A stretch of DNA of 64,000 nt from an uncultured Bacteroidota bacterium (GCA_903847585.1 CAINEC010000174.1:11518-75517); one strand, 5' to 3'. Counted from the stretch's first letter, positions 1 to 64,000 are shown. Program-made: numbers and translations. The notes: generated by a model not told the origin, from the letters alone.

Positions 1-137
1 ATTTCAAGTTCTTTACCATGTGCTATGCAAGGTCCAAACAAATGTAATTCTGGAAATAAATTTACATTTGAATTATTCCCCAACATTCTACCCAACATGG
101 TAGTTCCCGATCTGCTGTTACCTACAATAAAAATCAT
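1..137 (-). CDS. Sulfotransferase, N-terminal fragment (gene runs off the left edge)
   Basis: Reverse-strand translation from the ATG at 137 gives MIFIVGNSRSGTTMLGRMLGNNSNVNLFPELHLFGP... GNSRSGTT is a PAPS 5'-phosphosulfate-binding loop. The ATG overlaps the stop of the upstream Wzy-like gene (ATGA at 134-137). It is absent from the ORF track because it has no stop in the window. Confidence 0.6.
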   Translation of the reverse strand, partial: MIFIVGNSRSGTTMLGRMLGNNSNVNLFPELHLFGPCIAHGKELE

Positions 138-1402
138 AATGTCTCTTCAATAGTATCTTTTCTATAACGGTAGTAATAAACAATTCCAAAGTATACAGCT
201 ACAACCCCAAAAAATTTCTGGTTAGAAGCGGCTGTGAAATAATCTGCAAATTGAAATAGCAGTACATAAATAGAGGACACAAGTAATGCATCATTTTTCT
301 CTTTTATTTTACGACTATATCTCCAAGTAATATAAAATGGAATGTAGAACACAAGGGTGCCTAATATTCCATACACGAATAAGTTTCCAAGAATTCCAAC
401 ATCAACAGGATAGAAATGTTTGTTTAAACTTCTAAAACCATCATTCCATTTTGTACTTAAAAATCCAACACCAAGTATAGGGTGTTTTATGAATCCATCT
501 AACGCAATTTTAGATTCCATAAAACGAATATTGGTAGAAGCTTCAGAAACCTTTTCTCCTGTTAATGTTTCTACTGCTGTGACATATAGTTTTATGTTTT
601 TTTCAACTAATCCCGGTGCTGCCAAAGACAAAGCACCGAAAATTAATACGCCACCCACACCTCCAATGATAAACGAACGAATAATTCGAGGGAATGAAAA
701 ATTTAAAAACACATAGGTTAAAATTGTTCCTGCGATGGCTATTAATTGAGTTCTATCCATTAAGTAGGCAAGAATGTAAAATGCACTTAGCATTAAAGAC
801 AATACCCATCCCTTTTCTTTAGCTACCCATATTTTGAATATGCTGTAAAGAAATAAACCATATATGCAGGAATCAGGAAATTCATATCGGAATCCTTTGT
901 TAGGACTTAGTGTTACAAATTCTGTATCTATGAAACGAGCTGGATTAACAAACATGTAAAATATCAAGAAAATAAAAAGCATGATATGTAATGAACCAAC
1001 AAAGTATTTTTCGAATTTTTCTTTTTTAAGCCATCCATCACCTAATGCAGTTGCAATGAAATGTGCACAAAGGACCATTGTTAATTGTCGTTGTGCTATT
1101 AGTCCAAATAATAGTGGTTGTCCAAAGACTCTACTCGCCTGTATCGCACTTATGAACGGCATAATTAAAAAAGGTAACATAATAAGCGTAATGTTTTTTA
1201 CCTTTCTTAATGAAATAGCTTTATACCACTCAAATAAGTAATGTGTTAGAAGTATAAATAAAAATGCTATTGATGTTACATCAACAAAAATTCTGTTCGG
1301 TACTCTACCGAATATAGAAAACGCACTTGCAAAAAATACAAACCAAAGAAGTTGATAGAAACTTCCTTTCACAAAATTGTTTACGTTGAATTGTATTTTC
1401 AC
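134..1402 (-). CDS. O-antigen polymerase/ligase-like (Wzy-type) polytopic membrane protein
   Basis: 422-aa ORF made almost entirely of hydrophobic helices plus one larger loop, as in O-antigen ligase/Wzy_C proteins. The GTG start at 1402 overlaps the stop of the upstream sulfotransferase. It sits inside a wzx/sulfotransferase operon. Confidence 0.6.
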   Translation of the reverse strand: MKIQFNVNNFVKGSFYQLLWFVFFASAFSIFGRVPNRIFVDVTSIAFLFILLTHYLFEWYKAISLRKVKNITLIMLPFLIMPFISAIQASRVFGQPLLFGLIAQRQLTMVLCAHFIATALGDGWLKKEKFEKYFVGSLHIMLFIFLIFYMFVNPARFIDTEFVTLSPNKGFRYEFPDSCIYGLFLYSIFKIWVAKEKGWVLSLMLSAFYILAYLMDRTQLIAIAGTILTYVFLNFSFPRIIRSFIIGGVGGVLIFGALSLAAPGLVEKNIKLYVTAVETLTGEKVSEASTNIRFMESKIALDGFIKHPILGVGFLSTKWNDGFRSLNKHFYPVDVGILGNLFVYGILGTLVFYIPFYITWRYSRKIKEKNDALLVSSIYVLLFQFADYFTAASNQKFFGVVAVYFGIVYYYRYRKDTIEETL

Positions 1403-2343
1403 GATTGTTTCCAGTTAGTAAGATTAATCGACAATAGTTTTTCTAATTTTTCGATGTCTGCTAAATAGAATTCATTTAACAGCTTACGGTATTCAGTCGG
1501 CAACTTATCATTGCTTTCTTTGGATAATATTTTTTTTAATTGCTTATGTATACCAAGCAACATCACTAATTTTCTAAGCTTCGTTTTAATTCCTCCTGAG
1601 GGCAATAAATAATCAACAATACTTTTTCTTGCTTCGTTCGCTTTTTTATTTTCGATAGGGATTGAATTAAGATTACTTGTGATACCAATAAAACTTAATA
1701 GCTTATTTATTATTTGCTGAGCATTTGATTTATAGTCGTCATAAAGACAAATGAATACTTGTTCTTTCGGAAATACATCTAAATATCGCTTTACTTGTTC
1801 ATAGTAAAATCCACCACTTAAGAATATAGGATCTTTTCCCCAAATAGGATTTGATATCAGATGATGTTTATCGAATTCACTTTTAAAATTAGCTGATACA
1901 AGTCCCATTCGTTTTTCCATATTGAAATGGCTCCAAGCTCTTTCAGCAGGGTTACGTAAGATAATGATGATTTTGGCTTGAGGATTATATTGATAAATAT
2001 TTTCTGCAGCTTTTAGCGAGTATAAATAACTTACACTTGCCTCTCCACATATTTGAGAATGTGCTGCCTTGCTAAATAGTTTTTTGTACAACGACTCCTG
2101 TCTGATAAATGCATTCCATAATTCACCTTGCATTCCATCATTAATCCATTGCGCAGCATTTTCCTTTTTTAATTTCTCTTGTAATCCTTTTCGTAATTCT
2201 TCAATCGCAACTTCATTATAAAAATAATTAGGTTCCTTTATTGGCGACATATAAATAGCCGCATGCGATGCAAGTGTTTGTTGCAAAGCAGTTGTGCCCG
2301 ATTTAGCAGCACCTACAATAAAGAAATCTGGTTTATTGTTCAT
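1399..2343 (-). CDS. Sulfotransferase (Sulfotransfer_1-like)
   Basis: 5'-PSB loop FFIVGAAKSGTT and 3'-PB motif RNPAERAWSHF. The ATG at 2343 (MNNKPDFF...) forms an ATGA overlap with the upstream stop. The ORF-track start at 2355 is a TTG extension. Confidence 0.85.
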   Translation of the reverse strand: MNNKPDFFIVGAAKSGTTALQQTLASHAAIYMSPIKEPNYFYNEVAIEELRKGLQEKLKKENAAQWINDGMQGELWNAFIRQESLYKKLFSKAAHSQICGEASVSYLYSLKAAENIYQYNPQAKIIIILRNPAERAWSHFNMEKRMGLVSANFKSEFDKHHLISNPIWGKDPIFLSGGFYYEQVKRYLDVFPKEQVFICLYDDYKSNAQQIINKLLSFIGITSNLNSIPIENKKANEARKSIVDYLLPSGGIKTKLRKLVMLLGIHKQLKKILSKESNDKLPTEYRKLLNEFYLADIEKLEKLLSINLTNWKQS

Positions 2344-3260
2344 CGTTGCAACCAATAAGGTAAATTGATATTAGGGAAGTTTTTAAGCATGGATGCTAAT
2401 CGCTCATTAGGACCATCATACATTTTTTTCAAGCGTGCAATAACTGCTTCGTCTCCTTTATTGGTTGCATCACTTTTCTTTTCATTCATGCCGTAGTAGA
2501 GTCCGCGGATAAAACGCTTTAGCTTGTAATGTTTTCTCCAGAACGTTTCTGTATGATGATTCACCCACAAAGCGAATTTATGTACAAAGGCAATTTTATA
2601 ATCAACCGTTCTGTTCTCAACGGTGAAGTCTTCTTTTTTATAAAATGAAAAATCAATGTTTAACCAATTGCAAATTTTCTTCATAACACCGGGGGTATCA
2701 TTCGATAATTCATCAAAGAATATAATCAGCAATCGATCTTTAAAATGCTCCATCCAAATAGGAAGAAAGGCAGCATAATCACCTTCTATAAGACCTTGCG
2801 TGATATGATCTGTTTCATTTGATTGACGAATTCCACTTTCGATAGAAGACGACATTTCAACAAATTGTTCTAATGTAGTATCCGCAGGAATTTCCAGTTT
2901 AGTTACACAATGACGGTAGAAAGAAATAAAACGATCAGTAGGTTCACGAAGAATAAAAATCATTTTCACATCATCGCCTAATCTTTCGTTGATGAAATTG
3001 ATTAAAGGTAAACCTCCATACAAGTAAGAAGGAGTTGTTTCTAAAACTAACTTCTCGTTATTGTAATGTTTGAAATGGGTTGCGTATACATCGTTGTTTG
3101 GCACTTCTTGGTTATAACGTGCTGGCAAAAGAAAAGCAAGTTCTTTAATTAACGAACCACAAACATCAGGATGCATCGATAAATACGTGTGTAATGATGT
3201 TGTACCTGCTTTATGTACGCCTCCAATAATTAAGTTGGGCAAATTATGTTTTCTTTCCAT
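2340..3260 (-). CDS. Sulfotransferase (divergent paralogue)
   Basis: PAPS loop LIIGGVHKAGTTSL and the downstream motif LREPTDRFISFY. ATG start at 3260. Confidence 0.8.
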   Translation of the reverse strand: MERKHNLPNLIIGGVHKAGTTSLHTYLSMHPDVCGSLIKELAFLLPARYNQEVPNNDVYATHFKHYNNEKLVLETTPSYLYGGLPLINFINERLGDDVKMIFILREPTDRFISFYRHCVTKLEIPADTTLEQFVEMSSSIESGIRQSNETDHITQGLIEGDYAAFLPIWMEHFKDRLLIIFFDELSNDTPGVMKKICNWLNIDFSFYKKEDFTVENRTVDYKIAFVHKFALWVNHHTETFWRKHYKLKRFIRGLYYGMNEKKSDATNKGDEAVIARLKKMYDGPNERLASMLKNFPNINLPYWLQR

Positions 3261-3263
3261 CTT

Positions 3264-4220
3264 TTATTTGAGCCAGTTACTTAAATCACGATTTATTAAT
3301 GCTTGTGTCTTTTCGATATCGTTTTTAAAAATGCTAATCAACCATTTCTTATCTTCTTCACTCATTTTCGGAATTTTCCCTTCTTTAAAGAATATTGGTT
3401 TTACTTTGGCTTGTATGCTATCGGGCAATGCTCTAAAGATTTTTCGTTTTAATCCCGTTTGTGTGATGAACTTTATTAGTCCTGCCCATTTAGGCATCTT
3501 CGCTTCATTTTGTTTATTTGAATAGTTGATAGAAGCATTGGCATCTACACCAATGAAATCAAATAACTTTTTTCCAACAACAGATGCATCCGACTTCAAA
3601 TCATCATTTAAAAAAATTAAAATTTGATTATTAGGAAACGCATCCATAAAACGTTTCACCTGCTCAAAGTACATTCCCATTTCAATATAATTATGAGAGA
3701 TGCACCACCCTTTATTTGTCTTTTTTAAATCAGCTTCTATTTCTTCACGAAAAGAAAGTGTGGTTCTGCCATCACGAACATTTGCGAGATAATGCGAGTA
3801 AGCTCTTGAAATGGGATTACGCAAAATCATGACAATGTTTGCCTGCGGATATTTTGCTTTTATTTCATTTGCTGATACTACTGAAAACAAATAGCCATTG
3901 CTGATTTCTCCAATTGCTTTTTGATTTGTAGCGTTCTTAAATAATTTTAAATAAGTTGCGAAGTCATCAACATACCATTCCCAGTATTTCTTCGACATAT
4001 CGCCAGCAACATATTCCTGAATGTTGATACCTCTTGAGAAAACATATTTTTTATACTCATCACTAAAGTTTTCAATTTGTATATCGCTGCAAAAGAAATG
4101 AGGTTCTTTAATTGGCGACATATAAACATCAGGATGCTGCTCTAAAAAATCATAGAGTGTAGTAGTTCCGCATTTGGCAGCACCGATTACAAAGAAATTA
4201 GGTTCTTTATTTTGTAGCAT
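3264..4220 (-). CDS. Sulfotransferase (Sulfotransfer_1-like)
   Basis: FFVIGAAKCGTTTL plus LRNPISRAYSHY. It is clearly paralogous to the 1399-2343 product over its full length. Confidence 0.85.
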   Translation of the reverse strand: MLQNKEPNFFVIGAAKCGTTTLYDFLEQHPDVYMSPIKEPHFFCSDIQIENFSDEYKKYVFSRGINIQEYVAGDMSKKYWEWYVDDFATYLKLFKNATNQKAIGEISNGYLFSVVSANEIKAKYPQANIVMILRNPISRAYSHYLANVRDGRTTLSFREEIEADLKKTNKGWCISHNYIEMGMYFEQVKRFMDAFPNNQILIFLNDDLKSDASVVGKKLFDFIGVDANASINYSNKQNEAKMPKWAGLIKFITQTGLKRKIFRALPDSIQAKVKPIFFKEGKIPKMSEEDKKWLISIFKNDIEKTQALINRDLSNWLK

Positions 4221-5565
4221 TTTTATTTCTGAACATTTTTAATTTTTCAATTCCTGGTAAGTAGATAGAAAGGATACCAAGATTTTTTTTCGCGTAAGCA
4301 ACGGATAATAAATTCTGAATAATTTTTGCCGATGAGGAGGAGATAGCAGCTCCTACTAATCCAATCTTAGGAACTAAGATCAAATTTAAAATAATACTAC
4401 CTATAGCCGTCGACGTTATAATCTTGTTGTATTGTTTCTGATGTCCCGACATTTGCAATAAAATACCAATTGACCCAGTTATGCTGTTTACGAAGTTTCC
4501 AATCGATAATAAAATCAAGGCAATCCATGCACCTTTAAAGTCTTCTCCTAAAAATCCTAGAATAGTTTCTGGAAAAAAGCATAGCACGAGTGTTAATGGT
4601 AACGAAGTAAAAAATAATAGTCGGTTTGATTTGATAATTATGTTTTGCAATCTCCCCATTTCTTTTTTGTGATATAAATCGGAGAATACAGGAGCTTGAA
4701 TGGCATTGATAGCAAGTAATACAATGGCCGATAGCGTTGATAGTTTAAATGCCACATCATAAAGTCCAACTTCTTCAGAAGGACGAAATATACCAAGTAT
4801 GATATTATCTGTCCAACCCATAATAAAAAACATCGAGCCTGTTAACATCATTGGCATTGATTCGCTCAGCATTTGATTCCAGTTAAGCGTAGGCTGATAA
4901 ATACCTTCTTTCATTTTACTGAATCGCCACCACGTTATAACGCTAATCAAGCAAGTGCCTAATGTTGCAAATGTGTAGGCATGCACAACACCCCAGTTCG
5001 ATTTCATGTAAAAAAGTACGAGGAGTAAAATAGCCGACAACAATGGTTGTATCGCTTTAAAGATCATAAAGCCAGTCATGTTTTTAAATCCGCGGTAACC
5101 AGCGCTGTTTAATCCAATTAGAACAAACGGAACAAAAGCCATACAGGTCTGCTGAAGTTCATCGGTAAGTTCTGGCTTGCTGAAAACTGTCCCTGCTATA
5201 AATGGTGCTGCAAAGAATGTTGCTATGGCCCAAATAGACGAGGCGGTTAGTGTTAATTGCAGCGATTGCAAATAAGTTGTTTTGATAATGGATGCATCCG
5301 CTTGATCTCGGTGTGCTGCAATAATTCTGGTTAAACGGTTATCAAGGCCCATCTGTGAGAAGATAGCGAATAGCTGAAGGACTGTGAAGCAGAGGGTAAA
5401 TGTACCTTGTTCTTTTGGACCGTATAAGCGAGCTACAATGAAAATGAATAAATACTGCGATATCATCCCCCCTAACCGAACGGCAAGTGCTAAAAAGCTC
5501 TTTTTCAGAACAAAGGAAGAATCTTTATCGCCTTTATGAAAAAACGAAGTCAGTCTTTTTATCAT
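4207..5565 (-). CDS. wzx: Polysaccharide/O-antigen flippase (Wzx, MOP superfamily)
   Basis: 452 aa with about 12 or more TM helices. The N-terminal pattern (LALAVRLGGMISQYLFIFIVARLYGPKEQG) is typical of the polysaccharide biosynthesis protein family. It is the first gene of the minus-strand operon. Confidence 0.8.
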   Translation of the reverse strand: MIKRLTSFFHKGDKDSSFVLKKSFLALAVRLGGMISQYLFIFIVARLYGPKEQGTFTLCFTVLQLFAIFSQMGLDNRLTRIIAAHRDQADASIIKTTYLQSLQLTLTASSIWAIATFFAAPFIAGTVFSKPELTDELQQTCMAFVPFVLIGLNSAGYRGFKNMTGFMIFKAIQPLLSAILLLVLFYMKSNWGVVHAYTFATLGTCLISVITWWRFSKMKEGIYQPTLNWNQMLSESMPMMLTGSMFFIMGWTDNIILGIFRPSEEVGLYDVAFKLSTLSAIVLLAINAIQAPVFSDLYHKKEMGRLQNIIIKSNRLLFFTSLPLTLVLCFFPETILGFLGEDFKGAWIALILLSIGNFVNSITGSIGILLQMSGHQKQYNKIITSTAIGSIILNLILVPKIGLVGAAISSSSAKIIQNLLSVAYAKKNLGILSIYLPGIEKLKMFRNKNATK

Positions 5566-5817
5566 TGATAACTCATAAACTGGTGGTGTAACGGTTTAGC
5601 GAAGCTAATGAATAATGCCTCGTCAAATAGCGGTTAATTAGAAGGGTAGTTCACAATAAAATGTTAACATTATCAGAGCAAGATAGAGGAATGCCACAAG
5701 TATTATAAAACCGATATTAAGTTATTATTCAGCTTGATTAGTTTACATAAACTTAATATTGCCTTAAATTAAAAATTGATTTAGACCTCGACTTTTGCAC
5801 CATCAATTCATTCTGTT

Positions 5818-6897
5818 ATGCGAATTATTATTCTGTTGATTTTAATGTTAGTTGGAAAATGTTCTATTGCTCAAAATGGACTAGAGGGAATAATCATTGA
5901 GAAGTACTATATTTCTGATGACGCAGATGCAAAAATCACGGATGGTGGCTATTTGAAGCCTGGCTCTGTGACTTATAGAATCTATGTTGATATGAAGCAG
6001 AAGTATAGTTTACAGGCTGTTTATGGAATTGGTGGCCATCCACTTAAGATAGCTACCACTACTTATTTTTTTAATAATACTATGAATGGAGGTGTTGTTG
6101 CCAATGATGTACCGAGATTTAGATTAGAAGAGCATACTACTATGCTTGATTCTTGGATATCAGTTGGTGCTGGATCAGAGGCAGATTATGGAATTCTGAA
6201 AACGAAAGATTCATATAATTCATTTACCAATAAGAATGGCATTTTAAAAAATAACAATCCAGAAGCGGGAATTCCGTTGACAAAATACGATGGATTACAA
6301 GCTGCAACTCCGCAACGGGTAGTTTCCTTTTATGGTATTGATAAAGCCGACTTAGAAATTTTTAATAATACAACCGATACAACTGCTAAAGGGCAGGTCT
6401 TTATGACTGAGAATGGTTCATGGGCTTCATTTGGAGGAGCCTATGGAACAGATTCTAATAATATAGTTTTGATTGCTCAGTTAACAACAGACGGGCAGCT
6501 ATCATTTGAATTAAATCTGCAGTTAGGAACCCCATTTGGAAGTACCGAAAATTATTACGCTAAGAATCCTCAGGGTTCTGAATTACAACTTCCTGATTTG
6601 ACTTATCCAGCGGTAAAAAATAGCGCTCCTGAAATAAAGTGGGTGGTAATTCCTAAGAATAAAAAAATAAAAAAATACGACCAACAAAAATTACAGTTTG
6701 TTGCGAGTGATAGTGACAATAACATCCGCAAGGTAGATTTATTTGTGAACGATCTTAAAATCACGGAATTGTTTGTTGCTCCATTTACGTTCAACTGGAA
6801 TCCACAAATGGACGGGAATGCTAAAGTTACCGCTGTGGTTTATGATTTTGCAGGAGCAAAAAGTAAAGCAGAGGAAATAACGTTTATCGTGCAATAA
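5818..6897 (+). CDS. Secreted protein, paralogue 1 of an unassigned N-terminal domain family, with a C-terminal Ig-like domain and no T9SS CTD
   Basis: Signal peptide MRIIILLILMLVGKCSIAQ. Shares the blocks EKYYISD, GSVTYRIYVDM, DSWISVGA, GILKTKD, NPEAGIPLT, NGSWASFGG and LIAQLTTDGQLSFELNLQLGTP with the products starting at 7056, 11277 and 15255. The C-terminus (ASDSDNNIRKVDLFVND...VTAVVYDFAGAKS) resembles the Ig repeats of the 15255 protein. Confidence 0.75.
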   Translation: MRIIILLILMLVGKCSIAQNGLEGIIIEKYYISDDADAKITDGGYLKPGSVTYRIYVDMKQKYSLQAVYGIGGHPLKIATTTYFFNNTMNGGVVANDVPRFRLEEHTTMLDSWISVGAGSEADYGILKTKDSYNSFTNKNGILKNNNPEAGIPLTKYDGLQAATPQRVVSFYGIDKADLEIFNNTTDTTAKGQVFMTENGSWASFGGAYGTDSNNIVLIAQLTTDGQLSFELNLQLGTPFGSTENYYAKNPQGSELQLPDLTYPAVKNSAPEIKWVVIPKNKKIKKYDQQKLQFVASDSDNNIRKVDLFVNDLKITELFVAPFTFNWNPQMDGNAKVTAVVYDFAGAKSKAEEITFIVQ

Positions 6898-7055
6898 TTA
6901 GCAACATTCCAATATTAATAAATTGTAAAGAATGATTGTTAACTTTTTGTAGCACTTAACCCAAACATAATATTTTGTTTCGTTTTTCATCATGTAAGGT
7001 TTGGAATTTTGGGGCTTGAAAACTTATACCTAACAAACCACTAAAAACAACCAAC

Positions 7056-8141
7056 ATGAAAAGAATTTACCTAATTGCATTATTGCTTATTACGGGCTTT
7101 GTTTCTAAAGCTCAAAACGGATTAGAAAATGTAGTAGTAGAAACCTATTATATTTCTGATGCCAACGATACTAATGCTAATCTTGATGGTGGAATTCTGC
7201 CAGTAGGTTCAGTGACTTACAGAATTTATGCAGATATGTTGCCAGGCTACAAGTTTCAGGCTGCTTATGGTGTACCAGGACATGATTTGAAAATTGCAAC
7301 AACTACTTTATTCTGGAATAATGAAGATCGTGGTTCAACATCTCCTACTTTTTCAAAAACAAATGCAGCAAGAAATACAGTTATGATCGATTCATGGTTA
7401 TCTGTTGGTGCTGCTTGCAATGGAAACTTCGGAATTATGAAATCAATGGATGATGGTTTAAATAATGCAGTAAATAACTATTCTCCACAAGTTTTACAAA
7501 ATAACGACCCTGCAATGGGAATTCCATTAACAGTTCAGGATGGATTTTTTGCAGGATTACCTGAGTCTGTAACTACAGTTGGAATTAGTACTGAAGTTGC
7601 TGTTTTTGATAACCTGAATGATGGGACTAATGGTCCATTATTTTTTACGAATAATGGTTCTTGGGCTTCTTTAAATGGTTCAACTGGTCCTGATCCAATA
7701 GATAATAAAGTATTAATCGCACAAATCACTACAAATGGTACTTTATCATTCGAATTAAACATTCAGATTGGTACTCCGACAGGTGGCGTAGAAAATTTTG
7801 TTGCTTCAAATCCTGTGGGAAGTGAAATTTCTATTCCTTCACTTACGTACACATCTCCAAGCATTGGTATTTACACTCCTTCATCAAAAAATGTTTCTTT
7901 CTCTGCTTTCCCTAATCCTGTAGAAAACAGTTTATTTATTAATACTGCAAATATTAAATCAGAAGAAGTTGTTTATTCTATTTATGACTTAACAGGAAAG
8001 ATGGTTGCTACTGGTTTGTTTGCTGTTAATGCTCAAAAGAATATTCAGCAAATTGAAGTAGACAAATTAAATACAGGACTTTACTTTATTGAGTTATCAG
8101 TAAACGGAACAAGTTCAACGCAAAAATTCATTAAAAAATAA
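7056..8141 (+). CDS. Secreted protein, paralogue 2 of the unassigned domain family, with a T9SS C-terminal sorting domain
   Basis: Signal peptide followed by QNGLENVVVETYYISD, GSVTYRIYADMLPGYKFQA, DSWLSVGA, NGSWASLNGSTGP and LIAQITTNGTLSFELNIQIGTPTGGVENF. The C-terminus FSAFPNPVENSLFIN...GLYFIELSVNG...QKFIKK is a typical Por/T9SS CTD. Confidence 0.8.
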   Translation: MKRIYLIALLLITGFVSKAQNGLENVVVETYYISDANDTNANLDGGILPVGSVTYRIYADMLPGYKFQAAYGVPGHDLKIATTTLFWNNEDRGSTSPTFSKTNAARNTVMIDSWLSVGAACNGNFGIMKSMDDGLNNAVNNYSPQVLQNNDPAMGIPLTVQDGFFAGLPESVTTVGISTEVAVFDNLNDGTNGPLFFTNNGSWASLNGSTGPDPIDNKVLIAQITTNGTLSFELNIQIGTPTGGVENFVASNPVGSEISIPSLTYTSPSIGIYTPSSKNVSFSAFPNPVENSLFINTANIKSEEVVYSIYDLTGKMVATGLFAVNAQKNIQQIEVDKLNTGLYFIELSVNGTSSTQKFIKK

Positions 8142-8161
8142 AAGCCCTTACGACTTCTAAT

Positions 8162-11100
8162 ATGAAGAAGCCAATACTACTACTAGTAATCTTAATTTCT
8201 TGTGTTGTTAGTTCATTCGGGCAAGGAACAGTTCGCGGAAAAATAATTGACACCAATGGTGAAACGCTCATAGGCGTAACCGTTATGTTAAAAAATAATC
8301 GTTCAGTAGGTACAAGTTCAGATTTCGATGGAAATTATTCCCTGACCTTTAAAGATGCAGGCCCTCAAGTTTTAGTGTTTACATATGTAAGTTATAAAAC
8401 ACAAGAAATTACTGTTAATCCGGAAGGAAAAGTAGTAGTGAAAGATATCATCATGGAATCGTCAGCACAGGAGTTAAAAGGTGTTGAAGTTTCTGCGAAA
8501 GCAACAAAAGCAAGAGAGTATTTTTCTGAAATGGTGAAGAAAAATGCTGCTGTTTCGATGGATTATATTTCTTCTGAAACAATGAAGAAAACAGGAGACG
8601 CAAATGTTGTTGCTGCTGTTTCTCGTGTGTCTGGTGTTTCTACGAATGGTGGTTTTATTACTGTTAGAGGTATTGGCGATAGATATGTGAAAACATCGGT
8701 AAATGGTTCTATGATTCCAACATTAGATCCGTTTACTAATAATATCAAATTAGATTTATTTCCTGCTAGTTTAATTGACAACGTTTTTATTACTAAAACG
8801 GCAAGCCCTGATTTACCTGGTGATTGGGCAGGAGCATTTTTATCGGTAGAAACGAAAGACTATCCTGATAATCTTGCTATTAATGTAGAAACTAGTTTCG
8901 GTTATAATAATCAATCTTCATTTAAAAATGTTGTTTCTTCTGACAGAAGTTCAACGGATTGGTTAGGATACGATGATGGATTTAGAAGTTATGATCACGC
9001 GTCGTTTGCTTTTGCAAATACAGAGCCTACTTTATTGCAAACATTTTCTGCTTTAGGATTAGGAGATTACTTTAGTTCTTTAGGTGTAACTTCAATTGAT
9101 CCTACTGAAGATATTTTTAATACTTATTATAAATTAGGATTAGTACAATTAGGTTTGTTGGCACCAGCATTATTTGATGATCCAACTGCCTTTAATCAAG
9201 CTAAAGATTTATTTAATGCTGGAGGGTACAAGTCTGATGCATTTAACTCAATTAATGCTAATGCACCGGCTTCTGCAAAGAGGTTCGCAAATAACTGGAA
9301 TACTACTACATGGAATGCTCCTTTAAACTTTTCTCAAAGTTTTAGTATTGGTAATCAGGTTAATTTATTTGGAAGACCTTTAGGTTTTATTGCAGGATTT
9401 AAATACGGATCAAGTGTAGTATATGATCCACAATCAGAAGTAGTACGTTGGGTATATGATGAATTAGAAGGTCAGAAAAGAACGGAAAATATTTCACAGC
9501 AGGCTAGTCGTGAAACAAATGGTTGGAGTGCACTTTTTAACGTGGCTTATAAATTAAATCCTAATAACAGTGTTTCCTTTTTATTCATGCCAAATTTAAC
9601 AGGTGTAAATAATGTGCGTAATTCTTTTGATAACTCTGAACCGCAACTTACTCGTATTACAAAGAGTCAGTTTTTTGAGCAGAGAAGTCAATTGGTTTAT
9701 CAATATAAATCGGAACATTATATACCAAAGTATAAATTAAAAATTGAAGCAAATGCTTCCTATACCAATGGTAACAGCCAGATTCCGGATTTCAAAAATA
9801 TACGTTACATCGAAAATATTGATGGCACATTTCAAATTGAAGGAACAACAGGATCAATTGCTCGTTTTTATCGTTATTTGAATGATGATTTTTTTGATTC
9901 AAGAATTTCTTTTGAATTACCTATTTCAAAAGATACCACTGGATTATCACGCAAATTGAAATTTGGTGGCGCATATCAACGAAACAATAAGGAGTATGAC
10001 CAGTATCAATACGATGTAAGAACAGAAAGAAGTACGTTTTCTGGTGACTTAAATTCATTCTTGGATAACTCATATTTTGATATTCAGACTATTGGTGGTG
10101 TTTCATCTTTCTCTACCTATTACAATAGTTCAGAGTATAGCAACTTTGGCCCTGTTAATCATACTTTTGGAAATACGTCAATATTCGCTGGGTATGTAAT
10201 GTCGGATTATGCCATTAATAAGAAATTACGTGTGTCAGGTGGGGTAAGATTAGAAAAGGCAGATTTTTATACGGATGTGGTCTTGTTCGATTCGTTGAAT
10301 TATGCACCAGATGATGATAGACGAGTTTATGATAACAGCTTGCCGATTGCAAATCCTGGAGAGTTAAACGAGTTGAGTGTTTTACCAAGTATTAACGTAG
10401 TTTATAAGCTTAAAGAAAAAGAAGGAGCGCCTACTAATATTCGTTTGAATTATAGTAGCTCTGTTGCTCGTCCAAGCATTCGTGAGTTATCCGACATCGC
10501 AGTTTTTGATTACGAATATCGTTTAGCCGTAATAGGTAATTCAGATTTGAAAATGGTGAATATTAATAACTATGATATCCGCTATGAAAAATATTATCCT
10601 TCAGGAAATGATTTTTCTGCAAGTATGTTTTTCAAGACATTTAAAAATCACATCGAATTAGTTAACTCAAATTTCATTACTTGGCAAAATGTAGATTATT
10701 CTACTGTTGTAGGTGCAGAGTTTGAAGGCAAAAGAAAACTAACTAAGAAATTAGAAGGCCGTACCAATATTACTTTTGTTAAATCAGCAACAGAGGTTGT
10801 ACAAAGTACTATTTACGTAAATAATGGAATTAAGAATTTTGTGCCAATTGATACGGTTAAGCGTTCTATGTTCGGACAAGCACCTTATATCTTTAATGCT
10901 ATTTTGACATATAATGAAGATAGCCTTGGTTTAAGTGTATCATTATCGTATAATGTTCAGGGGCCACGATTGGTATTATCAGTAGGGCAGACAGATGTTC
11001 CAGATATTTTTGAGTTGCCTAGAAATACTATTGATTTAAAAGTGTCTAAAAAATTGGGTAAACACTTTACCGTTAGTTTAACAGGACGCGATTTATTAAA

Positions 11101-11272
11101 TGCTCCAATTGCGAGAGCCTATAATTATAGTGATGGTTCGTACGAATCAGGACTAGGGAATAGCATAAACAAGTTGTTTGATTCTCCAATCTTTAGAAAA
11201 GATTGGAATCAATCCTACGATAAATTTCGTTTCGGTTCTAGTTTCCAGGTAGGTGTTTCTTATAAGATATAA
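8162..11272 (+). CDS. TonB-dependent outer-membrane receptor with an N-terminal CarboxypepD_reg domain
   Basis: 1036 aa with a signal peptide. GTVRGKIIDTNGETLIGVTVMLKN is the carboxypeptidase-regulatory-like fold. The plug region is SRVSGVSTNGGFITVRGIGDRYVKTSVNGSMIP, followed by a long beta-barrel with alternating-residue strands to the C-terminus. Confidence 0.9.
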   Translation: MKKPILLLVILISCVVSSFGQGTVRGKIIDTNGETLIGVTVMLKNNRSVGTSSDFDGNYSLTFKDAGPQVLVFTYVSYKTQEITVNPEGKVVVKDIIMESSAQELKGVEVSAKATKAREYFSEMVKKNAAVSMDYISSETMKKTGDANVVAAVSRVSGVSTNGGFITVRGIGDRYVKTSVNGSMIPTLDPFTNNIKLDLFPASLIDNVFITKTASPDLPGDWAGAFLSVETKDYPDNLAINVETSFGYNNQSSFKNVVSSDRSSTDWLGYDDGFRSYDHASFAFANTEPTLLQTFSALGLGDYFSSLGVTSIDPTEDIFNTYYKLGLVQLGLLAPALFDDPTAFNQAKDLFNAGGYKSDAFNSINANAPASAKRFANNWNTTTWNAPLNFSQSFSIGNQVNLFGRPLGFIAGFKYGSSVVYDPQSEVVRWVYDELEGQKRTENISQQASRETNGWSALFNVAYKLNPNNSVSFLFMPNLTGVNNVRNSFDNSEPQLTRITKSQFFEQRSQLVYQYKSEHYIPKYKLKIEANASYTNGNSQIPDFKNIRYIENIDGTFQIEGTTGSIARFYRYLNDDFFDSRISFELPISKDTTGLSRKLKFGGAYQRNNKEYDQYQYDVRTERSTFSGDLNSFLDNSYFDIQTIGGVSSFSTYYNSSEYSNFGPVNHTFGNTSIFAGYVMSDYAINKKLRVSGGVRLEKADFYTDVVLFDSLNYAPDDDRRVYDNSLPIANPGELNELSVLPSINVVYKLKEKEGAPTNIRLNYSSSVARPSIRELSDIAVFDYEYRLAVIGNSDLKMVNINNYDIRYEKYYPSGNDFSASMFFKTFKNHIELVNSNFITWQNVDYSTVVGAEFEGKRKLTKKLEGRTNITFVKSATEVVQSTIYVNNGIKNFVPIDTVKRSMFGQAPYIFNAILTYNEDSLGLSVSLSYNVQGPRLVLSVGQTDVPDIFELPRNTIDLKVSKKLGKHFTVSLTGRDLLNAPIARAYNYSDGSYESGLGNSINKLFDSPIFRKDWNQSYDKFRFGSSFQVGVSYKI

Positions 11273-11276
11273 TACA

Positions 11277-12587
11277 ATGAAAACGATAATTAAATTCATA
11301 GCTCTGTTTTTGTTTATTGGATTAAACACGCAGGCGCAAATTCAAAATGTAATAGTTGAAAAATACTATGTTGCTGATTCATTCGATATTGCTAATACCG
11401 ATGGTGGTCAGTTGCAACAAGGTGCGGTGACTTATCGCGTATATGTTGACTTAGAAAGTGGAAGTAAAATTTCACGCATTTTTGCTGATTCATTGCATTT
11501 GTTAAAATTTAAAAGCAGTCAGCCTTTTTTTAATAACGACACTCTAAGTACTTTTAATGGAGGTACCTACGGATTTAAAATCAATAGAAATGATTTAGCA
11601 ATCAATACCGTTGGTTTAGATAGTTGGATTAGTATCGGTGCAGCAACAAATAAACATCATGGTATTTTAAAAACAGAAGATACCGATGGTACTGAAGTAG
11701 GTGGGACGAACAATGATCAGAATTTATTAAGTAATACCGATCCAAGTGCAGGTATTCCTTTAACAACGCAAGATGGTTTGATTTTATCAAGTGTACTTGT
11801 ATCAAACTATTTAGTAGGTGGCGATTTTCCGGCTATTAATTCATTAAACGATTCAACTATATTTGGTAGTGATACTGCAACAGCATTTATAACTCCAAAT
11901 GCTACCTTGCAATTTAATGGTGGTATATTAGGACAAGGTCCATCAAACAATGTATTGGTTGGTCAATTTACTACAGCTGGTCAATTGGAGTTTGAATTAA
12001 ACATTACCGTTATTGATAGTACGGGAGCTACAATTAATTATGTTGCTTCTGGTAATGACACAGTTATTCAAAATTCAATTTATAAATCATTGCCATTATT
12101 AAAGTATCCACCACAATGCGGATGTTTAGATCCTAATTATATTGAATACAATGCTCAAAATGCTTGCAGCGATTCTTCTAAATGTTTAACGTTGGTGAAG
12201 CTAGGTTGTATGGATACACTTGCATGTAACTATGATGTTGATGCAAATTACTCTGTACCTGAAATGTGTTGTTATCCTGGATACTGCAACGATCGTGATA
12301 TTGCATTTGTTTGTCCAGATATTAATACAGGGAATCGTATTATGACGGTGTTTCCAAATCCTACCAATAGCGAGATTAATATCAATCTTGATGGTGTAAA
12401 AAATATTGGTGAGACACAATTTGTGTTGTTGAACTCATTCGGGAAAGAGATGATGAACTTTTCAGAAAACATTTCAGAAGGCGTTTGGACAAAAAACATT
12501 TCGCTTAACAATTTAGTTAGTGGAATCTATATTTTAAAAATGATTTCTAACGAAGAAGTTCAATCGCAGGTCATCATTAAAAATTAA
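11277..12587 (+). CDS. Secreted protein, paralogue 3 of the unassigned domain family, with a Cys-rich module and a T9SS CTD
   Basis: ATG at 11277 (MKTIIKFIALFLF...AQ signal peptide); the track start at 11253 is a GTG inside the receptor gene. Shared blocks EKYYVADS, GAVTYRVYVDL, DSWISIGA, GILKTEDTDG, DPSAGIPLTTQDG and FTTAGQLEFELNI. The CTD is VFPNPTNSEININ...GIYILKM. Confidence 0.8.
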   Translation: MKTIIKFIALFLFIGLNTQAQIQNVIVEKYYVADSFDIANTDGGQLQQGAVTYRVYVDLESGSKISRIFADSLHLLKFKSSQPFFNNDTLSTFNGGTYGFKINRNDLAINTVGLDSWISIGAATNKHHGILKTEDTDGTEVGGTNNDQNLLSNTDPSAGIPLTTQDGLILSSVLVSNYLVGGDFPAINSLNDSTIFGSDTATAFITPNATLQFNGGILGQGPSNNVLVGQFTTAGQLEFELNITVIDSTGATINYVASGNDTVIQNSIYKSLPLLKYPPQCGCLDPNYIEYNAQNACSDSSKCLTLVKLGCMDTLACNYDVDANYSVPEMCCYPGYCNDRDIAFVCPDINTGNRIMTVFPNPTNSEININLDGVKNIGETQFVLLNSFGKEMMNFSENISEGVWTKNISLNNLVSGIYILKMISNEEVQSQVIIKN

Positions 12588-12589
12588 AA

Positions 12590-13342
12590 ATGGAAACAAC
12601 GTTTATGAATTACTTTAAAAAATATTTCTATTTATTTCTATTACTTTTTGTCATCACCATTGGATTTACAGCTTGTGATGATGATGAAGTGACACCTGTA
12701 ATTGTTAATGAAACAGGTAGTGTTACGGATATAGAAGGTAACGTGTATAAAACAGTTAAGATTAACGGTAAATGGTGGATGGCCGAAAATTTAAAAGTGA
12801 AAACTTTTAATGACGGAACATCCATTAACAATGGCCAAACAGATTTTAGCTGGAAGGATTCATTACCTGCTTATTGCTTGTATAATAATTTAGGAACTGC
12901 ACCAGGATTATTGTATAATTCATATGCTGTATTAAGTGCCAAAGGATTGGCTCCTCAAGGATGGCATATTGCAACCGATGAAGAATGGAAGGCCTTAGAA
13001 CAATCGCAGGGAATGTCTGCTGCAACAGCTAATTCATTTGGATGGAGAGGAAGTGATGAGGCTCAGAAATTAAAAATTGAAGGAGCTAAAGGATGGGTGC
13101 GTTATTTAGACCTATGGCCTACTAATGAGTCTGGTTTTTCAGCAAGTGCGGGTAGCTGCCGTTTGCCAAATGGTGTTTTTGGTGATCCTGGTTTAATGCA
13201 TACGGGATTTTGGTGGACAACAACAGCAGATAATGTAAGTGGTGAACTTTTGTATCGTTACATGGATTATAAGAAGACAAGTATTCTGCGATCGCACAGC
13301 GAAAATGGTTACGGATTCAGTGTTCGATGTGTCAAAGATTAA
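12590..13342 (+). CDS. FISUMP (Fibrobacter succinogenes major paralogous domain) lipoprotein
   Basis: Lipobox ITIGFTAC. Hallmark sequence TDIEGNVYKTVKINGKWWMAENLKV...GWHIATDEEW...GFWWTTT...GFSVRCVKD. Confidence 0.85.
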   Translation: METTFMNYFKKYFYLFLLLFVITIGFTACDDDEVTPVIVNETGSVTDIEGNVYKTVKINGKWWMAENLKVKTFNDGTSINNGQTDFSWKDSLPAYCLYNNLGTAPGLLYNSYAVLSAKGLAPQGWHIATDEEWKALEQSQGMSAATANSFGWRGSDEAQKLKIEGAKGWVRYLDLWPTNESGFSASAGSCRLPNGVFGDPGLMHTGFWWTTTADNVSGELLYRYMDYKKTSILRSHSENGYGFSVRCVKD

Positions 13343-13360
13343 ATCAAAAAAATCATAAAG

Positions 13361-13386
13361 AAGAGGCCCTTAGGGGCCTCTTTTAT
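13361..13386 (+). terminator. Rho-independent terminator after the FISUMP gene
   Basis: aagaggccc-ttag-gggcctctt perfect stem followed by a T-tract, 19 nt after the stop codon. Confidence 0.8.
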
Positions 13387-13536
13387 TTTAATGTTAACAG
13401 AATGTATTTTCAAAGTAAATGTCTTAACATTAAAGTGCTTTAAAGGTAAAGATTTCATAAGTTATTTTTTCAGTTAAATTTTTGTTGGCGTTCTACTTTT
13501 GGTGCAGGAAAAATAAAAAACCAAAATTATAAACCA

Positions 13537-15213
13537 ATGAAAAAATTAATTACAAGAATTGCATTAGCAGCATCGGCTGTATTTGCATTGGCAACAACAT
13601 CGTTTGCCCAAACAAATTTAGGAGCAGATTGCGGATGTCCATCTGTATCTAACCGTACTACAACTGTTTTATTATCATCTCTAGCTACCGTAGGTGGTAC
13701 TGATGATGGTAACTTAACAGATTCTATCACTATCCTTGATTGTTCAAAATTGTACATCTTGGATAAGAAAATTTATGTGCCTAATGGAAAATCGTTAATT
13801 ATTAACCCAGGTGTTGTTGTTAAAGCTCGCTCTTATTCTACTGCCGATTCAGCTGTTGCATTAACAGTTTCAAGAGGAGGTAAAATTTTCGCTAATGGAA
13901 CTGAATCATGTCAGATCGTATTTACTGCTGAAGCAGATCCAATGGATGGAACTTATGCATTATCAAACAAAGGAAAATGGGGTGGTATTGCTATCGCTGG
14001 TAAAGCAACAAACAACTTAAAGTTATCTCCAAACGGTCCTTTCTCTGTTGGTGTTGCTGGTAAAATTTGTGTTGCTGATGGATTAGGAACTTTCGAAGGT
14101 TTCAACTCAACTAACTACAAAGATCAATTTGGTGCTAATTTAACAGCAGGTGAAACTTTTAATGATAATGATAACTCAGGTATCATGACTTATGTTTCTA
14201 TCCGTCACTCAGGAGCTATCCTAGTTTTAGGTGGTGAGTTAAATGGTCTTTCTTTAGGTTCAGTAGGTCGTGGAACAACAATCGATCATATCGAGATTGT
14301 TTCTTGCGCTGATGATGCAATTGAAATGTTTGGTGGAACTGTAAACGTAAAGCACTATACTACATTATTTAACAATGATGATATGTATGATTATGATTTA
14401 GGATATACAGGAAAGGGTCAATTCATTTTTGGTATCTATGCTTCTGATACTACAGTTAGTGCTGATGCTGATAACGCTTTCGAAATGGATTCTGATGATC
14501 AAAAATCAAACTTACTTCCTCGTTCACATCCTGTTGTTTACAATGCTACAATGATTGGTAACAATAAGAAAACATTATCTGCTGATAATTCAGGTTTATC
14601 TGTTTTCCAAGCAAAAGAATTAGCTGAAGGTGAGTTTTACAATTCAGTTTTTGCAAACTTCCGTTATGGTTTAAATTTAATTAAGTCTGTTGGTACAAGA
14701 ACAGGTGGTTTCGAAGCATACCATAACTGGGCTAATACAGGTGGTAATTCAACTAACAGCTTAAAAATTAAGTGTAATGCATTTGTTGGTATAACAAAAG
14801 ATATCGCTATCGATAAAAATGCTGCTACAGCAGTTTCTGCTACTGACTCTGCACAATTCTTTACTACTGACTTAAATACAAGCTTTGCGTCATTACCAGG
14901 ATTCGTTCCAACATGGGCTGCAAACTTTACTACTAACACTGTTACTACAAAGTTTGATGCAGTTCCAAATCCACAAATCACCAACGCTGCAGGATGTCCT
15001 ACACCAGCAGCTGATGGTTTCTTCACTCCAGTAACTTACAAAGGTGCATTCCCTGCTACAGGTAAAAACTGGTTATCAAACTGGGCTTACGCTCAACTAC
15101 TTAACGTTACTACAGGATTACAGCCATGTGCTACTGATTGTAATGCTGATGGTATTACAAACAACGTTGACTTCTTACAATTATTAGGACAATTCAATCA
15201 GTCTTGTCAATAA
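13537..15213 (+). CDS. Secreted protein with beta-helix-like repeats and a C-terminal dockerin-like Ca-loop motif; function unknown
   Basis: Signal peptide MKKLITRIALAASAVFALATTSFAQ. Repetitive G/N/T-rich rungs (NATMIGN, YNSVFANF) and acidic motifs DDAIEMFGGTVN and DNAFEMDSDD. The tail is CATDCNADGITNNVDFLQLLGQFNQSC. Confidence 0.6.
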   Translation: MKKLITRIALAASAVFALATTSFAQTNLGADCGCPSVSNRTTTVLLSSLATVGGTDDGNLTDSITILDCSKLYILDKKIYVPNGKSLIINPGVVVKARSYSTADSAVALTVSRGGKIFANGTESCQIVFTAEADPMDGTYALSNKGKWGGIAIAGKATNNLKLSPNGPFSVGVAGKICVADGLGTFEGFNSTNYKDQFGANLTAGETFNDNDNSGIMTYVSIRHSGAILVLGGELNGLSLGSVGRGTTIDHIEIVSCADDAIEMFGGTVNVKHYTTLFNNDDMYDYDLGYTGKGQFIFGIYASDTTVSADADNAFEMDSDDQKSNLLPRSHPVVYNATMIGNNKKTLSADNSGLSVFQAKELAEGEFYNSVFANFRYGLNLIKSVGTRTGGFEAYHNWANTGGNSTNSLKIKCNAFVGITKDIAIDKNAATAVSATDSAQFFTTDLNTSFASLPGFVPTWAANFTTNTVTTKFDAVPNPQITNAAGCPTPAADGFFTPVTYKGAFPATGKNWLSNWAYAQLLNVTTGLQPCATDCNADGITNNVDFLQLLGQFNQSCQ

Positions 15214-15254
15214 GCAATTAGTACAATTAATAATTATTATTAGAAATTTATTTT

Positions 15255-18200
15255 ATGAAAAAAATATTTAGTTTAATATTCGTTTTATCTGCATTGTTTG
15301 TTAGCAAATCGAATGCACAAAATGGATTAGAAAACGTAATCATCGAAAAGTATTACGTTTCTAACGCAGCAGATTCAGCTGCTAGCGCTACTGCAGCTGG
15401 TGGTAACTTACCTGTTGGTTCTGTAACTTACCGTATCTATGCTGATATGTTACCTGGTTATAAATTCCAGGCATTATATGGTGTTGCTGCACATCCTTTA
15501 ACAATTTCTTCTAGTACAACTTTCTTCAACGAAGAAAACTTTGGTGGAACTAGTCCTAATGGTATCTCTGCAAATAACAACAGAAGAAATGCTGTTATGT
15601 TAGATTCTTGGTTCTCAGTAGGAGCTTCAAGTGCTGGTAAAATGGGTGTATTAAAAACAGAAGATACTGATGGTTCAGTAGGTAACGCAAACAGTGTTTT
15701 AGCAAATGCTGATCCTTCTGCCGGAATCGCTATCTCTATTCAAGACGGACAAGTTGTTGCTACTCCTCAAGCAGTAACGTTTGTAGGTATTAATAACACA
15801 GGTAATGGTGACTTAGGAATTTTTGATGCAACTTCTGGCGTAGGTGGTTCATTCACTACATCAAATGGTTCTATCGCATCATTAAATGGTTCAACTGGTC
15901 CAACTGCAACTAACCGTGTATTAATTGGTCAGTTTACTACTAATGGTATCTTCACTTATGCATTAAACATTCAGGTAGGTACTCCTACAGGTGGTGTTCA
16001 AAATTTCGTTTCTTCAAATCCAACAGGGGCTGAAATTACGATTGCAAGTTTATCAGGAACTGTAGGTGCACCAAATGCATTACCAGCTGTATCATTTACT
16101 TCTCCTACTAATGGAGCAAGCTTTATTACAGGTTCATCAATCAGTTTAGAAGCTAATGCAACTGATGCTGATGGTACAATTACTCAAGTTGAATTCAAAG
16201 TTGATGGTGTTTCTGTAGGTGTTGATGCTACTGCTCCTTATACTGCATCTTATACAGGTGTTATTGGAACTCGTACATTAACTGCAACTGCTACAGATGA
16301 TCAAGGTGGTGTTACAACTGCTACAATCACTATCACAGTTTCTGCTAATCCCGCTCCAACTTGTACAATTACAGCTCCAACAAATGGTGCTAGTTTAATT
16401 ACAGGTGATGTAGTAAGTATCACTGCTAATGCAACAGATAATGGTTCTGTTACTCAAGTAGAATTCTTCGTTGACGGTGTATCTATTGGTACTGATGCTA
16501 CTTCTCCTTATGCTGCATCATGGACAGCTGTATTAGGTTCTCATTCTATTACTGCTGTTGCAACTGATGACCAAGCTGCAACAACAACTTCTACAGCAGT
16601 AGGTGTTAGCGTATTAAACAACGTTCCTCCTTCATGTTCAATTACTGCTCCTTCAGCTGGTGCTTTATATACAGCTCCTGCTGCAGTTAATATTACAGCA
16701 ACTGCAACTGACGGTGACGGATCAATCGCTAGCGTTGGTTTCTATGTAAATAACGTTTTAGTTGGAACAGATAACACTTCTCCTTATTCATTCTCTTGGA
16801 CAAGCGTAATCGGAAATGCTTCATTAACAGTTAAAGCAACTGACGATCGTGGTGCTATCACTACTTCTTCTGCAGTAGCTATTAGTATTGCTGATCCAAA
16901 TGCATTGCCGTATAATGTTCAATCTACAGTGGCGTCTTGTACTGAGACTACCGTTTGTATTCCAGTTATTGCATTCGATACAGTTGCTAACGTAATTGGA
17001 TATGATGTAGTAATGAACTACGACAAGACTAAATTAACTCCAACGGGAAATATCACAGTTGGTAGCGACTTAATCAACCCTTCTTTTGTAACGGCTATTA
17101 ACAGCATCGATACAACAAATAGCAAGATTACGATCGCTTTATTTTTAAACTCTGCAGCTCCTGCATCTACTAAGTTTACAGGTGTTGGTAATGTGTTCTG
17201 TGTTGAGTTCAACAAAACTGCAACATTTACTTCAACAGATGTAACAACTGTTTCTGTTTCAACATTACAAGAAAGTTATTTCAATGGTGTAACAGGAAAG
17301 TTAGTTCAATCAGGAACCTATCAAGCATTCAAAGATTCTGCTTACTCTGGTAAGTTAGCATTCTGGTCAAACAACTCGCCTATTAAGTACAACGCAGCTA
17401 ATCCTAATCAGTATTTAGCAACAACAATCAATGGTAACAATGCAAACTGTAATTTACCATCTTCAACTGTTACTAATCCTGATACATTAGGTAATTTCAG
17501 TTACAATGTAAATGATGGTGTTAACATTAACATCAATAAGGATATCCCTGCAACAACGGATATGCAACCAGTTATCAATGGATTCGATGCATTAAGAGCT
17601 CGTCAGGTATTATTAAATGACTTAACGTTCGTTCCTAATGTTTATCAAATCATTGCTATGGATGTTAACCAGGATGGAGTTGTATCTGCTGGTGACGTTT
17701 CTCAGATCAACCAACGTACAGTATTATTAATTGGTGAGTTCCGTCAAGCATGGAACTATAACGCGCAAGGTGTATCAAACGGACAGTTATCTAAAGACTG
17801 GAGTTTCGTTGATTCTGCAACGGTAGCTACAAATGCTGCATTTACAATCTCTGCAACTTATCCAAGTAATGATGGAGTAGGTTTCTCTAAATTTAAAGTT
17901 CCAGTATTGTCATTCTGTTCTCCAGTAAACGCAGTTACTTCTACTGCTTGTCCTACAATTTCAACAATGACTTACAAAGGAATTTTAATTGGTGATATCG
18001 ATGGAAACTATGCTACTGTTAATCCTAACACAGCATTCCGTTCATCTGAAAAAGTTACAATGGATTTATCAAAAGCTACAGTAGAAAATGGTTACATCAA
18101 TGTGCCAGTATTAATTTCTTCTACGCAAGATGTTAATTCATTAGACTTCGCTTTACAATTCAATACTTCTGCAATGTCATTCAATACAGTTGTTGATAGA

Positions 18201-18659
18201 ACAAACACAATGGAAACATTGTCGAACTTCAACAATGATGATCAAACTTTACGTTTCACTTCTAACAGCTTGACAAACTACGCTTTGAACGCTCAGATTT
18301 TAAATGTGAAATTTGCTATCGGAAGTCATGAAGTTTCTGCTAACGATTTCAACGCAGTTGCTGCTTACATCAATGGTGAGCGTGTAGCTTTCGAAGTTGC
18401 TAACGGACAAATTTCAGGAGCTGGTGCTATTGTTAATGTTTATCCTAACCCTGCAACTGATATGATTAATGTAGTTGTAAGTGAAGATGCAACAGTACAA
18501 TTAGTAGACGTATCTGGTCGTCAGGTAATTTATCAAACAAATGTATTAGCTAACGAAGCTGCTTCAATCAGCACTGCTTCTATTGCTAATGGCGTTTACT
18601 TGATGAAAGTTTACAATGGAACTAATGTTTCTGTAAAGAAAGTTGTTGTAAACAAATAA
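15255..18659 (+). CDS. Large multidomain secreted protein, paralogue 4: unassigned N-domain, 3 Ig-like repeats, cohesin-like, dockerin-like, cohesin-like, T9SS CTD
   Basis: 1134 aa. The N-terminus is QNGLENVIIEKYYVSN...GSVTYRIYADMLPGYKFQA...DSWFSVGA...VLIGQFTTNG. The cohesin-like block is VIGYDVVMNYDKTKLTP, the dockerin-like loop is MDVNQDGVVSAGDVSQINQRTVLL, and the CTD is VNVYPNPATDMINV...GVYLMKVYNG...VVVNK. Confidence 0.8.
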   Translation: MKKIFSLIFVLSALFVSKSNAQNGLENVIIEKYYVSNAADSAASATAAGGNLPVGSVTYRIYADMLPGYKFQALYGVAAHPLTISSSTTFFNEENFGGTSPNGISANNNRRNAVMLDSWFSVGASSAGKMGVLKTEDTDGSVGNANSVLANADPSAGIAISIQDGQVVATPQAVTFVGINNTGNGDLGIFDATSGVGGSFTTSNGSIASLNGSTGPTATNRVLIGQFTTNGIFTYALNIQVGTPTGGVQNFVSSNPTGAEITIASLSGTVGAPNALPAVSFTSPTNGASFITGSSISLEANATDADGTITQVEFKVDGVSVGVDATAPYTASYTGVIGTRTLTATATDDQGGVTTATITITVSANPAPTCTITAPTNGASLITGDVVSITANATDNGSVTQVEFFVDGVSIGTDATSPYAASWTAVLGSHSITAVATDDQAATTTSTAVGVSVLNNVPPSCSITAPSAGALYTAPAAVNITATATDGDGSIASVGFYVNNVLVGTDNTSPYSFSWTSVIGNASLTVKATDDRGAITTSSAVAISIADPNALPYNVQSTVASCTETTVCIPVIAFDTVANVIGYDVVMNYDKTKLTPTGNITVGSDLINPSFVTAINSIDTTNSKITIALFLNSAAPASTKFTGVGNVFCVEFNKTATFTSTDVTTVSVSTLQESYFNGVTGKLVQSGTYQAFKDSAYSGKLAFWSNNSPIKYNAANPNQYLATTINGNNANCNLPSSTVTNPDTLGNFSYNVNDGVNININKDIPATTDMQPVINGFDALRARQVLLNDLTFVPNVYQIIAMDVNQDGVVSAGDVSQINQRTVLLIGEFRQAWNYNAQGVSNGQLSKDWSFVDSATVATNAAFTISATYPSNDGVGFSKFKVPVLSFCSPVNAVTSTACPTISTMTYKGILIGDIDGNYATVNPNTAFRSSEKVTMDLSKATVENGYINVPVLISSTQDVNSLDFALQFNTSAMSFNTVVDRTNTMETLSNFNNDDQTLRFTSNSLTNYALNAQILNVKFAIGSHEVSANDFNAVAAYINGERVAFEVANGQISGAGAIVNVYPNPATDMINVVVSEDATVQLVDVSGRQVIYQTNVLANEAASISTASIANGVYLMKVYNGTNVSVKKVVVNK
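16076..16900 (+). repeat. Three tandem ~92-aa Ig-like (Big_7-type) coding repeats inside the 15255 gene
   Basis: The units begin ALPAVSFTSPTNGASFITG, NPAPTCTITAPTNGASLITG and NVPPSCSITAPSAGALYTA. Each contains ATD..G.(I/V)..V.F.V(D/N)..(S/L)(V/I)G.D...PY. and a T(A/V).ATDD.(G/A) block. Confidence 0.8.
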
Positions 18660-18674
18660 TAATTTTCTAATCTT

Positions 18675-18711
18675 AAAAGGTCGGTTCAAGTTTTTTGAAC
18701 CGACCTTTTTT
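18675..18711 (+). terminator. Rho-independent terminator after the 15255 gene
   Basis: ggtcggttcaa-gtttt-ttgaaccgacc perfect 11-bp stem flanked by an upstream A-run and a downstream T6 run. Confidence 0.85.
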
Positions 18712-18736
18712 ATAACTAGAATAAACTAATAAACCA

Positions 18737-19474
18737 ATGATGAAAAAATTACTAATACTATTATTTATTTTCTTTTCATGTAATGTTATGGCTCAAGAAA
18801 ATAAATCAACTGCTGCTCCTGAGCAAATGGATGTGCAAACAATAGACGCTTTAGATAGCGTAATTTTTGATTGCTCCCAATTAACTGGAGTAAGTGGACC
18901 AATACAAATTCCTGTTTCAATTAAATCGGATGATTTAGTTTATTCGGTAGATTTTTCATTGAAGTATGATCATGCAGCTTTGCAATATGATACTACAGTT
19001 AATGTGACAACTTACTTATCAGGATTATCTAATTACTTTACAATCGATTCTACCATTCGTTTTACATCGAGTACGTTTACTCCATGTACAAACGATACAA
19101 CACTGGCATTAATTAAATTTATACTGTTAGCGCCATCGTTTAATAATGGAAGTATTTTTACGTTAAAAGGCTACTTAAATGGTACACTTTGTAGTGTTAA
19201 GTATATACCACCTTCACCGGTTGGACTAACAGAAAATACTATTGAGAATTTTAGTATTTATCCAAATCCAGCAAATGATGCAGTAACAATAAACTTCAAA
19301 AATTCCACAGCATTAAGCGTGGTTAATTTATTCGGACAAACTATTTATTCAGAAAATATTGAAGGTTTATCTTCAACTATGTTGAATACTTCGGAATATG
19401 CGAATGGCGTTTACTTTATTAAAGTAGACACAAATAAAGGAAGCGGGATACAAAAAGTAATTGTATCACATTAA
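18737..19474 (+). CDS. Secreted cohesin-like domain protein with a T9SS CTD
   Basis: Signal peptide. IQIPVSIKSDDLVYSVDFSLKYDHAALQYD...IRFTSSTF parallels the second cohesin-like module of the 15255 product (LDFALQFNTSAMSFN...LRFTSNSL). The CTD is FSIYPNPANDAVTINF...GVYFIKVDT...IVSH. Confidence 0.7.
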   Translation: MMKKLLILLFIFFSCNVMAQENKSTAAPEQMDVQTIDALDSVIFDCSQLTGVSGPIQIPVSIKSDDLVYSVDFSLKYDHAALQYDTTVNVTTYLSGLSNYFTIDSTIRFTSSTFTPCTNDTTLALIKFILLAPSFNNGSIFTLKGYLNGTLCSVKYIPPSPVGLTENTIENFSIYPNPANDAVTINFKNSTALSVVNLFGQTIYSENIEGLSSTMLNTSEYANGVYFIKVDTNKGSGIQKVIVSH

Positions 19475-19476
19475 AA

Positions 19477-20865
19477 TTAATACTCTTCTTCTGAAACAGA
19501 CATTGCTTCTTGTAGTGTCTGTTTTTGTTTTTCAGCTTCTTTGTATTGTCGGATAAATTCACTGTACCAGTAGCCAGAACTTTTAATTGTTCTTTTCTGA
19601 TTTTTATAATTCACGTGTACAATTCCAAAGCGTGGTGCATAGCCTTCCGACCATTCAAAATTATCAAGCAACGACCAAACAAAATAACCATTCACCTTCA
19701 TTCCTTCTTCTTTCGCTCTAAGTAGTTGCTGAACGTAGGATTTTAAATATTCTACTCTTCTTACATCATTCACTTCACCATCAGGAAGTACTTCATCTTT
19801 AAAAGCAGCACCGTTTTCGGTCACATATATTTCTGAAATATGACGATAGGAATTAAACTTCTTTATCATTTCATATAACGACTCTGGATAAATTTCCCAG
19901 TTCATTATTGTGCGATCTACATTTCTGCTTTTAGCATCTATTATTTTAGCTTTTAAAACAGGTTGAAGAAAATTATGCTTTACTACTTCGCGCGTATAAT
20001 TTTGGACACCGATAAAATCTGGACAGGCTTTGATTAATTTATTATCTCCTGGCAACATATATTTTTCTAGTCGCGATAAAAAAGGAAGATCATGAATAGG
20101 ATATCCATATCCCAATAATGGCTCAACAAATAATCTATTTATTAGTGCATCCACTTTATTACTTGCAATAATATCATTTTCATTATTAGGATTGTTAGGC
20201 GATATATGTGAGCAGGAAAATGTAGTACCCACGTGAGCATCTTTTACATTTTCTTTTAGTGTTTTAATTCCTTGTGCTTGACAGATTGCGGTATGATGTA
20301 ATGCAGGGAAGTAATTGCTTTCTCCTTTTCTACCTGGCGCATGAACACCTAAATAATATCCTGCACCTGTAAATACAACAGGTTCATTCAATACCATCCA
20401 GTTCTTTACGCGATCACCTAATTTTTTTGCAACAACTTCGGTGTAGTTGTTAAACCAACTTATAATATCGCGATTTGTCCAGCCACCTTTAAGTTCTAAT
20501 GCATGTGGCAAATCCCAATGATATAATGTGATCCAAGGAGTGATATCATTTTCTAAACATTCATCCACCAAACGATCGTAAAAACTAATTCCTTTGTGAT
20601 TAATGAAACCTTCTCCAAACGGAATTACTCTAGGCCATGAAATAGAAAATCGGAAATTGGGTATTCCTAATTGTTTTAAAAGTTGGATATCGTTTTTGTA
20701 TTGATAAAAAAAGTCACAGGCATGATCACCTTTATGATTATTCTGAATTTTATTTTTTCGTTTACAAAACTCATCCCATATAGATGCTCTCTTTCCATCA
20801 GCATATTTTCCACCTTCAATCTGGTAAGCGGAGGTAGCAACCCCCCAAACAAATTCATCTCTCAT
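19477..20865 (-). CDS. Glycoside hydrolase family 1 beta-glucosidase, no signal peptide (cytoplasmic)
   Basis: N-terminus FVWGVATSAYQIEGG, acid/base motif VLNEPVV, nucleophile motif YVTENGAAF, and C-terminal WSLLDNFEW. Confidence 0.9.
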   Translation of the reverse strand: MRDEFVWGVATSAYQIEGGKYADGKRASIWDEFCKRKNKIQNNHKGDHACDFFYQYKNDIQLLKQLGIPNFRFSISWPRVIPFGEGFINHKGISFYDRLVDECLENDITPWITLYHWDLPHALELKGGWTNRDIISWFNNYTEVVAKKLGDRVKNWMVLNEPVVFTGAGYYLGVHAPGRKGESNYFPALHHTAICQAQGIKTLKENVKDAHVGTTFSCSHISPNNPNNENDIIASNKVDALINRLFVEPLLGYGYPIHDLPFLSRLEKYMLPGDNKLIKACPDFIGVQNYTREVVKHNFLQPVLKAKIIDAKSRNVDRTIMNWEIYPESLYEMIKKFNSYRHISEIYVTENGAAFKDEVLPDGEVNDVRRVEYLKSYVQQLLRAKEEGMKVNGYFVWSLLDNFEWSEGYAPRFGIVHVNYKNQKRTIKSSGYWYSEFIRQYKEAEKQKQTLQEAMSVSEEEY

Positions 20866-20867
20866 CG

Positions 20868-21935
20868 TTAAGCTGTTTCTAATTGTTCTCCAGCAACTAG
20901 CCTTCTTAAGAAGCTGGTATCACGTTTAACGGTATGATTTAATTTTTCAAATGCATGCTTTTTAATGATTAAGTCGATAAGTTCTTCGGTGTTATCTTTA
21001 TAGTCGACTTTCACGGGCTTTGAATTGGCAATCCAATCAGATACGAGATCAATATTTTTCTTTTTTAAATTCTTTAAAACATGTACTCCCATCGATTTTA
21101 AAACAGCAGCATTACAATGTTGCTCAAATTGATTTTTCATCGGAATAACAAGCAACTTCTTTTTTAGGAATAAAGCTTCCGATGTAGTTCCAAATCCTGC
21201 ATTAGTAATAACACCATTGCATGTTGCTAAGCTTTCTATAAATGGCTCGCTCTTTAAAGGGAAGACGGTAAAGTTCCCTTTCTTGTAAGCAACTTTTGTA
21301 TGTTTACTAAAGATTTGAAATGGAACCGTTGAGGCGTACTTCAATTTTTCAATTATATACTTATCATCAAACGCTGGAAGATAAACAGTAATATGATTAA
21401 GAGTTTTTCTTTCAGCATTTCTTATAGCTTGTCGTATGATAGGAGTAGCTACTGTTTTATCAAAACTAATGAAATGAAATCCATAAGCATGACTAACGGG
21501 AGCGTATTTACGTAAAACTAATTTGCCGATTGGATCAGTAAACTTTGGTTGAGCTGCTTTTGGATGCAAGGCTGCAGCTTGATTGCTTAATCCTATGCAC
21601 GGCTTATTTTTTAGTTTCGCGGCCCAGCAAGAGATAGGTTCAAAATCGCTTATTATTAAATCGTAATCTTCAACGGGAAGCGATTTAATTTCACGAAGTA
21701 ACTTTTTGGTATCAAGATTTAAATACGTTTTTGTGAAATCAATTCCACCTTTTTTTCCAAAAGCAAATCCAAGTCCGTTGAATTTATATTTTATTTCGAA
21801 AGGCAAATCTAGTTCCCACTGTGAAGAACTAACGAGAATATCTACCTCACCTTTCTTTTTTAAAATTGGAATAATCTCTAGTGCTCTGCTGATATGTCCG
21901 TTGCCAGTACCTTGTATCGCGTATAATATTTTCAT
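20868..21935 (-). CDS. Glycosyltransferase (MJ1255/TIGR00661-like, GT28-related fold)
   Basis: N-terminus MKILYAIQGTGNGHISRA and C-terminal GVITNAGFGTTSEAL, characteristic of this GT-B family. There is a 4-nt overlap with the upstream gene. Confidence 0.7.
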   Translation of the reverse strand: MKILYAIQGTGNGHISRALEIIPILKKKGEVDILVSSSQWELDLPFEIKYKFNGLGFAFGKKGGIDFTKTYLNLDTKKLLREIKSLPVEDYDLIISDFEPISCWAAKLKNKPCIGLSNQAAALHPKAAQPKFTDPIGKLVLRKYAPVSHAYGFHFISFDKTVATPIIRQAIRNAERKTLNHITVYLPAFDDKYIIEKLKYASTVPFQIFSKHTKVAYKKGNFTVFPLKSEPFIESLATCNGVITNAGFGTTSEALFLKKKLLVIPMKNQFEQHCNAAVLKSMGVHVLKNLKKKNIDLVSDWIANSKPVKVDYKDNTEELIDLIIKKHAFEKLNHTVKRDTSFLRRLVAGEQLETA

Positions 21936-22792
21936 TCTTGATATTCGTGATCGTGATTAATTTCCTTGATTAAAAGCTGAAATAAATCTTTGTTATTCAA
22001 ATGAGACAATTCATCTTCTTCGGACACTTCTACTGTATTAGCTTGGTCGTGCTTATAAATAGACCATTGTCCTTTGTTATATTCGAGTGCAGTAAGATTC
22101 TCTATCCAATCGCCAGAATTCAGATAGATTACATTCCCATCTTCGTTACTGATTGTTTTTATTTCTGGATGATGAATATGTCCGCATACTACATAATCAT
22201 ATTTTTTTGCGATGGCAATATCAGCGCATATCTGTTCGAAGTCGTTGATGAACTTCACCGCTTTCTTAACGCTGTTTTTAATCTTCTTGGATAATGAAAT
22301 TTTCTCGCGTCCGGTTTTTTCTAAAATGAAATTGGTAAAACGATTTAATAGTATTAATGTATCGTATCCAATAGCTCCTAGTTTAGTTAGCCACTTTGCA
22401 TGTTGCATTGTAACATCAAATACATCACCATGAAAGACCCATGCTTTCTTTCCATCAAGTTCAAGTATCAGTTTGTTCTCAATTGAAAGATTACCTAATT
22501 TAAATCCAACAAACCTTCGTAAAAGCTCATCGTGATTACCAGTGATATAATGCACAGGAACTCCTTTCGATGCAAATCGAATAATTTGTTTTACAACTTT
22601 TAAATGTGATTTTGGAAAATAGTTTTTGCTGAACTGCCAGATATCAATAATATCACCATTCAGGATAATTACTTTCGGCTTGATGGTTTTGAGGTAACTT
22701 ACTAATTCCTTTGCATGACATCCATAAGTTCCTAAATGGATATCGGATAAAACAAGAACATCTATTTCCCTTCTTCCTTTGAAGTCAGTCAT
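21932..22792 (-). CDS. Calcineurin-like metallophosphoesterase, LpxH-like (UDP-2,3-diacylglucosamine diphosphatase family)
   Basis: Metal-binding motifs LSDIHLG, LNGDIIDIW, GNHDE and CGHIH in the order expected for LpxH-type enzymes. Confidence 0.7.
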   Translation of the reverse strand: MTDFKGRREIDVLVLSDIHLGTYGCHAKELVSYLKTIKPKVIILNGDIIDIWQFSKNYFPKSHLKVVKQIIRFASKGVPVHYITGNHDELLRRFVGFKLGNLSIENKLILELDGKKAWVFHGDVFDVTMQHAKWLTKLGAIGYDTLILLNRFTNFILEKTGREKISLSKKIKNSVKKAVKFINDFEQICADIAIAKKYDYVVCGHIHHPEIKTISNEDGNVIYLNSGDWIENLTALEYNKGQWSIYKHDQANTVEVSEEDELSHLNNKDLFQLLIKEINHDHEYQE

Positions 22793-23006
22793 ATTTTCGA
22801 ATTACATTTCTTCTGCAATATCAATACGACTAGTAAGATGTTTTAACGGCGACAAAAACGAAGTCATACTATGTATGAAAAGCCACTCTGTCGATTTCCT
22901 GATAAATTTTGTAAGTAGTCTTTTGAATTTCACGATACAAGTTTAACCTGCAATTATTAGGTTAAAATCATCGTATCGTTAATCAATTATTAATTGTGAG
23001 TGGGAT

Positions 23007-23822
23007 TTATTCCACCACAAACCAAGGATTCAATAAATTTTCCTTGTTGTAAACTAATGGTTCGTTGCTGTCGGTATGACGAACAGTTAAGCCTGCTCCT
23101 AAAGCAATTGCATGTCCTGCGGCCGTATCCCATTCCATAGTAGGAGCAAAGCGAGGATATACCTCTGCTGCGCCTTCAGCAACTAAACAAAGCTTTAATG
23201 AACTTCCTTTCGAAATCAAATTGATTTCTCCATGCTTTGATTTTAACTGATCTATAAAAGCAGTTGTTTCTTCACTCATATGGCTACGACTTGCAACAAC
23301 AGTAAACACGCGATCTCCTTTTGCAATAGGTAGTTTATTGCTTTTGCTAATCAATGAATCAATGAAGTTATCGTTGTTGATCATTTCAACTAATGCATCG
23401 ATGGAGCAATTTAATTTATAAGCACCAACACCTTCTATCGAAAAATATAAATCGTTAATTACAGGTGCGTATATCACTCCTCCAACGGGAGTCTGATTTT
23501 TAATTAAGGCAATGTTAACCGTGAACTCTCCATTGCGCTTGATGAATTCTTTTGTTCCATCTAAAGGATCTACTAGCCAGAATAAATCCCAGTTCTTTCT
23601 ATCTGTATAATCAATCGATTTACCTTCTTCACTTAAAACCGGCAGCGCAGTGCTTTCTAAATATTTTACAATTTCAGAATTAGAACGCTTGTCGGCTTCG
23701 GTAAGCGGACTCTTATCGTCTTTCATTTCAACGATAATTTCTCCTTCGTAAACTTTTAAAATTTCTTTTCCTGCGTGTACGGAAGCAACAATTGCTTGCT
23801 CAATTAATTTAGTGTAGTTCAT
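23007..23822 (-). CDS. cysQ: 3'(2'),5'-bisphosphate nucleotidase CysQ (PAP phosphatase)
   Basis: Inositol-monophosphatase fold motifs LSEE and WLVDPLDGTKEF, plus the C-terminal WDTAAGHAI. The ATG at 23822 (MNYTK...) is preferred; the track start at 23831 is a TTG. Confidence 0.85.
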   Translation of the reverse strand: MNYTKLIEQAIVASVHAGKEILKVYEGEIIVEMKDDKSPLTEADKRSNSEIVKYLESTALPVLSEEGKSIDYTDRKNWDLFWLVDPLDGTKEFIKRNGEFTVNIALIKNQTPVGGVIYAPVINDLYFSIEGVGAYKLNCSIDALVEMINNDNFIDSLISKSNKLPIAKGDRVFTVVASRSHMSEETTAFIDQLKSKHGEINLISKGSSLKLCLVAEGAAEVYPRFAPTMEWDTAAGHAIALGAGLTVRHTDSNEPLVYNKENLLNPWFVVE

Positions 23823-23823
23823 C

Positions 23824-25098
23824 TTAAACAATCATTCCTGCTGCCACTGTTTCGTTGGTAGCTTCATCAATTAAAATAACACTTCCTGTATGACGGTTTT
23901 TACGATATGAATCGAAGTAAAGAGGAACCGTTGTTTTAACATTGATTCGTGCAATATCATTCATCGCAATCTCTTTATCTGATTCATTACGATGCATCGA
24001 GTTAATATCCACTTTATAACGAATGTCTTTAATCACACAACGAGCATCTTTTACCGTATGACGAATAGCATACTTGCCACCAACTTGTAAATTGTTTGCA
24101 TTCATCCAGCAAATCATCACATCAAATTCCTGCTCCATCGATGGAACATTGTTTTCACGCACAATCATATCACCACGACTAATATCTACATCGCGGTCTA
24201 ACGTCATCGTTACCGACATAGGAGCATAAGCTTCTGAAATTTGTTCGCCAAATAACTCAATCGTTTTTACTTCTGCTGTTTCTCCGCTAGGAAGGATTTT
24301 TACTTTATCGCCTGGCTTATAAATTCCACTCGCAATTCTTCCAGCGTAGCCTCTGAAATCGTGATACTCGGTTTGTTGTGGACGAATAACATACTGCACA
24401 GGGAAACGACAATCAATATGATTTTCATCGCTGCCAATATGTAAGTTCTCTAACAAGTACATCAATGTCGTTCCTTGGTACCAAGGCATGTTTGTCGACT
24501 TATCTACAACGTTATCTCCTTTCAATGCACTGATTGGTAAAAAGTGAACGTCTTTAATATCCAGCTTCGTCGATAAGTTTCTGTATTCTTCCACTACCTT
24601 CGAGAATACTTCTTCAGAATAATCAACAAGATCCATTTTATTCACGCAAATAATCAAATGCGGAATTTGCAGCAACGATGCAATGAATGAATGTCGGATA
24701 GTTTGTTCTAAAATTCCTTTACGTGCATCTACTAAAATCAAAGCAGCATTGGCTGTTGATGCACCGGTAACCATGTTACGTGTATACTGAATATGTCCTG
24801 GAGTATCAGCAATAATAAATTTACGTTTCGGAGTAGCAAAATAACGATATGCTACGTCAATTGTAATTCCTTGCTCACGCTCTGCTTTTAGTCCATCAGT
24901 TAATAAACTTAAATCAACGTGCTCAAATCCACGCTGCTGACTTCTCTGTTCAATTGCTTCTAATTGATCTTCAAAAATCTGTTTTGAATCGTAAAGCAAA
25001 CGACCGATTAACGTACTTTTTCCATCATCAACACTACCGGCTGTGGTAAACCGAAGTAGTTCCATGTTCATATAACCTTCACTGCTAAAATCGCTCAT
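23824..25098 (-). CDS. cysN: Sulfate adenylyltransferase subunit 1 (GTPase) CysN
   Basis: G-domain motifs GSVDDGKSTLIGRLL, DTPGH and NKMD. At 424 aa it has no fused APS-kinase domain. Confidence 0.9.
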   Translation of the reverse strand: MSDFSSEGYMNMELLRFTTAGSVDDGKSTLIGRLLYDSKQIFEDQLEAIEQRSQQRGFEHVDLSLLTDGLKAEREQGITIDVAYRYFATPKRKFIIADTPGHIQYTRNMVTGASTANAALILVDARKGILEQTIRHSFIASLLQIPHLIICVNKMDLVDYSEEVFSKVVEEYRNLSTKLDIKDVHFLPISALKGDNVVDKSTNMPWYQGTTLMYLLENLHIGSDENHIDCRFPVQYVIRPQQTEYHDFRGYAGRIASGIYKPGDKVKILPSGETAEVKTIELFGEQISEAYAPMSVTMTLDRDVDISRGDMIVRENNVPSMEQEFDVMICWMNANNLQVGGKYAIRHTVKDARCVIKDIRYKVDINSMHRNESDKEIAMNDIARINVKTTVPLYFDSYRKNRHTGSVILIDEATNETVAAGMIV

Positions 25099-25123
25099 AA
25101 TTTATTTCTCTATCACTTATTAA

Positions 25124-26029
25124 TTAAAAATAACCTGCTTTCTTTCTATCTTCCATTGCTGTTTCACTGCGCTTATCATCATGACGTGTCCCTCGTTCTG
25201 TTACTCTTGATGCAGCAATCTCATCGATAATTTCAGATAGCGTAGAGGCAGGTGACTCAACAGCACCTGTACAAGTCATATCGCCAATGGTGCGGAATCG
25301 TACTGTTCGTGTTTCAATCAAGTCGCTATCTTTTTTCATGATGAATTCAGAGTTGGCTAATAAAACACCATCACGAAGAATGATTTCACGCTCATGCGAA
25401 AAATATATTTCAGGAATAGCAATTTTTTCTAATTGGATATACATCCACACATCCATCTCCGTCCAGTTCGAAAGTGGAAACACTCGGAAGTGCTCGCCCA
25501 TATGCTTTTTGCCATTCAATAACATCCATAATTCAGGACGTTGATTTTTTGGATCCCATTGACCGAATTCATCACGGTGAGAAAAGAAGCGTTCTTTGGC
25601 TCTTGCCTTTTCTTCATCTCTTCTAGCTCCGCCCATAGCAGCATCAACTTTTAACTCTTCTAAGGCGTCAAGCAAAGTAACTGTTTGCAATACATTACGA
25701 CTGGCATTAGGTCCTTTTTCTTCACGCGCTCTTCCTTTGTCGATAGAGTCTTGCACATAACGTACTTCTAATCGAGCACCTATCTCTTCTACCATTTTAT
25801 CTCTGAAAACTAATGTCTCAGGGAAGTTATGTCCGGTATCTACGTGTAATAATGGGAAAGGAATTCTAGCAGGATAAAAAGCTTTTCTTGCAAGGTGTGT
25901 CATAACGATAGAATCCTTGCCTCCAGAAAAGAGCATCGCAGGACGCTCAAACTGTGCAGCTGTCTCGCGGATAACGTAAATGGCTTCCGCTTCCAGCTCA
26001 CGCAAGTGATTCAAGTGATATTTTATCAT
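25124..26029 (-). CDS. cysD: Sulfate adenylyltransferase subunit 2 CysD
   Basis: PAPS-reductase-like fold with [17 protein letters not shown] and C-terminal EDRKKAGYF, all typical of CysD. There is an ATGA overlap with cysC. Confidence 0.9.
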
Positions 26030-26631
26030 AATTTACTAATCTCTATTTTATCTTGAATAAAACTATAAATATTGTTCACGCATTCTTCCAACGTCGCTTT
26101 GTCGGAATGAATATGAATCTCTGGTTGTTCAGGTTTTTCGAATGGGGATGAGATACCTGTGAAATTAGGAATCTCGCCTTTGCGTGCTTTCGCGTATAGC
26201 CCTTTAACATCGCGTTGTTCGCAGACTTCCAAAGGACAATCAACAAAAACTTCCACAAAATCACCTTCAGAAACCAATGACCTTACTGTTGCTCGGTCCT
26301 CTTTGAAAGGAGATATAAATGCTGTGATGACAATGACTCCAGCATCAACAAACAACTTGGCTACTTCTCCAATACGGCGAATGTTTTCTTTTCTTCCTTC
26401 CTCAGAAAAGTCGATGTTTTTATTTAAGCCATGACGAATATTATCGCCATCGAGCAAATAGGTCTTGAAGCCATTCTCATGTAACAACTGCTCTAAGCTA
26501 TCAGCAATAGTGCTTTTGCCTGAACCTGATAAACCTGTTAGCCAGATAATCAATGGCTTTTGCTGAAGCAATTGAATTCTGTCCGCCTGACTGATTTTAT
26601 ACTGTTGTTTAACGATGTTGCTCGATGACAT
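26026..26631 (-). CDS. cysC: Adenylylsulfate (APS) kinase CysC
   Basis: Walker [26 protein letters not shown] and FISPF motifs. The ATG at 26631 (MSSSNIV...) is preferred over the TTG-initiated track start at 26688. Confidence 0.9.
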
Positions 26632-26853
26632 ATTTGACCTTAGGTAAGGTTTACAATTCAATTTGCGAATTTCGCCCTTTTTTCCCAATTATTAAACTTT
26701 TATTTAAGCTATATCAATCAAATTCAATTTAAATTAAGGGGAATAAATGGGGTGTCTACCAATTTAACTTTTTAAACCGGTATAATTAGACTCTGAATAG
26801 CGATAAAAGACAGTTTAAAAAGCACTAAAAAATTAAATCATGTTAGGTTATTA

Positions 26854-27480
26854 ATGCCTCACTACCTAACTTCGTATGCGCTAATTATTATGATTATTTG
26901 CTTCCCAAAAGCTACCCAATTGAAGTCCAGGATAATTTTATTCGCCCTTGTATTGATAGCGGGTTTCGTGTACGCATCTGTTAGACAGGTATATTCTGTT
27001 AAATCTTCAAAGGTTATTTTTAAATCGGTTGCCGAGCTAGAAACAATAACTGCCGAATCAACGACATTAACAGGACTCGTGGATCCCACCAATAAGAACT
27101 TTGCATTTTCAATCAGTAATAAAAGTTTTGATGGCTTTAATAGCTCCCTACAAAAGGAACATTTTAATGACAATTATATTGAAAGTGATAAGTATCCAAC
27201 GACCACGTTTACTGGAAGAATAATAGATGAGATTGATTTTAAAAAGCCAGGCACCTATGTGATTCGTGTAAAAGGGATGTTTAAAGTTAAAGGGGTTACT
27301 AAAGAGGAGCTCATAAAAGGAACAATTGATGTAACTCCTTCAGGATTAAAACTGAACACGAATTTTTCGTTGTTGTTAAGTGACTATGAAATTAGAGTTC
27401 CACGAATCGTAAATCAGAAAATAGCTCCTGAAATAAAAATAACTATTCAGGCTAATCTAGTACTCACTACAATCAAATGA
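26854..27480 (+). CDS. YceI-like (polyisoprenoid-binding lipocalin-like) domain protein
   Basis: FAFSISNKSFDGFNSSLQKEHFNDNYIESDKYPTTTFTG...GVTKE is a YceI family pattern. The stop overlaps the kinase start (ATGA at 27477-27480). Confidence 0.75.
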   Translation: MPHYLTSYALIIMIICFPKATQLKSRIILFALVLIAGFVYASVRQVYSVKSSKVIFKSVAELETITAESTTLTGLVDPTNKNFAFSISNKSFDGFNSSLQKEHFNDNYIESDKYPTTTFTGRIIDEIDFKKPGTYVIRVKGMFKVKGVTKEELIKGTIDVTPSGLKLNTNFSLLLSDYEIRVPRIVNQKIAPEIKITIQANLVLTTIK

Positions 27481-30374
27481 GGAAAATAGGATTACTCGTT
27501 TTCTTATTGTTTATCGCTTGTATCACCTCAAATAGGTGTGAAGCTACTATTTTGGATTTCAATAAGCTATTGCAGGTTGATAAGGAAAATAAAAATCTAA
27601 AAATTCAAAATTTATTTCAGGATAGCCAAGGGTTTATTTGGGTAGGCACCGATCACGGACTTTATCAGTTTGATGGATTTGATTTTGAAAAGTCAATCGC
27701 CGATTCTGCTAAAGTAAAAGCCTCCATCAGTTGTATTTATCAGGATAAGATTCAGACAATTTGGGTAGCTACGGAGGAAGGGAAATTATTTCGACGTAGG
27801 TCTGATAAGTTTAAAGAAGTTTCTACGCCATTTCATTCAGCGGTGAAAGCCATCATTAATCGTTCAAACGATGAATTATGGATTGCAACTTATGGAGAAG
27901 GTATCTATTCTTTTAAAAATGATCAATGGAAGAAACTTTTATCTGGCGATGCGCAATTCATTTATGCAATGGTGATTACTGCTGATAATAAATTGTTGGT
28001 GGGTACAGATATCGGCTTGTTAAAATTTAACAAAGACAATAGTTTTCAACTGCTAAATACAAAAAATGGGTTGCCTGAAAATATTGTTAGAGAGGTGAAG
28101 CTAATTGATAATTCGAAAGCAATTTTAGGATTTGAAGAAGCGGGTATTTGTTACATGGATATTACTACTAATCGTTTTTCAAAACCTGCTAATCTTAGTA
28201 CTTGGAATTTAGGTGCTGTTAATGAAATTAATTATAGTAATAATGAGTGCTGGGTCGGGACCGAAAAAAATGGAATGGTTTCATTCTCTACTTTAAAAAA
28301 TGGCCAAATAAAATTTTATAATTCAACTAACGGTTTTGAGTATACGAAGATCGCTTATTCAATATTTGATAGGGAAGGAAACTTATGGATTGCTGCTGAT
28401 AATAAGTTGATTTTTCGACCAGCAAAAAAAATTGAATTCATTAATAATTTAACTGGCGATTTTAACGATATTCAAGCGATTGCTAATGACCCAGAAGGCT
28501 ATTTATGGTTCGCAAATAAAAATGGATTATTTAAATGTCATACAGCTGTATCTAATTATAATGTTCAGCAAATAAAAGTTCCATCCATTTCAAATTTGCA
28601 TATTGTTTCATTGTTTCTGGATGATTGGGGCTATCTGTGGATTGGAACTTTTGATAATGGATTGTATCGCTTAAATACCTTTAATAACGAAATCAAAAAA
28701 TTTGGAATTGCTGATGGATTAAAGAATGCTAATATTGTTTCTATTCAAGGGAAGGATAAAAAAATATGGTTAGCTACATTGGGAGGCTTAGCAGAATGTA
28801 CAATTACTGAATCAAAAAATAATCCGGGAGATTTAACCTATACGTTTACAAGCTTTGGCGGAGCAAATAGTCCAGGGGAAATATTTGTTTACGATGTTTT
28901 TGTCGACTCAAAAAAAAGAGTTTGGTTTGGTACTGATGGAAAAGGATTGAGCTGCCTTGATAAAGGAAAATTTAAGAGCTTCAGCGCAATTGACAATAAG
29001 AGTAACATAGTAGTTTATTCGATCACTGAAGATAAAAAAGGAAATATCTGGTTCAGTACATTAAACCATGGAATATATCGATATGATGGTGCAAAATTTT
29101 ATCACATTGGTATTAAAGAAGGGTTGCGTGATAATGAGATTACAGGTATTACAACTGATTGGCAAGGGAATATTATTGTGGTTCATTCAAAAGGTATTGA
29201 TAAGATCAATTCAGGCACTTTCGAAGTAGATTATATAGGAGCAGAATCAGGGATAGAAAATTTAAATTGTAATTTAAATGCACTTTGTAATGATGTATAT
29301 GGAAATATTTGGATAGGAAAGAACGATGGATTAATGAAATTAATTAAATCTCGTTATTCAGAAGTTACAAAGCCGGTCACGTCCATTCGAAGAATATATG
29401 CATTTATGAAGCATGGATTGAGTGCAAAGGATAGTATTTTCGAGTACAATCAAAATCAGATTTCACTAGAGTTTGTCGGTTTGTGGTTTGGTAATCCCGA
29501 TGCTGTTCATTATCGCTATCGACTCATAGGACTTTCTAACCAATGGATATCTACAAAAGATAAAATTGTTACATTCCCTAACCTGCCTCCTGGAAAATAT
29601 ACTTTTGAATTAGAGGCGTCAGTCAATAATCGATTTATTAATCCATCATCAGCAAGCTACTCATTTAAAATAAATAAACCACTAACAAAACAATGGTGGT
29701 TTATTACATTAATTATTTTGTTGAGTGCCGGAGCTTTAATTTGGTATATCCGCGACCGTGATGTTCGTTTTAGAAATTTAGAAGCGATGAAAAAAGAAAA
29801 GATGGAGTATCAATATGAAACATTGAAAAGTCAAATTAATCCTCATTTTCTTTTTAATAGTTTTAATACTTTAATTACGATTATTGAGGATAATCAGGAT
29901 AAGGCAGTAGACTATGTAGAAACACTATCTGATTATTTCAGAAGCATGCTTAATTATCGTGATAAAGATGTAATTCAATTAAGTGAAGAGTTAGAAATTG
30001 TAAGCGCCTATTTCTATTTACAACAAAAACGATTTGGCGAATATCTATCATTAAACATTAATGTTTCTTCACACTTTAAAGAGGGTTTTTCTGTTCCTCC
30101 ATTATCAATACAATTGTTAGTTGAAAATGCAATTAAGCATAATGCCGTCTCGCATGAAACGCCATTGCAAATCGATATCTCAATTGATGATAAAAATCAG
30201 TTGTTGACTATTTCTAATAATTTAAATCCCAAAAAGAACCATGACCCTTCAACTGGTATCGGATTAAATAATATTTTTAGCCGTTATAAAATATTGACTG
30301 AACAGGATGTTACCGTTATCCGAACCGATAAACAATTTATTGTTGAATTACCACTAATTAAAAACAAGACATGA
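27477..30374 (+). CDS. Sensor histidine kinase: periplasmic two-component-regulator propeller repeats, Y_Y_Y domain, TM helix, LytS-type His_kinase/HATPase
   Basis: Repeated D..G.IW(V/I)GT..GL motifs. Y_Y_Y region HYRYRLIGLSNQWISTKDKIVTFPNLPPGKYTFELEA. TM helix WWFITLIILLSAGALIWYI. Kinase motifs LKSQINPHFLFNSFNTL and LVENAIKHN. Confidence 0.9.
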   Translation: MRKIGLLVFLLFIACITSNRCEATILDFNKLLQVDKENKNLKIQNLFQDSQGFIWVGTDHGLYQFDGFDFEKSIADSAKVKASISCIYQDKIQTIWVATEEGKLFRRRSDKFKEVSTPFHSAVKAIINRSNDELWIATYGEGIYSFKNDQWKKLLSGDAQFIYAMVITADNKLLVGTDIGLLKFNKDNSFQLLNTKNGLPENIVREVKLIDNSKAILGFEEAGICYMDITTNRFSKPANLSTWNLGAVNEINYSNNECWVGTEKNGMVSFSTLKNGQIKFYNSTNGFEYTKIAYSIFDREGNLWIAADNKLIFRPAKKIEFINNLTGDFNDIQAIANDPEGYLWFANKNGLFKCHTAVSNYNVQQIKVPSISNLHIVSLFLDDWGYLWIGTFDNGLYRLNTFNNEIKKFGIADGLKNANIVSIQGKDKKIWLATLGGLAECTITESKNNPGDLTYTFTSFGGANSPGEIFVYDVFVDSKKRVWFGTDGKGLSCLDKGKFKSFSAIDNKSNIVVYSITEDKKGNIWFSTLNHGIYRYDGAKFYHIGIKEGLRDNEITGITTDWQGNIIVVHSKGIDKINSGTFEVDYIGAESGIENLNCNLNALCNDVYGNIWIGKNDGLMKLIKSRYSEVTKPVTSIRRIYAFMKHGLSAKDSIFEYNQNQISLEFVGLWFGNPDAVHYRYRLIGLSNQWISTKDKIVTFPNLPPGKYTFELEASVNNRFINPSSASYSFKINKPLTKQWWFITLIILLSAGALIWYIRDRDVRFRNLEAMKKEKMEYQYETLKSQINPHFLFNSFNTLITIIEDNQDKAVDYVETLSDYFRSMLNYRDKDVIQLSEELEIVSAYFYLQQKRFGEYLSLNINVSSHFKEGFSVPPLSIQLLVENAIKHNAVSHETPLQIDISIDDKNQLLTISNNLNPKKNHDPSTGIGLNNIFSRYKILTEQDVTVIRTDKQFIVELPLIKNKT

Positions 30375-31138
30375 GAATTCTGATTATCGAAGATGAAACG
30401 CCAGCGGCAGACCGCCTGAAAAAAATGATTTTGGATTTTGAACCTAATGCAGAAATTACAAGCAACTTAGTAAGTATAGCTTCTTCTGTAAAATGGTTAA
30501 AAGAAAATCCTTCACCCGATCTAATCTTTATGGATATTCATTTATCTGATGGAGATAGTTTTGAAATTTTTAATGAACAGGAAGTGAAATCACCTGTTGT
30601 GTTTGTTACTGCATATGATCAATATGCGCTGGATGCTTTTAAGGTAAATAGCATTGATTATTTACTAAAGCCAGTTAAAAAAGAAGATTTGTCGAGAGCC
30701 CTCGAAAAGTATAAACAACGAGGCAGCTCAAATATGCAGCAAATGATGGATTTGCTAAAGCAAATGAATGTAACTCCATCAAAAAAGGAAACGCAAAAAA
30801 GAATAGTCATTCGTTATGGTGATACCATTAAAATGGTAGAAATTGCAGACGTGGCGTATTTTTATACAGAAGATAAAATCAACTTTTTGTGCACGAAAGA
30901 TAATGTACGTTATCCGATTGATCAGAACTTAGATGAATTGGAAAGTATGGTGGATGGCGATGTTTTTTTTAGAATTAATAGACAGTACATCATCAATATA
31001 AATGCAATTGAAAAAATGCTTGCCTGGTCGAAATCACGAGTGAAAGTGATATTAAAACCAGCATGTGATAATGAAACCATAGTTAGTACTGAACGTTCGC
31101 CAAATTTTAAAGAATGGCTAACCGGATTGAAAAATTAA
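30371..31138 (+). CDS. LytTR-family response regulator
   Basis: REC domain (MRILIIEDE...DLIFMDIHLSDG...VFVTAYDQYA) followed by a LytTR DNA-binding domain (FFRINRQYIININAI). There is an ATGA overlap with the kinase. Confidence 0.9.
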   Translation: MRILIIEDETPAADRLKKMILDFEPNAEITSNLVSIASSVKWLKENPSPDLIFMDIHLSDGDSFEIFNEQEVKSPVVFVTAYDQYALDAFKVNSIDYLLKPVKKEDLSRALEKYKQRGSSNMQQMMDLLKQMNVTPSKKETQKRIVIRYGDTIKMVEIADVAYFYTEDKINFLCTKDNVRYPIDQNLDELESMVDGDVFFRINRQYIININAIEKMLAWSKSRVKVILKPACDNETIVSTERSPNFKEWLTGLKN

Positions 31139-31238
31139 AATCGTTATAATCCCTTTCAACGCTCAAAATAACCCGCTCGGCAACTTGCGTGAATCAAATT
31201 CAAAATGTGACATTACCTTTACAAAAAATTAAAGTTCT

Positions 31239-31988
31239 ATGAATCTAAGGTATAGCGTTTTTATTTTGACTTTGTCTTTTTTTGTCATGACTTTTTATGC
31301 ATGCCAGCATGAACCTGTAGAAACAATAAACGGGAACAATGGGGGCGGGAATGGGAATGGTAACGGTAACAATTCTTTGCCCCCTTGTGACCCGGATACG
31401 GTCTACTTTGAGCAGGACATTCTGCCACTTTTCATTTCTAACTGTACAATGTCAGGATGCCATAATTCAACAACACATGCAGAAGGAATCGATTTAAGTT
31501 CATACGCAGCTGTTATGAGTTCTAACGTATTAACACCTGGTCAGGCCTGGAACAGTGAATTAGTTGAAGCTATTACAGAAACAGACCCTGATAAAATAAT
31601 GCCTCCGCCGCCAATGCCACCAATGCCTGCTTCTCAAATTAATTTGATTAAGAAGTGGATTAATCAAGGGGCTTTAAATCTTAAATGTGATAATGGCTGT
31701 GATACAACAAATGTTACTTATAATGGAACAATAAAACCGCTCCTTCAAAATAGCTGTACTGGTTGCCATAATACTTCTAGTCCTGGTGGAGGATATAACT
31801 TGACTAATTATGCCGACGACGCAGTGGGAAATTTTGGAGTTCAGTCTTCTGCTTTGAATGGTTCTTTGTCGGGTTCTGTAAATCATACTGGTTTGTATTC
31901 GCACATGCCAAAAGGAGGATCTAAGCTCCCACAATGTCAATTAGATCAAATTAGAATCTGGGTAGATGCCGGTGCTCCAAATAATTAG
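31239..31988 (+). CDS. Lipoprotein with two PSCyt1-like c-type cytochrome domains
   Basis: Lipobox MTFYAC. Two ~95-aa repeats each begin CD..(T/N)V(Y/T)(F/Y)...I.PL and carry a Cys...Cys-His heme motif (CTMSGCH, then CTGCH), a distal MP, and (I/L)..W(I/V).(Q/A)GA.N. Confidence 0.7.
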   Translation: MNLRYSVFILTLSFFVMTFYACQHEPVETINGNNGGGNGNGNGNNSLPPCDPDTVYFEQDILPLFISNCTMSGCHNSTTHAEGIDLSSYAAVMSSNVLTPGQAWNSELVEAITETDPDKIMPPPPMPPMPASQINLIKKWINQGALNLKCDNGCDTTNVTYNGTIKPLLQNSCTGCHNTSSPGGGYNLTNYADDAVGNFGVQSSALNGSLSGSVNHTGLYSHMPKGGSKLPQCQLDQIRIWVDAGAPNN

Positions 31989-32000
31989 TAAATTTGCTGA

Positions 32001-32360
32001 ATGAAAATTGTCTTTCAAATACTCTTCTTTTTAGCTGTAGGCAGTTTAACAACCGGCTGTTATTACGATAATGAAGAATACCTCTATGGTACTTGTGATA
32101 CTACGAATGTCACTTTTTCTAGGGATATTAAACCAATTATGGATGCTAATTGTATTAATTGCCATAATAGTGGAACAATCAATCTAACAACGTATGAAGG
32201 TGTAAAAGCAAAAGTAAGCGACAGTACACTTTATAAATCTATTTCCTATTCTTATTCAGGTGTAAACTCTTCTAAGAATATGCCTTCATCAGGTAAATTA
32301 GACGATTGCTCAATTAATAAAGTAAAAGCGTGGATTGATGAAGGAGCAATAAATAATTAA
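32001..32360 (+). CDS. Lipoprotein with a single PSCyt1-like c-type cytochrome domain
   Basis: Lipobox LTTGC. CDTTNVTFSRDIKPIMDANCINCHNSG...NMPSSG...VKAWIDEGAINN is a third copy of the repeat in the preceding gene. Confidence 0.7.
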   Translation: MKIVFQILFFLAVGSLTTGCYYDNEEYLYGTCDTTNVTFSRDIKPIMDANCINCHNSGTINLTTYEGVKAKVSDSTLYKSISYSYSGVNSSKNMPSSGKLDDCSINKVKAWIDEGAINN

Positions 32361-32363
32361 AAC

Positions 32364-32810
32364 ATGAAAAATAAAAAAGTAATCATTGTTATTGTTGCTT
32401 TAGCTCTTATTGCGTTAATTGGAGGGTATGCATATTATTATGTTACCAAAGATGAAGTTGGTCTAGCAGAAACAACAGCCGATTTTACAATCTCTTGTGA
32501 TGATATTTTTAAAGAGTTTACAGCAAATAAAGATGCATCAATGACAAAATACAGTCGTAAAACGGTAGCATTAAGTGGTAAAGTGAGCTCAGTAGAAAAG
32601 GCAGGAGAGAATGTAACTGTTATTTTTAATACGACTGCTGGTGATGGTATTATTAGATGTTTACTTGATACGCTTGATGCACCTAAACTACGGGCAAAAA
32701 ATGGTGATATGCTAAAACTAAAAGGGTCATATACTGGTTTTGAAGATGATTTAATGTTTGTTTCAGTACCTGAACTTAGTTTTAACCGATGTGTTATTAT
32801 GCCTAATTAA
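32364..32810 (+). CDS. Membrane-anchored OB-fold protein (tRNA_anti-like family), function unknown
   Basis: N-terminal TM anchor followed by DDIFKEFTANKDASMTKYSRKTVALSGKVSSVE...IRCLL...LKLKGSYTGFEDD...LSFNRC. I recognise this pattern as the PF12869-type family from memory. Confidence 0.5.
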   Translation: MKNKKVIIVIVALALIALIGGYAYYYVTKDEVGLAETTADFTISCDDIFKEFTANKDASMTKYSRKTVALSGKVSSVEKAGENVTVIFNTTAGDGIIRCLLDTLDAPKLRAKNGDMLKLKGSYTGFEDDLMFVSVPELSFNRCVIMPN

Positions 32811-32837
32811 AACTTACATTCCCAAACCAATATTAAT

Positions 32838-33680
32838 ATGAAAAAAAACTTACTTATTTTAATTTCAGCGGGCATAGTCATAGCTATATGCTCAGCAACT
32901 TTAACAGTTAACAGTAATTCAACAGGAGCTGATCCAGGATATGCTAATGATCCATCAAACGGTAACTCAAATTGTACAAACTGTCATGGTGGAACTGCTA
33001 CCAACGCGTCAGCAGCGCAGGCTTCTATTACTTCAAATATTCCAGCAGCCGGATATACACCTGGCGCAACTTATACGATTACAGCTACTGTAAATTATAC
33101 AGGTCGTTCTAAATTTGGATTCCAAGTAAGTCCGCAAAATGCAGCCGGTACTAAATTAGGTACTTTAATCAATACAGGAAGCCAAACAAAATTGGTGGGT
33201 AGCAGCAAATATGTTACGCATACTTCTTCAGGAAATTCTGGTACAAATACAAAATCGTGGACATTTGATTGGACAGCTCCAGCAGCAGGCACTGGTGCGG
33301 TTACATTTTATGGATCATTTATGGCTGCCAATGGAACCGGAACTACAAGTGGTGACATCGTATTCAAAACGACTTATACTGTTTCGGAAGCTGTAGCAAG
33401 TGGAATAAATGAAGTAGAAGCTAATACCAACGCATTAACGATAATCAATTTAAAGAATGCATTACAGATTTCTTACAATGCACAATCTTCAGCAATAGCT
33501 AACGTTGAATTATATAATTTAAATGGAACACTTGTGAGTGCTGCTTCATTCGAGCAACAAAATGTAGGTACTGTAAACTTAAACTTTGATATAAAAGAAG
33601 GTTTGAATACAGGAATTTATATTGTTAAAGTTCAGCAAGGAACGCAAGTTTTAACAAAGAAATTAGCACTCGTATTTTAA
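32838..33680 (+). CDS. Secreted CXXCH-containing beta-sandwich (reeler/DOMON-like) protein with a T9SS CTD
   Basis: Signal peptide. NCTNCHGG lies near the mature N-terminus, followed by YTPGATYTITATV, KFGFQVSPQN and WTFDWTAPAAGTGAVTFYG. The CTD is LQISYN...VELYNLNGTLV...GIYIVKVQQG...KLALVF. Confidence 0.6.
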   Translation: MKKNLLILISAGIVIAICSATLTVNSNSTGADPGYANDPSNGNSNCTNCHGGTATNASAAQASITSNIPAAGYTPGATYTITATVNYTGRSKFGFQVSPQNAAGTKLGTLINTGSQTKLVGSSKYVTHTSSGNSGTNTKSWTFDWTAPAAGTGAVTFYGSFMAANGTGTTSGDIVFKTTYTVSEAVASGINEVEANTNALTIINLKNALQISYNAQSSAIANVELYNLNGTLVSAASFEQQNVGTVNLNFDIKEGLNTGIYIVKVQQGTQVLTKKLALVF

Positions 33681-33698
33681 TTTTAAAGAGTATTACCC

Positions 33699-34250
33699 AT
33701 GAAAAAAATTCTTTTATCCTTAATGCTGTTGGTAGGGTTAAATGTCTATGCACAGGATACACTTTCAACAAATAATGCGACTATTAACTTTGATGCTACT
33801 TCTGCAGGATCTCCTGAGAAAATCGAGGCTATCAGTAAGCAAGTGAAAAGTAAATTATTAGTTAAAACGGGGGATTTTGTTTTTGCTATTCAAATGCAGT
33901 CTTTTGAATTTGAAAAGTCATTGATGAAAGATCATTTTAATGAAAATTATGTTGAAAGTACAAAGTACCCTCGAGCAACATTTAAAGGAGCTATACAAGA
34001 CTTTGCTAAAGTAAACTTTGCAAAAGATGGAAAGTACCCAGTTGTTGTTAAAGGTACAATGGATATGCATGGCGTGAAAAAAGAAGTTACTGCCAATGGT
34101 ACTCTTACAATTTCTGGTGATAAAGTTACAGCTTCATCAAGTTTTAAATTGTTACTTTCAGACTTTAATATTGAAGTCCCTCCAGTAGTTGGTGATAAAC
34201 TCGCAAAGCAGGCAACAATCACTGTTAATGCTACTTATAACAAAAAGTAA
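33699..34250 (+). CDS. YceI-like domain protein (second copy)
   Basis: Signal peptide. FVFAIQMQSFEFEKSLMKDHFNENYVESTKYPRATFKG...MHGVKKE aligns with the 26854 product. Confidence 0.8.
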   Translation: MKKILLSLMLLVGLNVYAQDTLSTNNATINFDATSAGSPEKIEAISKQVKSKLLVKTGDFVFAIQMQSFEFEKSLMKDHFNENYVESTKYPRATFKGAIQDFAKVNFAKDGKYPVVVKGTMDMHGVKKEVTANGTLTISGDKVTASSSFKLLLSDFNIEVPPVVGDKLAKQATITVNATYNKK

Positions 34251-34255
34251 TTCGA

Positions 34256-35164
34256 ATGAACCAGTACCAATTAAATAAGTATCTGTTTTTATTCGCTTTG
34301 GTGATTCTATCATCATCTTCGATATTTGCACAAGATGATTTGTTGGGATCATTAGACGAGGAAAAGCCTCCTCGCGAGTACACACGTAATGCTTTTAAAT
34401 CTACGCGTGTAATTACAGCACAATCCATGGAGCAATTGTCGAAAGGAGTTCTTGATTTTCGAATTCTGCATCGCTTCGGAAGAGTAAACAGCGGAGCCTA
34501 TGATGCCTTCGGTTTTGATCAAGCAACGATACGACTTGCACTCGATTATGGTATAACCGATCGTTTAACAGTAGGTATTGGAAGAAGTAGTAATAAGAAA
34601 GAAATTGATGGCTTTATTAAGTATCGTCCAATTTGGCAATCAAACGACGGATGGCCTTTCTCAGTACTCTTAACTTCAGGTTTTGTAAAAGATGGTTTAA
34701 AGTGGGCGGATCCTAACCGTGATAATTATGCATCATCAAGATATTCTTATTTCCATCAAGTTTTGGTGGGAAGAAAATTCTCTGATGCCTTCTCGTTACA
34801 ATTAATGCCAACGTTAGTACATCGTAATCTTGTTCTTTCAGAAGAAGATAATAATGATATCATTAGTATTGGAGTAGGTTCACGTTTAAAATTGAGCAAT
34901 CGTTTAGCCGTAACGGTAGAGTATTTCCGTCATATTACTGATTTGCCAACAGGTTACTATGATCCATTATCAATCGGATTTGATATTGAAACCGGAGGAC
35001 ATGTTTTCCAATTGCATTTCACTAATTCTTTAGGTATGAATGAACGTTCGTATTTGGTAGGTACAGATGGACAATGGTCGAAGGGTGATATTCACTTCGG
35101 ATTTAATATCTCTCGTGTATTCACTATTTCAAAACCGAAAGAGTTTCGCAAGAAAAAAGAATGA
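34256..35164 (+). CDS. Outer-membrane beta-barrel protein, DUF5777-like
   Basis: Signal peptide. FKSTRVITAQSMEQLSKGVLDFRILHRFG...RLALDYGITDRLTVGIGR...GHVFQLHFTNS...IHFGFNISRVF shows alternating-strand beta-barrel character. The family was recognised from memory. Confidence 0.6.
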   Translation: MNQYQLNKYLFLFALVILSSSSIFAQDDLLGSLDEEKPPREYTRNAFKSTRVITAQSMEQLSKGVLDFRILHRFGRVNSGAYDAFGFDQATIRLALDYGITDRLTVGIGRSSNKKEIDGFIKYRPIWQSNDGWPFSVLLTSGFVKDGLKWADPNRDNYASSRYSYFHQVLVGRKFSDAFSLQLMPTLVHRNLVLSEEDNNDIISIGVGSRLKLSNRLAVTVEYFRHITDLPTGYYDPLSIGFDIETGGHVFQLHFTNSLGMNERSYLVGTDGQWSKGDIHFGFNISRVFTISKPKEFRKKKE

Positions 35165-35180
35165 GCAATTTTATAGAACG

Positions 35181-35216
35181 AAAAAGGGGCAGTCTCGTTG
35201 AGATCGCCCCTTTTTT
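35181..35216. terminator. Bidirectional Rho-independent terminator between convergent genes
   Basis: aaaaa-ggggcagtctc-gtt-gagatcgcccc-tttttt is a GC-rich stem with one internal mismatch pair, with an A-run on one side and a T-run on the other. It lies between the stops at 35164 (+) and 35232 (-). Confidence 0.75.
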
Positions 35217-35231
35217 ATTGGGTATAATTCC

Positions 35232-35996
35232 TTAAGCAGATGGTGCCTTCTTGAAATATTGCATAATCTTACTCGCCGGTTTTAAAAATCGAGTGAATAA
35301 TCCTGGCTTAATTCCATTTAATTTCCAAGCCATCTTGTCCTCAATATTTGCTTTTAGTCGTACGAAGAAGCTTACATTGCTAACGCCACCCATTCTCATT
35401 TTTACAACTACTTTCGGAAGGTAAGCTAACTTGATTTTATTTTTATGAATCATGCGTAACATCAATTCATAATCGGCCGATAAACGTAATGTTGTATTAA
35501 ATACTCCATATCGTTCATAGCATTCTTTTCTAACAAAAAATGTAGGGTGCGGTGGCATCCATCCATTTAAAAAATCACCCTCTTCGTAATCGCCCGACTC
35601 CCATGTTCTTGTTATTTTATCGATATCGTTTCTATCAACAAAAACTAAATCGGCATACACACCTTCAGCACCAGGATTGTTTTCAAACGTTTTTACGATG
35701 TCACTGATAACGTGATTCGATGCATATAAATCATCTGAGTGCAACATCCCAACAATATCTCCAGTTGCTAAACCAATACCTTTATTCAAAGCATCGTATA
35801 AGCCTTTGTCTTTCTCAGAAACAATCTTTGTAATTTTATCTTTGTATTTATCTACTATTTGCAATGTGCTGTCCTTCGACTTACCATCAATAATTAAATA
35901 CTCAATATTGGGGTAGTCCTGGTTAACAACCGACTTCAACGTGTCCTCTACAGTTGCAGCACTATTATAAGTAATTGTAATTATCGAAACTTTCAT
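35232..35996 (-). CDS. Glycosyltransferase family 2
   Basis: MKVSIITITYNSAATVEDTLKSVVNQDY is a GT2 N-terminus, and there is a DXD-type motif LHSDD. Confidence 0.85.
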   Translation of the reverse strand: MKVSIITITYNSAATVEDTLKSVVNQDYPNIEYLIIDGKSKDSTLQIVDKYKDKITKIVSEKDKGLYDALNKGIGLATGDIVGMLHSDDLYASNHVISDIVKTFENNPGAEGVYADLVFVDRNDIDKITRTWESGDYEEGDFLNGWMPPHPTFFVRKECYERYGVFNTTLRLSADYELMLRMIHKNKIKLAYLPKVVVKMRMGGVSNVSFFVRLKANIEDKMAWKLNGIKPGLFTRFLKPASKIMQYFKKAPSA

Positions 35997-36009
35997 TGTA
36001 CTGGTTTGA

Positions 36010-36561
36010 TTATGATATGACCCGCTCTCTGATTTTTTGAGCAGGGTTGCCCTTATACATTGTATAGGCCTCTAGGGTTTCAGTTGCAACGGATGATACC
36101 GAAAGGATTGCATGAGTCTTAAGTGTTACCCCAGGACAAACAATCGATAATGCACCTACCCAGGCGCCATCTTCAATGGTGATAGCTCCAGTGATTAAGT
36201 CGAATGTTTCTTTTTTATAGTTATGATTACCGCATAATATCATGGCTCCCTGACTTAAGCAGCAATTCTTCCCGATTGTCACCTGCGCTAAATTATCAAT
36301 CCATACACGCTCACCAACCCATGTATAATCGCCAATACTCAGCAGCCATGGATACTTAATATTGACACTTTGCTTAATGACAACCCCATTTCCAATCTTT
36401 GCCCCAAATAGTCGAAGTAAAAACACTTTTAATTTACCAAAAGGATTCAGAGGGTTTATTAAAAACAAGGCATTCACAATATACCAAAGTGCTATTTTAA
36501 TTTTACCAGCACCTGGATTGTACCAATCGTTGTTGTATTTTGATAAATCAGTTTGCTTCAT
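36010..36561 (-). CDS. Hexapeptide-repeat O-acetyltransferase (WcaF-like)
   Basis: Left-handed beta-helix hexapeptide pattern (IGDYTWVGERVWIDN, IGKNCCLSQGAMI, IEDGAWVGALSIVCPGV). The ATG at 36561 is preferred over the GTG at 36564. Confidence 0.8.
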   Translation of the reverse strand: MKQTDLSKYNNDWYNPGAGKIKIALWYIVNALFLINPLNPFGKLKVFLLRLFGAKIGNGVVIKQSVNIKYPWLLSIGDYTWVGERVWIDNLAQVTIGKNCCLSQGAMILCGNHNYKKETFDLITGAITIEDGAWVGALSIVCPGVTLKTHAILSVSSVATETLEAYTMYKGNPAQKIRERVIS

Positions 36562-37712
36562 CACGCGAATAGTTTTTTGTTTTGTTCAACACCTTCTTTA
36601 TCATCGAATATTTGTTGTGCAAAGGTAAGTGCTCCTTGACTATATTGATTAAACTCTTCTTGATTCCAACTACAAGCTTTCACCATTGCATTCATAATTT
36701 CATTTTCCTTGTTTAATGCAATATCCCATCCCGCATTTTTTTCTACTAAATTTTTCCAGATGGTTTGATCTGAAATTAAAACAGGACAACCAGCTGCCAT
36801 ACTTTCTACGATTGAATGTCCATAGTTTTCATTAAAGGTAAGTAAAATGCTGAGATGGTAACGACTCATGATATCAATCACCTCGGAGTTTTCTAATATG
36901 CCTTTATAATTAACTTTTACATGCGATGGTATAGTTTGAATTACTGCATTACATTCATTCCAATATGCTTCTTCTTCTATGGGTCCGTAAATATCAAACT
37001 CAATTGAATTTCCTGAAGGTACTTTAGTGAGTAGTTTTAATGTTCCCAACAAATTTTTCTTCGGAGAAATTCGTGAAAGGAAAATCATTTTTAAGCTTCC
37101 TTTATTTTTAATGCGCTCTACAAAATCTAATTTTCTTGGTTCAACAAGATCAATCGCTACATGTACTTTCGCTCTTCTTCCAAATTGCTGATGTATTTCT
37201 TTTTCTTCGGATGTTGAACTCGCATGAAAGGTAATTCCATTATACAAGCCCATCATTTTTGTAGAAAACAAATAGGACTTTTTCTTTAACGATTTAATTT
37301 TTAATGCTCCTTGACCAAGCATACCTCGAGGTGCTAAAATCACTTTTCTTCGAGGTAAAAATTTCTTTCGAATAGTTAGTGGAAGGTAGGTATAGAAATA
37401 AGAAAACATCGAATTCAAATAAAGTATATCCGCTTGCGCTTCAAACATTATTTTTTTCAAATGTTGTTTTGTTCTTTTCTCTTGCGAGATATAATACACA
37501 TGACTTCCATCTTTTAATTTAATCCATGTGTCAAGTTGTACTCCTGCATAAGGTGCATCTGCATGTAAATCGCGATCACCAGTCACAATATAAAAATCGT
37601 ACGCTTCTTTTAAATGACCAGCCATTGCAGCCACCGAACGAATTTGTCCGCCTGCTTTATAGCCTGGCAAATACCAATCTACAAATACCAGTATTTTCTT
37701 TTTGCTGCTCAT
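36561..37712 (-). CDS. Glycosyltransferase family 4
   Basis: GT-B fold with an EX7E region ENYGHSIVESMAAGCPVLISD. Confidence 0.8.
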   Translation of the reverse strand: MSSKKKILVFVDWYLPGYKAGGQIRSVAAMAGHLKEAYDFYIVTGDRDLHADAPYAGVQLDTWIKLKDGSHVYYISQEKRTKQHLKKIMFEAQADILYLNSMFSYFYTYLPLTIRKKFLPRRKVILAPRGMLGQGALKIKSLKKKSYLFSTKMMGLYNGITFHASSTSEEKEIHQQFGRRAKVHVAIDLVEPRKLDFVERIKNKGSLKMIFLSRISPKKNLLGTLKLLTKVPSGNSIEFDIYGPIEEEAYWNECNAVIQTIPSHVKVNYKGILENSEVIDIMSRYHLSILLTFNENYGHSIVESMAAGCPVLISDQTIWKNLVEKNAGWDIALNKENEIMNAMVKACSWNQEEFNQYSQGALTFAQQIFDDKEGVEQNKKLFA

Positions 37713-38773
37713 GATTTAATTAATTGCAATAATGATTCTGACCACTTTTGAGGAGTGTTTAAATTCCCTTTTGCATGACTTTTATGCATCATTGAAATTA
37801 ATGTTGCATCATCACTATTGATAATTTTAAGTATCGCTTCTTTTAAGGATGCTTCATTTTTTGGTTCACAATAAAAGCCGTTTTCATTTTCTGTCAGAAA
37901 CGCTGTCGCTGCACTTGTGGTAGTACTGCAAACAAGCGGATAACCAGCGAGCGCATATTCTTGCACAACAACACCCCAATGTTCATAATGAGTTGGAAGA
38001 ATAAATACACCAGTATCATTAATCGTGGAGGATAATTGATGTGGCTGTACAAATCCAACGTTTTTTATGAATGATTTTTTCGGAAAATTTTCTTCGAGAT
38101 GTCCTTTGCCTAAGCAATACAATTCCCATCCTTTTCTTTCTTCATCAGTTAAATTCGAAAACACATTCCATAGTTCATTCGTGCCTTTCAACTCAGTGTA
38201 TCTTCCTACGAATATAAATCGATGAGGGAATTTATTTTCTTTTGATGCTTTTGTTTGATTGTAATAGTTATTATATAAATCAACATCTGCACAATACATT
38301 CCTTGTAATAGCTGATTGCTTTTAAATCCTAAACGCTTTGCGTATTCCGCATTTGGTTCGCCTGGTACCCAACAATGTGTAAATAATTTTTGCAAATAAA
38401 ACGGAGCAATGAATGTTGCTATACGTTGCTTTAAATTTCCTTTCCAGATATTATCCAACGTCATCACTACTGGAATACTCTTTTTGATATGCTTACAAAC
38501 GGCTAAATATCCTTTGTCTGCCCATCCACATACATAAATCAAATCGGGGTTAATGCCTTCCGTTAGTTGAATTAATTTTTCGGTTGAATAGTCTGGTCGG
38601 TTATAAGTAGTAATATTTTCTCCAAATGAAAATTCAAAAGGAGCAACACTATTAACAGGGTAATTCACTACATGAACCTCTGCATTACATTTATCTGCGA
38701 GATGTCGCATGCAAGCTATCGTATAGCCTGCCAACTCAAAGTACAGGAATAGGATTTTCTTTTTTCTCGACAT
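37709..38773 (-). CDS. Glycosyltransferase family 4
   Basis: C-terminal YEHWGVVVQEYALAGYPLVCS (EX7E). There is a 4-nt overlap with the downstream gene. Confidence 0.75.
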   Translation of the reverse strand: MSRKKKILFLYFELAGYTIACMRHLADKCNAEVHVVNYPVNSVAPFEFSFGENITTYNRPDYSTEKLIQLTEGINPDLIYVCGWADKGYLAVCKHIKKSIPVVMTLDNIWKGNLKQRIATFIAPFYLQKLFTHCWVPGEPNAEYAKRLGFKSNQLLQGMYCADVDLYNNYYNQTKASKENKFPHRFIFVGRYTELKGTNELWNVFSNLTDEERKGWELYCLGKGHLEENFPKKSFIKNVGFVQPHQLSSTINDTGVFILPTHYEHWGVVVQEYALAGYPLVCSTTTSAATAFLTENENGFYCEPKNEASLKEAILKIINSDDATLISMMHKSHAKGNLNTPQKWSESLLQLIKS

Positions 38774-40043
38774 TTCTAAAGTGTAATAAGGAAATACATG
38801 CTAACGCCATAATGGTAAAAGGATTCAGTGATCCTTGAAACCAGGCTTCGAACGTACAGGAAAATAAAAATGCAAATAGGGTAGGTAGTGATAAATAATT
38901 ATACGTAATGCTCTTAAAGAAATTTGTGAGCAAGCCATACATATAAAGCATTAATCCTATCAAACCTGTATTCAACCAAAGGGCAAGGTACGTATTGTGT
39001 ACACCACCGAGGGTGCCTTGACTTTGCAACCATTTCTGATTAATCTCAAATAATGTTTCTTCATAGGAGAATCCACGACCTAATAAAAAGGCGTCTTGAA
39101 TATTTTCCCAACCAAACTGCCATGCAATCAAACGACCTGATCCATCCTCTAAATGTTCAACACGTAAATAAGAACCTAATCCTAACGTGTTAACGATGAG
39201 TGGGAGATTATCGGTGATGATTTGATACATTAATCCTGTAATTAATAGAATGACAAAGCCAAGCATTGGCGACATTTTATAGAACCTTGCAAAGAATAAG
39301 AATATCAGAATAGAGAAAATACTATTTCTTGATTCAGATAATAAAACAGAAAGTGCAAGTGTTCCGAAGATTAATATTAACTGAGGTAAGGTAAATAATT
39401 TTGGATGCTTTTGTAGCGTTAGCATAATCAACGCAAAGAAAATAGTGGCGAAGGAACCGATACCATTTGGATTACCCATTAACCCATTATAACGACCAAC
39501 TAAAAAAGTATAATCTACAGGCATTATAATCGCTACCATAAAACCTGCTAGTAATACTAATGTGCCTGACCAGATCCACAACCTTAATAAATGCTTGCCT
39601 TCGTCTTTTGCTAATTCATGTGTAACATAATTTGGAATTAAAGCAAACATGAGTAAAAACGAAAGTGTTTTTTGAAACGCAAGCATCGGAATTGGATTGC
39701 GAAATACGACTATAAATGCAAGTATAAAAAACCCTAAAAAGGGATACCATATTTTACTTTTCTCTTTAAATGATTTTGTGTCTAATAAAACAAAGGCAGA
39801 CATAACAATTAATGCAATGTCTTTCGATTTACCTGCAAAAACAAACTCTGGCTGGCGGTTATCACTGAAGAAAAGTAAGATGGCAAACGATACAATCATC
39901 TCTGCATACATGCCTTTTCTTTTGAAGAGAATCAATCCTAATGGAACAAGACCCATGGCAATTTCTGGAGCAATAATTCCACCCATTAACCAAAGCAGGA
40001 TAACGATGTAAAACTGATTATTCTCTTTTAAAAATTGCAACAT
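38736..40043 (-). CDS. O-antigen polymerase/ligase-like (Wzy-type) membrane protein
   Basis: Polytopic membrane protein with about 10 or more helices and an extracytoplasmic loop (RVEHLEDGSGRLIAWQFGWE). The ATG at 40043 (MLQFLKENN...) is preferred; the track start at 40124 is a TTG overlapping the upstream GT by 68 nt. Confidence 0.65.
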   Translation of the reverse strand: MLQFLKENNQFYIVILLWLMGGIIAPEIAMGLVPLGLILFKRKGMYAEMIVSFAILLFFSDNRQPEFVFAGKSKDIALIVMSAFVLLDTKSFKEKSKIWYPFLGFFILAFIVVFRNPIPMLAFQKTLSFLLMFALIPNYVTHELAKDEGKHLLRLWIWSGTLVLLAGFMVAIIMPVDYTFLVGRYNGLMGNPNGIGSFATIFFALIMLTLQKHPKLFTLPQLILIFGTLALSVLLSESRNSIFSILIFLFFARFYKMSPMLGFVILLITGLMYQIITDNLPLIVNTLGLGSYLRVEHLEDGSGRLIAWQFGWENIQDAFLLGRGFSYEETLFEINQKWLQSQGTLGGVHNTYLALWLNTGLIGLMLYMYGLLTNFFKSITYNYLSLPTLFAFLFSCTFEAWFQGSLNPFTIMALACISLLHFRNVEKKENPIPVL

Positions 40044-40056
40044 GGTGTTATAATAT

Positions 40057-41184
40057 TTATAGCTTACTGAGCGGATTCGATGGAAGCATTGACTCAAATA
40101 ATTCGATATGCTTACGACCAACAATATCCCAAGTGAAATTATTCATTACTTTAGTTCGCGACTCCTCCGACATTTTTCTTTTATCATCAGCACTAAGTTG
40201 ATAATACGCTTGAATAGCCGATTTAAAAGCTCTTTTATCGCCTGCATCTACAAGGTATCCATTTTTACTATTTACTAACTCAGCGGTTGCTCCTGTATCG
40301 GAAACAATAACTGGCATTCCGTGAACCATTGCTTCTAATACTACCGTTGGCATTCCTTCAAATAGTGTTGGAAATACAAATAAATCGCAGGTTTCGTATA
40401 ATTCTTTTAATCGCTCTTCGGATGCAAATCCAACATATTCTACATTTTCGAATTGATACTCGGAAGTATACTTTTCGTAAAGCGGGCCTTTGCCCACTAC
40501 ATAAAATTTTAATTTTGATTTATAGCCATCACGATTCAATGTTTTGATGGATTCAAGCAAGACATCAATTCCTTTGTTAAAGGCAAATCTCCCTACATAC
40601 AAAAGATTTAATTCCTCTGCTTCGAAATTCTTAGTTGGTAATTCACATTCGTAAACGGCATTGGGGATGACTACAATCTTATCGTTCGAATAATATATTT
40701 CGTTCTTCAATATGCTTGTTAATCGCCCACCTAACGATATCACTTTAGCTGCATGATTGAACTGATAACGTTCCATCATTCGCATAGGGAGTGTTTTTAA
40801 TCGATCGTTACTTGTTAACCCTTGAAAAGGTTCTAGGCCATGCTGGTTTACAATAACACGATTACCAAATTTTTTTAAATCATGTAAAACAGCAAATCCT
40901 TGTGCATATACAATTGCTTCAGGATACTGCATTACTATTTCACTAATTTTTTTTGAATATTGATATTGCTTCCAAATATAAAATCCATTGAAATCAAAAG
41001 GAATAGAAATTTCTTTAACATTCCATTTTGGATCCAACACATTTTCTTTGTGCGGATGAATAACAATAATTTCCCAGTCAGTATACTTAACTAATTGTTC
41101 AATTAATAAGAGTGAATGCTTTTGCATTCCACCAACAGCATGCGGGAAGATTCCATCCGTACAAAAAAGAAGCTGTCGTTTCAC
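40057..41184 (-). CDS. Glycosyltransferase family 4
   Basis: N-terminal GGMQKH and C-terminal FEGMPTVVLEAMVHGMPVIVSD (EX7E). GTG start. Confidence 0.8.
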   Translation of the reverse strand: MKRQLLFCTDGIFPHAVGGMQKHSLLLIEQLVKYTDWEIIVIHPHKENVLDPKWNVKEISIPFDFNGFYIWKQYQYSKKISEIVMQYPEAIVYAQGFAVLHDLKKFGNRVIVNQHGLEPFQGLTSNDRLKTLPMRMMERYQFNHAAKVISLGGRLTSILKNEIYYSNDKIVVIPNAVYECELPTKNFEAEELNLLYVGRFAFNKGIDVLLESIKTLNRDGYKSKLKFYVVGKGPLYEKYTSEYQFENVEYVGFASEERLKELYETCDLFVFPTLFEGMPTVVLEAMVHGMPVIVSDTGATAELVNSKNGYLVDAGDKRAFKSAIQAYYQLSADDKRKMSEESRTKVMNNFTWDIVGRKHIELFESMLPSNPLSKL

Positions 41185-41187
41185 TGC

Positions 41188-42093
41188 TTATTTATTTATC
41201 AATGTTGCAATTCCTTCGTCAATACCAATGAGTGGTTGCCAGCCTGTTGACTTTAACTTACTTACATCAGCTAATAAATGCATACGCTCCACTTTTCGTA
41301 CACGCGATTCGTCTACTTCTATTTCAATCTTTTCTCCTAACTGACGAGAGAAGGCATCAACAATTTCAGTTACTGAATATTCAATTCCTCTACCTAAATT
41401 ATAAATATCAATTCCTTTATTATCGTAACTCATCAATGAATGTACAGCATTTGCCATATCCGAAGTATGAATGAAATCACGCTTAGGTGTTAAGTTGCCT
41501 AGTTTTATTTTACGTAATCCGGAGTTTACTTGATTTTGAATTTCAGGAATCAAATGCGGGTTCGTTTCATTCGGACCAAATGCATTAAAGAAACGGCATA
41601 TTATAACGGGTACGCCTGTCTGCAAATGAAATTCATTGCATAAATGCTCTCCTGTTAGTTTGCTTAATCCGTAAATATCCATTGGTCCTGTAGGGTGATT
41701 TTCAGAAACTGCTTCGTCATAGATTGGATATACTGCTGCAGTAGAAGCAAAAAATACTTTTTGAACCTGATATTTTTTACATGCATTTAAAATATGAATT
41801 GTTCCTCTGATATTGATATTACTTGACTCAAAAGGATGCTGATTGCAATAAGGAATAAAATGAACGGCAGCTAAATGAATTACACGATCAGGTCGAACAG
41901 CATTGAAGATTTTGTCAATAGTTGGTGCATCTAAAATATCTGCTTGAAAAAAATGAGCATCATCGATGTTTATGAATTCACGCTTGCCAAAGGATAAATT
42001 ATCAATTACAAAAATTTCATCGCCTGCGCGTTGTAGTTTGTCAATTACTGCACATCCAATAAAGCCGGCACCTCCGGTTACTAAAGTTTTCAT
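41188..42093 (-). CDS. NAD-dependent sugar-nucleotide epimerase/dehydratase (extended SDR)
   Basis: Rossmann motif VTGGAGFIG and catalytic YGLSKLTGE (YxxxK). Confidence 0.85.
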   Translation of the reverse strand: MKTLVTGGAGFIGCAVIDKLQRAGDEIFVIDNLSFGKREFINIDDAHFFQADILDAPTIDKIFNAVRPDRVIHLAAVHFIPYCNQHPFESSNINIRGTIHILNACKKYQVQKVFFASTAAVYPIYDEAVSENHPTGPMDIYGLSKLTGEHLCNEFHLQTGVPVIICRFFNAFGPNETNPHLIPEIQNQVNSGLRKIKLGNLTPKRDFIHTSDMANAVHSLMSYDNKGIDIYNLGRGIEYSVTEIVDAFSRQLGEKIEIEVDESRVRKVERMHLLADVSKLKSTGWQPLIGIDEGIATLINK

Positions 42094-43226
42094 AGTAGCT
42101 CTTCAATTAATTTTTTATACTGCCCATCCTGCGCAGACTTTGTCCAGTTCTGTTGAACCAAATGGATGAGTCTGTTTCTTTCTGAGAATGGCTTTTTACT
42201 GATAGAAAGGGATTTTTGTTCCGAATAAATGATACCACAGTCATTATTTTTTACGAATTCGGTGTAATCGCCTAAGTTTTCAGAGATAATAACAGGCAAT
42301 CCAGCACTCAAGTACTCAGCAAATTTAGTTGGAGAGGCTACTTTATTAGTTACCGATTGCTCCCTGATTAAAATACCCCAGTCGCACGCAAGCAGGAATG
42401 AGGTTACCTCTTCATGTTTAAGCCATCTACGGCTAACCTGATTTGGGAATGCTGCAGTTAATTCTTGTATCATCACATCTTCGTTCGATAAAAAAACGAG
42501 TTTGTGATGTTGACTTTCTGATAAAAAATTTAACATCAATGGTTTCAATAACGAAAACGATTGCCATCCTGAAACAGATCCGGAATATACCAGAACTAAA
42601 TCTTCTGCTTTGAAATGGTAAGTGGTGCGAATTGGATTAACCAACTCTTCGGATAGTTCATTAACAATAAAGTTACTGTTCAATGTACACGGAATAACTA
42701 CATGTTTTGTAGACGCATAATGATATTCACTTTGCCAGTGCTCTACTAATTTTTGAGTAACTGCTATTCGAAAATCACTTTTGTTCACTGCATTGCTTTC
42801 GAGCTGAGGAATATTCTTTTTCCAATTTGATGGGACCGTGATGGGATATTCTGTCCACTCTGCTTTCATAGCGCCACGTCCATCGAAACAAACTTTTTTT
42901 ACACTGCATTTATTTCTAACAAGCAAGGCCATGTTTGCGGCAATTACATTTCTAGCAATGATAGCTGTTGGTTGTAAAAGCAAACAAATAAACCAAAGAA
43001 TAATACTATTGAATTTCCAGTAAGGTGCTTTGGGCAACATCGGTAATACGATCGCGTTACCACGTTTCGATAGTATTTCTTTTTTCTTATTTGAAAAATC
43101 GTGCAATGAAATAAAGGCTACTAAACGAATGGATGTATTGTGCTTTTGATCGAGGTAGTTTAATACATCAGTTACCTGACTAAAAAATACGCCTGAAGGA
43201 GGTTCGCCGTAGGTAAGGTAAATCAT
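42090..43226 (-). CDS. Glycosyltransferase (GT-B, GT4-like)
   Basis: The C-terminal PTKFAEYLSAGLPVIISENLGD resembles the GT4 nucleotide-sugar binding region. The gene is embedded among GTs, with a 4-nt overlap. Confidence 0.6.
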   Translation of the reverse strand: MIYLTYGEPPSGVFFSQVTDVLNYLDQKHNTSIRLVAFISLHDFSNKKKEILSKRGNAIVLPMLPKAPYWKFNSIILWFICLLLQPTAIIARNVIAANMALLVRNKCSVKKVCFDGRGAMKAEWTEYPITVPSNWKKNIPQLESNAVNKSDFRIAVTQKLVEHWQSEYHYASTKHVVIPCTLNSNFIVNELSEELVNPIRTTYHFKAEDLVLVYSGSVSGWQSFSLLKPLMLNFLSESQHHKLVFLSNEDVMIQELTAAFPNQVSRRWLKHEEVTSFLLACDWGILIREQSVTNKVASPTKFAEYLSAGLPVIISENLGDYTEFVKNNDCGIIYSEQKSLSISKKPFSERNRLIHLVQQNWTKSAQDGQYKKLIEELL

Positions 43227-43233
43227 CGATTAG

Positions 43234-45312
43234 TTAATAGGGTTTTTGAGGATGCAGAAGTGTTGCAATTATTTGCGCAAACTTAAATCCAAATAAATTG
43301 TAAATAACCAAGTATTTATTAGAATTCGAATGGGTGGGTGTTGGTTTGCCAATAGGCTCAATAAATTTTCGGTGTAAATCGATAGCCTCCATTTTATTGT
43401 AGTAATAAATTATGCGAATAGAATTAAAAACTTCACTTAAATAAGTAGTTTTAATTTTATCAGTTAGCAAATCGTTTTCATGTAGATAATTGTAAATGCT
43501 CACACGTAAATTTATAAAGCGTATCCATTTTGCTTCGGGATTCGATTTTGTAATTGATCCTGATGCACGTTCTCTGTTAATGTTTAGTACGGTATCGTCA
43601 ATTTTAACTTTAGCTCCGTTCTTTAACATACGAAACATCAAATCATATTCCTGACTGCTCTTCAAATTTTCATTCCATTCACCAGCTGATAGGATTGCAC
43701 TTTTTCTAAATAAATTGGCTGTAGTTACACCTAATCGGCCTCGCATTAAACTATTCCAGGCATCGTCACTTTCAAAATTATAAAGCGTGTCAACACCAAC
43801 AAGATTTCTTTTCTTAAAACTATTTACAACGATATCAATTGAATTATTTGATTTTTCAATTAATGAAAGCTGATGCTCAAATTTTGTTGGAAGTAATAAA
43901 TCATCAGCATCAAAAAATTGGATAAATTCACTCGTCGCTGCGTTTAAACCTTTATTGCGCGAATGGTTTGCCCCTTCATTTTTTTCGTTTTGTAGTAACT
44001 TAATTATTGTTGGATATTGATTTTGCAATTCTTTAATGATAGTAACAGTAGTATCTGATGAGCAATCATCAACACAAATAATCTCCTCACATGGTTTAGT
44101 TTGTTGAATTACAGATTCAATAGCTTCCTTTATGTAAGTTGCCACATTGTAGCAGGGTATTACAACTGATATAGTTGACATGTTTTCAGTGCTTAAGCCG
44201 CCAATAGTAGTAACAGGATGGGAATGGCTATTTAAGTCGCCTGGATGGGTAATTGGTTTTATTTTGATACTTGAAAAATACCTAAATTCGCTATTGATAG
44301 TAAAATGTTTGTTAGTGAATTTTAACAAACATTTCAACATTTTTATGTTGTGTTTGGTAAGTATTTTAGGGTGTGAGACAAACTGTACAAACTCTTGGTT
44401 GTTGATTAACTTCTTATAGTTAGCTAATTTTATTCTTGTCAGTAGTTCAATCGAAACACGTTCGTAATTTGATGTTGCCAAATTAATTCCGAATGGTGAT
44501 TTCGGTTTTATACTGATTTCATTAGAACGTACTCCAATACCTTTCAAATGTGTACTGTCGTCTAATACTTTATACAAGAGTTTTAAGTAAATTTTATCGA
44601 TGAATTTTCTCCATGGTTCGATGTAAATGATATCGCTTGTGATTTCTATAAAGTTTCCTTTATCATCTTGTTCTTCTACTTTATCGGAAAATCGATAGAT
44701 GTTACTTTTTATACAGGTGCTAAAATCGAAATGTTGAGCATCAGTAAATTGATAAACAAGGGGCATTACACTAAAATCATAAACGATATTATGCTTTTGA
44801 AAACTCTCTTTAAATACCTCGAATGGTTGAATAGACCATCCACCAGCCCTGAATCCATTGATTTTATAATCTGGAAAATCATAATGAATAATCTCTTTTA
44901 GAATAGCGATTGATGAATCAAAAATGTTTTTTATTTCTTCTTGATTCAACTGATTAATTCGATAATGAGTAATATTCTGTAAGTTAAATTCGTCTTTTTG
45001 AGGGTCATAAATAGCATCCATCCAATGAGGATGTAAATGTGGGAAAACATCATGACCTTGTTTAATAATATTGATTATCTGCGAAGAGATTAGTTGTAAT
45101 TTGTTTTTACAGGCAGGACAATTTTCTGAAAGTTCTTTTAGTTTAATGAGCCATGTTGTATCGACAAAAAATATGGCTTTGATGTTATATTCTTCAAGAA
45201 GATTTAAAATATGTTGAGTTGGCTCAATTACACTGTCTATAACATTACCACTTCGCTCTCCGAGAAAGAGTTCATAGTCAAAAGTGAATAAAAGGTGTTT
45301 TTCTTTTTTCAT
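43234..45312 (-). CDS. Two-domain protein: N-terminal polysaccharide-deacetylase-like domain fused to a C-terminal GT2 glycosyltransferase
   Basis: 692 aa. The N-terminus LLFTFDYELFLGE...HPHLHPHW resembles the deacetylase/CE4-like DxE..H pattern (weak match). The C-terminal half, ISVVIPCYNVATYIKEAIESVIQQT...FFDADD, is a clear GT2. Confidence 0.65.
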   Translation of the reverse strand: MKKEKHLLFTFDYELFLGERSGNVIDSVIEPTQHILNLLEEYNIKAIFFVDTTWLIKLKELSENCPACKNKLQLISSQIINIIKQGHDVFPHLHPHWMDAIYDPQKDEFNLQNITHYRINQLNQEEIKNIFDSSIAILKEIIHYDFPDYKINGFRAGGWSIQPFEVFKESFQKHNIVYDFSVMPLVYQFTDAQHFDFSTCIKSNIYRFSDKVEEQDDKGNFIEITSDIIYIEPWRKFIDKIYLKLLYKVLDDSTHLKGIGVRSNEISIKPKSPFGINLATSNYERVSIELLTRIKLANYKKLINNQEFVQFVSHPKILTKHNIKMLKCLLKFTNKHFTINSEFRYFSSIKIKPITHPGDLNSHSHPVTTIGGLSTENMSTISVVIPCYNVATYIKEAIESVIQQTKPCEEIICVDDCSSDTTVTIIKELQNQYPTIIKLLQNEKNEGANHSRNKGLNAATSEFIQFFDADDLLLPTKFEHQLSLIEKSNNSIDIVVNSFKKRNLVGVDTLYNFESDDAWNSLMRGRLGVTTANLFRKSAILSAGEWNENLKSSQEYDLMFRMLKNGAKVKIDDTVLNINRERASGSITKSNPEAKWIRFINLRVSIYNYLHENDLLTDKIKTTYLSEVFNSIRIIYYYNKMEAIDLHRKFIEPIGKPTPTHSNSNKYLVIYNLFGFKFAQIIATLLHPQKPY

Positions 45313-45324
45313 GAAAAGTAGATT

Positions 45325-46071
45325 TTATTTTTTTGCAATCATAAGATATGCATTCGTAAAGATGCGTTCCCCTTTTCCATAAGGCTTTGGATCATATTCC
45401 GAAAACTTTCTTCCATTAAATGCTTGCTCATGTTTTACAATTTGTAGATAATTACTTGCTGCATTTTCTACGACTTTAGGAGCATATTCAATGTAATATA
45501 AATCAGGGTAGTATAAATCAGATTTTTTAAGAGCAGGTGGGTAGTGTAAGAATAGAAGTCCACCTTCTTCTAAGTAATCAGAAACTTTTTTGAAAAACAA
45601 ATCTAACTGACTTGGCGGGATAAATTCAAGTACACTAATACAATAAATAGCATGAAATTTTTTACTGAAATGTTGGTCTAAAAAACTACCCAGAATAAAA
45701 TTGACATTCGGAAGATCTTTTTTCCCTCGCTCTATCATGTCCTTGTTGACATCAATTCCAGTGCAAAAATAATCTTCGTTAAAGTTTTTTAAATAAGCAC
45801 CTGCACCACAGCCTATATCTAAAATCTCATCATTTTTTCGAAGATGTTCATTTATAAAATAGATTAATTGCGTATGTGTTTTATTAATTGCTTCATTGAT
45901 ATGCGGTACATTTGAAAAACCTGCCATTTCTTGCGGACTTAATTTTTTGTTTATTCTGATACGTTTGTAAATACCAAATTTATCAGTCATCCATCGATCC
46001 AATTTTAAAAAAATCAAAATTGAATTGACAAATCTGTTATTCGTAAAAAAGAAAAATAGTTTATTTATCAT
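45325..46071 (-). CDS. Class I SAM-dependent methyltransferase
   Basis: Motif I ILDIGCGAGAY and downstream GIDVN. Confidence 0.8.
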   Translation of the reverse strand: MINKLFFFFTNNRFVNSILIFLKLDRWMTDKFGIYKRIRINKKLSPQEMAGFSNVPHINEAINKTHTQLIYFINEHLRKNDEILDIGCGAGAYLKNFNEDYFCTGIDVNKDMIERGKKDLPNVNFILGSFLDQHFSKKFHAIYCISVLEFIPPSQLDLFFKKVSDYLEEGGLLFLHYPPALKKSDLYYPDLYYIEYAPKVVENAASNYLQIVKHEQAFNGRKFSEYDPKPYGKGERIFTNAYLMIAKK

Positions 46072-47051
46072 TGTTCCTGGTCGATTATATCTTGATGTTT
46101 TTTGCCTTTCGATTTTAATAAAACCAACAAATCATATAACTGACATTTCCATTTTATTAAATCAGATTTCCATAAATATCCTTGCTTCAAATCTCCACCA
46201 AATCCTTTTTTGAATTTGAAAATACCTTCTAATGTTTCATTGTTAGAGTTAATTCTAACACCCGTTAAATCGTATTCTTTTACATTCTTATCGCGCATCC
46301 ATTTCATCACTTCAAAATGTAAATGTTTCATTGCGCCATAAAGCTTACTTCCTCCTATAGATCCTGCATGCGTACAGTACGTACGATGATTATCAAAGAT
46401 AAAAAACGCCGCTCCTATTGTTAACCCTTCTTCATCTTTAATAATTGCTGTGATGGTGTTATCAGGTAAATAAGCGATAAGATTTTTAAAATAAGTTAAG
46501 CTATCGTAGTAAATATTTGCCCTTTTGCAAGTATTAAGATAAACGCTATAAAATTCATTCAATGCATTATTATCAATTATAATACGTCCACCGTTTTTAC
46601 TGCAATGTTGAATGGCTTTTTTATATTTAACATCGAATGAATTTAGTATTTCATCGTCTGTTTTATTTTGTAATGTTGTAATGTAAGTTCCAAATTCACA
46701 GAACTTACTTTCTACTGGTTTTTCAGAGGTAAATGCCATCGGATGTGGCTGTACAATTCGAATATACTTACCCGTATTTTTTAATTCTTGTTGTAAGTCA
46801 TTAAAAAAAGATATTGATTCTTCACTGGTTATTACTTTGTTTGCACGATGAGGTGCTGAAAGTAATTTGATTTGTTGAAAATATCGATTACCAGTAATCT
46901 CAAAAGGAACAATTATCTCATTTTTTTCAAAATAGCATACCTCATTTCCAAAATGATGCTTTATAAAATCAGCATAAGAATTTGAAAACTGAAATGGAAA
47001 TAAAGAAATACTAGAAAGGTTAGTTAAGCCTTCTCTCTTGGTAATGTGCAT
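46068..47051 (-). CDS. FemAB-like / GNAT-fold acyl(aminoacyl)transferase
   Basis: C-terminal YDLTGVRINSNNETLEGIFKFKKGFGGD is the signature ending of the FemAB/Acetyltransf_6 family. The 327-aa size fits. Confidence 0.6.
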   Translation of the reverse strand: MHITKREGLTNLSSISLFPFQFSNSYADFIKHHFGNEVCYFEKNEIIVPFEITGNRYFQQIKLLSAPHRANKVITSEESISFFNDLQQELKNTGKYIRIVQPHPMAFTSEKPVESKFCEFGTYITTLQNKTDDEILNSFDVKYKKAIQHCSKNGGRIIIDNNALNEFYSVYLNTCKRANIYYDSLTYFKNLIAYLPDNTITAIIKDEEGLTIGAAFFIFDNHRTYCTHAGSIGGSKLYGAMKHLHFEVMKWMRDKNVKEYDLTGVRINSNNETLEGIFKFKKGFGGDLKQGYLWKSDLIKWKCQLYDLLVLLKSKGKKHQDIIDQEQ

Positions 47052-47080
47052 AATCGGTAACGGTAGGGGGAGTGTGGTTC

Positions 47081-48184
47081 TTACATCTGCAAAATTATTT
47101 TAAATTCTTCTAAAATTCTTTCAGTAGAAAATCCATCCCACATCGGTGGAATTGCCCCTTTCTTATAGGTGTTTGTATTAATCTCATTAATTTTTTCTTG
47201 TACTTTTTCAATTTCAAAAGGAACAAGTTCATTAGTGCCAATCCATACAGTTGATGGTCGTTCTGTATTTGGTCGGAGTGTTAAGCAAGGAACGCTTCTA
47301 AAAGTGGTTTCTTCTTGGATGCCGCCACTATCAGTAATAACAAAGCTACATCCTGCTATTAACTTTTGGAACGCAAAATAATCTAATGGTTCGGTGAGTA
47401 TTATCATAGGATTAGATTTTACTCTTTCCATTAAACCAAATTGTTGTAGTTTAGATAGCGTGCGAGGATGTATCGGAAAAACTAAATGATGGTGTTGATT
47501 TACATATTCAATAATCTCTAATAATTTAGTCAATCCTTCTTCTGAATCAACCGTTGCTGGTCTATGCATGGTCATTAATACATATCCTTTTTCTTTTATC
47601 TGATACTCGTCAAGAATTTTACTTTCCTGAATTTTATTTTCAAATTCAACAAGTGTATCAATCATCGTGTTACCAACGAAGATGATAGCATCTTTATTCT
47701 TTCTTTCTTTAATCAGATTATCATATCCGCTTTGTTCAGTTACAAAAAAGTAATCGGCAATTTCGTCTGTTAGCAAACGATTAATCTCTTCTGGCATCGA
47801 ACGATCATAACTGCGTAAGCCACTTTCAAGATGAGCCACTATACGATTAAGTTTATGTCCTGCAAATGCTGCAGCAAATGTTGAGTTTACGTCGCCAACT
47901 GCTACTACTACTGCAGGATTAAATTCTTCAATTACTTTTTCTAATCGAATGATTATTTCTCCTATTTGTGTATTGGCCGATGCTTGAGGAATGTTTAAAT
48001 AGTAATCAGGTTCTAATTCAAATTGCGTAAAAAACACATCCGCCATTTTACTATCGTAATGCTGACCTGTATGTACAATTTTTATTTCGAACGGATTCCC
48101 CATTGCTTCATTCACTTTTTTAAAGCGAGTGATCTTTATGAAATTCGGTCGTGTTCCTACTACAATGAGTATTTTATTATTCAT
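47081..48184 (-). CDS. wecB: UDP-N-acetylglucosamine 2-epimerase (non-hydrolysing)
   Basis: KILIVVGTRPNFIKI, HTGQHYD, VGDVNST and TDSGGIQEE motifs. Confidence 0.9.
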   Translation of the reverse strand: MNNKILIVVGTRPNFIKITRFKKVNEAMGNPFEIKIVHTGQHYDSKMADVFFTQFELEPDYYLNIPQASANTQIGEIIIRLEKVIEEFNPAVVVAVGDVNSTFAAAFAGHKLNRIVAHLESGLRSYDRSMPEEINRLLTDEIADYFFVTEQSGYDNLIKERKNKDAIIFVGNTMIDTLVEFENKIQESKILDEYQIKEKGYVLMTMHRPATVDSEEGLTKLLEIIEYVNQHHHLVFPIHPRTLSKLQQFGLMERVKSNPMIILTEPLDYFAFQKLIAGCSFVITDSGGIQEETTFRSVPCLTLRPNTERPSTVWIGTNELVPFEIEKVQEKINEINTNTYKKGAIPPMWDGFSTERILEEFKIILQM

Positions 48185-49966
48185 TTAAATGATGTTTTTA
48201 ATTAAGTCGGCATATTGATGAACGGCCACAATTTTACCTTCCTTCAATTCATAAATGCGATCACAATTTTTTAAAGTTGTTAATCGATGCGCAATAATGA
48301 TAATTGTTTTTTGGGTATTTGATAATTGATCAATTGCATCACTTACCTCTTGTTCAGTTTGATTATCAAGTGCCGATGTTGCTTCATCGAAAATGAGTAT
48401 TTCAGCATTGCGATATAACGAACGCGCTATACTTAATCGTTGTTTTTGACCTCCTGATAGTGAAGAACCTCTTTCACCAATTTTAGTATTTAGTCCTTCT
48501 GGCAAACTATTGATAAAAGAAGTTAATGATGATTGTTCAACAGCACTTTTTAATCTTTCTTGATCAGGATTTGAATCATTAAATGTGATATTGTCAAGAA
48601 TTGAAGCATCCATTAAAAAAATATCCTGCTTCACATAGCCAATTAATTTTCTCCAGCTTTTTAAATGTTCGTCATTTAAAACGGTGTTATCTATTCTAAT
48701 TGCACCCTTAAAATCATTGTGAAATTTTAAGAGGATATTTATTAAGGTTGTTTTCCCTGATCCTGATGAACCAATGATTCCAATCTTTTCTCCTTTCTTT
48801 ATTGATAAGCTTACATCGTTTAAGATGTTGTTTGTCTGGTTGGGAAACTTGAAAAAAATGTTTTCAAGATTGATTGATTCACTAAATTTAATTTCTTCTT
48901 GATTAACTTCTGATTTATTAATTGTATCCTGATATAAATTTAGATTTTCTAATGCCCCTAGATTTTTTTGAATGTAAACCATCGAGCTGATAATTCTATT
49001 CAAGGAAGGCATCAATCGATATGCAGCTGCTGCAAATAAACTTATCATCACAACAGCAGATGCAGTATTATCAGTTAAGAATATCGCATAAATAAAAATT
49101 AAAATAACTCCACTTAATGCTACCATTTCATTTGCACGCATCGGAATTAAATTATGTAAATACGATTTCATGTTAAGCGCATGATAGCTTTTTTGTAATC
49201 GTAAAAATTTATTTTTATAAAACTCTTCTTTGTTCGCTAGTTTAATGTCAACATAACCAAGAACTGTTTGATTTAATGTTCCCATTGATTGTGGGAAAAT
49301 TTTATTCATCTCTAATCCTATATGAGATGATTTGTTTTTTAGCAAGCGATAAATTAACCAGGTAGCGGGTCCAATGATTATAGAAATAAAAACAAATAAT
49401 TTAAAATCATAGATGGCAATGCCACCAACAATTAATAATACAATAATTATTTCTGACAACAGCATTATTAAAGGTAATACCACCCATGTGATATACGATA
49501 TTGGATTATTAATAACATGATGGATGATACTACTGCTTTTTATGTTCGAGAATTGATAATAGTTCAATCCGAAATATTTTTCAAACTGACGTTTAGTAAT
49601 TCCATAAGCAACTTCAGTACTAAACTTTGTTTGCAGGTAGTTTACAAATAATCCGAAAAGTGTTTTGAATAAAAAGAAAAGAAATACACTGATGATTGTA
49701 AACAGCAAGAAGTTTTTTTCATTAGTAAAATGTCCAGCATTGTAAATACTAAACAGTATTTTGTTTTTTAAAATAAGACCAGGCTCAGTAGCTAATTTTA
49801 CTAATGGAAGAATCGAAGCAAGTCCGAATACATCGAGTATTGCTGAAATAAAAATTAAAATAGAAAGTCCAATCATCTTCTTTTTTTGAGAAGATGTTAA
49901 ATGAACTTTCAAACTTTTTATTGCCTTTGACAGTGCGTTGCTTCTGTCAACTTCGTGCTCCTCCAT
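48185..49966 (-). CDS. ABC exporter, fused permease/ATPase (MsbA-like type I exporter)
   Basis: Six-helix TMD followed by Walker A GSSGSGKTT, signature LSGGQKQR and Walker B ILIFDEATSALD. Confidence 0.9.
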   Translation of the reverse strand: MEEHEVDRSNALSKAIKSLKVHLTSSQKKKMIGLSILIFISAILDVFGLASILPLVKLATEPGLILKNKILFSIYNAGHFTNEKNFLLFTIISVFLFFLFKTLFGLFVNYLQTKFSTEVAYGITKRQFEKYFGLNYYQFSNIKSSSIIHHVINNPISYITWVVLPLIMLLSEIIIVLLIVGGIAIYDFKLFVFISIIIGPATWLIYRLLKNKSSHIGLEMNKIFPQSMGTLNQTVLGYVDIKLANKEEFYKNKFLRLQKSYHALNMKSYLHNLIPMRANEMVALSGVILIFIYAIFLTDNTASAVVMISLFAAAAYRLMPSLNRIISSMVYIQKNLGALENLNLYQDTINKSEVNQEEIKFSESINLENIFFKFPNQTNNILNDVSLSIKKGEKIGIIGSSGSGKTTLINILLKFHNDFKGAIRIDNTVLNDEHLKSWRKLIGYVKQDIFLMDASILDNITFNDSNPDQERLKSAVEQSSLTSFINSLPEGLNTKIGERGSSLSGGQKQRLSIARSLYRNAEILIFDEATSALDNQTEQEVSDAIDQLSNTQKTIIIIAHRLTTLKNCDRIYELKEGKIVAVHQYADLIKNII

Positions 49967-49983
49967 TTATATTAATTCAGTTA

Positions 49984-52287
49984 TTAGGAGTAGTAACCTG
50001 CGCCATAACCTGACGGAATGTTTTTACTGCTTACTCCGTTAAGTACAATCGACATATGCTTGATTTCGTTTTTCTCTACTAATTGATGTGCGATATCAAT
50101 GAAGTCGCGTTTAGAAACACCTGCTTTCATCACAAATATATTTACATCTGATTGCTTCATTAATACAAGCGCATCTGACAATAATCCAACGGGAGGTGTA
50201 TCTACAATTACGTAATCGTAAATTTCTTTTAATTCATTTAATAATTTTTCAAGATTCTCATCTAATATTAATTCAGATGCATTTGGTGTGCGTGGTCCTG
50301 ATAAAATTATTTTTAGATCTTCAATTCCACTATCTTTTGTAATCTGATTTAACGTTGCTTTTCCAACGATGTATGAAGTTACACCAACATCATTTTGTAA
50401 ATTGAAAGCATTTGCTTGTTTAGGTTTATGTAAATCTAAATCTAATAGCACTACTTTCTTTTTTGCTCTTGTTAAAATGGTTGCAATATTTACCGCTGTG
50501 AAAGTTTTACCTTCACTAGGCATTGTTGAAGTAACAAGAATAACTTTGTGCTTCGACTTACTAGCAAAGTAGGAGAGATTGGTTCGTATGACTCGGAACG
50601 CTTCCGCTATTTGACTTTGAGGGAATTTATCCACCATTAAATACTCATCTTCAGCTTCTTTACTTTTTCCTATAACACCAATGATTGGTAATTCTGTTAC
50701 TTCTTTAATATCTTCTTTTGAGAATACATAATTATAATATATTCCTTTGAAGAAAATAATTAATAACGCTAATGCCAATCCGCCACCAATTCCTGCAGCT
50801 AATGTCATAACGGGTAATGGATGTAATAATCCGTTGCCATAGGCTGATTCTAAAACAATTTTATCAGCAACAATACTTGCTTTTGCAATGATTGTTTGCG
50901 CTCTCGTTTCTAATAAGAATTTATAAATTTCAGAGTAGATCTCTACATTACGATTAATATTTACAATACCACGTTGTGTTGAAGGCATCTGACGTAAAGC
51001 ACTATTGTAAGAACCGATTTGTCCACTGATGCTATTAATTTTATTAACTAAGTTTTTTCTGATGTTTAATACAATTCCAGATATTTTTTGCTTTGATCGC
51101 GAAATCATCTGGTCATTTTCTACAACTGATTTAGAACTTTCCGTATTGCTAAATAATAAGTTAGAACGTTTTTGTTGCAATGCATACAATTCATCAAATG
51201 CACCTTGCAACCCTGGGTCGTTTGCTTCTGCTAAAACAGAAGGAGAGATAGCCATATTCTCTCCGTTTGAATTCGTTAGATAATCATACATCATATCTAC
51301 CGACTTCAGCTGAATATTCATTCTTGCTTTTTCAGAATCAAAATCAACAACACGTTGAAATAACATACCTGACTCTTCACCTAGGTTTAATGTTGTACGA
51401 CTTTTTTGAAACGATTCAAGATTGCTTTCAACATTATTCAATTGATTTTCTACATCGGCTAATTGAGCATCAATAAAACGCACTGTATTTTCATTAACTG
51501 TTTTTTGTACTTCAACAGAATTTTCAATGTAATTATTGATAAGTGTATTTAAGAAATCAACTGCTTTGTCTTCTACCTCATCTTCTAAAGAAATTTTAAT
51601 AACAGTTGCTGTTTGATCTTTTTCAATTGTTAAAGCATCTTGATATTTCTTAATTAGTTTATCATGATCTTTAAATTTAAATATATATGGAATTTCACTA
51701 ATTTTAGCATTGCGATTTATAATAGTAGAATCGGGATTTACAATGAATGAAAATTTTTCATTGATTACAGGAACGCCAAATTTAGATTGGCGCTTGAATT
51801 TGTATTCGTCAGTGTTTATCTCAACAATAAATGATTGTTGATTTAAAATTTTAATTTCGAAAGGAACATTATATAAATTCTTGTCAGTTAGTTTGCCTAC
51901 TACTGTAAATGGGGTTCCTTTGTATACTTCTCCGGTTTTTATTCTTCCTTCAATGTAATAGCCAATGTCTAAGTTTAATTTATTTATTGTCTCGTCGATT
52001 AATTTAGTCGACTTAATAATTTTTACTTCATTGGCAATATCTTCCTTTCTTGGCGCAGTTGGTAAAGACTCGCTTAGCGCATCTTTGAAAGGATCTTTTT
52101 GTGGCTTTATTAATAACTCTGTGGTTGCCCCGTAAAATTTAGTTGCGTTATAAAGGTATGCTCCACCGATTATAACTCCTAGTCCAATAAAAATTGCAAA
52201 CCAATACCAGTTTTTGGTAATAGTAGATAAACCTTTTTTGATGTCTTTCGAATCAATAAGATTGTTAGCGCCCATTTTCTTTTCCAT
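49984..52287 (-). CDS. wzc: Polysaccharide co-polymerase / tyrosine autokinase (Wzc/GumC-type PCP-2a)
   Basis: N-terminal TM helix, a Wzz-like coiled-coil periplasmic region, a second TM helix, and a cytoplasmic kinase with Walker A TSTMPSEGKTF and DTPP. The tail is Tyr-rich (GYGAGYYS). Confidence 0.85.
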   Translation of the reverse strand: MEKKMGANNLIDSKDIKKGLSTITKNWYWFAIFIGLGVIIGGAYLYNATKFYGATTELLIKPQKDPFKDALSESLPTAPRKEDIANEVKIIKSTKLIDETINKLNLDIGYYIEGRIKTGEVYKGTPFTVVGKLTDKNLYNVPFEIKILNQQSFIVEINTDEYKFKRQSKFGVPVINEKFSFIVNPDSTIINRNAKISEIPYIFKFKDHDKLIKKYQDALTIEKDQTATVIKISLEDEVEDKAVDFLNTLINNYIENSVEVQKTVNENTVRFIDAQLADVENQLNNVESNLESFQKSRTTLNLGEESGMLFQRVVDFDSEKARMNIQLKSVDMMYDYLTNSNGENMAISPSVLAEANDPGLQGAFDELYALQQKRSNLLFSNTESSKSVVENDQMISRSKQKISGIVLNIRKNLVNKINSISGQIGSYNSALRQMPSTQRGIVNINRNVEIYSEIYKFLLETRAQTIIAKASIVADKIVLESAYGNGLLHPLPVMTLAAGIGGGLALALLIIFFKGIYYNYVFSKEDIKEVTELPIIGVIGKSKEAEDEYLMVDKFPQSQIAEAFRVIRTNLSYFASKSKHKVILVTSTMPSEGKTFTAVNIATILTRAKKKVVLLDLDLHKPKQANAFNLQNDVGVTSYIVGKATLNQITKDSGIEDLKIILSGPRTPNASELILDENLEKLLNELKEIYDYVIVDTPPVGLLSDALVLMKQSDVNIFVMKAGVSKRDFIDIAHQLVEKNEIKHMSIVLNGVSSKNIPSGYGAGYYS

Positions 52288-52414
52288 ACTTGAATTTATT
52301 GTATTGTAAACAACAGGTGGCGTTTTACGCTGAACCTTAATTTTAGTTTTAGTTCTTTAAAAATATTTTGCTTGTCCCATTTTATCGAAAGAAATTGAAC
52401 AATCAATGTAACAG

Positions 52415-52422
52415 CAAAGGTA
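52415..52422 (-). promoter_or_regulatory. Candidate Bacteroidota -7 promoter box (TAnnTTTG) for the wzc operon
   Basis: The minus strand reads TACCTTTG, about 128 nt upstream of the wzc ATG. An exact match to the 6 fixed positions is expected by chance fairly often in AT-rich DNA, and I found no matching -33 element. Confidence 0.2.
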
Positions 52423-52522
52423 TTCGAGTGTATTCCATCGATTGCTTCAGAATGAAATTGTTATCAGCAATTGGTTGTGAATTATATTTTATTAGTCGGA
52501 AGTTATAAGCTAACATTAAAGG

Positions 52523-52530
52523 TAATTTTG
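52523..52530 (+). promoter_or_regulatory. Candidate Bacteroidota -7 promoter box (TAnnTTTG) for gmd-fcl
   Basis: TAATTTTG lies 32 nt upstream of the gmd ATG in the divergent intergenic region. This is a motif match only. Confidence 0.3.
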
Positions 52531-52561
52531 CATCGATATCTAAGTTTATAGAACGTTTAAG

Positions 52562-53674
52562 ATGAAAAAAGCTTTAATTACAGGAATTACAGGTCAAGAT
52601 GGGGCCTATTTAGCCGAACTATTGTTGGCAAAAGGCTACGAGGTGCATGGTATCAAACGCCGAAGTTCACTTTTTAATACGCAGCGAATTGATCATTTAT
52701 ATGCTGATCCTCATGAGCAAGGCGTACGTTTCAAATTACATTATGGCGATTTAACCGACTCTGTCAATATCATTCGCATCATCAGCGAAGTGATGCCCGA
52801 TGAAATTTATAATCTCGGTGCCATGTCACACGTGCATGTGAGTTTTAATTCTCCTGAATATACCGCCAATGCTGACGCGCTTGGCGCTTTAAGAATTTTG
52901 GAGGCGGTGCGCATGTTAAATCTAACAGATAAATGTAAAATTTACCAGGCTTCTACTTCGGAGCTTTACGGATTAGTGCAAGAAATTCCGCAGCGCGAAT
53001 CAACTCCTTTTTACCCACGTTCCCCTTATGCAGTAGCTAAGTTGTATGCCTATTGGATCTTTGTTAACTATCGTGAGTCGTATAATATGTTTGCGGTAAA
53101 CGGTATCTTGTTCAACCATGAATCGCCATTACGAGGAGAAACATTTGTGACGCGTAAGATAACTCGCGCTGTTGCAAGAATTGCACTTGGGTTACAAGAC
53201 AAAGTGTTTGTGGGTAACATTGATGCCAAGCGCGATTGGGGGCATGCAAAAGATTATGTGGAAGCAATGTATTTAATGTTGCAACAAGAAAAGCCAGAAG
53301 ATTATGTCATAGCAACAGGAGTAACAACCACTGTTCGAGACTTTATTAATATGTCGTTTGCTGAAGTTGGAATTAAAATTCAATGGGAGGGAAGTGAAGA
53401 AAATGAGGTTGGGAAAGTGGCCGAATGTACCAATAAAGAATACCAAGTGCCGGTTGGACAGGTAGTTGTGGCGATTGATAAACGCTATTATCGTCCTGCT
53501 GAAGTAGACATATTAATTGGTGATCCTGCTAAAGCGAAGAAACAATTAAACTGGCAACCTAAATACGATTTACCTGCTATTGTTAAGGAAATGGTGGCTG
53601 CCGATTTAGTCATATTTAAGAAGGATAAATTCTTGCGCGATGGTGGTCATGATGTATTAAACTACAACGAGTGA
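52562..53674 (+). CDS. gmd: GDP-mannose 4,6-dehydratase
   Basis: [42 protein letters not shown] and [10 protein letters not shown] are hallmark Gmd sequences. Confidence 0.95.
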
Positions 53675-54609
53675 TGCAAAAGGATTCAAAAATTTTTGTT
53701 GCCGGACATCGTGGTATGGTGGGCTCGGCTATTGTTAGAAATTTAGCGGCTAAAGGATTTTCGAATATTATTACCCGAACCTCGGCGGAGCTTGATTTAA
53801 GAAATCAGCAATCAGTAAATACTTTTTTTGAAGAGCAGAAACCTGATTTTGTGTTTTTAGCAGCAGCAAAAGTAGGTGGGATTGTTGCCAACAATGTTTA
53901 CCGCGGACAATTCATTTATGAGAATCTGATGATTCAGAGTAATGTGATTCACGCGGCTTATAGTAATGGAGTAAAGAAATTATTGTTCTTAGGTTCATCG
54001 TGTATTTACCCTAAGATGTGCGAACAGCCGATAAAAGAATCTTACTTATTGAATGGCTACCTGGAGCAAACCAACGAGCCTTACGCCATTGCTAAAATTG
54101 CAGGATTAAAAATGGCGGAGTCGTATAAGAGGCAGTATGGTTGTAATTTTATAAGTGCCATGCCTACTAATTTGTACGGACCAAATGATAATTATGATTT
54201 AAATAATTCGCATGTATTACCTGCGTTGATTCGTAAGTTTTACGAGGCTAAAATGAATAATACTTCCGTTGTTGAAATATGGGGAACGGGTACACCTAAA
54301 CGCGAGTTTTTACATGTAGAAGACCTGGCAGAAGCTTGTTTTTTTCTGATGGAAAATTATGATGGCGAAGGACATGTAAATGTTGGAACCGGGGTGGATG
54401 TGACCATTGGAGAGCTAGCTCATAAGATTAAAGAAGTAATAGGGTATGAAGGCCAGTTGATTTTTAATACGGATAAACCGAACGGTACACCTCGCAAATT
54501 ATTAGATGTTGGTTTGATTAACAGTCTAGGCTGGAAACATACCATCGATCTTGACAAAGGAATTCGAATGGTGGTGGATGATCTGGCTGGGAAGGGATTT
54601 GTATTTTAA
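53674..54609 (+). CDS. fcl: GDP-L-fucose synthase (GDP-4-keto-6-deoxymannose 3,5-epimerase/4-reductase)
   Basis: [25 protein letters not shown] and YAIAKIAG motifs. The ATG at 53674 overlaps the gmd stop; the track start at 53671 is a GTG. Confidence 0.9.
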
Positions 54610-54710
54610 TCCTCCTAGGGAAGGCGAATTTGCTCGCGAGGCTTCGCGATGTGGCAATATGCTAATTAAAACTAGCCCATGTCACTTTAATTTCCCACTG
54701 AACCCGCAAT

Positions 54711-55014
54711 CATATTTCAAATTATCAAATTATCAAATTATCAAATTAGCACATTTTCAATCCCGACGCCTCGGGAAGCACATTTTCAAATTATCAAATT
54801 ATCAAATTAGCACATTAGCACATTTTCAAATTTTCAATCCCGATGCCTCGGGAAGCAAATTAGCACATTAGCAAATTAGCACATTTTCAAATTATCCCAT
54901 CGCGAAGCCCTTCGAGTCCCTCAGGGACCGCCTCGCGAGCACATTTTCAATCCCGATGCCTCGGGAAGCAAATTTTCAATCCCGATGCCTCGGGAAGCAC
55001 ATTAGCAAATTAAA
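54711..55014. repeat. In-register octamer array (consensus A[A/C]ATT[A/T][G/T]C) interrupted by GC-rich hairpin cassettes
   Basis: About 24 octamers (aaattatc, aaattagc, acattagc, acattttc, aaattttc). Four copies of the 21-nt cassette aatCCCGAygccTCGGGaagc sit at 54759-54779, 54836-54856, 54949-54969 and 54978-54998. A 44-nt compound cassette lies at 54897-54940. A related palindromic hairpin tcgcga-ggct-tcgcga lies upstream at 54634-54649. Confidence 0.9.
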
Positions 55015-55500
55015 TAAGTGCTTCCACCCATGCCTATCAAGGTATTCACTCATGATTTTTGAATAAAATTGTAGGGTTGAAGAATATTGAGTTAAAAATG
55101 AGTGCTAGCCCCTATGTTTTTTAGGAAACCTAACAGGTTTTTTCGCGTAACAAGGCCCACTATTTCGAATTGTTCATTATTTATTTAGCTGAAAATCAAC
55201 AGCAATTTGGTTAACAACTTCTTTCGTTGGGTGAAAAAAATCACAGAATCTTGCATTAGAAAGTTATATGCCCTAAATTGCATTTACAAATGAGAGTCAA
55301 ATTAATTTGCCTTTCCCGAGTATAATCTGAAAAAGTATTCGCAAAATCTTATCAGAGGTTGAAAAATAAAAAATTGAATAGCGATTATTTAATATCATAA
55401 CGCTATTAAATTGTAAATAAAAAATAATCAATTTGTCTCTTAAAAAAGACAGATTAAATAGAAAGAAAAAAATAAATATATAAAACTAAAATTTAAATAA

Positions 55501-55974
55501 ATGATTAAAAGTATGAACCAAGAGAATCAGAAAGGCGCCTCAAGAGAGGTTGGTCGTGTTCTGATGTTGGTGTCATTGTTTGTTTGCTATGTTGCTTCGG
55601 CGGTAGCAGGAAACAATGCTTCGGGTTCTCTTACGGAGAGCAACACCAACATTGTAGCAAGCCCGGCTTTTTCAGGCGTGTCTGCCGGGCAGTTAGGATC
55701 ATCTGAATCTAATAATTCAGGTGAATTGTTATCTATTGTTAGTACCTCCCGCACTCGTAATGGCGGGATTTTATTTTCTGGAAATTCTGTATTTGGAACC
55801 CATGGTTCTGGATCGGCACCTGTAGGGAATGATGTTGTGGCGGTTTTAAATGGTGGTGCAAAGCAAGAAAGCTTCCTTCTTTATTTATTGGCTGATGTGA
55901 CGAACGTGTCTCGTACAGCTTCTTTATATGCTCCAATGTTCAACTATGCTTCAGAGGAGAAATATCAAGCTTAA
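55501..55974 (+). CDS. Small secreted/membrane-anchored hypothetical protein (S/G/N-rich)
   Basis: 157-aa ORF with a hydrophobic signal-like segment VLMLVSLFVCYVASAVAG and no recognisable motif. It ends 35 nt before the giant adhesin gene on the same strand. Confidence 0.5.
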   Translation: MIKSMNQENQKGASREVGRVLMLVSLFVCYVASAVAGNNASGSLTESNTNIVASPAFSGVSAGQLGSSESNNSGELLSIVSTSRTRNGGILFSGNSVFGTHGSGSAPVGNDVVAVLNGGAKQESFLLYLLADVTNVSRTASLYAPMFNYASEEKYQA

Positions 55975-56009
55975 GAAAAAAATAATAAAACAAACAAACT
56001 AACATAATT

Positions 56010-59000
56010 ATGACAAAAACTAACTTCACATCAAGCGGCTCCCAAGGGGGCTTTTGGCGTTGGTTGAAGGCATTGGCTCTTACCCTTGTGGTAGCCTTGC
56101 TTTCTTTCACTGCTGATGCGCAAAATGTCTTGGTTACAGCTACTGCAGGTACAACCTCAGGAAGCTATGCCACAGTGAGCGCTGCGTTTGCTGCTATCAA
56201 TGCAGGTACCCATCAGGGTGCTATTACCTTACAGGTGGTAGCTAACACTACTGAGCCAGGTGCTGTAACAGCATTGACTAAGAGCGGACCAACATCAAAC
56301 TACACAAGTGTATTAATTACCCCGTTTGGAGGTAACTATACAATTGGTGGAACCATTACAGCAAACCGTGCAATCATTGAATTGAGCGGAGCTGATAATG
56401 TAACAATTGATGGAGATGATCCAACAATCGCAGGAACAAGAAACTTAACAATTGGTTTCTCTTCAACAGCTGCAACGATTGCATCTTGTATCCGTGTGAG
56501 TTCAAACTCTACAACAGGTTTAGATGGTGCCAGCAATAACACAATTAAAAATTGTATTATCACCGGTAACCGTGTTTCTGGTGGTACTACTGCTACTTAT
56601 GGTATTAACACGTCGAACTATTCAACGACGTCATCTTCTACTGGAGGTTACTCTTCTTTAAATAATCGTTTTGAAAATAACTTAATCACTCGTTGTTACC
56701 ATGGTATATGGGCAGTGGGTGCTTCTGCTACTTATCCTAATACTGGACTTCAAATCATCAACAACGTGTTGGGTGATGGTACAGTTGCTGGTAATATTGG
56801 ATCCCGTGGTATCATTATGTCGTATACATCTGCTAACGAAGCAGGTTCTGCTATCGTTAGAGGTAACGAGGTTGTAGGAGTAGGTGATCCTGGTACAACA
56901 GGATATTCCGCTTCAATTTCAGGGATGGAGATTGGTACGGTTAACTTCGGTGCTAAAATCTACAACAACTATATTCATGATGTTAAGCAACCAACAACTG
57001 GTGGTTATGGTGCTTACGGTGTTTTATTCTCTGGTGCTACTTCATGTGATTCGATGCGTTTTTATAATAACATCATTACACGTATTACAGCATGTAATTA
57101 TACTGCAACTGCGCTTTCGTCATTTACCAATTATGGTGTTAAAATGACTGCAGGTTCGACCTTTGGTGATTTTAGCAATAATACCATTGTATTAAGTACA
57201 GCTAATCCAACTGGTACTTTTGTTAATCCTATTTCTTATGCTTTGTCATGTGATGTGAACGGTGTAAGATTGGTTAATTTTAGAAATAACATTATTGTTA
57301 ATACGAATGCATCAACCAATGCAATTGGTATGTATGTTAATAGTAATGCTATTTATACATCAAGTAATTATGCTGGTGGTCAAATATGGGATAAGAACTG
57401 CTACTGGGTACCTTCAGGTGCTCTAGGTTTTTCAGCTGCATCAACTCCGCAAACTACTTTCTCGGCTTGGAAAACAGCTGTTGGAAAAGATGGTACATCT
57501 TATAACATTAATCCTTCGTTTGTTTCTGCATCTGACTTACATATTAATGGGTCAGTCTCTTCTTTATTAGAGTCGGGTGGTATGGCAACTTCATTCAATA
57601 CTGACTTTGATGGACAAGCTCGTCCAGGTCCTGCAGGTTCTGTAAACGGTGGTGCATTATCATTTGATATTGGAGCCGATGAATTTGATGGGGTGCCTAT
57701 CATTCCAGTTTCAATTACAAGTGCATCTGCAACAGGAGCTTCTTGTACTGCTATTGCACATACGATTACTGCTACAGTTGTAGCTGGAACTAATGCAATT
57801 ACTTCAGTAGTTTTATCATACAACTTAAATGGTGTGGCGCAAACGCCAATTACCATGACAAATACAAGTGGTAATATTTGGGAAGCAACAATTGCTGCTG
57901 CTTCTCCTAGTAATGCTACTATAGCTTGGACAGTTACTGCAACAGATGCAGTATCAGCTCCAACTGCTTCTGGTTCTTATCAGGATGATGCATTATACGG
58001 AGTTGGTATGGCTACATCAGCAACACCAGCAACGGTGTGCGTGGGTACAACTTCTTCTGTTTCTGCTTCTCTTTATAATCCTTTAGCAGCACCTACAACT
58101 TATACTGTTCAGGCAGTAACAAATCCTACTACGGATGAAGATTTAGGTAACGTAACAATTACAAATGCTGCAACTTCTGCTGTATTATTAAATAACACTA
58201 CTACTTACAATTCATTAGCGGGTACTCTTGGTACTGCTACAGGAACTGCAGGTAGTTATGCTAATTATTTAACATTGGCAACTGTGCCTGTATCAGTAGG
58301 TACAACTTATAATTTCTCATTGAGTTCATTACAAGGAGCAACTGCTTATAACAATTCAATGGCAATTTATATTGACTATAACCGCGACGGTGACTTTGCG
58401 GATGCTGGTGAGAATGTTTATGTGGCTACTGTAAATACTTTGGGGGCGCATACAGAAACAGGTTCTTTCACTATCCCTGCAACTGCAAATAATGGTTTAA
58501 CTCGAATGCGTGTTATTGTTAACGAAGGTTTAATTACTTTGCCAACAATGTCCATCTCTTATGGAGAGCGTGAAGAATACATGTTAAATATTACATCATC
58601 TAACAATGGTGGTGGTGGTGGAATTCCATCATTAACGTATTCTTGGAGTGATGGAGCTTCAGTAGTTGGTACAACTCTAACAGTTGCTCCTACTGTTAAC
58701 GCTTCAACAACTTATACATTAACAGCTACAACAGCTAGTGGATGTACAATCACTGGAAACGTTTCAGTAACAGCTAATCCATTACCAGTTTTATCAGCAA
58801 CAACAACTGATGTTTTATGTAATGGTGGAAGTACTGGATCAATCACTGCTTCGGCAAGTGGTGCAACAGCTCCATATGCATTTACATTAAACGGTGCTAA
58901 CGGTAACTCAACTGGTTTATATCCAAGTTTAGCTGCTGGTACTTACTCGGTTAAAGTAACGGATGCAAACGGATGTTCAACTACATCAAGCTATACAGTA

Positions 59001-62000
59001 AATCAACCAACAGCACTTGTTGCTTCTGGTTCAACAGTTAGCGCTACATGTAATGGAGTAGCTGACGGATCAGTTTCATTCAGTGCTACTGGTGGAATTA
59101 CTCCTTATACTTATACATTAAATGGAACAGCTGCAACTTCTCCAGTTACTGGTTTAGCTGCTGGTTCATATGTAGTAGTAGCAACTGATTCTAATAGCTG
59201 TACTGCAACAACAACATTAACTGTTGCTCAGCCAGCAGTATTAGCAGCAACTGCAACTCCTGCAAGTGCAACTACATGTCCTTCAACAACAACTTCGGTT
59301 ATTGTTGCTGCAACAGGTGGTACTGCACCTTATACAGGTGAAGGTAGCTTTACACAAGGCATAAGTACACAATCTTATACTGTAACAGATGCTAACGGAT
59401 GTACAACATCTGCTTCTGCAACAGTAGGATTAGCTTCTTATACTGTAACAGCTTCTGCAGGTGCTAACGGATCTATTTCAGATGCGGGTGCAAATACAGT
59501 TAATTGTGAAGACAATAAGTCGTTTACAATTACTGCAAATGCTTGCTACCACATTGATGATGTATTAGTAAATGGCGTTTCAGTAGGTGCTGTTTCGTCT
59601 TATACATTTACGAATGTAACAGCAAACAATACAATTGCTGCTTCATTTGCAATTGATACTTATACAATCACTGCAACAGCTGCAGCTGGTGGAACAATCA
59701 CTGCTTCATCAACTCAGAATTGTGGTTCAAGTGTAACATACACTGTTACTCCTAATCCAGGTTATCAAATTGATAGTATCATCGTTAATGGTGTTACTAC
59801 ATCTTATCCTGCAGCAACATTAACTGCTTCTCAAGCATTTAATAATATCAGTGCTAATAATACAATTGATGCTTACTTCAGTATTGCTCCTTGTACTAAT
59901 CCTGCAGTGGTTACTGCCCCTGCAACAGCTTCTGTTTGTTCTGGTTTAAATTATACTTTAAGCGGATCAATCACAGGCGGTACAACAAGCGGTACATGGT
60001 CAACTTCAGGAACAGGTTTATTTGATGATTCAGCATTTGGAATTGGTACAATCTATACTCCATCTGCAGCGGATATCGCAGCAGGTACAGTAACGTTAAC
60101 ATTAACGTCTGCTGATCCTGATGGCGGAGATCCTTGTTCAATTGAGTCTGCTTCAACAATATTAACTATTAATACTACTCCTACGGTTGCAATTTCAGGT
60201 AACAGTTCTTATTGCGTTGGTGGTTCTACATCATTAACTGCAAGTGGAGCTGCTTCTTATGTATGGTCAACAACTGCAACAACTGCTGCAATTTCAGCTA
60301 CAGCTGGAACATATTCAGTAGTTGGAACTGCAGCTAATGGCTGTACTTCTTCTGCTTCTATTACAGTTACTGAAAATGCATTACCAACTGCTCCAGTAGT
60401 TTCTGCATCTGGTGCAACTACATTCTGTACAGGTGGTTCTGTAACATTAACATCTGATTATGTAGGTGGAAATACATGGAGTAACGCTGCAACAACGGAT
60501 GCCATCACAGTATCAACTACAGGATCTTATTCTGTAACATATACAGATGCTAACGGATGTTCAGCTACTTCTGCTGCAACTGCAGTGACAGTAAACGCAT
60601 CATCTGTAGCAATTACAGGTGCTACTTCTTATTGTATTGGCGGTTCATCAACTTTAACAGCTACTGCAACTCCAGCAGCTGTAAGTTATGCATGGTCATT
60701 TAACAGTACTGCTACTGATACAACAAATACTACTTCTGCAAATGCAGTAGGTGTTTATTCAGTAGTTACTACTGATGCTAACGGATGTACAGCTACTTCA
60801 AACGTAACAGTTTCTGAAGCTCCTGCATTTACAGTATCAGTAACAGGCGATTGTTCATCATGGGTTGCTGGAAATACAAATGTATTAACAGCTACTCCTT
60901 CAATTGCTGGAACATTTACTTATTCATGGAATGGTGGATTAGGCACTGCAGTTACTGCAAATGCTACTTTACCAGGAACATATACTGCTACAGTTACTGA
61001 TCAATATGGTTGTACTGCAACTGGATCTTTAACATTTGCAGGAAGTGCTTTAAGTGGTACATATTCAATTGGTGCTGGTTGTGGTTCATTCCCAACAGTA
61101 GCAAGTGCGATTACACATTTAAATACTTATGGTGTTAGCGGAAACGTTACAATCAACGTTCCTGCTGGTTATACTGAAACGGCTCCAACTGGTGGATATC
61201 AATTAAAAATGTGTGCGCTTGCTGCTAACTTGCAGTCAGGTCCTGCACAAACAATTACTATCCAGAAATCAGGTGCGGGTGCTAATCCAGTATTAACAGC
61301 TCCAGTTGGTGCATCAACATCAATCGATGGTATCTTCGTTATCACCGGTGCTGATAATGTAACAATCGATGGCATCAACTTAACAGAATCTGCTGGTAAT
61401 ACTACAGCTGCTACTCGTATGGAGTGGGGATATGCAGTATTGAAGTGCGATGGTAATAATGGAGCTAATAATGTTACAATCACTAATTGTAATATTGCTT
61501 TAGCTGCAGCATTTACAGCAGGTAATGGTATTTATGTAGCAAACCACGATAACTTAAGTACAACTGGTTTCACTAACTCAACTTATACGACAACTGCTCA
61601 AGCAGCTCGTAATAAAGTTTCCATTACAAATAACACGCTTAACAACTGTTATATAGGTATCCGTTTAGGTGCTAACCCGAATGTTGTTTCAACTACAGGT
61701 GAGTGTTTAAATGATACATTAAATAACATTTCAAACAATACGATCACTAACTTCGGTGGTGCTGCAACTTCAGCTTATGGTATCTATTACGGAAACAATC
61801 GTCAGATTACAATCCGTAGCAATACGATTAGTTCAAGTACAACAGCAACTAGTACAACATCTGCTGGTATCTATGCACTATCAGGAACATGGGCTACTAT
61901 CTGTGGTAACACGATTCAAAACATTGTATCATCTTCAACATTCTATGGTATCTACCATGCATTGTCAGGTGGTGATGCAACGAATCCGAATATTGTAAGA

Positions 62001-64000
62001 GTAGATAGTAACATTATTCAAACATGTACTCCAACAGCTGGTGGATTCTACGGTATCTATGGATCGTCAACAGGAGGTACTAATGCTCAGGTATCTACAA
62101 GCTACAATGAGTTTAGAAATCATACTTGGGCATCTACTTCTACTGCTACCATGTATGGTATGTACCAGTTCTTCTCTGGAACAAACATGACGAATAATTG
62201 TAACTACAACTTGGTTTACAACAACACATTACAAAACGCAAATACATTCTATGGTATTTACGGTTATGTAACAAGTGGTACTTACAACTGCCGTTACAAT
62301 AACATTCGCAATAACGTTTTAGCTCCTCTTGGTGGAATAGCATATATTATGTATGCAAGTTCTTCTAACGAGACGCATATCGATTACAACAACATTACGA
62401 ATAACCGTCGTGTTGTGCCTTCTACAGCAACTTCTGTAGGTACTACTTATGGGTTCTATGCTTTAGCTGGCTCTACATTGGCTGGAACTATTAATAACAA
62501 CGTAATTGATACTCTATACACCAGAGGTGTTCCTGGAACAGTTACATCATTAGTTTATGGATTATACTATAGCGGTACTTCAGCTGCAGGTAGTACAATT
62601 AATAATAACGTTGTTCGTAACATTACTACTCAAGGTACTTCTACAGGTAACCAAACTATCTATGCATCTTACTTTGCACCATCTGGTACAGGTAATATCA
62701 TTAAAGGAAACCGTATTGCACGTATCGGTACTACAACATCAACAACTGGTATCTCAACAGACGCTCAGTTCGGAGGTTCAATGAACACTTTCGTTGTTGG
62801 TGCACAGTTAGCAGGTTCAACTACTGCGGGTGTAACTAAGTTTTTTGATGGTAATACATTTAACACAATAGTTGCTGGTGGATCGAATGGTATTGCTCGT
62901 GGTATCTGGGTAACAACAGGTCAAGATTGGAATATCTATAACAATGCTATTAGCCGTGTTAATTCGCCATTCTCAAGTCCTACAACTGCTCCTACTGCTT
63001 CAAGTTCTACTACAGTAACAACAGGTACAGCAGTTCACGGTATTGATATCGCGAATGCTACTGCTGGTAATAACTATTATGTTTATAACAATACAGTTTA
63101 CTTAACAGGTGCTGGTGGTGGAGCTAACTTTGCTTCTTCTGGTATCCATGCTAACGTAACTCCAAATGTTACATTGGTAAATAACTTAGTAATTAATAAC
63201 ATTACTTCTGGTGGGTCTCAGGCTTCTGTAGCATACCGTCGTAGTGGTGCGGCATTAACTACTTACCAAACTGCTTCAGACTACAACTTATTCTATGCTG
63301 GTACGCCAGGAGCAACTAAGTTGATTTATGGTGAAGGTGTTGGTGCAACAACTAATGCTAAACAAACATTAGCAGACTTCAAAGCATTTGTAGGTCCTAC
63401 TCGTGACGCAAGCTCACGTACAGAAACAACAACTCCGTTTGTTGATGCAGCTAATGACTCATTATTACATATTGCTGCTACTACTGCAACATTCGTTGAA
63501 GGTGGTGGTAAGCCTTATCCGGCAACAGCATTAACAACGGATATCGATGGTCAAACTCGTAATTTAACTGCCCCTGATATCGGAGCTGACGAAGGAAACT
63601 TTGTAAGTTTATTACCTTCTATTGCTTCTGCAACTGCAAGCCCGGCTATTGGTCAGTGTACTGCAGCAGATCATACAGTAACTGTAGTAACAAGTGCATC
63701 TGTAACAGGTGTAACATTAAACTACTCTTACAATGGTACTGCTCAAACTCCACTAGTAATGTCTAACGGTGGTTCAGGTTCTACTTGGACGGCTGTTATT
63801 CCAGCAGCTACATCTCCAGTTAACGCAACGGTTACTTGGTCTGTATCTGCTACAGATGGAATTTATACAGTAGGTGCTAATGGAGCTTCTTACCAAGATG
63901 CTTACTTAACAGGTGTAACGGTAGGTGCTATTGCATCTCCAACAGAGGTATGTTTAGGTTCTTCTACTAATTTAATCGCAGGAAGTGCTAACTCGCCGAG
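56010..64000 (+). CDS. Giant cell-surface adhesin-like protein (5' 2663 codons; open at the right window edge)
   Basis: ATG at 56010 (MTKTNFTSSGSQGGFWRWLKALALTLVVALLSFTADAQ signal peptide). I translated about 30 sequence lines across the gene by hand in this frame and found no stop, and the frame is still open at 64000. Modules: beta-helix A (~56120-57700, ending DFDGQARP...DIGADEF); Ig-like (~57700-58020); GEVED-like (TRMRVIV...SYGEREEYMLNI, ~58090-58600); SprB-type repeats; two InlB-B-like repeats (~59431-59885); four Ig-like repeats; beta-helix B (~61040-63610, ending DIDGQTRN...DIGADEG). It is absent from the ORF track because it lacks a stop. Confidence 0.9.
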   Translation, partial: MTKTNFTSSGSQGGFWRWLKALALTLVVALLSFTADAQNVLVTATAGTTSGSYATVSAAFAAINAGTHQGAITLQVVANTTEPGAVTALTKSGPTSNYTSVLITPFGGNYTIGGTITANRAIIELSGADNVTIDGDDPTIAGTRNLTIGFSSTAATIASCIRVSSNSTTGLDGASNNTIKNCIITGNRVSGGTTATYGINTSNYSTTSSSTGGYSSLNNRFENNLITRCYHGIWAVGASATYPNTGLQIINNVLGDGTVAGNIGSRGIIMSYTSANEAGSAIVRGNEVVGVGDPGTTGYSASISGMEIGTVNFGAKIYNNYIHDVKQPTTGGYGAYGVLFSGATSCDSMRFYNNIITRITACNYTATALSSFTNYGVKMTAGSTFGDFSNNTIVLSTANPTGTFVNPISYALSCDVNGVRLVNFRNNIIVNTNASTNAIGMYVNSNAIYTSSNYAGGQIWDKNCYWVPSGALGFSAASTPQTTFSAWKTAVGKDGTSYNINPSFVSASDLHINGSVSSLLESGGMATSFNTDFDGQARPGPAGSVNGGALSFDIGADEFDGVPIIPVSITSASATGASCTAIAHTITATVVAGTNAITSVVLSYNLNGVAQTPITMTNTSGNIWEATIAAASPSNATIAWTVTATDAVSAPTASGSYQDDALYGVGMATSATPATVCVGTTSSVSASLYNPLAAPTTYTVQAVTNPTTDEDLGNVTITNAATSAVLLNNTTTYNSLAGTLGTATGTAGSYANYLTLATVPVSVGTTYNFSLSSLQGATAYNNSMAIYIDYNRDGDFADAGENVYVATVNTLGAHTETGSFTIPATANNGLTRMRVIVNEGLITLPTMSISYGEREEYMLNITSSNNGGGGGIPSLTYSWSDGASVVGTTLTVAPTVNASTTYTLTATTASGCTITGNVSVTANPLPVLSATTTDVLCNGGSTGSITASASGATAPYAFTLNGANGNSTGLYPSLAAGTYSVKVTDANGCSTTSSYTVNQPTALVASGSTVSATCNGVADGSVSFSATGGITPYTYTLNGTAATSPVTGLAAGSYVVVATDSNSCTATTTLTVAQPAVLAATATPASATTCPSTTTSVIVAATGGTAPYTGEGSFTQGISTQSYTVTDANGCTTSASATVGLASYTVTASAGANGSISDAGANTVNCEDNKSFTITANACYHIDDVLVNGVSVGAVSSYTFTNVTANNTIAASFAIDTYTITATAAAGGTITASSTQNCGSSVTYTVTPNPGYQIDSIIVNGVTTSYPAATLTASQAFNNISANNTIDAYFSIAPCTNPAVVTAPATASVCSGLNYTLSGSITGGTTSGTWSTSGTGLFDDSAFGIGTIYTPSAADIAAGTVTLTLTSADPDGGDPCSIESASTILTINTTPTVAISGNSSYCVGGSTSLTASGAASYVWSTTATTAAISATAGTYSVVGTAANGCTSSASITVTENALPTAPVVSASGATTFCTGGSVTLTSDYVGGNTWSNAATTDAITVSTTGSYSVTYTDANGCSATSAATAVTVNASSVAITGATSYCIGGSSTLTATATPAAVSYAWSFNSTATDTTNTTSANAVGVYSVVTTDANGCTATSNVTVSEAPAFTVSVTGDCSSWVAGNTNVLTATPSIAGTFTYSWNGGLGTAVTANATLPGTYTATVTDQYGCTATGSLTFAGSALSGTYSIGAGCGSFPTVASAITHLNTYGVSGNVTINVPAGYTETAPTGGYQLKMCALAANLQSGPAQTITIQKSGAGANPVLTAPVGASTSIDGIFVITGADNVTIDGINLTESAGNTTAATRMEWGYAVLKCDGNNGANNVTITNCNIALAAAFTAGNGIYVANHDNLSTTGFTNSTYTTTAQAARNKVSITNNTLNNCYIGIRLGANPNVVSTTGECLNDTLNNISNNTITNFGGAATSAYGIYYGNNRQITIRSNTISSSTTATSTTSAGIYALSGTWATICGNTIQNIVSSSTFYGIYHALSGGDATNPNIVRVDSNIIQTCTPTAGGFYGIYGSSTGGTNAQVSTSYNEFRNHTWASTSTATMYGMYQFFSGTNMTNNCNYNLVYNNTLQNANTFYGIYGYVTSGTYNCRYNNIRNNVLAPLGGIAYIMYASSSNETHIDYNNITNNRRVVPSTATSVGTTYGFYALAGSTLAGTINNNVIDTLYTRGVPGTVTSLVYGLYYSGTSAAGSTINNNVVRNITTQGTSTGNQTIYASYFAPSGTGNIIKGNRIARIGTTTSTTGISTDAQFGGSMNTFVVGAQLAGSTTAGVTKFFDGNTFNTIVAGGSNGIARGIWVTTGQDWNIYNNAISRVNSPFSSPTTAPTASSSTTVTTGTAVHGIDIANATAGNNYYVYNNTVYLTGAGGGANFASSGIHANVTPNVTLVNNLVINNITSGGSQASVAYRRSGAALTTYQTASDYNLFYAGTPGATKLIYGEGVGATTNAKQTLADFKAFVGPTRDASSRTETTTPFVDAANDSLLHIAATTATFVEGGGKPYPATALTTDIDGQTRNLTAPDIGADEGNFVSLLPSIASATASPAIGQCTAADHTVTVVTSASVTGVTLNYSYNGTAQTPLVMSNGGSGSTWTAVIPAATSPVNATVTWSVSATDGIYTVGANGASYQDAYLTGVTVGAIASPTEVCLGSSTNLIAGSANSP
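58806..59430 (+). repeat. Three SprB-type coding repeats within the giant gene
   Basis: Unit 1 is TDVLCNGGSTGSITASASGATAPYAFTLNG...GTYSVKVTDANGCSTTSSYTVNQP (58806-59009). Unit 2 is SATCNGVADGSVSFSATGGITPYTYTLNG...VVVATDSNSCTATTTLTVAQP (59010-59234). Unit 3 is degenerate (to ~59430). Confidence 0.8.
60171..61040 (+). repeat. Four tandem ~70-aa Cys-containing Ig-like coding repeats within the giant gene
   Basis: Each unit has (Y/F)C.GGS..LTA... and ends ..(T)(D/A)ANGC(T/S).(T/S)S...(I/V)TV. Approximate unit boundaries are 60171, 60387, 60600, 60827 and 61040. Confidence 0.75.

Follow-up and report, generated by a model that had tools for sequence, protein, structure and literature searches.

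A candidate two-component-regulated electron-transfer module of the Bacteroidota outer envelope with c-type cytochromes, YceI proteins and a DUF5777 barrel

Genes and regulatory elements of the locus

The window is the whole stretch of DNA that was analysed, 64,000 nucleotides from an uncultured Bacteroidota bacterium. Region 31239-35164 contains six open reading frames, all on the (+) strand, with intergenic gaps of 3-27 nt. The initial annotation described a tightly spaced, one-strand cluster encoding envelope proteins only. This picture is supported, and all six product descriptions are borne out. The count of seven genes has to be corrected to six, since such gaps leave no space for a seventh. 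The boundary must also be moved, as a YceI paralogue, a kinase and a LytTR regulator, encoded on the same strand in the upstream half, had been left out. The features are the following.

26854-27480, (+), YceI paralogue, 208 aa, with signal peptide (PF04264 45.2 bits, cutoff 23.7)
27477-30374, (+), sensor histidine kinase, 965 aa (PF07494 110.5, PF07495 55.2, PF06580 82.4 bits)
30371-31138, (+), LytTR-type response regulator, 255 aa (PF00072 47.9, PF04397 74.4 bits)
31151-31178, (+), direct repeat CCCTTTC-N14-CCCGCTC with a 21-bp period, candidate LytTR binding site
31214-31221, (+), TACCTTTA, near match to the -7 promoter element, read from the sequence
31239-31988, (+), cyt2, dihaem c-type cytochrome lipoprotein, 249 aa (PSCyt1 55.5 bits, cutoff 22)
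32001-32360, (+), cyt1, monohaem class I c-type cytochrome lipoprotein, 119 aa, one CXXCH (CINCH)
32364-32810, (+), OB-fold protein, 148 aa (PF12869 50.4 bits)
32838-33680, (+), CAV (choice-of-anchor V), secreted monohaem protein (NF041895 105.3 bits, cutoff 42)
33699-34250, (+), YceI-family periplasmic protein, 183 aa, with signal peptide (PF04264 54.2 bits, cutoff 23.7)
34256-35164, (+), DUF5777 outer-membrane beta-barrel, 302 aa, with signal peptide (PF19089 309.8 bits, cutoff 23.1)
35180-35216, no assigned strand, bidirectional intrinsic terminator (hairpin folding and A/T tracts)

The strong bidirectional terminator that had been proposed to close the cluster is borne out by folding. The hairpin reaches -22.2 kcal/mol on the (+) strand and -19.1 kcal/mol on the (-) strand, no shuffled sequence (0/200) folds as well, and A and T tracts flank it on both sides.

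The upstream YceI paralogue overlaps the start of the kinase gene by 4 nt and shares the motif HFN(E/D)NY-ES-KYP with the YceI protein of the cluster. It is likely a periplasmic co-sensor. In our synteny set (80 related Bacteroidota loci, of which the 62 with full flanks were used for neighbour counts), a YceI gene lies directly upstream of the orthologous kinase in 15 of the 15 loci where the upstream side of the kinase is visible. It also directly precedes the kinase in L087.

The kinase is composed of a periplasmic Reg_prop beta-propeller and Y_Y_Y part followed by a LytS/YehU-type His_kinase domain. The locus thus shows the PF06580 kinase, the regulator with receiver and LytTR domains and the candidate direct-repeat operator of a LytTR two-component system. 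The best NCBIfam resemblances of the regulator are to BtsR (95.4, cutoff 246) and LytR (91.3, cutoff 375); being far under the equivalog cutoffs, they do not support a BtsSR or LytSR identity. BtsSR/YehUT, YpdAB and LytSR have in common with the present system a PF06580 kinase core, a LytTR regulator and a direct-repeat target with a 21-bp period (PMC4847170). They use a 5TM Lyt sensor, whereas a large periplasmic beta-propeller/Y_Y_Y region is found here, and a YceI gene always precedes the kinase here, unlike in LytS/LytTR systems.

The direct repeat is located upstream of the first cytochrome gene and is the sole exact match within the 64-kb window. Its architecture agrees with that of published LytTR sites, with repeats of 9-11 nt and a spacer of 11-13 nt (PMC4847170). 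About 12 of the 80 related loci have the repeat consensus CCCGTTCAG-N11-TTCCCGTTC upstream of their first cytochrome gene, and in L053 the repeat is found upstream of the sensor-side YceI gene. TACCTTTA is positioned 18 nt upstream of the start codon. The consensus of the Bacteroidota -7 promoter element is TAnnTTTG, and TAGCTTTG, a perfect match, occupies the equivalent position in locus L001. From this sequence context, we infer that TACCTTTA acts as a promoter element.

Cytochromes and other envelope proteins

Two PSCyt1-like haem domains had been annotated in cyt2. The first, with the CX4CH motif CTMSGCH, clears the PSCyt1 threshold. The second, with the CXXCH motif CTGCH, is below it and corresponds to a class I cytochrome c domain. 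Both motifs are retained by 50 of the 61 long cyt2 homologues, each domain retains C..CH ... MP ... WIxxGA, and the extra length of longer homologues consists of additional cytochrome domains only. The lipobox is conserved and followed by C-[KR]-H-[ED]. No sequence match of cyt2 to solved structures was detected.

In cyt1, residues C51, C54, H55, M94 and P95 are invariant. With its family profile, matches are obtained to cytochrome c6 (E 6.9e-5), to bc1-complex cytochrome subunits and to CcoP; all of these are electron carriers, which favours a role in electron transfer. Domain 2 of cyt2 and cyt1 also resemble Cytochrome_CBB3 and PccH at scores (21-23 bits) below gathering. The N-terminus of cyt1 is acidic (C-Y-Y-D-x-E-E), and this motif, placed after the lipid-modified cysteine, resembles the lipoprotein export signal of Bacteroidetes (PMC5080379). 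Among 133 cytochrome homologues, nearly all keep the haem-attachment motif, which is absent in only 3. This conservation of CXXCH/CX4CH agrees with the earlier assignment as haem proteins. As judged from these motifs, cyt2 and cyt1 would together provide three class I-type domains, carriers with His/Met ligation and predicted haem.

The OB-fold protein has an N-terminal hydrophobic membrane anchor and no histidine; no relative of solved structure was found by sequence. YceI-family structures bind polyisoprenoids or ubiquinone-8 (cited in PMC8981238), and the YceI protein of the cluster is presumed to carry an isoprenoid or quinone.

In CAV, a signal peptide is followed by a CXXCH motif, by the choice-of-anchor V domain, which is a Reeler-like beta-sandwich, and, at the C-terminus, by a T9SS type A domain (TIGR04183 35 bits, cutoff 23; PF18962 34.8 bits, cutoff 27). 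The profile of its C-terminus matches the solved T9SS domains 8glk_D and 8glj_D. CXXCH/CX4CH is invariant among 24 CAV homologues. Foldseek matches the N-terminal domain of the AF2 model (pLDDT 79.9) to the F-spondin Reeler domain (2zot, 3coo), with TM 0.70-0.73, rmsd 2.8-3.4 A and 19% identity. The Reeler profile PF02014 gave no match to CAV of the window at E<=0.1; it does match some CAV homologues (P0173, P0220, P0403).

The match of the DUF5777 protein covers the full-length PF19089 profile (1-247), and the protein has no cysteine. Its AF2 model, of moderate confidence only (pLDDT 70.6, pTM 0.67), shows 12 strands. Foldseek gave a probability of 1.00 against 12-14-strand outer-membrane barrels. 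TM values are about 0.45-0.5 for NanC/KdgM, FapF, OmpG, the NalP translocator and a COG4313 channel. In the comparison with the type Va translocators of NalP and EstA, they are only about 0.38-0.40. DUF5777 is thus predicted to be a 12-strand outer-membrane barrel. Strand alternation in the model places conserved charged or polar residues (D67, R69, R73, D243, E245 and H254) putatively facing inwards.

Conservation and gene fusion in Bacteroidota

The initial annotation had asked whether the gene order is conserved across Bacteroidota. The answer is strongly positive: it recurs in the 80 loci, which span several families and orders, and this is far beyond chance. DUF5777 adjoins cytochromes in 60/62 loci, YceI in 52/62 and the OB-fold protein in 50/62. 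The unit that is conserved comprises cytochrome(s)-OB-YceI-DUF5777 and the YceI-kinase-LytTR sensor module. Neither an enzyme nor an ATPase is conserved within or beside the related clusters, which extends the earlier remark that the cluster has no cytoplasmic enzyme and no transporter ATPase. The hosts are ordinary heterotrophic Bacteroidota.

CAV is a lineage-specific, occasional accessory of the cluster, present in 5 of the 62 loci with full flanks. Besides a fusion, it takes three positions around the cluster (that of the window and L001-3, that of L058 and that of L023). Elsewhere, its homologues are stand-alone genes in unrelated contexts, which counts against a joint module. The fusion, P0403, links a signal peptide, a choice-of-anchor V CXXCH domain (98 bits) and DUF5777 (278 bits). 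Its haem domain is 36% identical to CAV of the window (E 6e-28). This natural fusion ties the CXXCH haem domain to the barrel. It occurs on two independent contigs, each with a preceding small cytochrome gene, the longer one with two. Its rarity, one of about 270 DUF5777 proteins inspected, is a counterargument. P0403 recalls type Va autotransporters (NalP, EstA), which also have a signal peptide, a passenger-like domain, a linker and a C-terminal 12-strand barrel. Unlike with these, there is no autotransporter Pfam match.

The stand-alone CAV homologues would fit chance neighbours without joint function. Such an explanation is extremely improbable given the narrow gaps, the promoter repeat and terminator common to the genes and the fusion of two of the products, and the synteny across families and orders effectively refutes it.

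Saprospiraceae and Lewinellaceae have a two-gene form, cyt2-DUF5777, with unrelated genes on either side. The irreducible core is a cytochrome and a barrel. The initial annotation had left open a redox or a lipid-handling module; this core favours the redox option and disfavours pure lipid handling. Uptake or export of a lipophilic isoprenoid or quinone would make DUF5777 a hydrophobic channel and the YceI proteins its carrier and sensor, with cytochromes that merely oxidise or reduce the cargo. The two YceI paralogues, of which one is linked to the kinase, the known YceI-family ligands and the fold matches to the COG4313 channel and FapF are in line with such transport. We nevertheless consider it rather unlikely, because the smallest conserved unit lacks YceI, a haem domain can be fused to the barrel and the charged or polar residues modelled inside do not suggest a greasy channel.

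Comparison with known systems and possible function

Our literature search found no papers naming DUF5777 or choice-of-anchor V and no described system that matches the gene set, in line with the initial annotation. The closest analogies are with porin-cytochrome systems. As in Shewanella MtrCAB and Geobacter Pcc (OmaB/OmbB/OmcB), a barrel gene adjoins genes of c-type cytochrome lipoproteins and the products are in the envelope. As in Cyc2 of iron oxidisers, a fused haem-domain-barrel form exists (P0403). Mtr and Pcc cytochromes have 8-10 haems, whereas 1-2 are predicted per protein here, and the barrels of Mtr, Pcc and Cyc2 have about 16-26 strands, compared with 12 in our model. These systems have no sequence homology to the module and no counterpart of YceI, the OB-fold protein or the LytTR system. 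With 1-2 haem motifs per protein and a 12-strand model, the cluster does not fit an Mtr/Pcc-type conduit with 8 or more haems and a 20-26-strand porin. Nor does it fit a Cyc2 fused cytochrome-porin: DUF5777 of the window is devoid of cysteine, and the one fused relative, P0403, carries a haem domain without relationship to the Cyc2 one.

A specific sub-case of electron transfer would be metal redox chemistry as with Cyc2. Fe(II) would be oxidised, or Fe(III) or Mn reduced, at the outer membrane by the haem protein associated with the barrel, and the dihaem lipoprotein would link this reaction to the respiratory chain by carrying electrons in one direction or the other. Cyc2 is accompanied by the dihaem Cyc1, and P0403, with a CXXCH near its mature N-terminus, then the barrel, and small cytochrome genes adjacent, mirrors this pair. 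A polar lumen would suit ions, and eukaryotic ferric-chelate reductase 1 contains a Reeler domain. This sub-case is unlikely, as no metal-related genes are conserved nearby, the hosts are ordinary heterotrophs, about 16 strands are predicted for Cyc2 and no sequence relationship to Cyc2 is found.

Coupling of YceI to cytochromes has precedents. In E. coli, yceI is stress-induced and adjoins the gene of cytochrome b561 (yceJ/cybB). This partner is an inner-membrane protein, unlike the c-type lipoproteins here, and no barrel accompanies the pair. For Shewanella, a YceJ-YceI chain has been put forward (PMC8981235). Together with the dedicated envelope sensor system, these cases would fit a periplasmic defence against oxidative or redox stress, or a redox buffer, in which oxidants are detoxified by the cytochromes and by quinone bound to YceI, with a barrel that is only structural. 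That role is very doubtful: class I His/Met cytochromes act as carriers and not as peroxidases, and it would not account for the fusion or for the strict pairing of cytochrome and barrel.

A further precedent for YceI and c-type cytochromes acting together in electron transfer is the secreted Cbp2D of Cellvibrio japonicus, which has a YceI-like ubiquinone-binding domain along with a pair of c-type cytochrome domains. LPMOs accept electrons from its X183 domain in vitro, an electron-donor role (PMC8981238). Cbp2D/Cbp2E and a Saccharophagus degradans relative (X158 YceI-like with X183/X132) share with the present cluster the combination, outside the cytoplasm, of a YceI-type quinone-binding module and monohaem c-type cytochromes. 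They differ in being single secreted fused proteins with a CBM2, from Gammaproteobacteria, whereas separate genes are found here, and in having neither a barrel nor a dedicated two-component system.

In our best reading, by analogy, the module resembles a minimal porin-cytochrome pair to which a YceI quinone carrier is added. Several features count against electron transfer. The module has only 3-4 haem motifs, its surroundings include neither a conserved inner-membrane quinol dehydrogenase nor another conserved point of electron entry, and the modelled 12-strand barrel appears too narrow for a folded cytochrome inside, unlike MtrB.

Under the electron-transfer reading, the periplasmic dihaem lipoprotein cyt2 would give electrons to, or take them from, the respiratory chain or an isoprenoid quinone (menaquinone) bound to YceI, and pass them to the monohaem cyt1, possibly surface-exposed. 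In the lineage of the window, electrons would continue to the T9SS-displayed haem protein CAV. The DUF5777 barrel would provide the anchor in the outer membrane or the passage across it. The YceI protein encoded upstream, the Y_Y_Y kinase and the LytTR regulator would activate the operon when a periplasmic signal, probably lipophilic or redox, is sensed. Extracellular electron transfer itself may be the outcome. We put at about an even chance that the nine genes of region 26854-35164, an arrangement widespread in Bacteroidota, form one two-component-regulated outer-envelope electron-transfer module.

Gene content and borders of the module

The initial annotation described a seven-gene envelope cluster at 31239-35164 on the forward strand. 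The cluster was confirmed, but with six ORFs in place of seven: the gaps of 3-27 nt between them leave no space for another gene. Each of the product descriptions agrees with Pfam and NCBIfam. The upstream same-strand half of the unit (YceI, kinase and regulator) had been missed.

Genes and terminator of the module
26854-27480 (+): second YceI gene, overlapping the following gene by 4 nt
(+): sensor kinase, 965 aa; Reg_prop propeller, Y_Y_Y and LytS-type His_kinase domains
(+): LytTR response regulator, directly upstream of the six-gene cluster, with the second YceI and the kinase
31239-35164 (+): six-gene cluster, made of the following genes
(+): cyt2, dihaem cytochrome lipoprotein, 249 aa; PSCyt1 at 55.5 bits; CX4CH (CTMSGCH) and CXXCH (CTGCH)
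(+): cyt1, monohaem cytochrome lipoprotein, 119 aa; single CXXCH (CINCH)
(+): OB, PF12869 OB-fold protein, 148 aa; hydrophobic anchor at the N-terminus
(+): CAV, 280 aa; NCBIfam choice-of-anchor V domain at 105 bits; T9SS type A C-terminal domain
(+): YceI of the cluster, 183 aa
(+): DUF5777 protein, 302 aa; full-length match at 310 bits
35180-35216 (both strands): terminator hairpin, -22.2 and -19.1 kcal/mol; 0/200 shuffles as stable

Divergent sulfate-activation genes border the unit at one end; at the other are convergent polysaccharide-synthesis genes. Folding recovered the strong bidirectional terminator noted previously, which has a mismatch inside its stem and is therefore skipped by a simple terminator scan. 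An Rfam search of the window gave no match. The sulfate-activation set (23007-26688, reverse strand; cysQ-like, cysN, cysD and cysC-like genes) has polysaccharide-synthesis clusters on either side, which hints at a sulfated surface polysaccharide. At 7056-19474, on the forward strand, a run of T9SS cargo genes encodes four Por_Secre_tail proteins, one of them of 1,134 aa with Big_7 repeats. Interspersed among these genes are a CarboxypepD_reg/Plug TonB-dependent-receptor-like gene and one for a Fib_succ_major protein. A single ORF of more than 2,670 codons (55989-63998, forward strand) continues past the window end; its giant product has a signal-anchor-like N-terminus and is probably a cell-surface protein.

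Conservation of the gene neighborhood

DUF5777 is a large family, with more than 8,000 matching clusters at 90% identity. In a 50%-identity representative library, 2,369 members pass E<=1e-3 and 1,635 pass E<=1e-10, and at least 598 loci were found in species-representative genomes. Carriers belong to Chitinophagaceae, Saprospiraceae, Flavobacteriales, Cyclobacteriaceae and environmental Bacteroidales. The isolates Adhaeribacter terreus and Taibaiella koreensis are in the set, and MAG matches suggest that Chitinophaga is also a carrier.

Eight window proteins were mapped onto the ORFs of the best 80 of these at least 598 loci, a sample covering Chitinophagaceae, Saprospiraceae, Lewinellaceae, Flavobacteriales, Cyclobacteriaceae, Bacteroidales and Lentimicrobium. 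Neighbors were counted in the 62 loci of this sample that have complete flanks. Gene order proved to be conserved across Bacteroidota: the DUF5777 gene is accompanied by at least one cytochrome gene in 60 of the 62 loci, by YceI in 52, by OB in 50 and by CAV in 5, with two or more cytochrome ORFs in 45. The most frequent order is cyt-cyt-OB-YceI-DUF5777. In 16 of 49 loci, orthologs of the kinase and regulator are no more than 7 kb away. Wherever the upstream side of the kinase is visible among the 80 loci (15/15), a YceI gene is directly 5' of it, as it is in a further locus, L087.

In Saprospiraceae and Lewinellaceae, a minimal pair of dihaem cytochrome and DUF5777 genes was observed, flanked by unrelated genes. 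One Lewinellaceae MAG (loci L053 and L060) carries both the full regulated module and such a minimal pair, so that paralogous copies can coexist.

The initial annotation saw no cytoplasmic enzyme, respiratory complex subunit or transporter ATPase in the cluster. All-against-all clustering of neighboring ORFs in the 80 loci identified no further conserved partner, whether enzyme, ATPase or inner-membrane redox protein. The other recurrent neighbors (an ABC ATPase, an AraC regulator and an LpxA-like gene) reflect lineage-specific synteny only. In locus L088 (13093-17008), the module adjoins a gene for a NapC/NirT-type multihaem cytochrome, with NrfD and 4Fe-4S genes past one intervening gene. 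These could provide an inner-membrane quinol-oxidizing partner, although the other loci do not share this arrangement.

Predicted properties of the module proteins

Long cyt2-type homologs keep both CX4CH and CXXCH in 50 of 61 cases; short homologs have CXXCH in 46/72 and CX4CH in 21/72. Every cytochrome domain retains C..CH, Met-Pro and a C-terminal WIxxGAxNN. Because cyt1 has only one histidine, its predicted haem ligation must be His/Met. The cyt1 family profile matches cytochrome c6 (E 6.9e-5), cytochrome subunits of the bc1 complex, CcoP and c552, which are class I electron carriers; a similar role is predicted for cyt1. Lipoboxes are conserved in both proteins, followed by C-[KR]-H-[ED] in cyt2 and by C-Y-Y-D-x-E-E in cyt1. 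The acidic stretch of cyt1 resembles the Bacteroidetes lipoprotein export signal (PMC5080379), and cyt1 may therefore be surface-exposed. In cyt2, the histidine two residues past the lipid-modified cysteine is near-invariant (C-[KR]-H-[ED] in 37/43; residues +2 to +4 past that cysteine, 31305-31310 in the window) and could be a haem ligand, a metal ligand or a sorting feature. Enzyme fusions were looked for among cyt2 homologs; the longer ones gain cytochrome domains only.

The AlphaFold2 model of the DUF5777 protein is a 12-strand barrel (pLDDT 70.6, pTM 0.67). Its Foldseek matches, at TM of about 0.4-0.5, are spread over NanC/KdgM, FapF, OmpG, the NalP and EstA translocators and a COG4313 channel, so that the model is that of a generic small outer-membrane barrel of no specific family. 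The window barrel contains no cysteine. Conserved features of the family are the motif GFDIETGGHVFQLHFTN and, strongly, a pre-barrel segment, FK..RVIN.HS.E. Four representatives (P0361, P0374, P0368 and P0371) have variant architectures: a 615-aa protein with two tandem barrels, a protein with a 225-aa C-terminal extension after a Lys-rich linker, and two with long Ala/Lys/Glu-rich extensions. CcmE, a haem chaperone, is a membrane-anchored OB-fold protein; a CcmE-like role for OB was ruled out, since OB has no histidine whatsoever. Among solved structures, searches by sequence with the DUF5777 profile, CAV, cyt2, YceI and OB returned no informative relatives.

In CAV, the CXXCH (or CX4CH) motif is invariant in 24/24 diverse homologs, as are three tyrosines; a second His or Met is not. 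Two sandwiches make up the model (pLDDT 79.9). The beta-sandwich at the N-terminus matches the Reeler domain of F-spondin (TM 0.70-0.73); the other is C-terminal, and the C-terminal part matches solved T9SS CTDs. The CX4CH form, C-x-x-S-G-C-H, occurs in two unrelated folds, the PSCyt1 domain (cyt2 domain 1, 31443-31463) and the Reeler-like domain (CAV homologs P0203, P0220 and P0240), which suggests a shared maturation preference.

Stand-alone CAV homologs occur in unrelated, uninformative contexts, which makes CAV an accessory in the module. Four links, independent of one another, connect it to the module: CAV lies between OB and YceI in the window and in L001-3, upstream of the cytochromes in L058 and downstream of the barrel in L023, and it is fused to the barrel in P0403. 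This 456-aa protein begins with a signal peptide, continues with a choice-of-anchor V CXXCH domain (98 bits; 36% identity to the window CAV, E 6e-28) and ends in DUF5777 (278 bits). The fusion is rare (one of about 270 DUF5777 proteins inspected). It was found on two independent contigs, with a small cytochrome gene ahead each time and two on the longer contig, L089. P0403 is nevertheless direct evidence that the predicted haem domain of CAV and the barrel work together.

Candidate operator and possible function

Within the 100-nt gap between the regulator gene and cyt2, we identified CCCTTTC-N14-CCCGCTC at 31151-31178, its sole exact match in the 64-kb window. The same repeat, with a 21-bp period and the consensus CCCGTTCAG-N11-TTCCCGTTC, is found upstream of the first cytochrome gene in related loci (L001-3, L026, L033, L049, L051, L053, L059, L064 and L068), some of which have no adjacent kinase or regulator. 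In L053, it is additionally present upstream of the sensor-side YceI gene; nothing convincing was found upstream of that gene (26854-27480) in the window. The repeat is followed by a candidate -7 box close to the Bacteroidota consensus, with the sequence TACCTTTA in the window and TAGCTTTG in L001. Published LytTR sites consist of 9-11-nt repeats with an 11-13-nt spacer (PMC4847170). The repeat at 31151-31178 has this architecture and is a candidate operator.

We give roughly even chances to the general reading that this is an outer-envelope electron-transfer module. Pointing to it are the predicted electron-carrier nature of the cytochromes, the obligatory cytochrome-barrel pair, the haem domain fused to the barrel and the envelope location of all products. 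In this reading, YceI would be a quinone carrier and its paralog part of the sensor. More tentatively, DUF5777 may define small outer-membrane barrels of a new class, which would anchor haem proteins or translocate them. Combined with one or two cytochrome lipoproteins of class I, such a barrel would form a minimal 2-4-haem trans-outer-membrane electron conduit. Menaquinone bound to YceI would then have two roles, as the electron carrier of the periplasm and as the signal for the YceI/Y_Y_Y-kinase/LytTR sensor. The weaknesses of the electron-transfer reading are the few haems, the narrow barrel and the lack of a conserved entry point for electrons among neighboring ORFs in the 80 loci. Transport of a lipophilic cargo by the module appears unlikely, metal redox of the Cyc2 type quite unlikely, and a role in stress defense highly improbable.

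We take porin-cytochrome systems and Cyc2 to be the closest functional precedents. Another precedent is Cbp2D, a secreted Cellvibrio protein in which a YceI-like ubiquinone-binding domain is combined with two domains of the c-type cytochrome kind; in vitro, LPMOs are reduced by the X183 domain of this protein (PMC8981238; PMC12542752). Membership in the porin-cytochrome, Cyc2 or Cbp2D families fails on strand number, haem number and homology. Literature searches found no paper on "DUF5777" or "choice-of-anchor V", nothing relevant on YceI combined with Bacteroidota terms, and no characterized system covering the gene set, as the initial annotation had supposed. Each part falls into a known family or DUF, and their assembly is the cytochrome-plus-outer-membrane-barrel theme in a new form. 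Should the mechanism be confirmed, this could be a conduit of a new class.

The groups that carry DUF5777 dominate soil, freshwater and activated sludge, and to our knowledge an outer-membrane redox conduit is known in none of them. A trans-outer-membrane conduit would be the first of its kind for ordinary aerobic Bacteroidota. If electrons do move across or at the outer membrane, the module would be a cheap few-haem alternative to Mtr, Pcc and Cyc2. Through the conserved candidate LytTR operator and the natural fusion, culturable carriers allow a direct test of the hypothesis. If true, it would give a role to each of DUF5777, choice-of-anchor V and PF12869, all three of them families of unknown function, as well as to YceI, and a handle on how aerobic Bacteroidota deal with metals, humics and oxidative enzymes.
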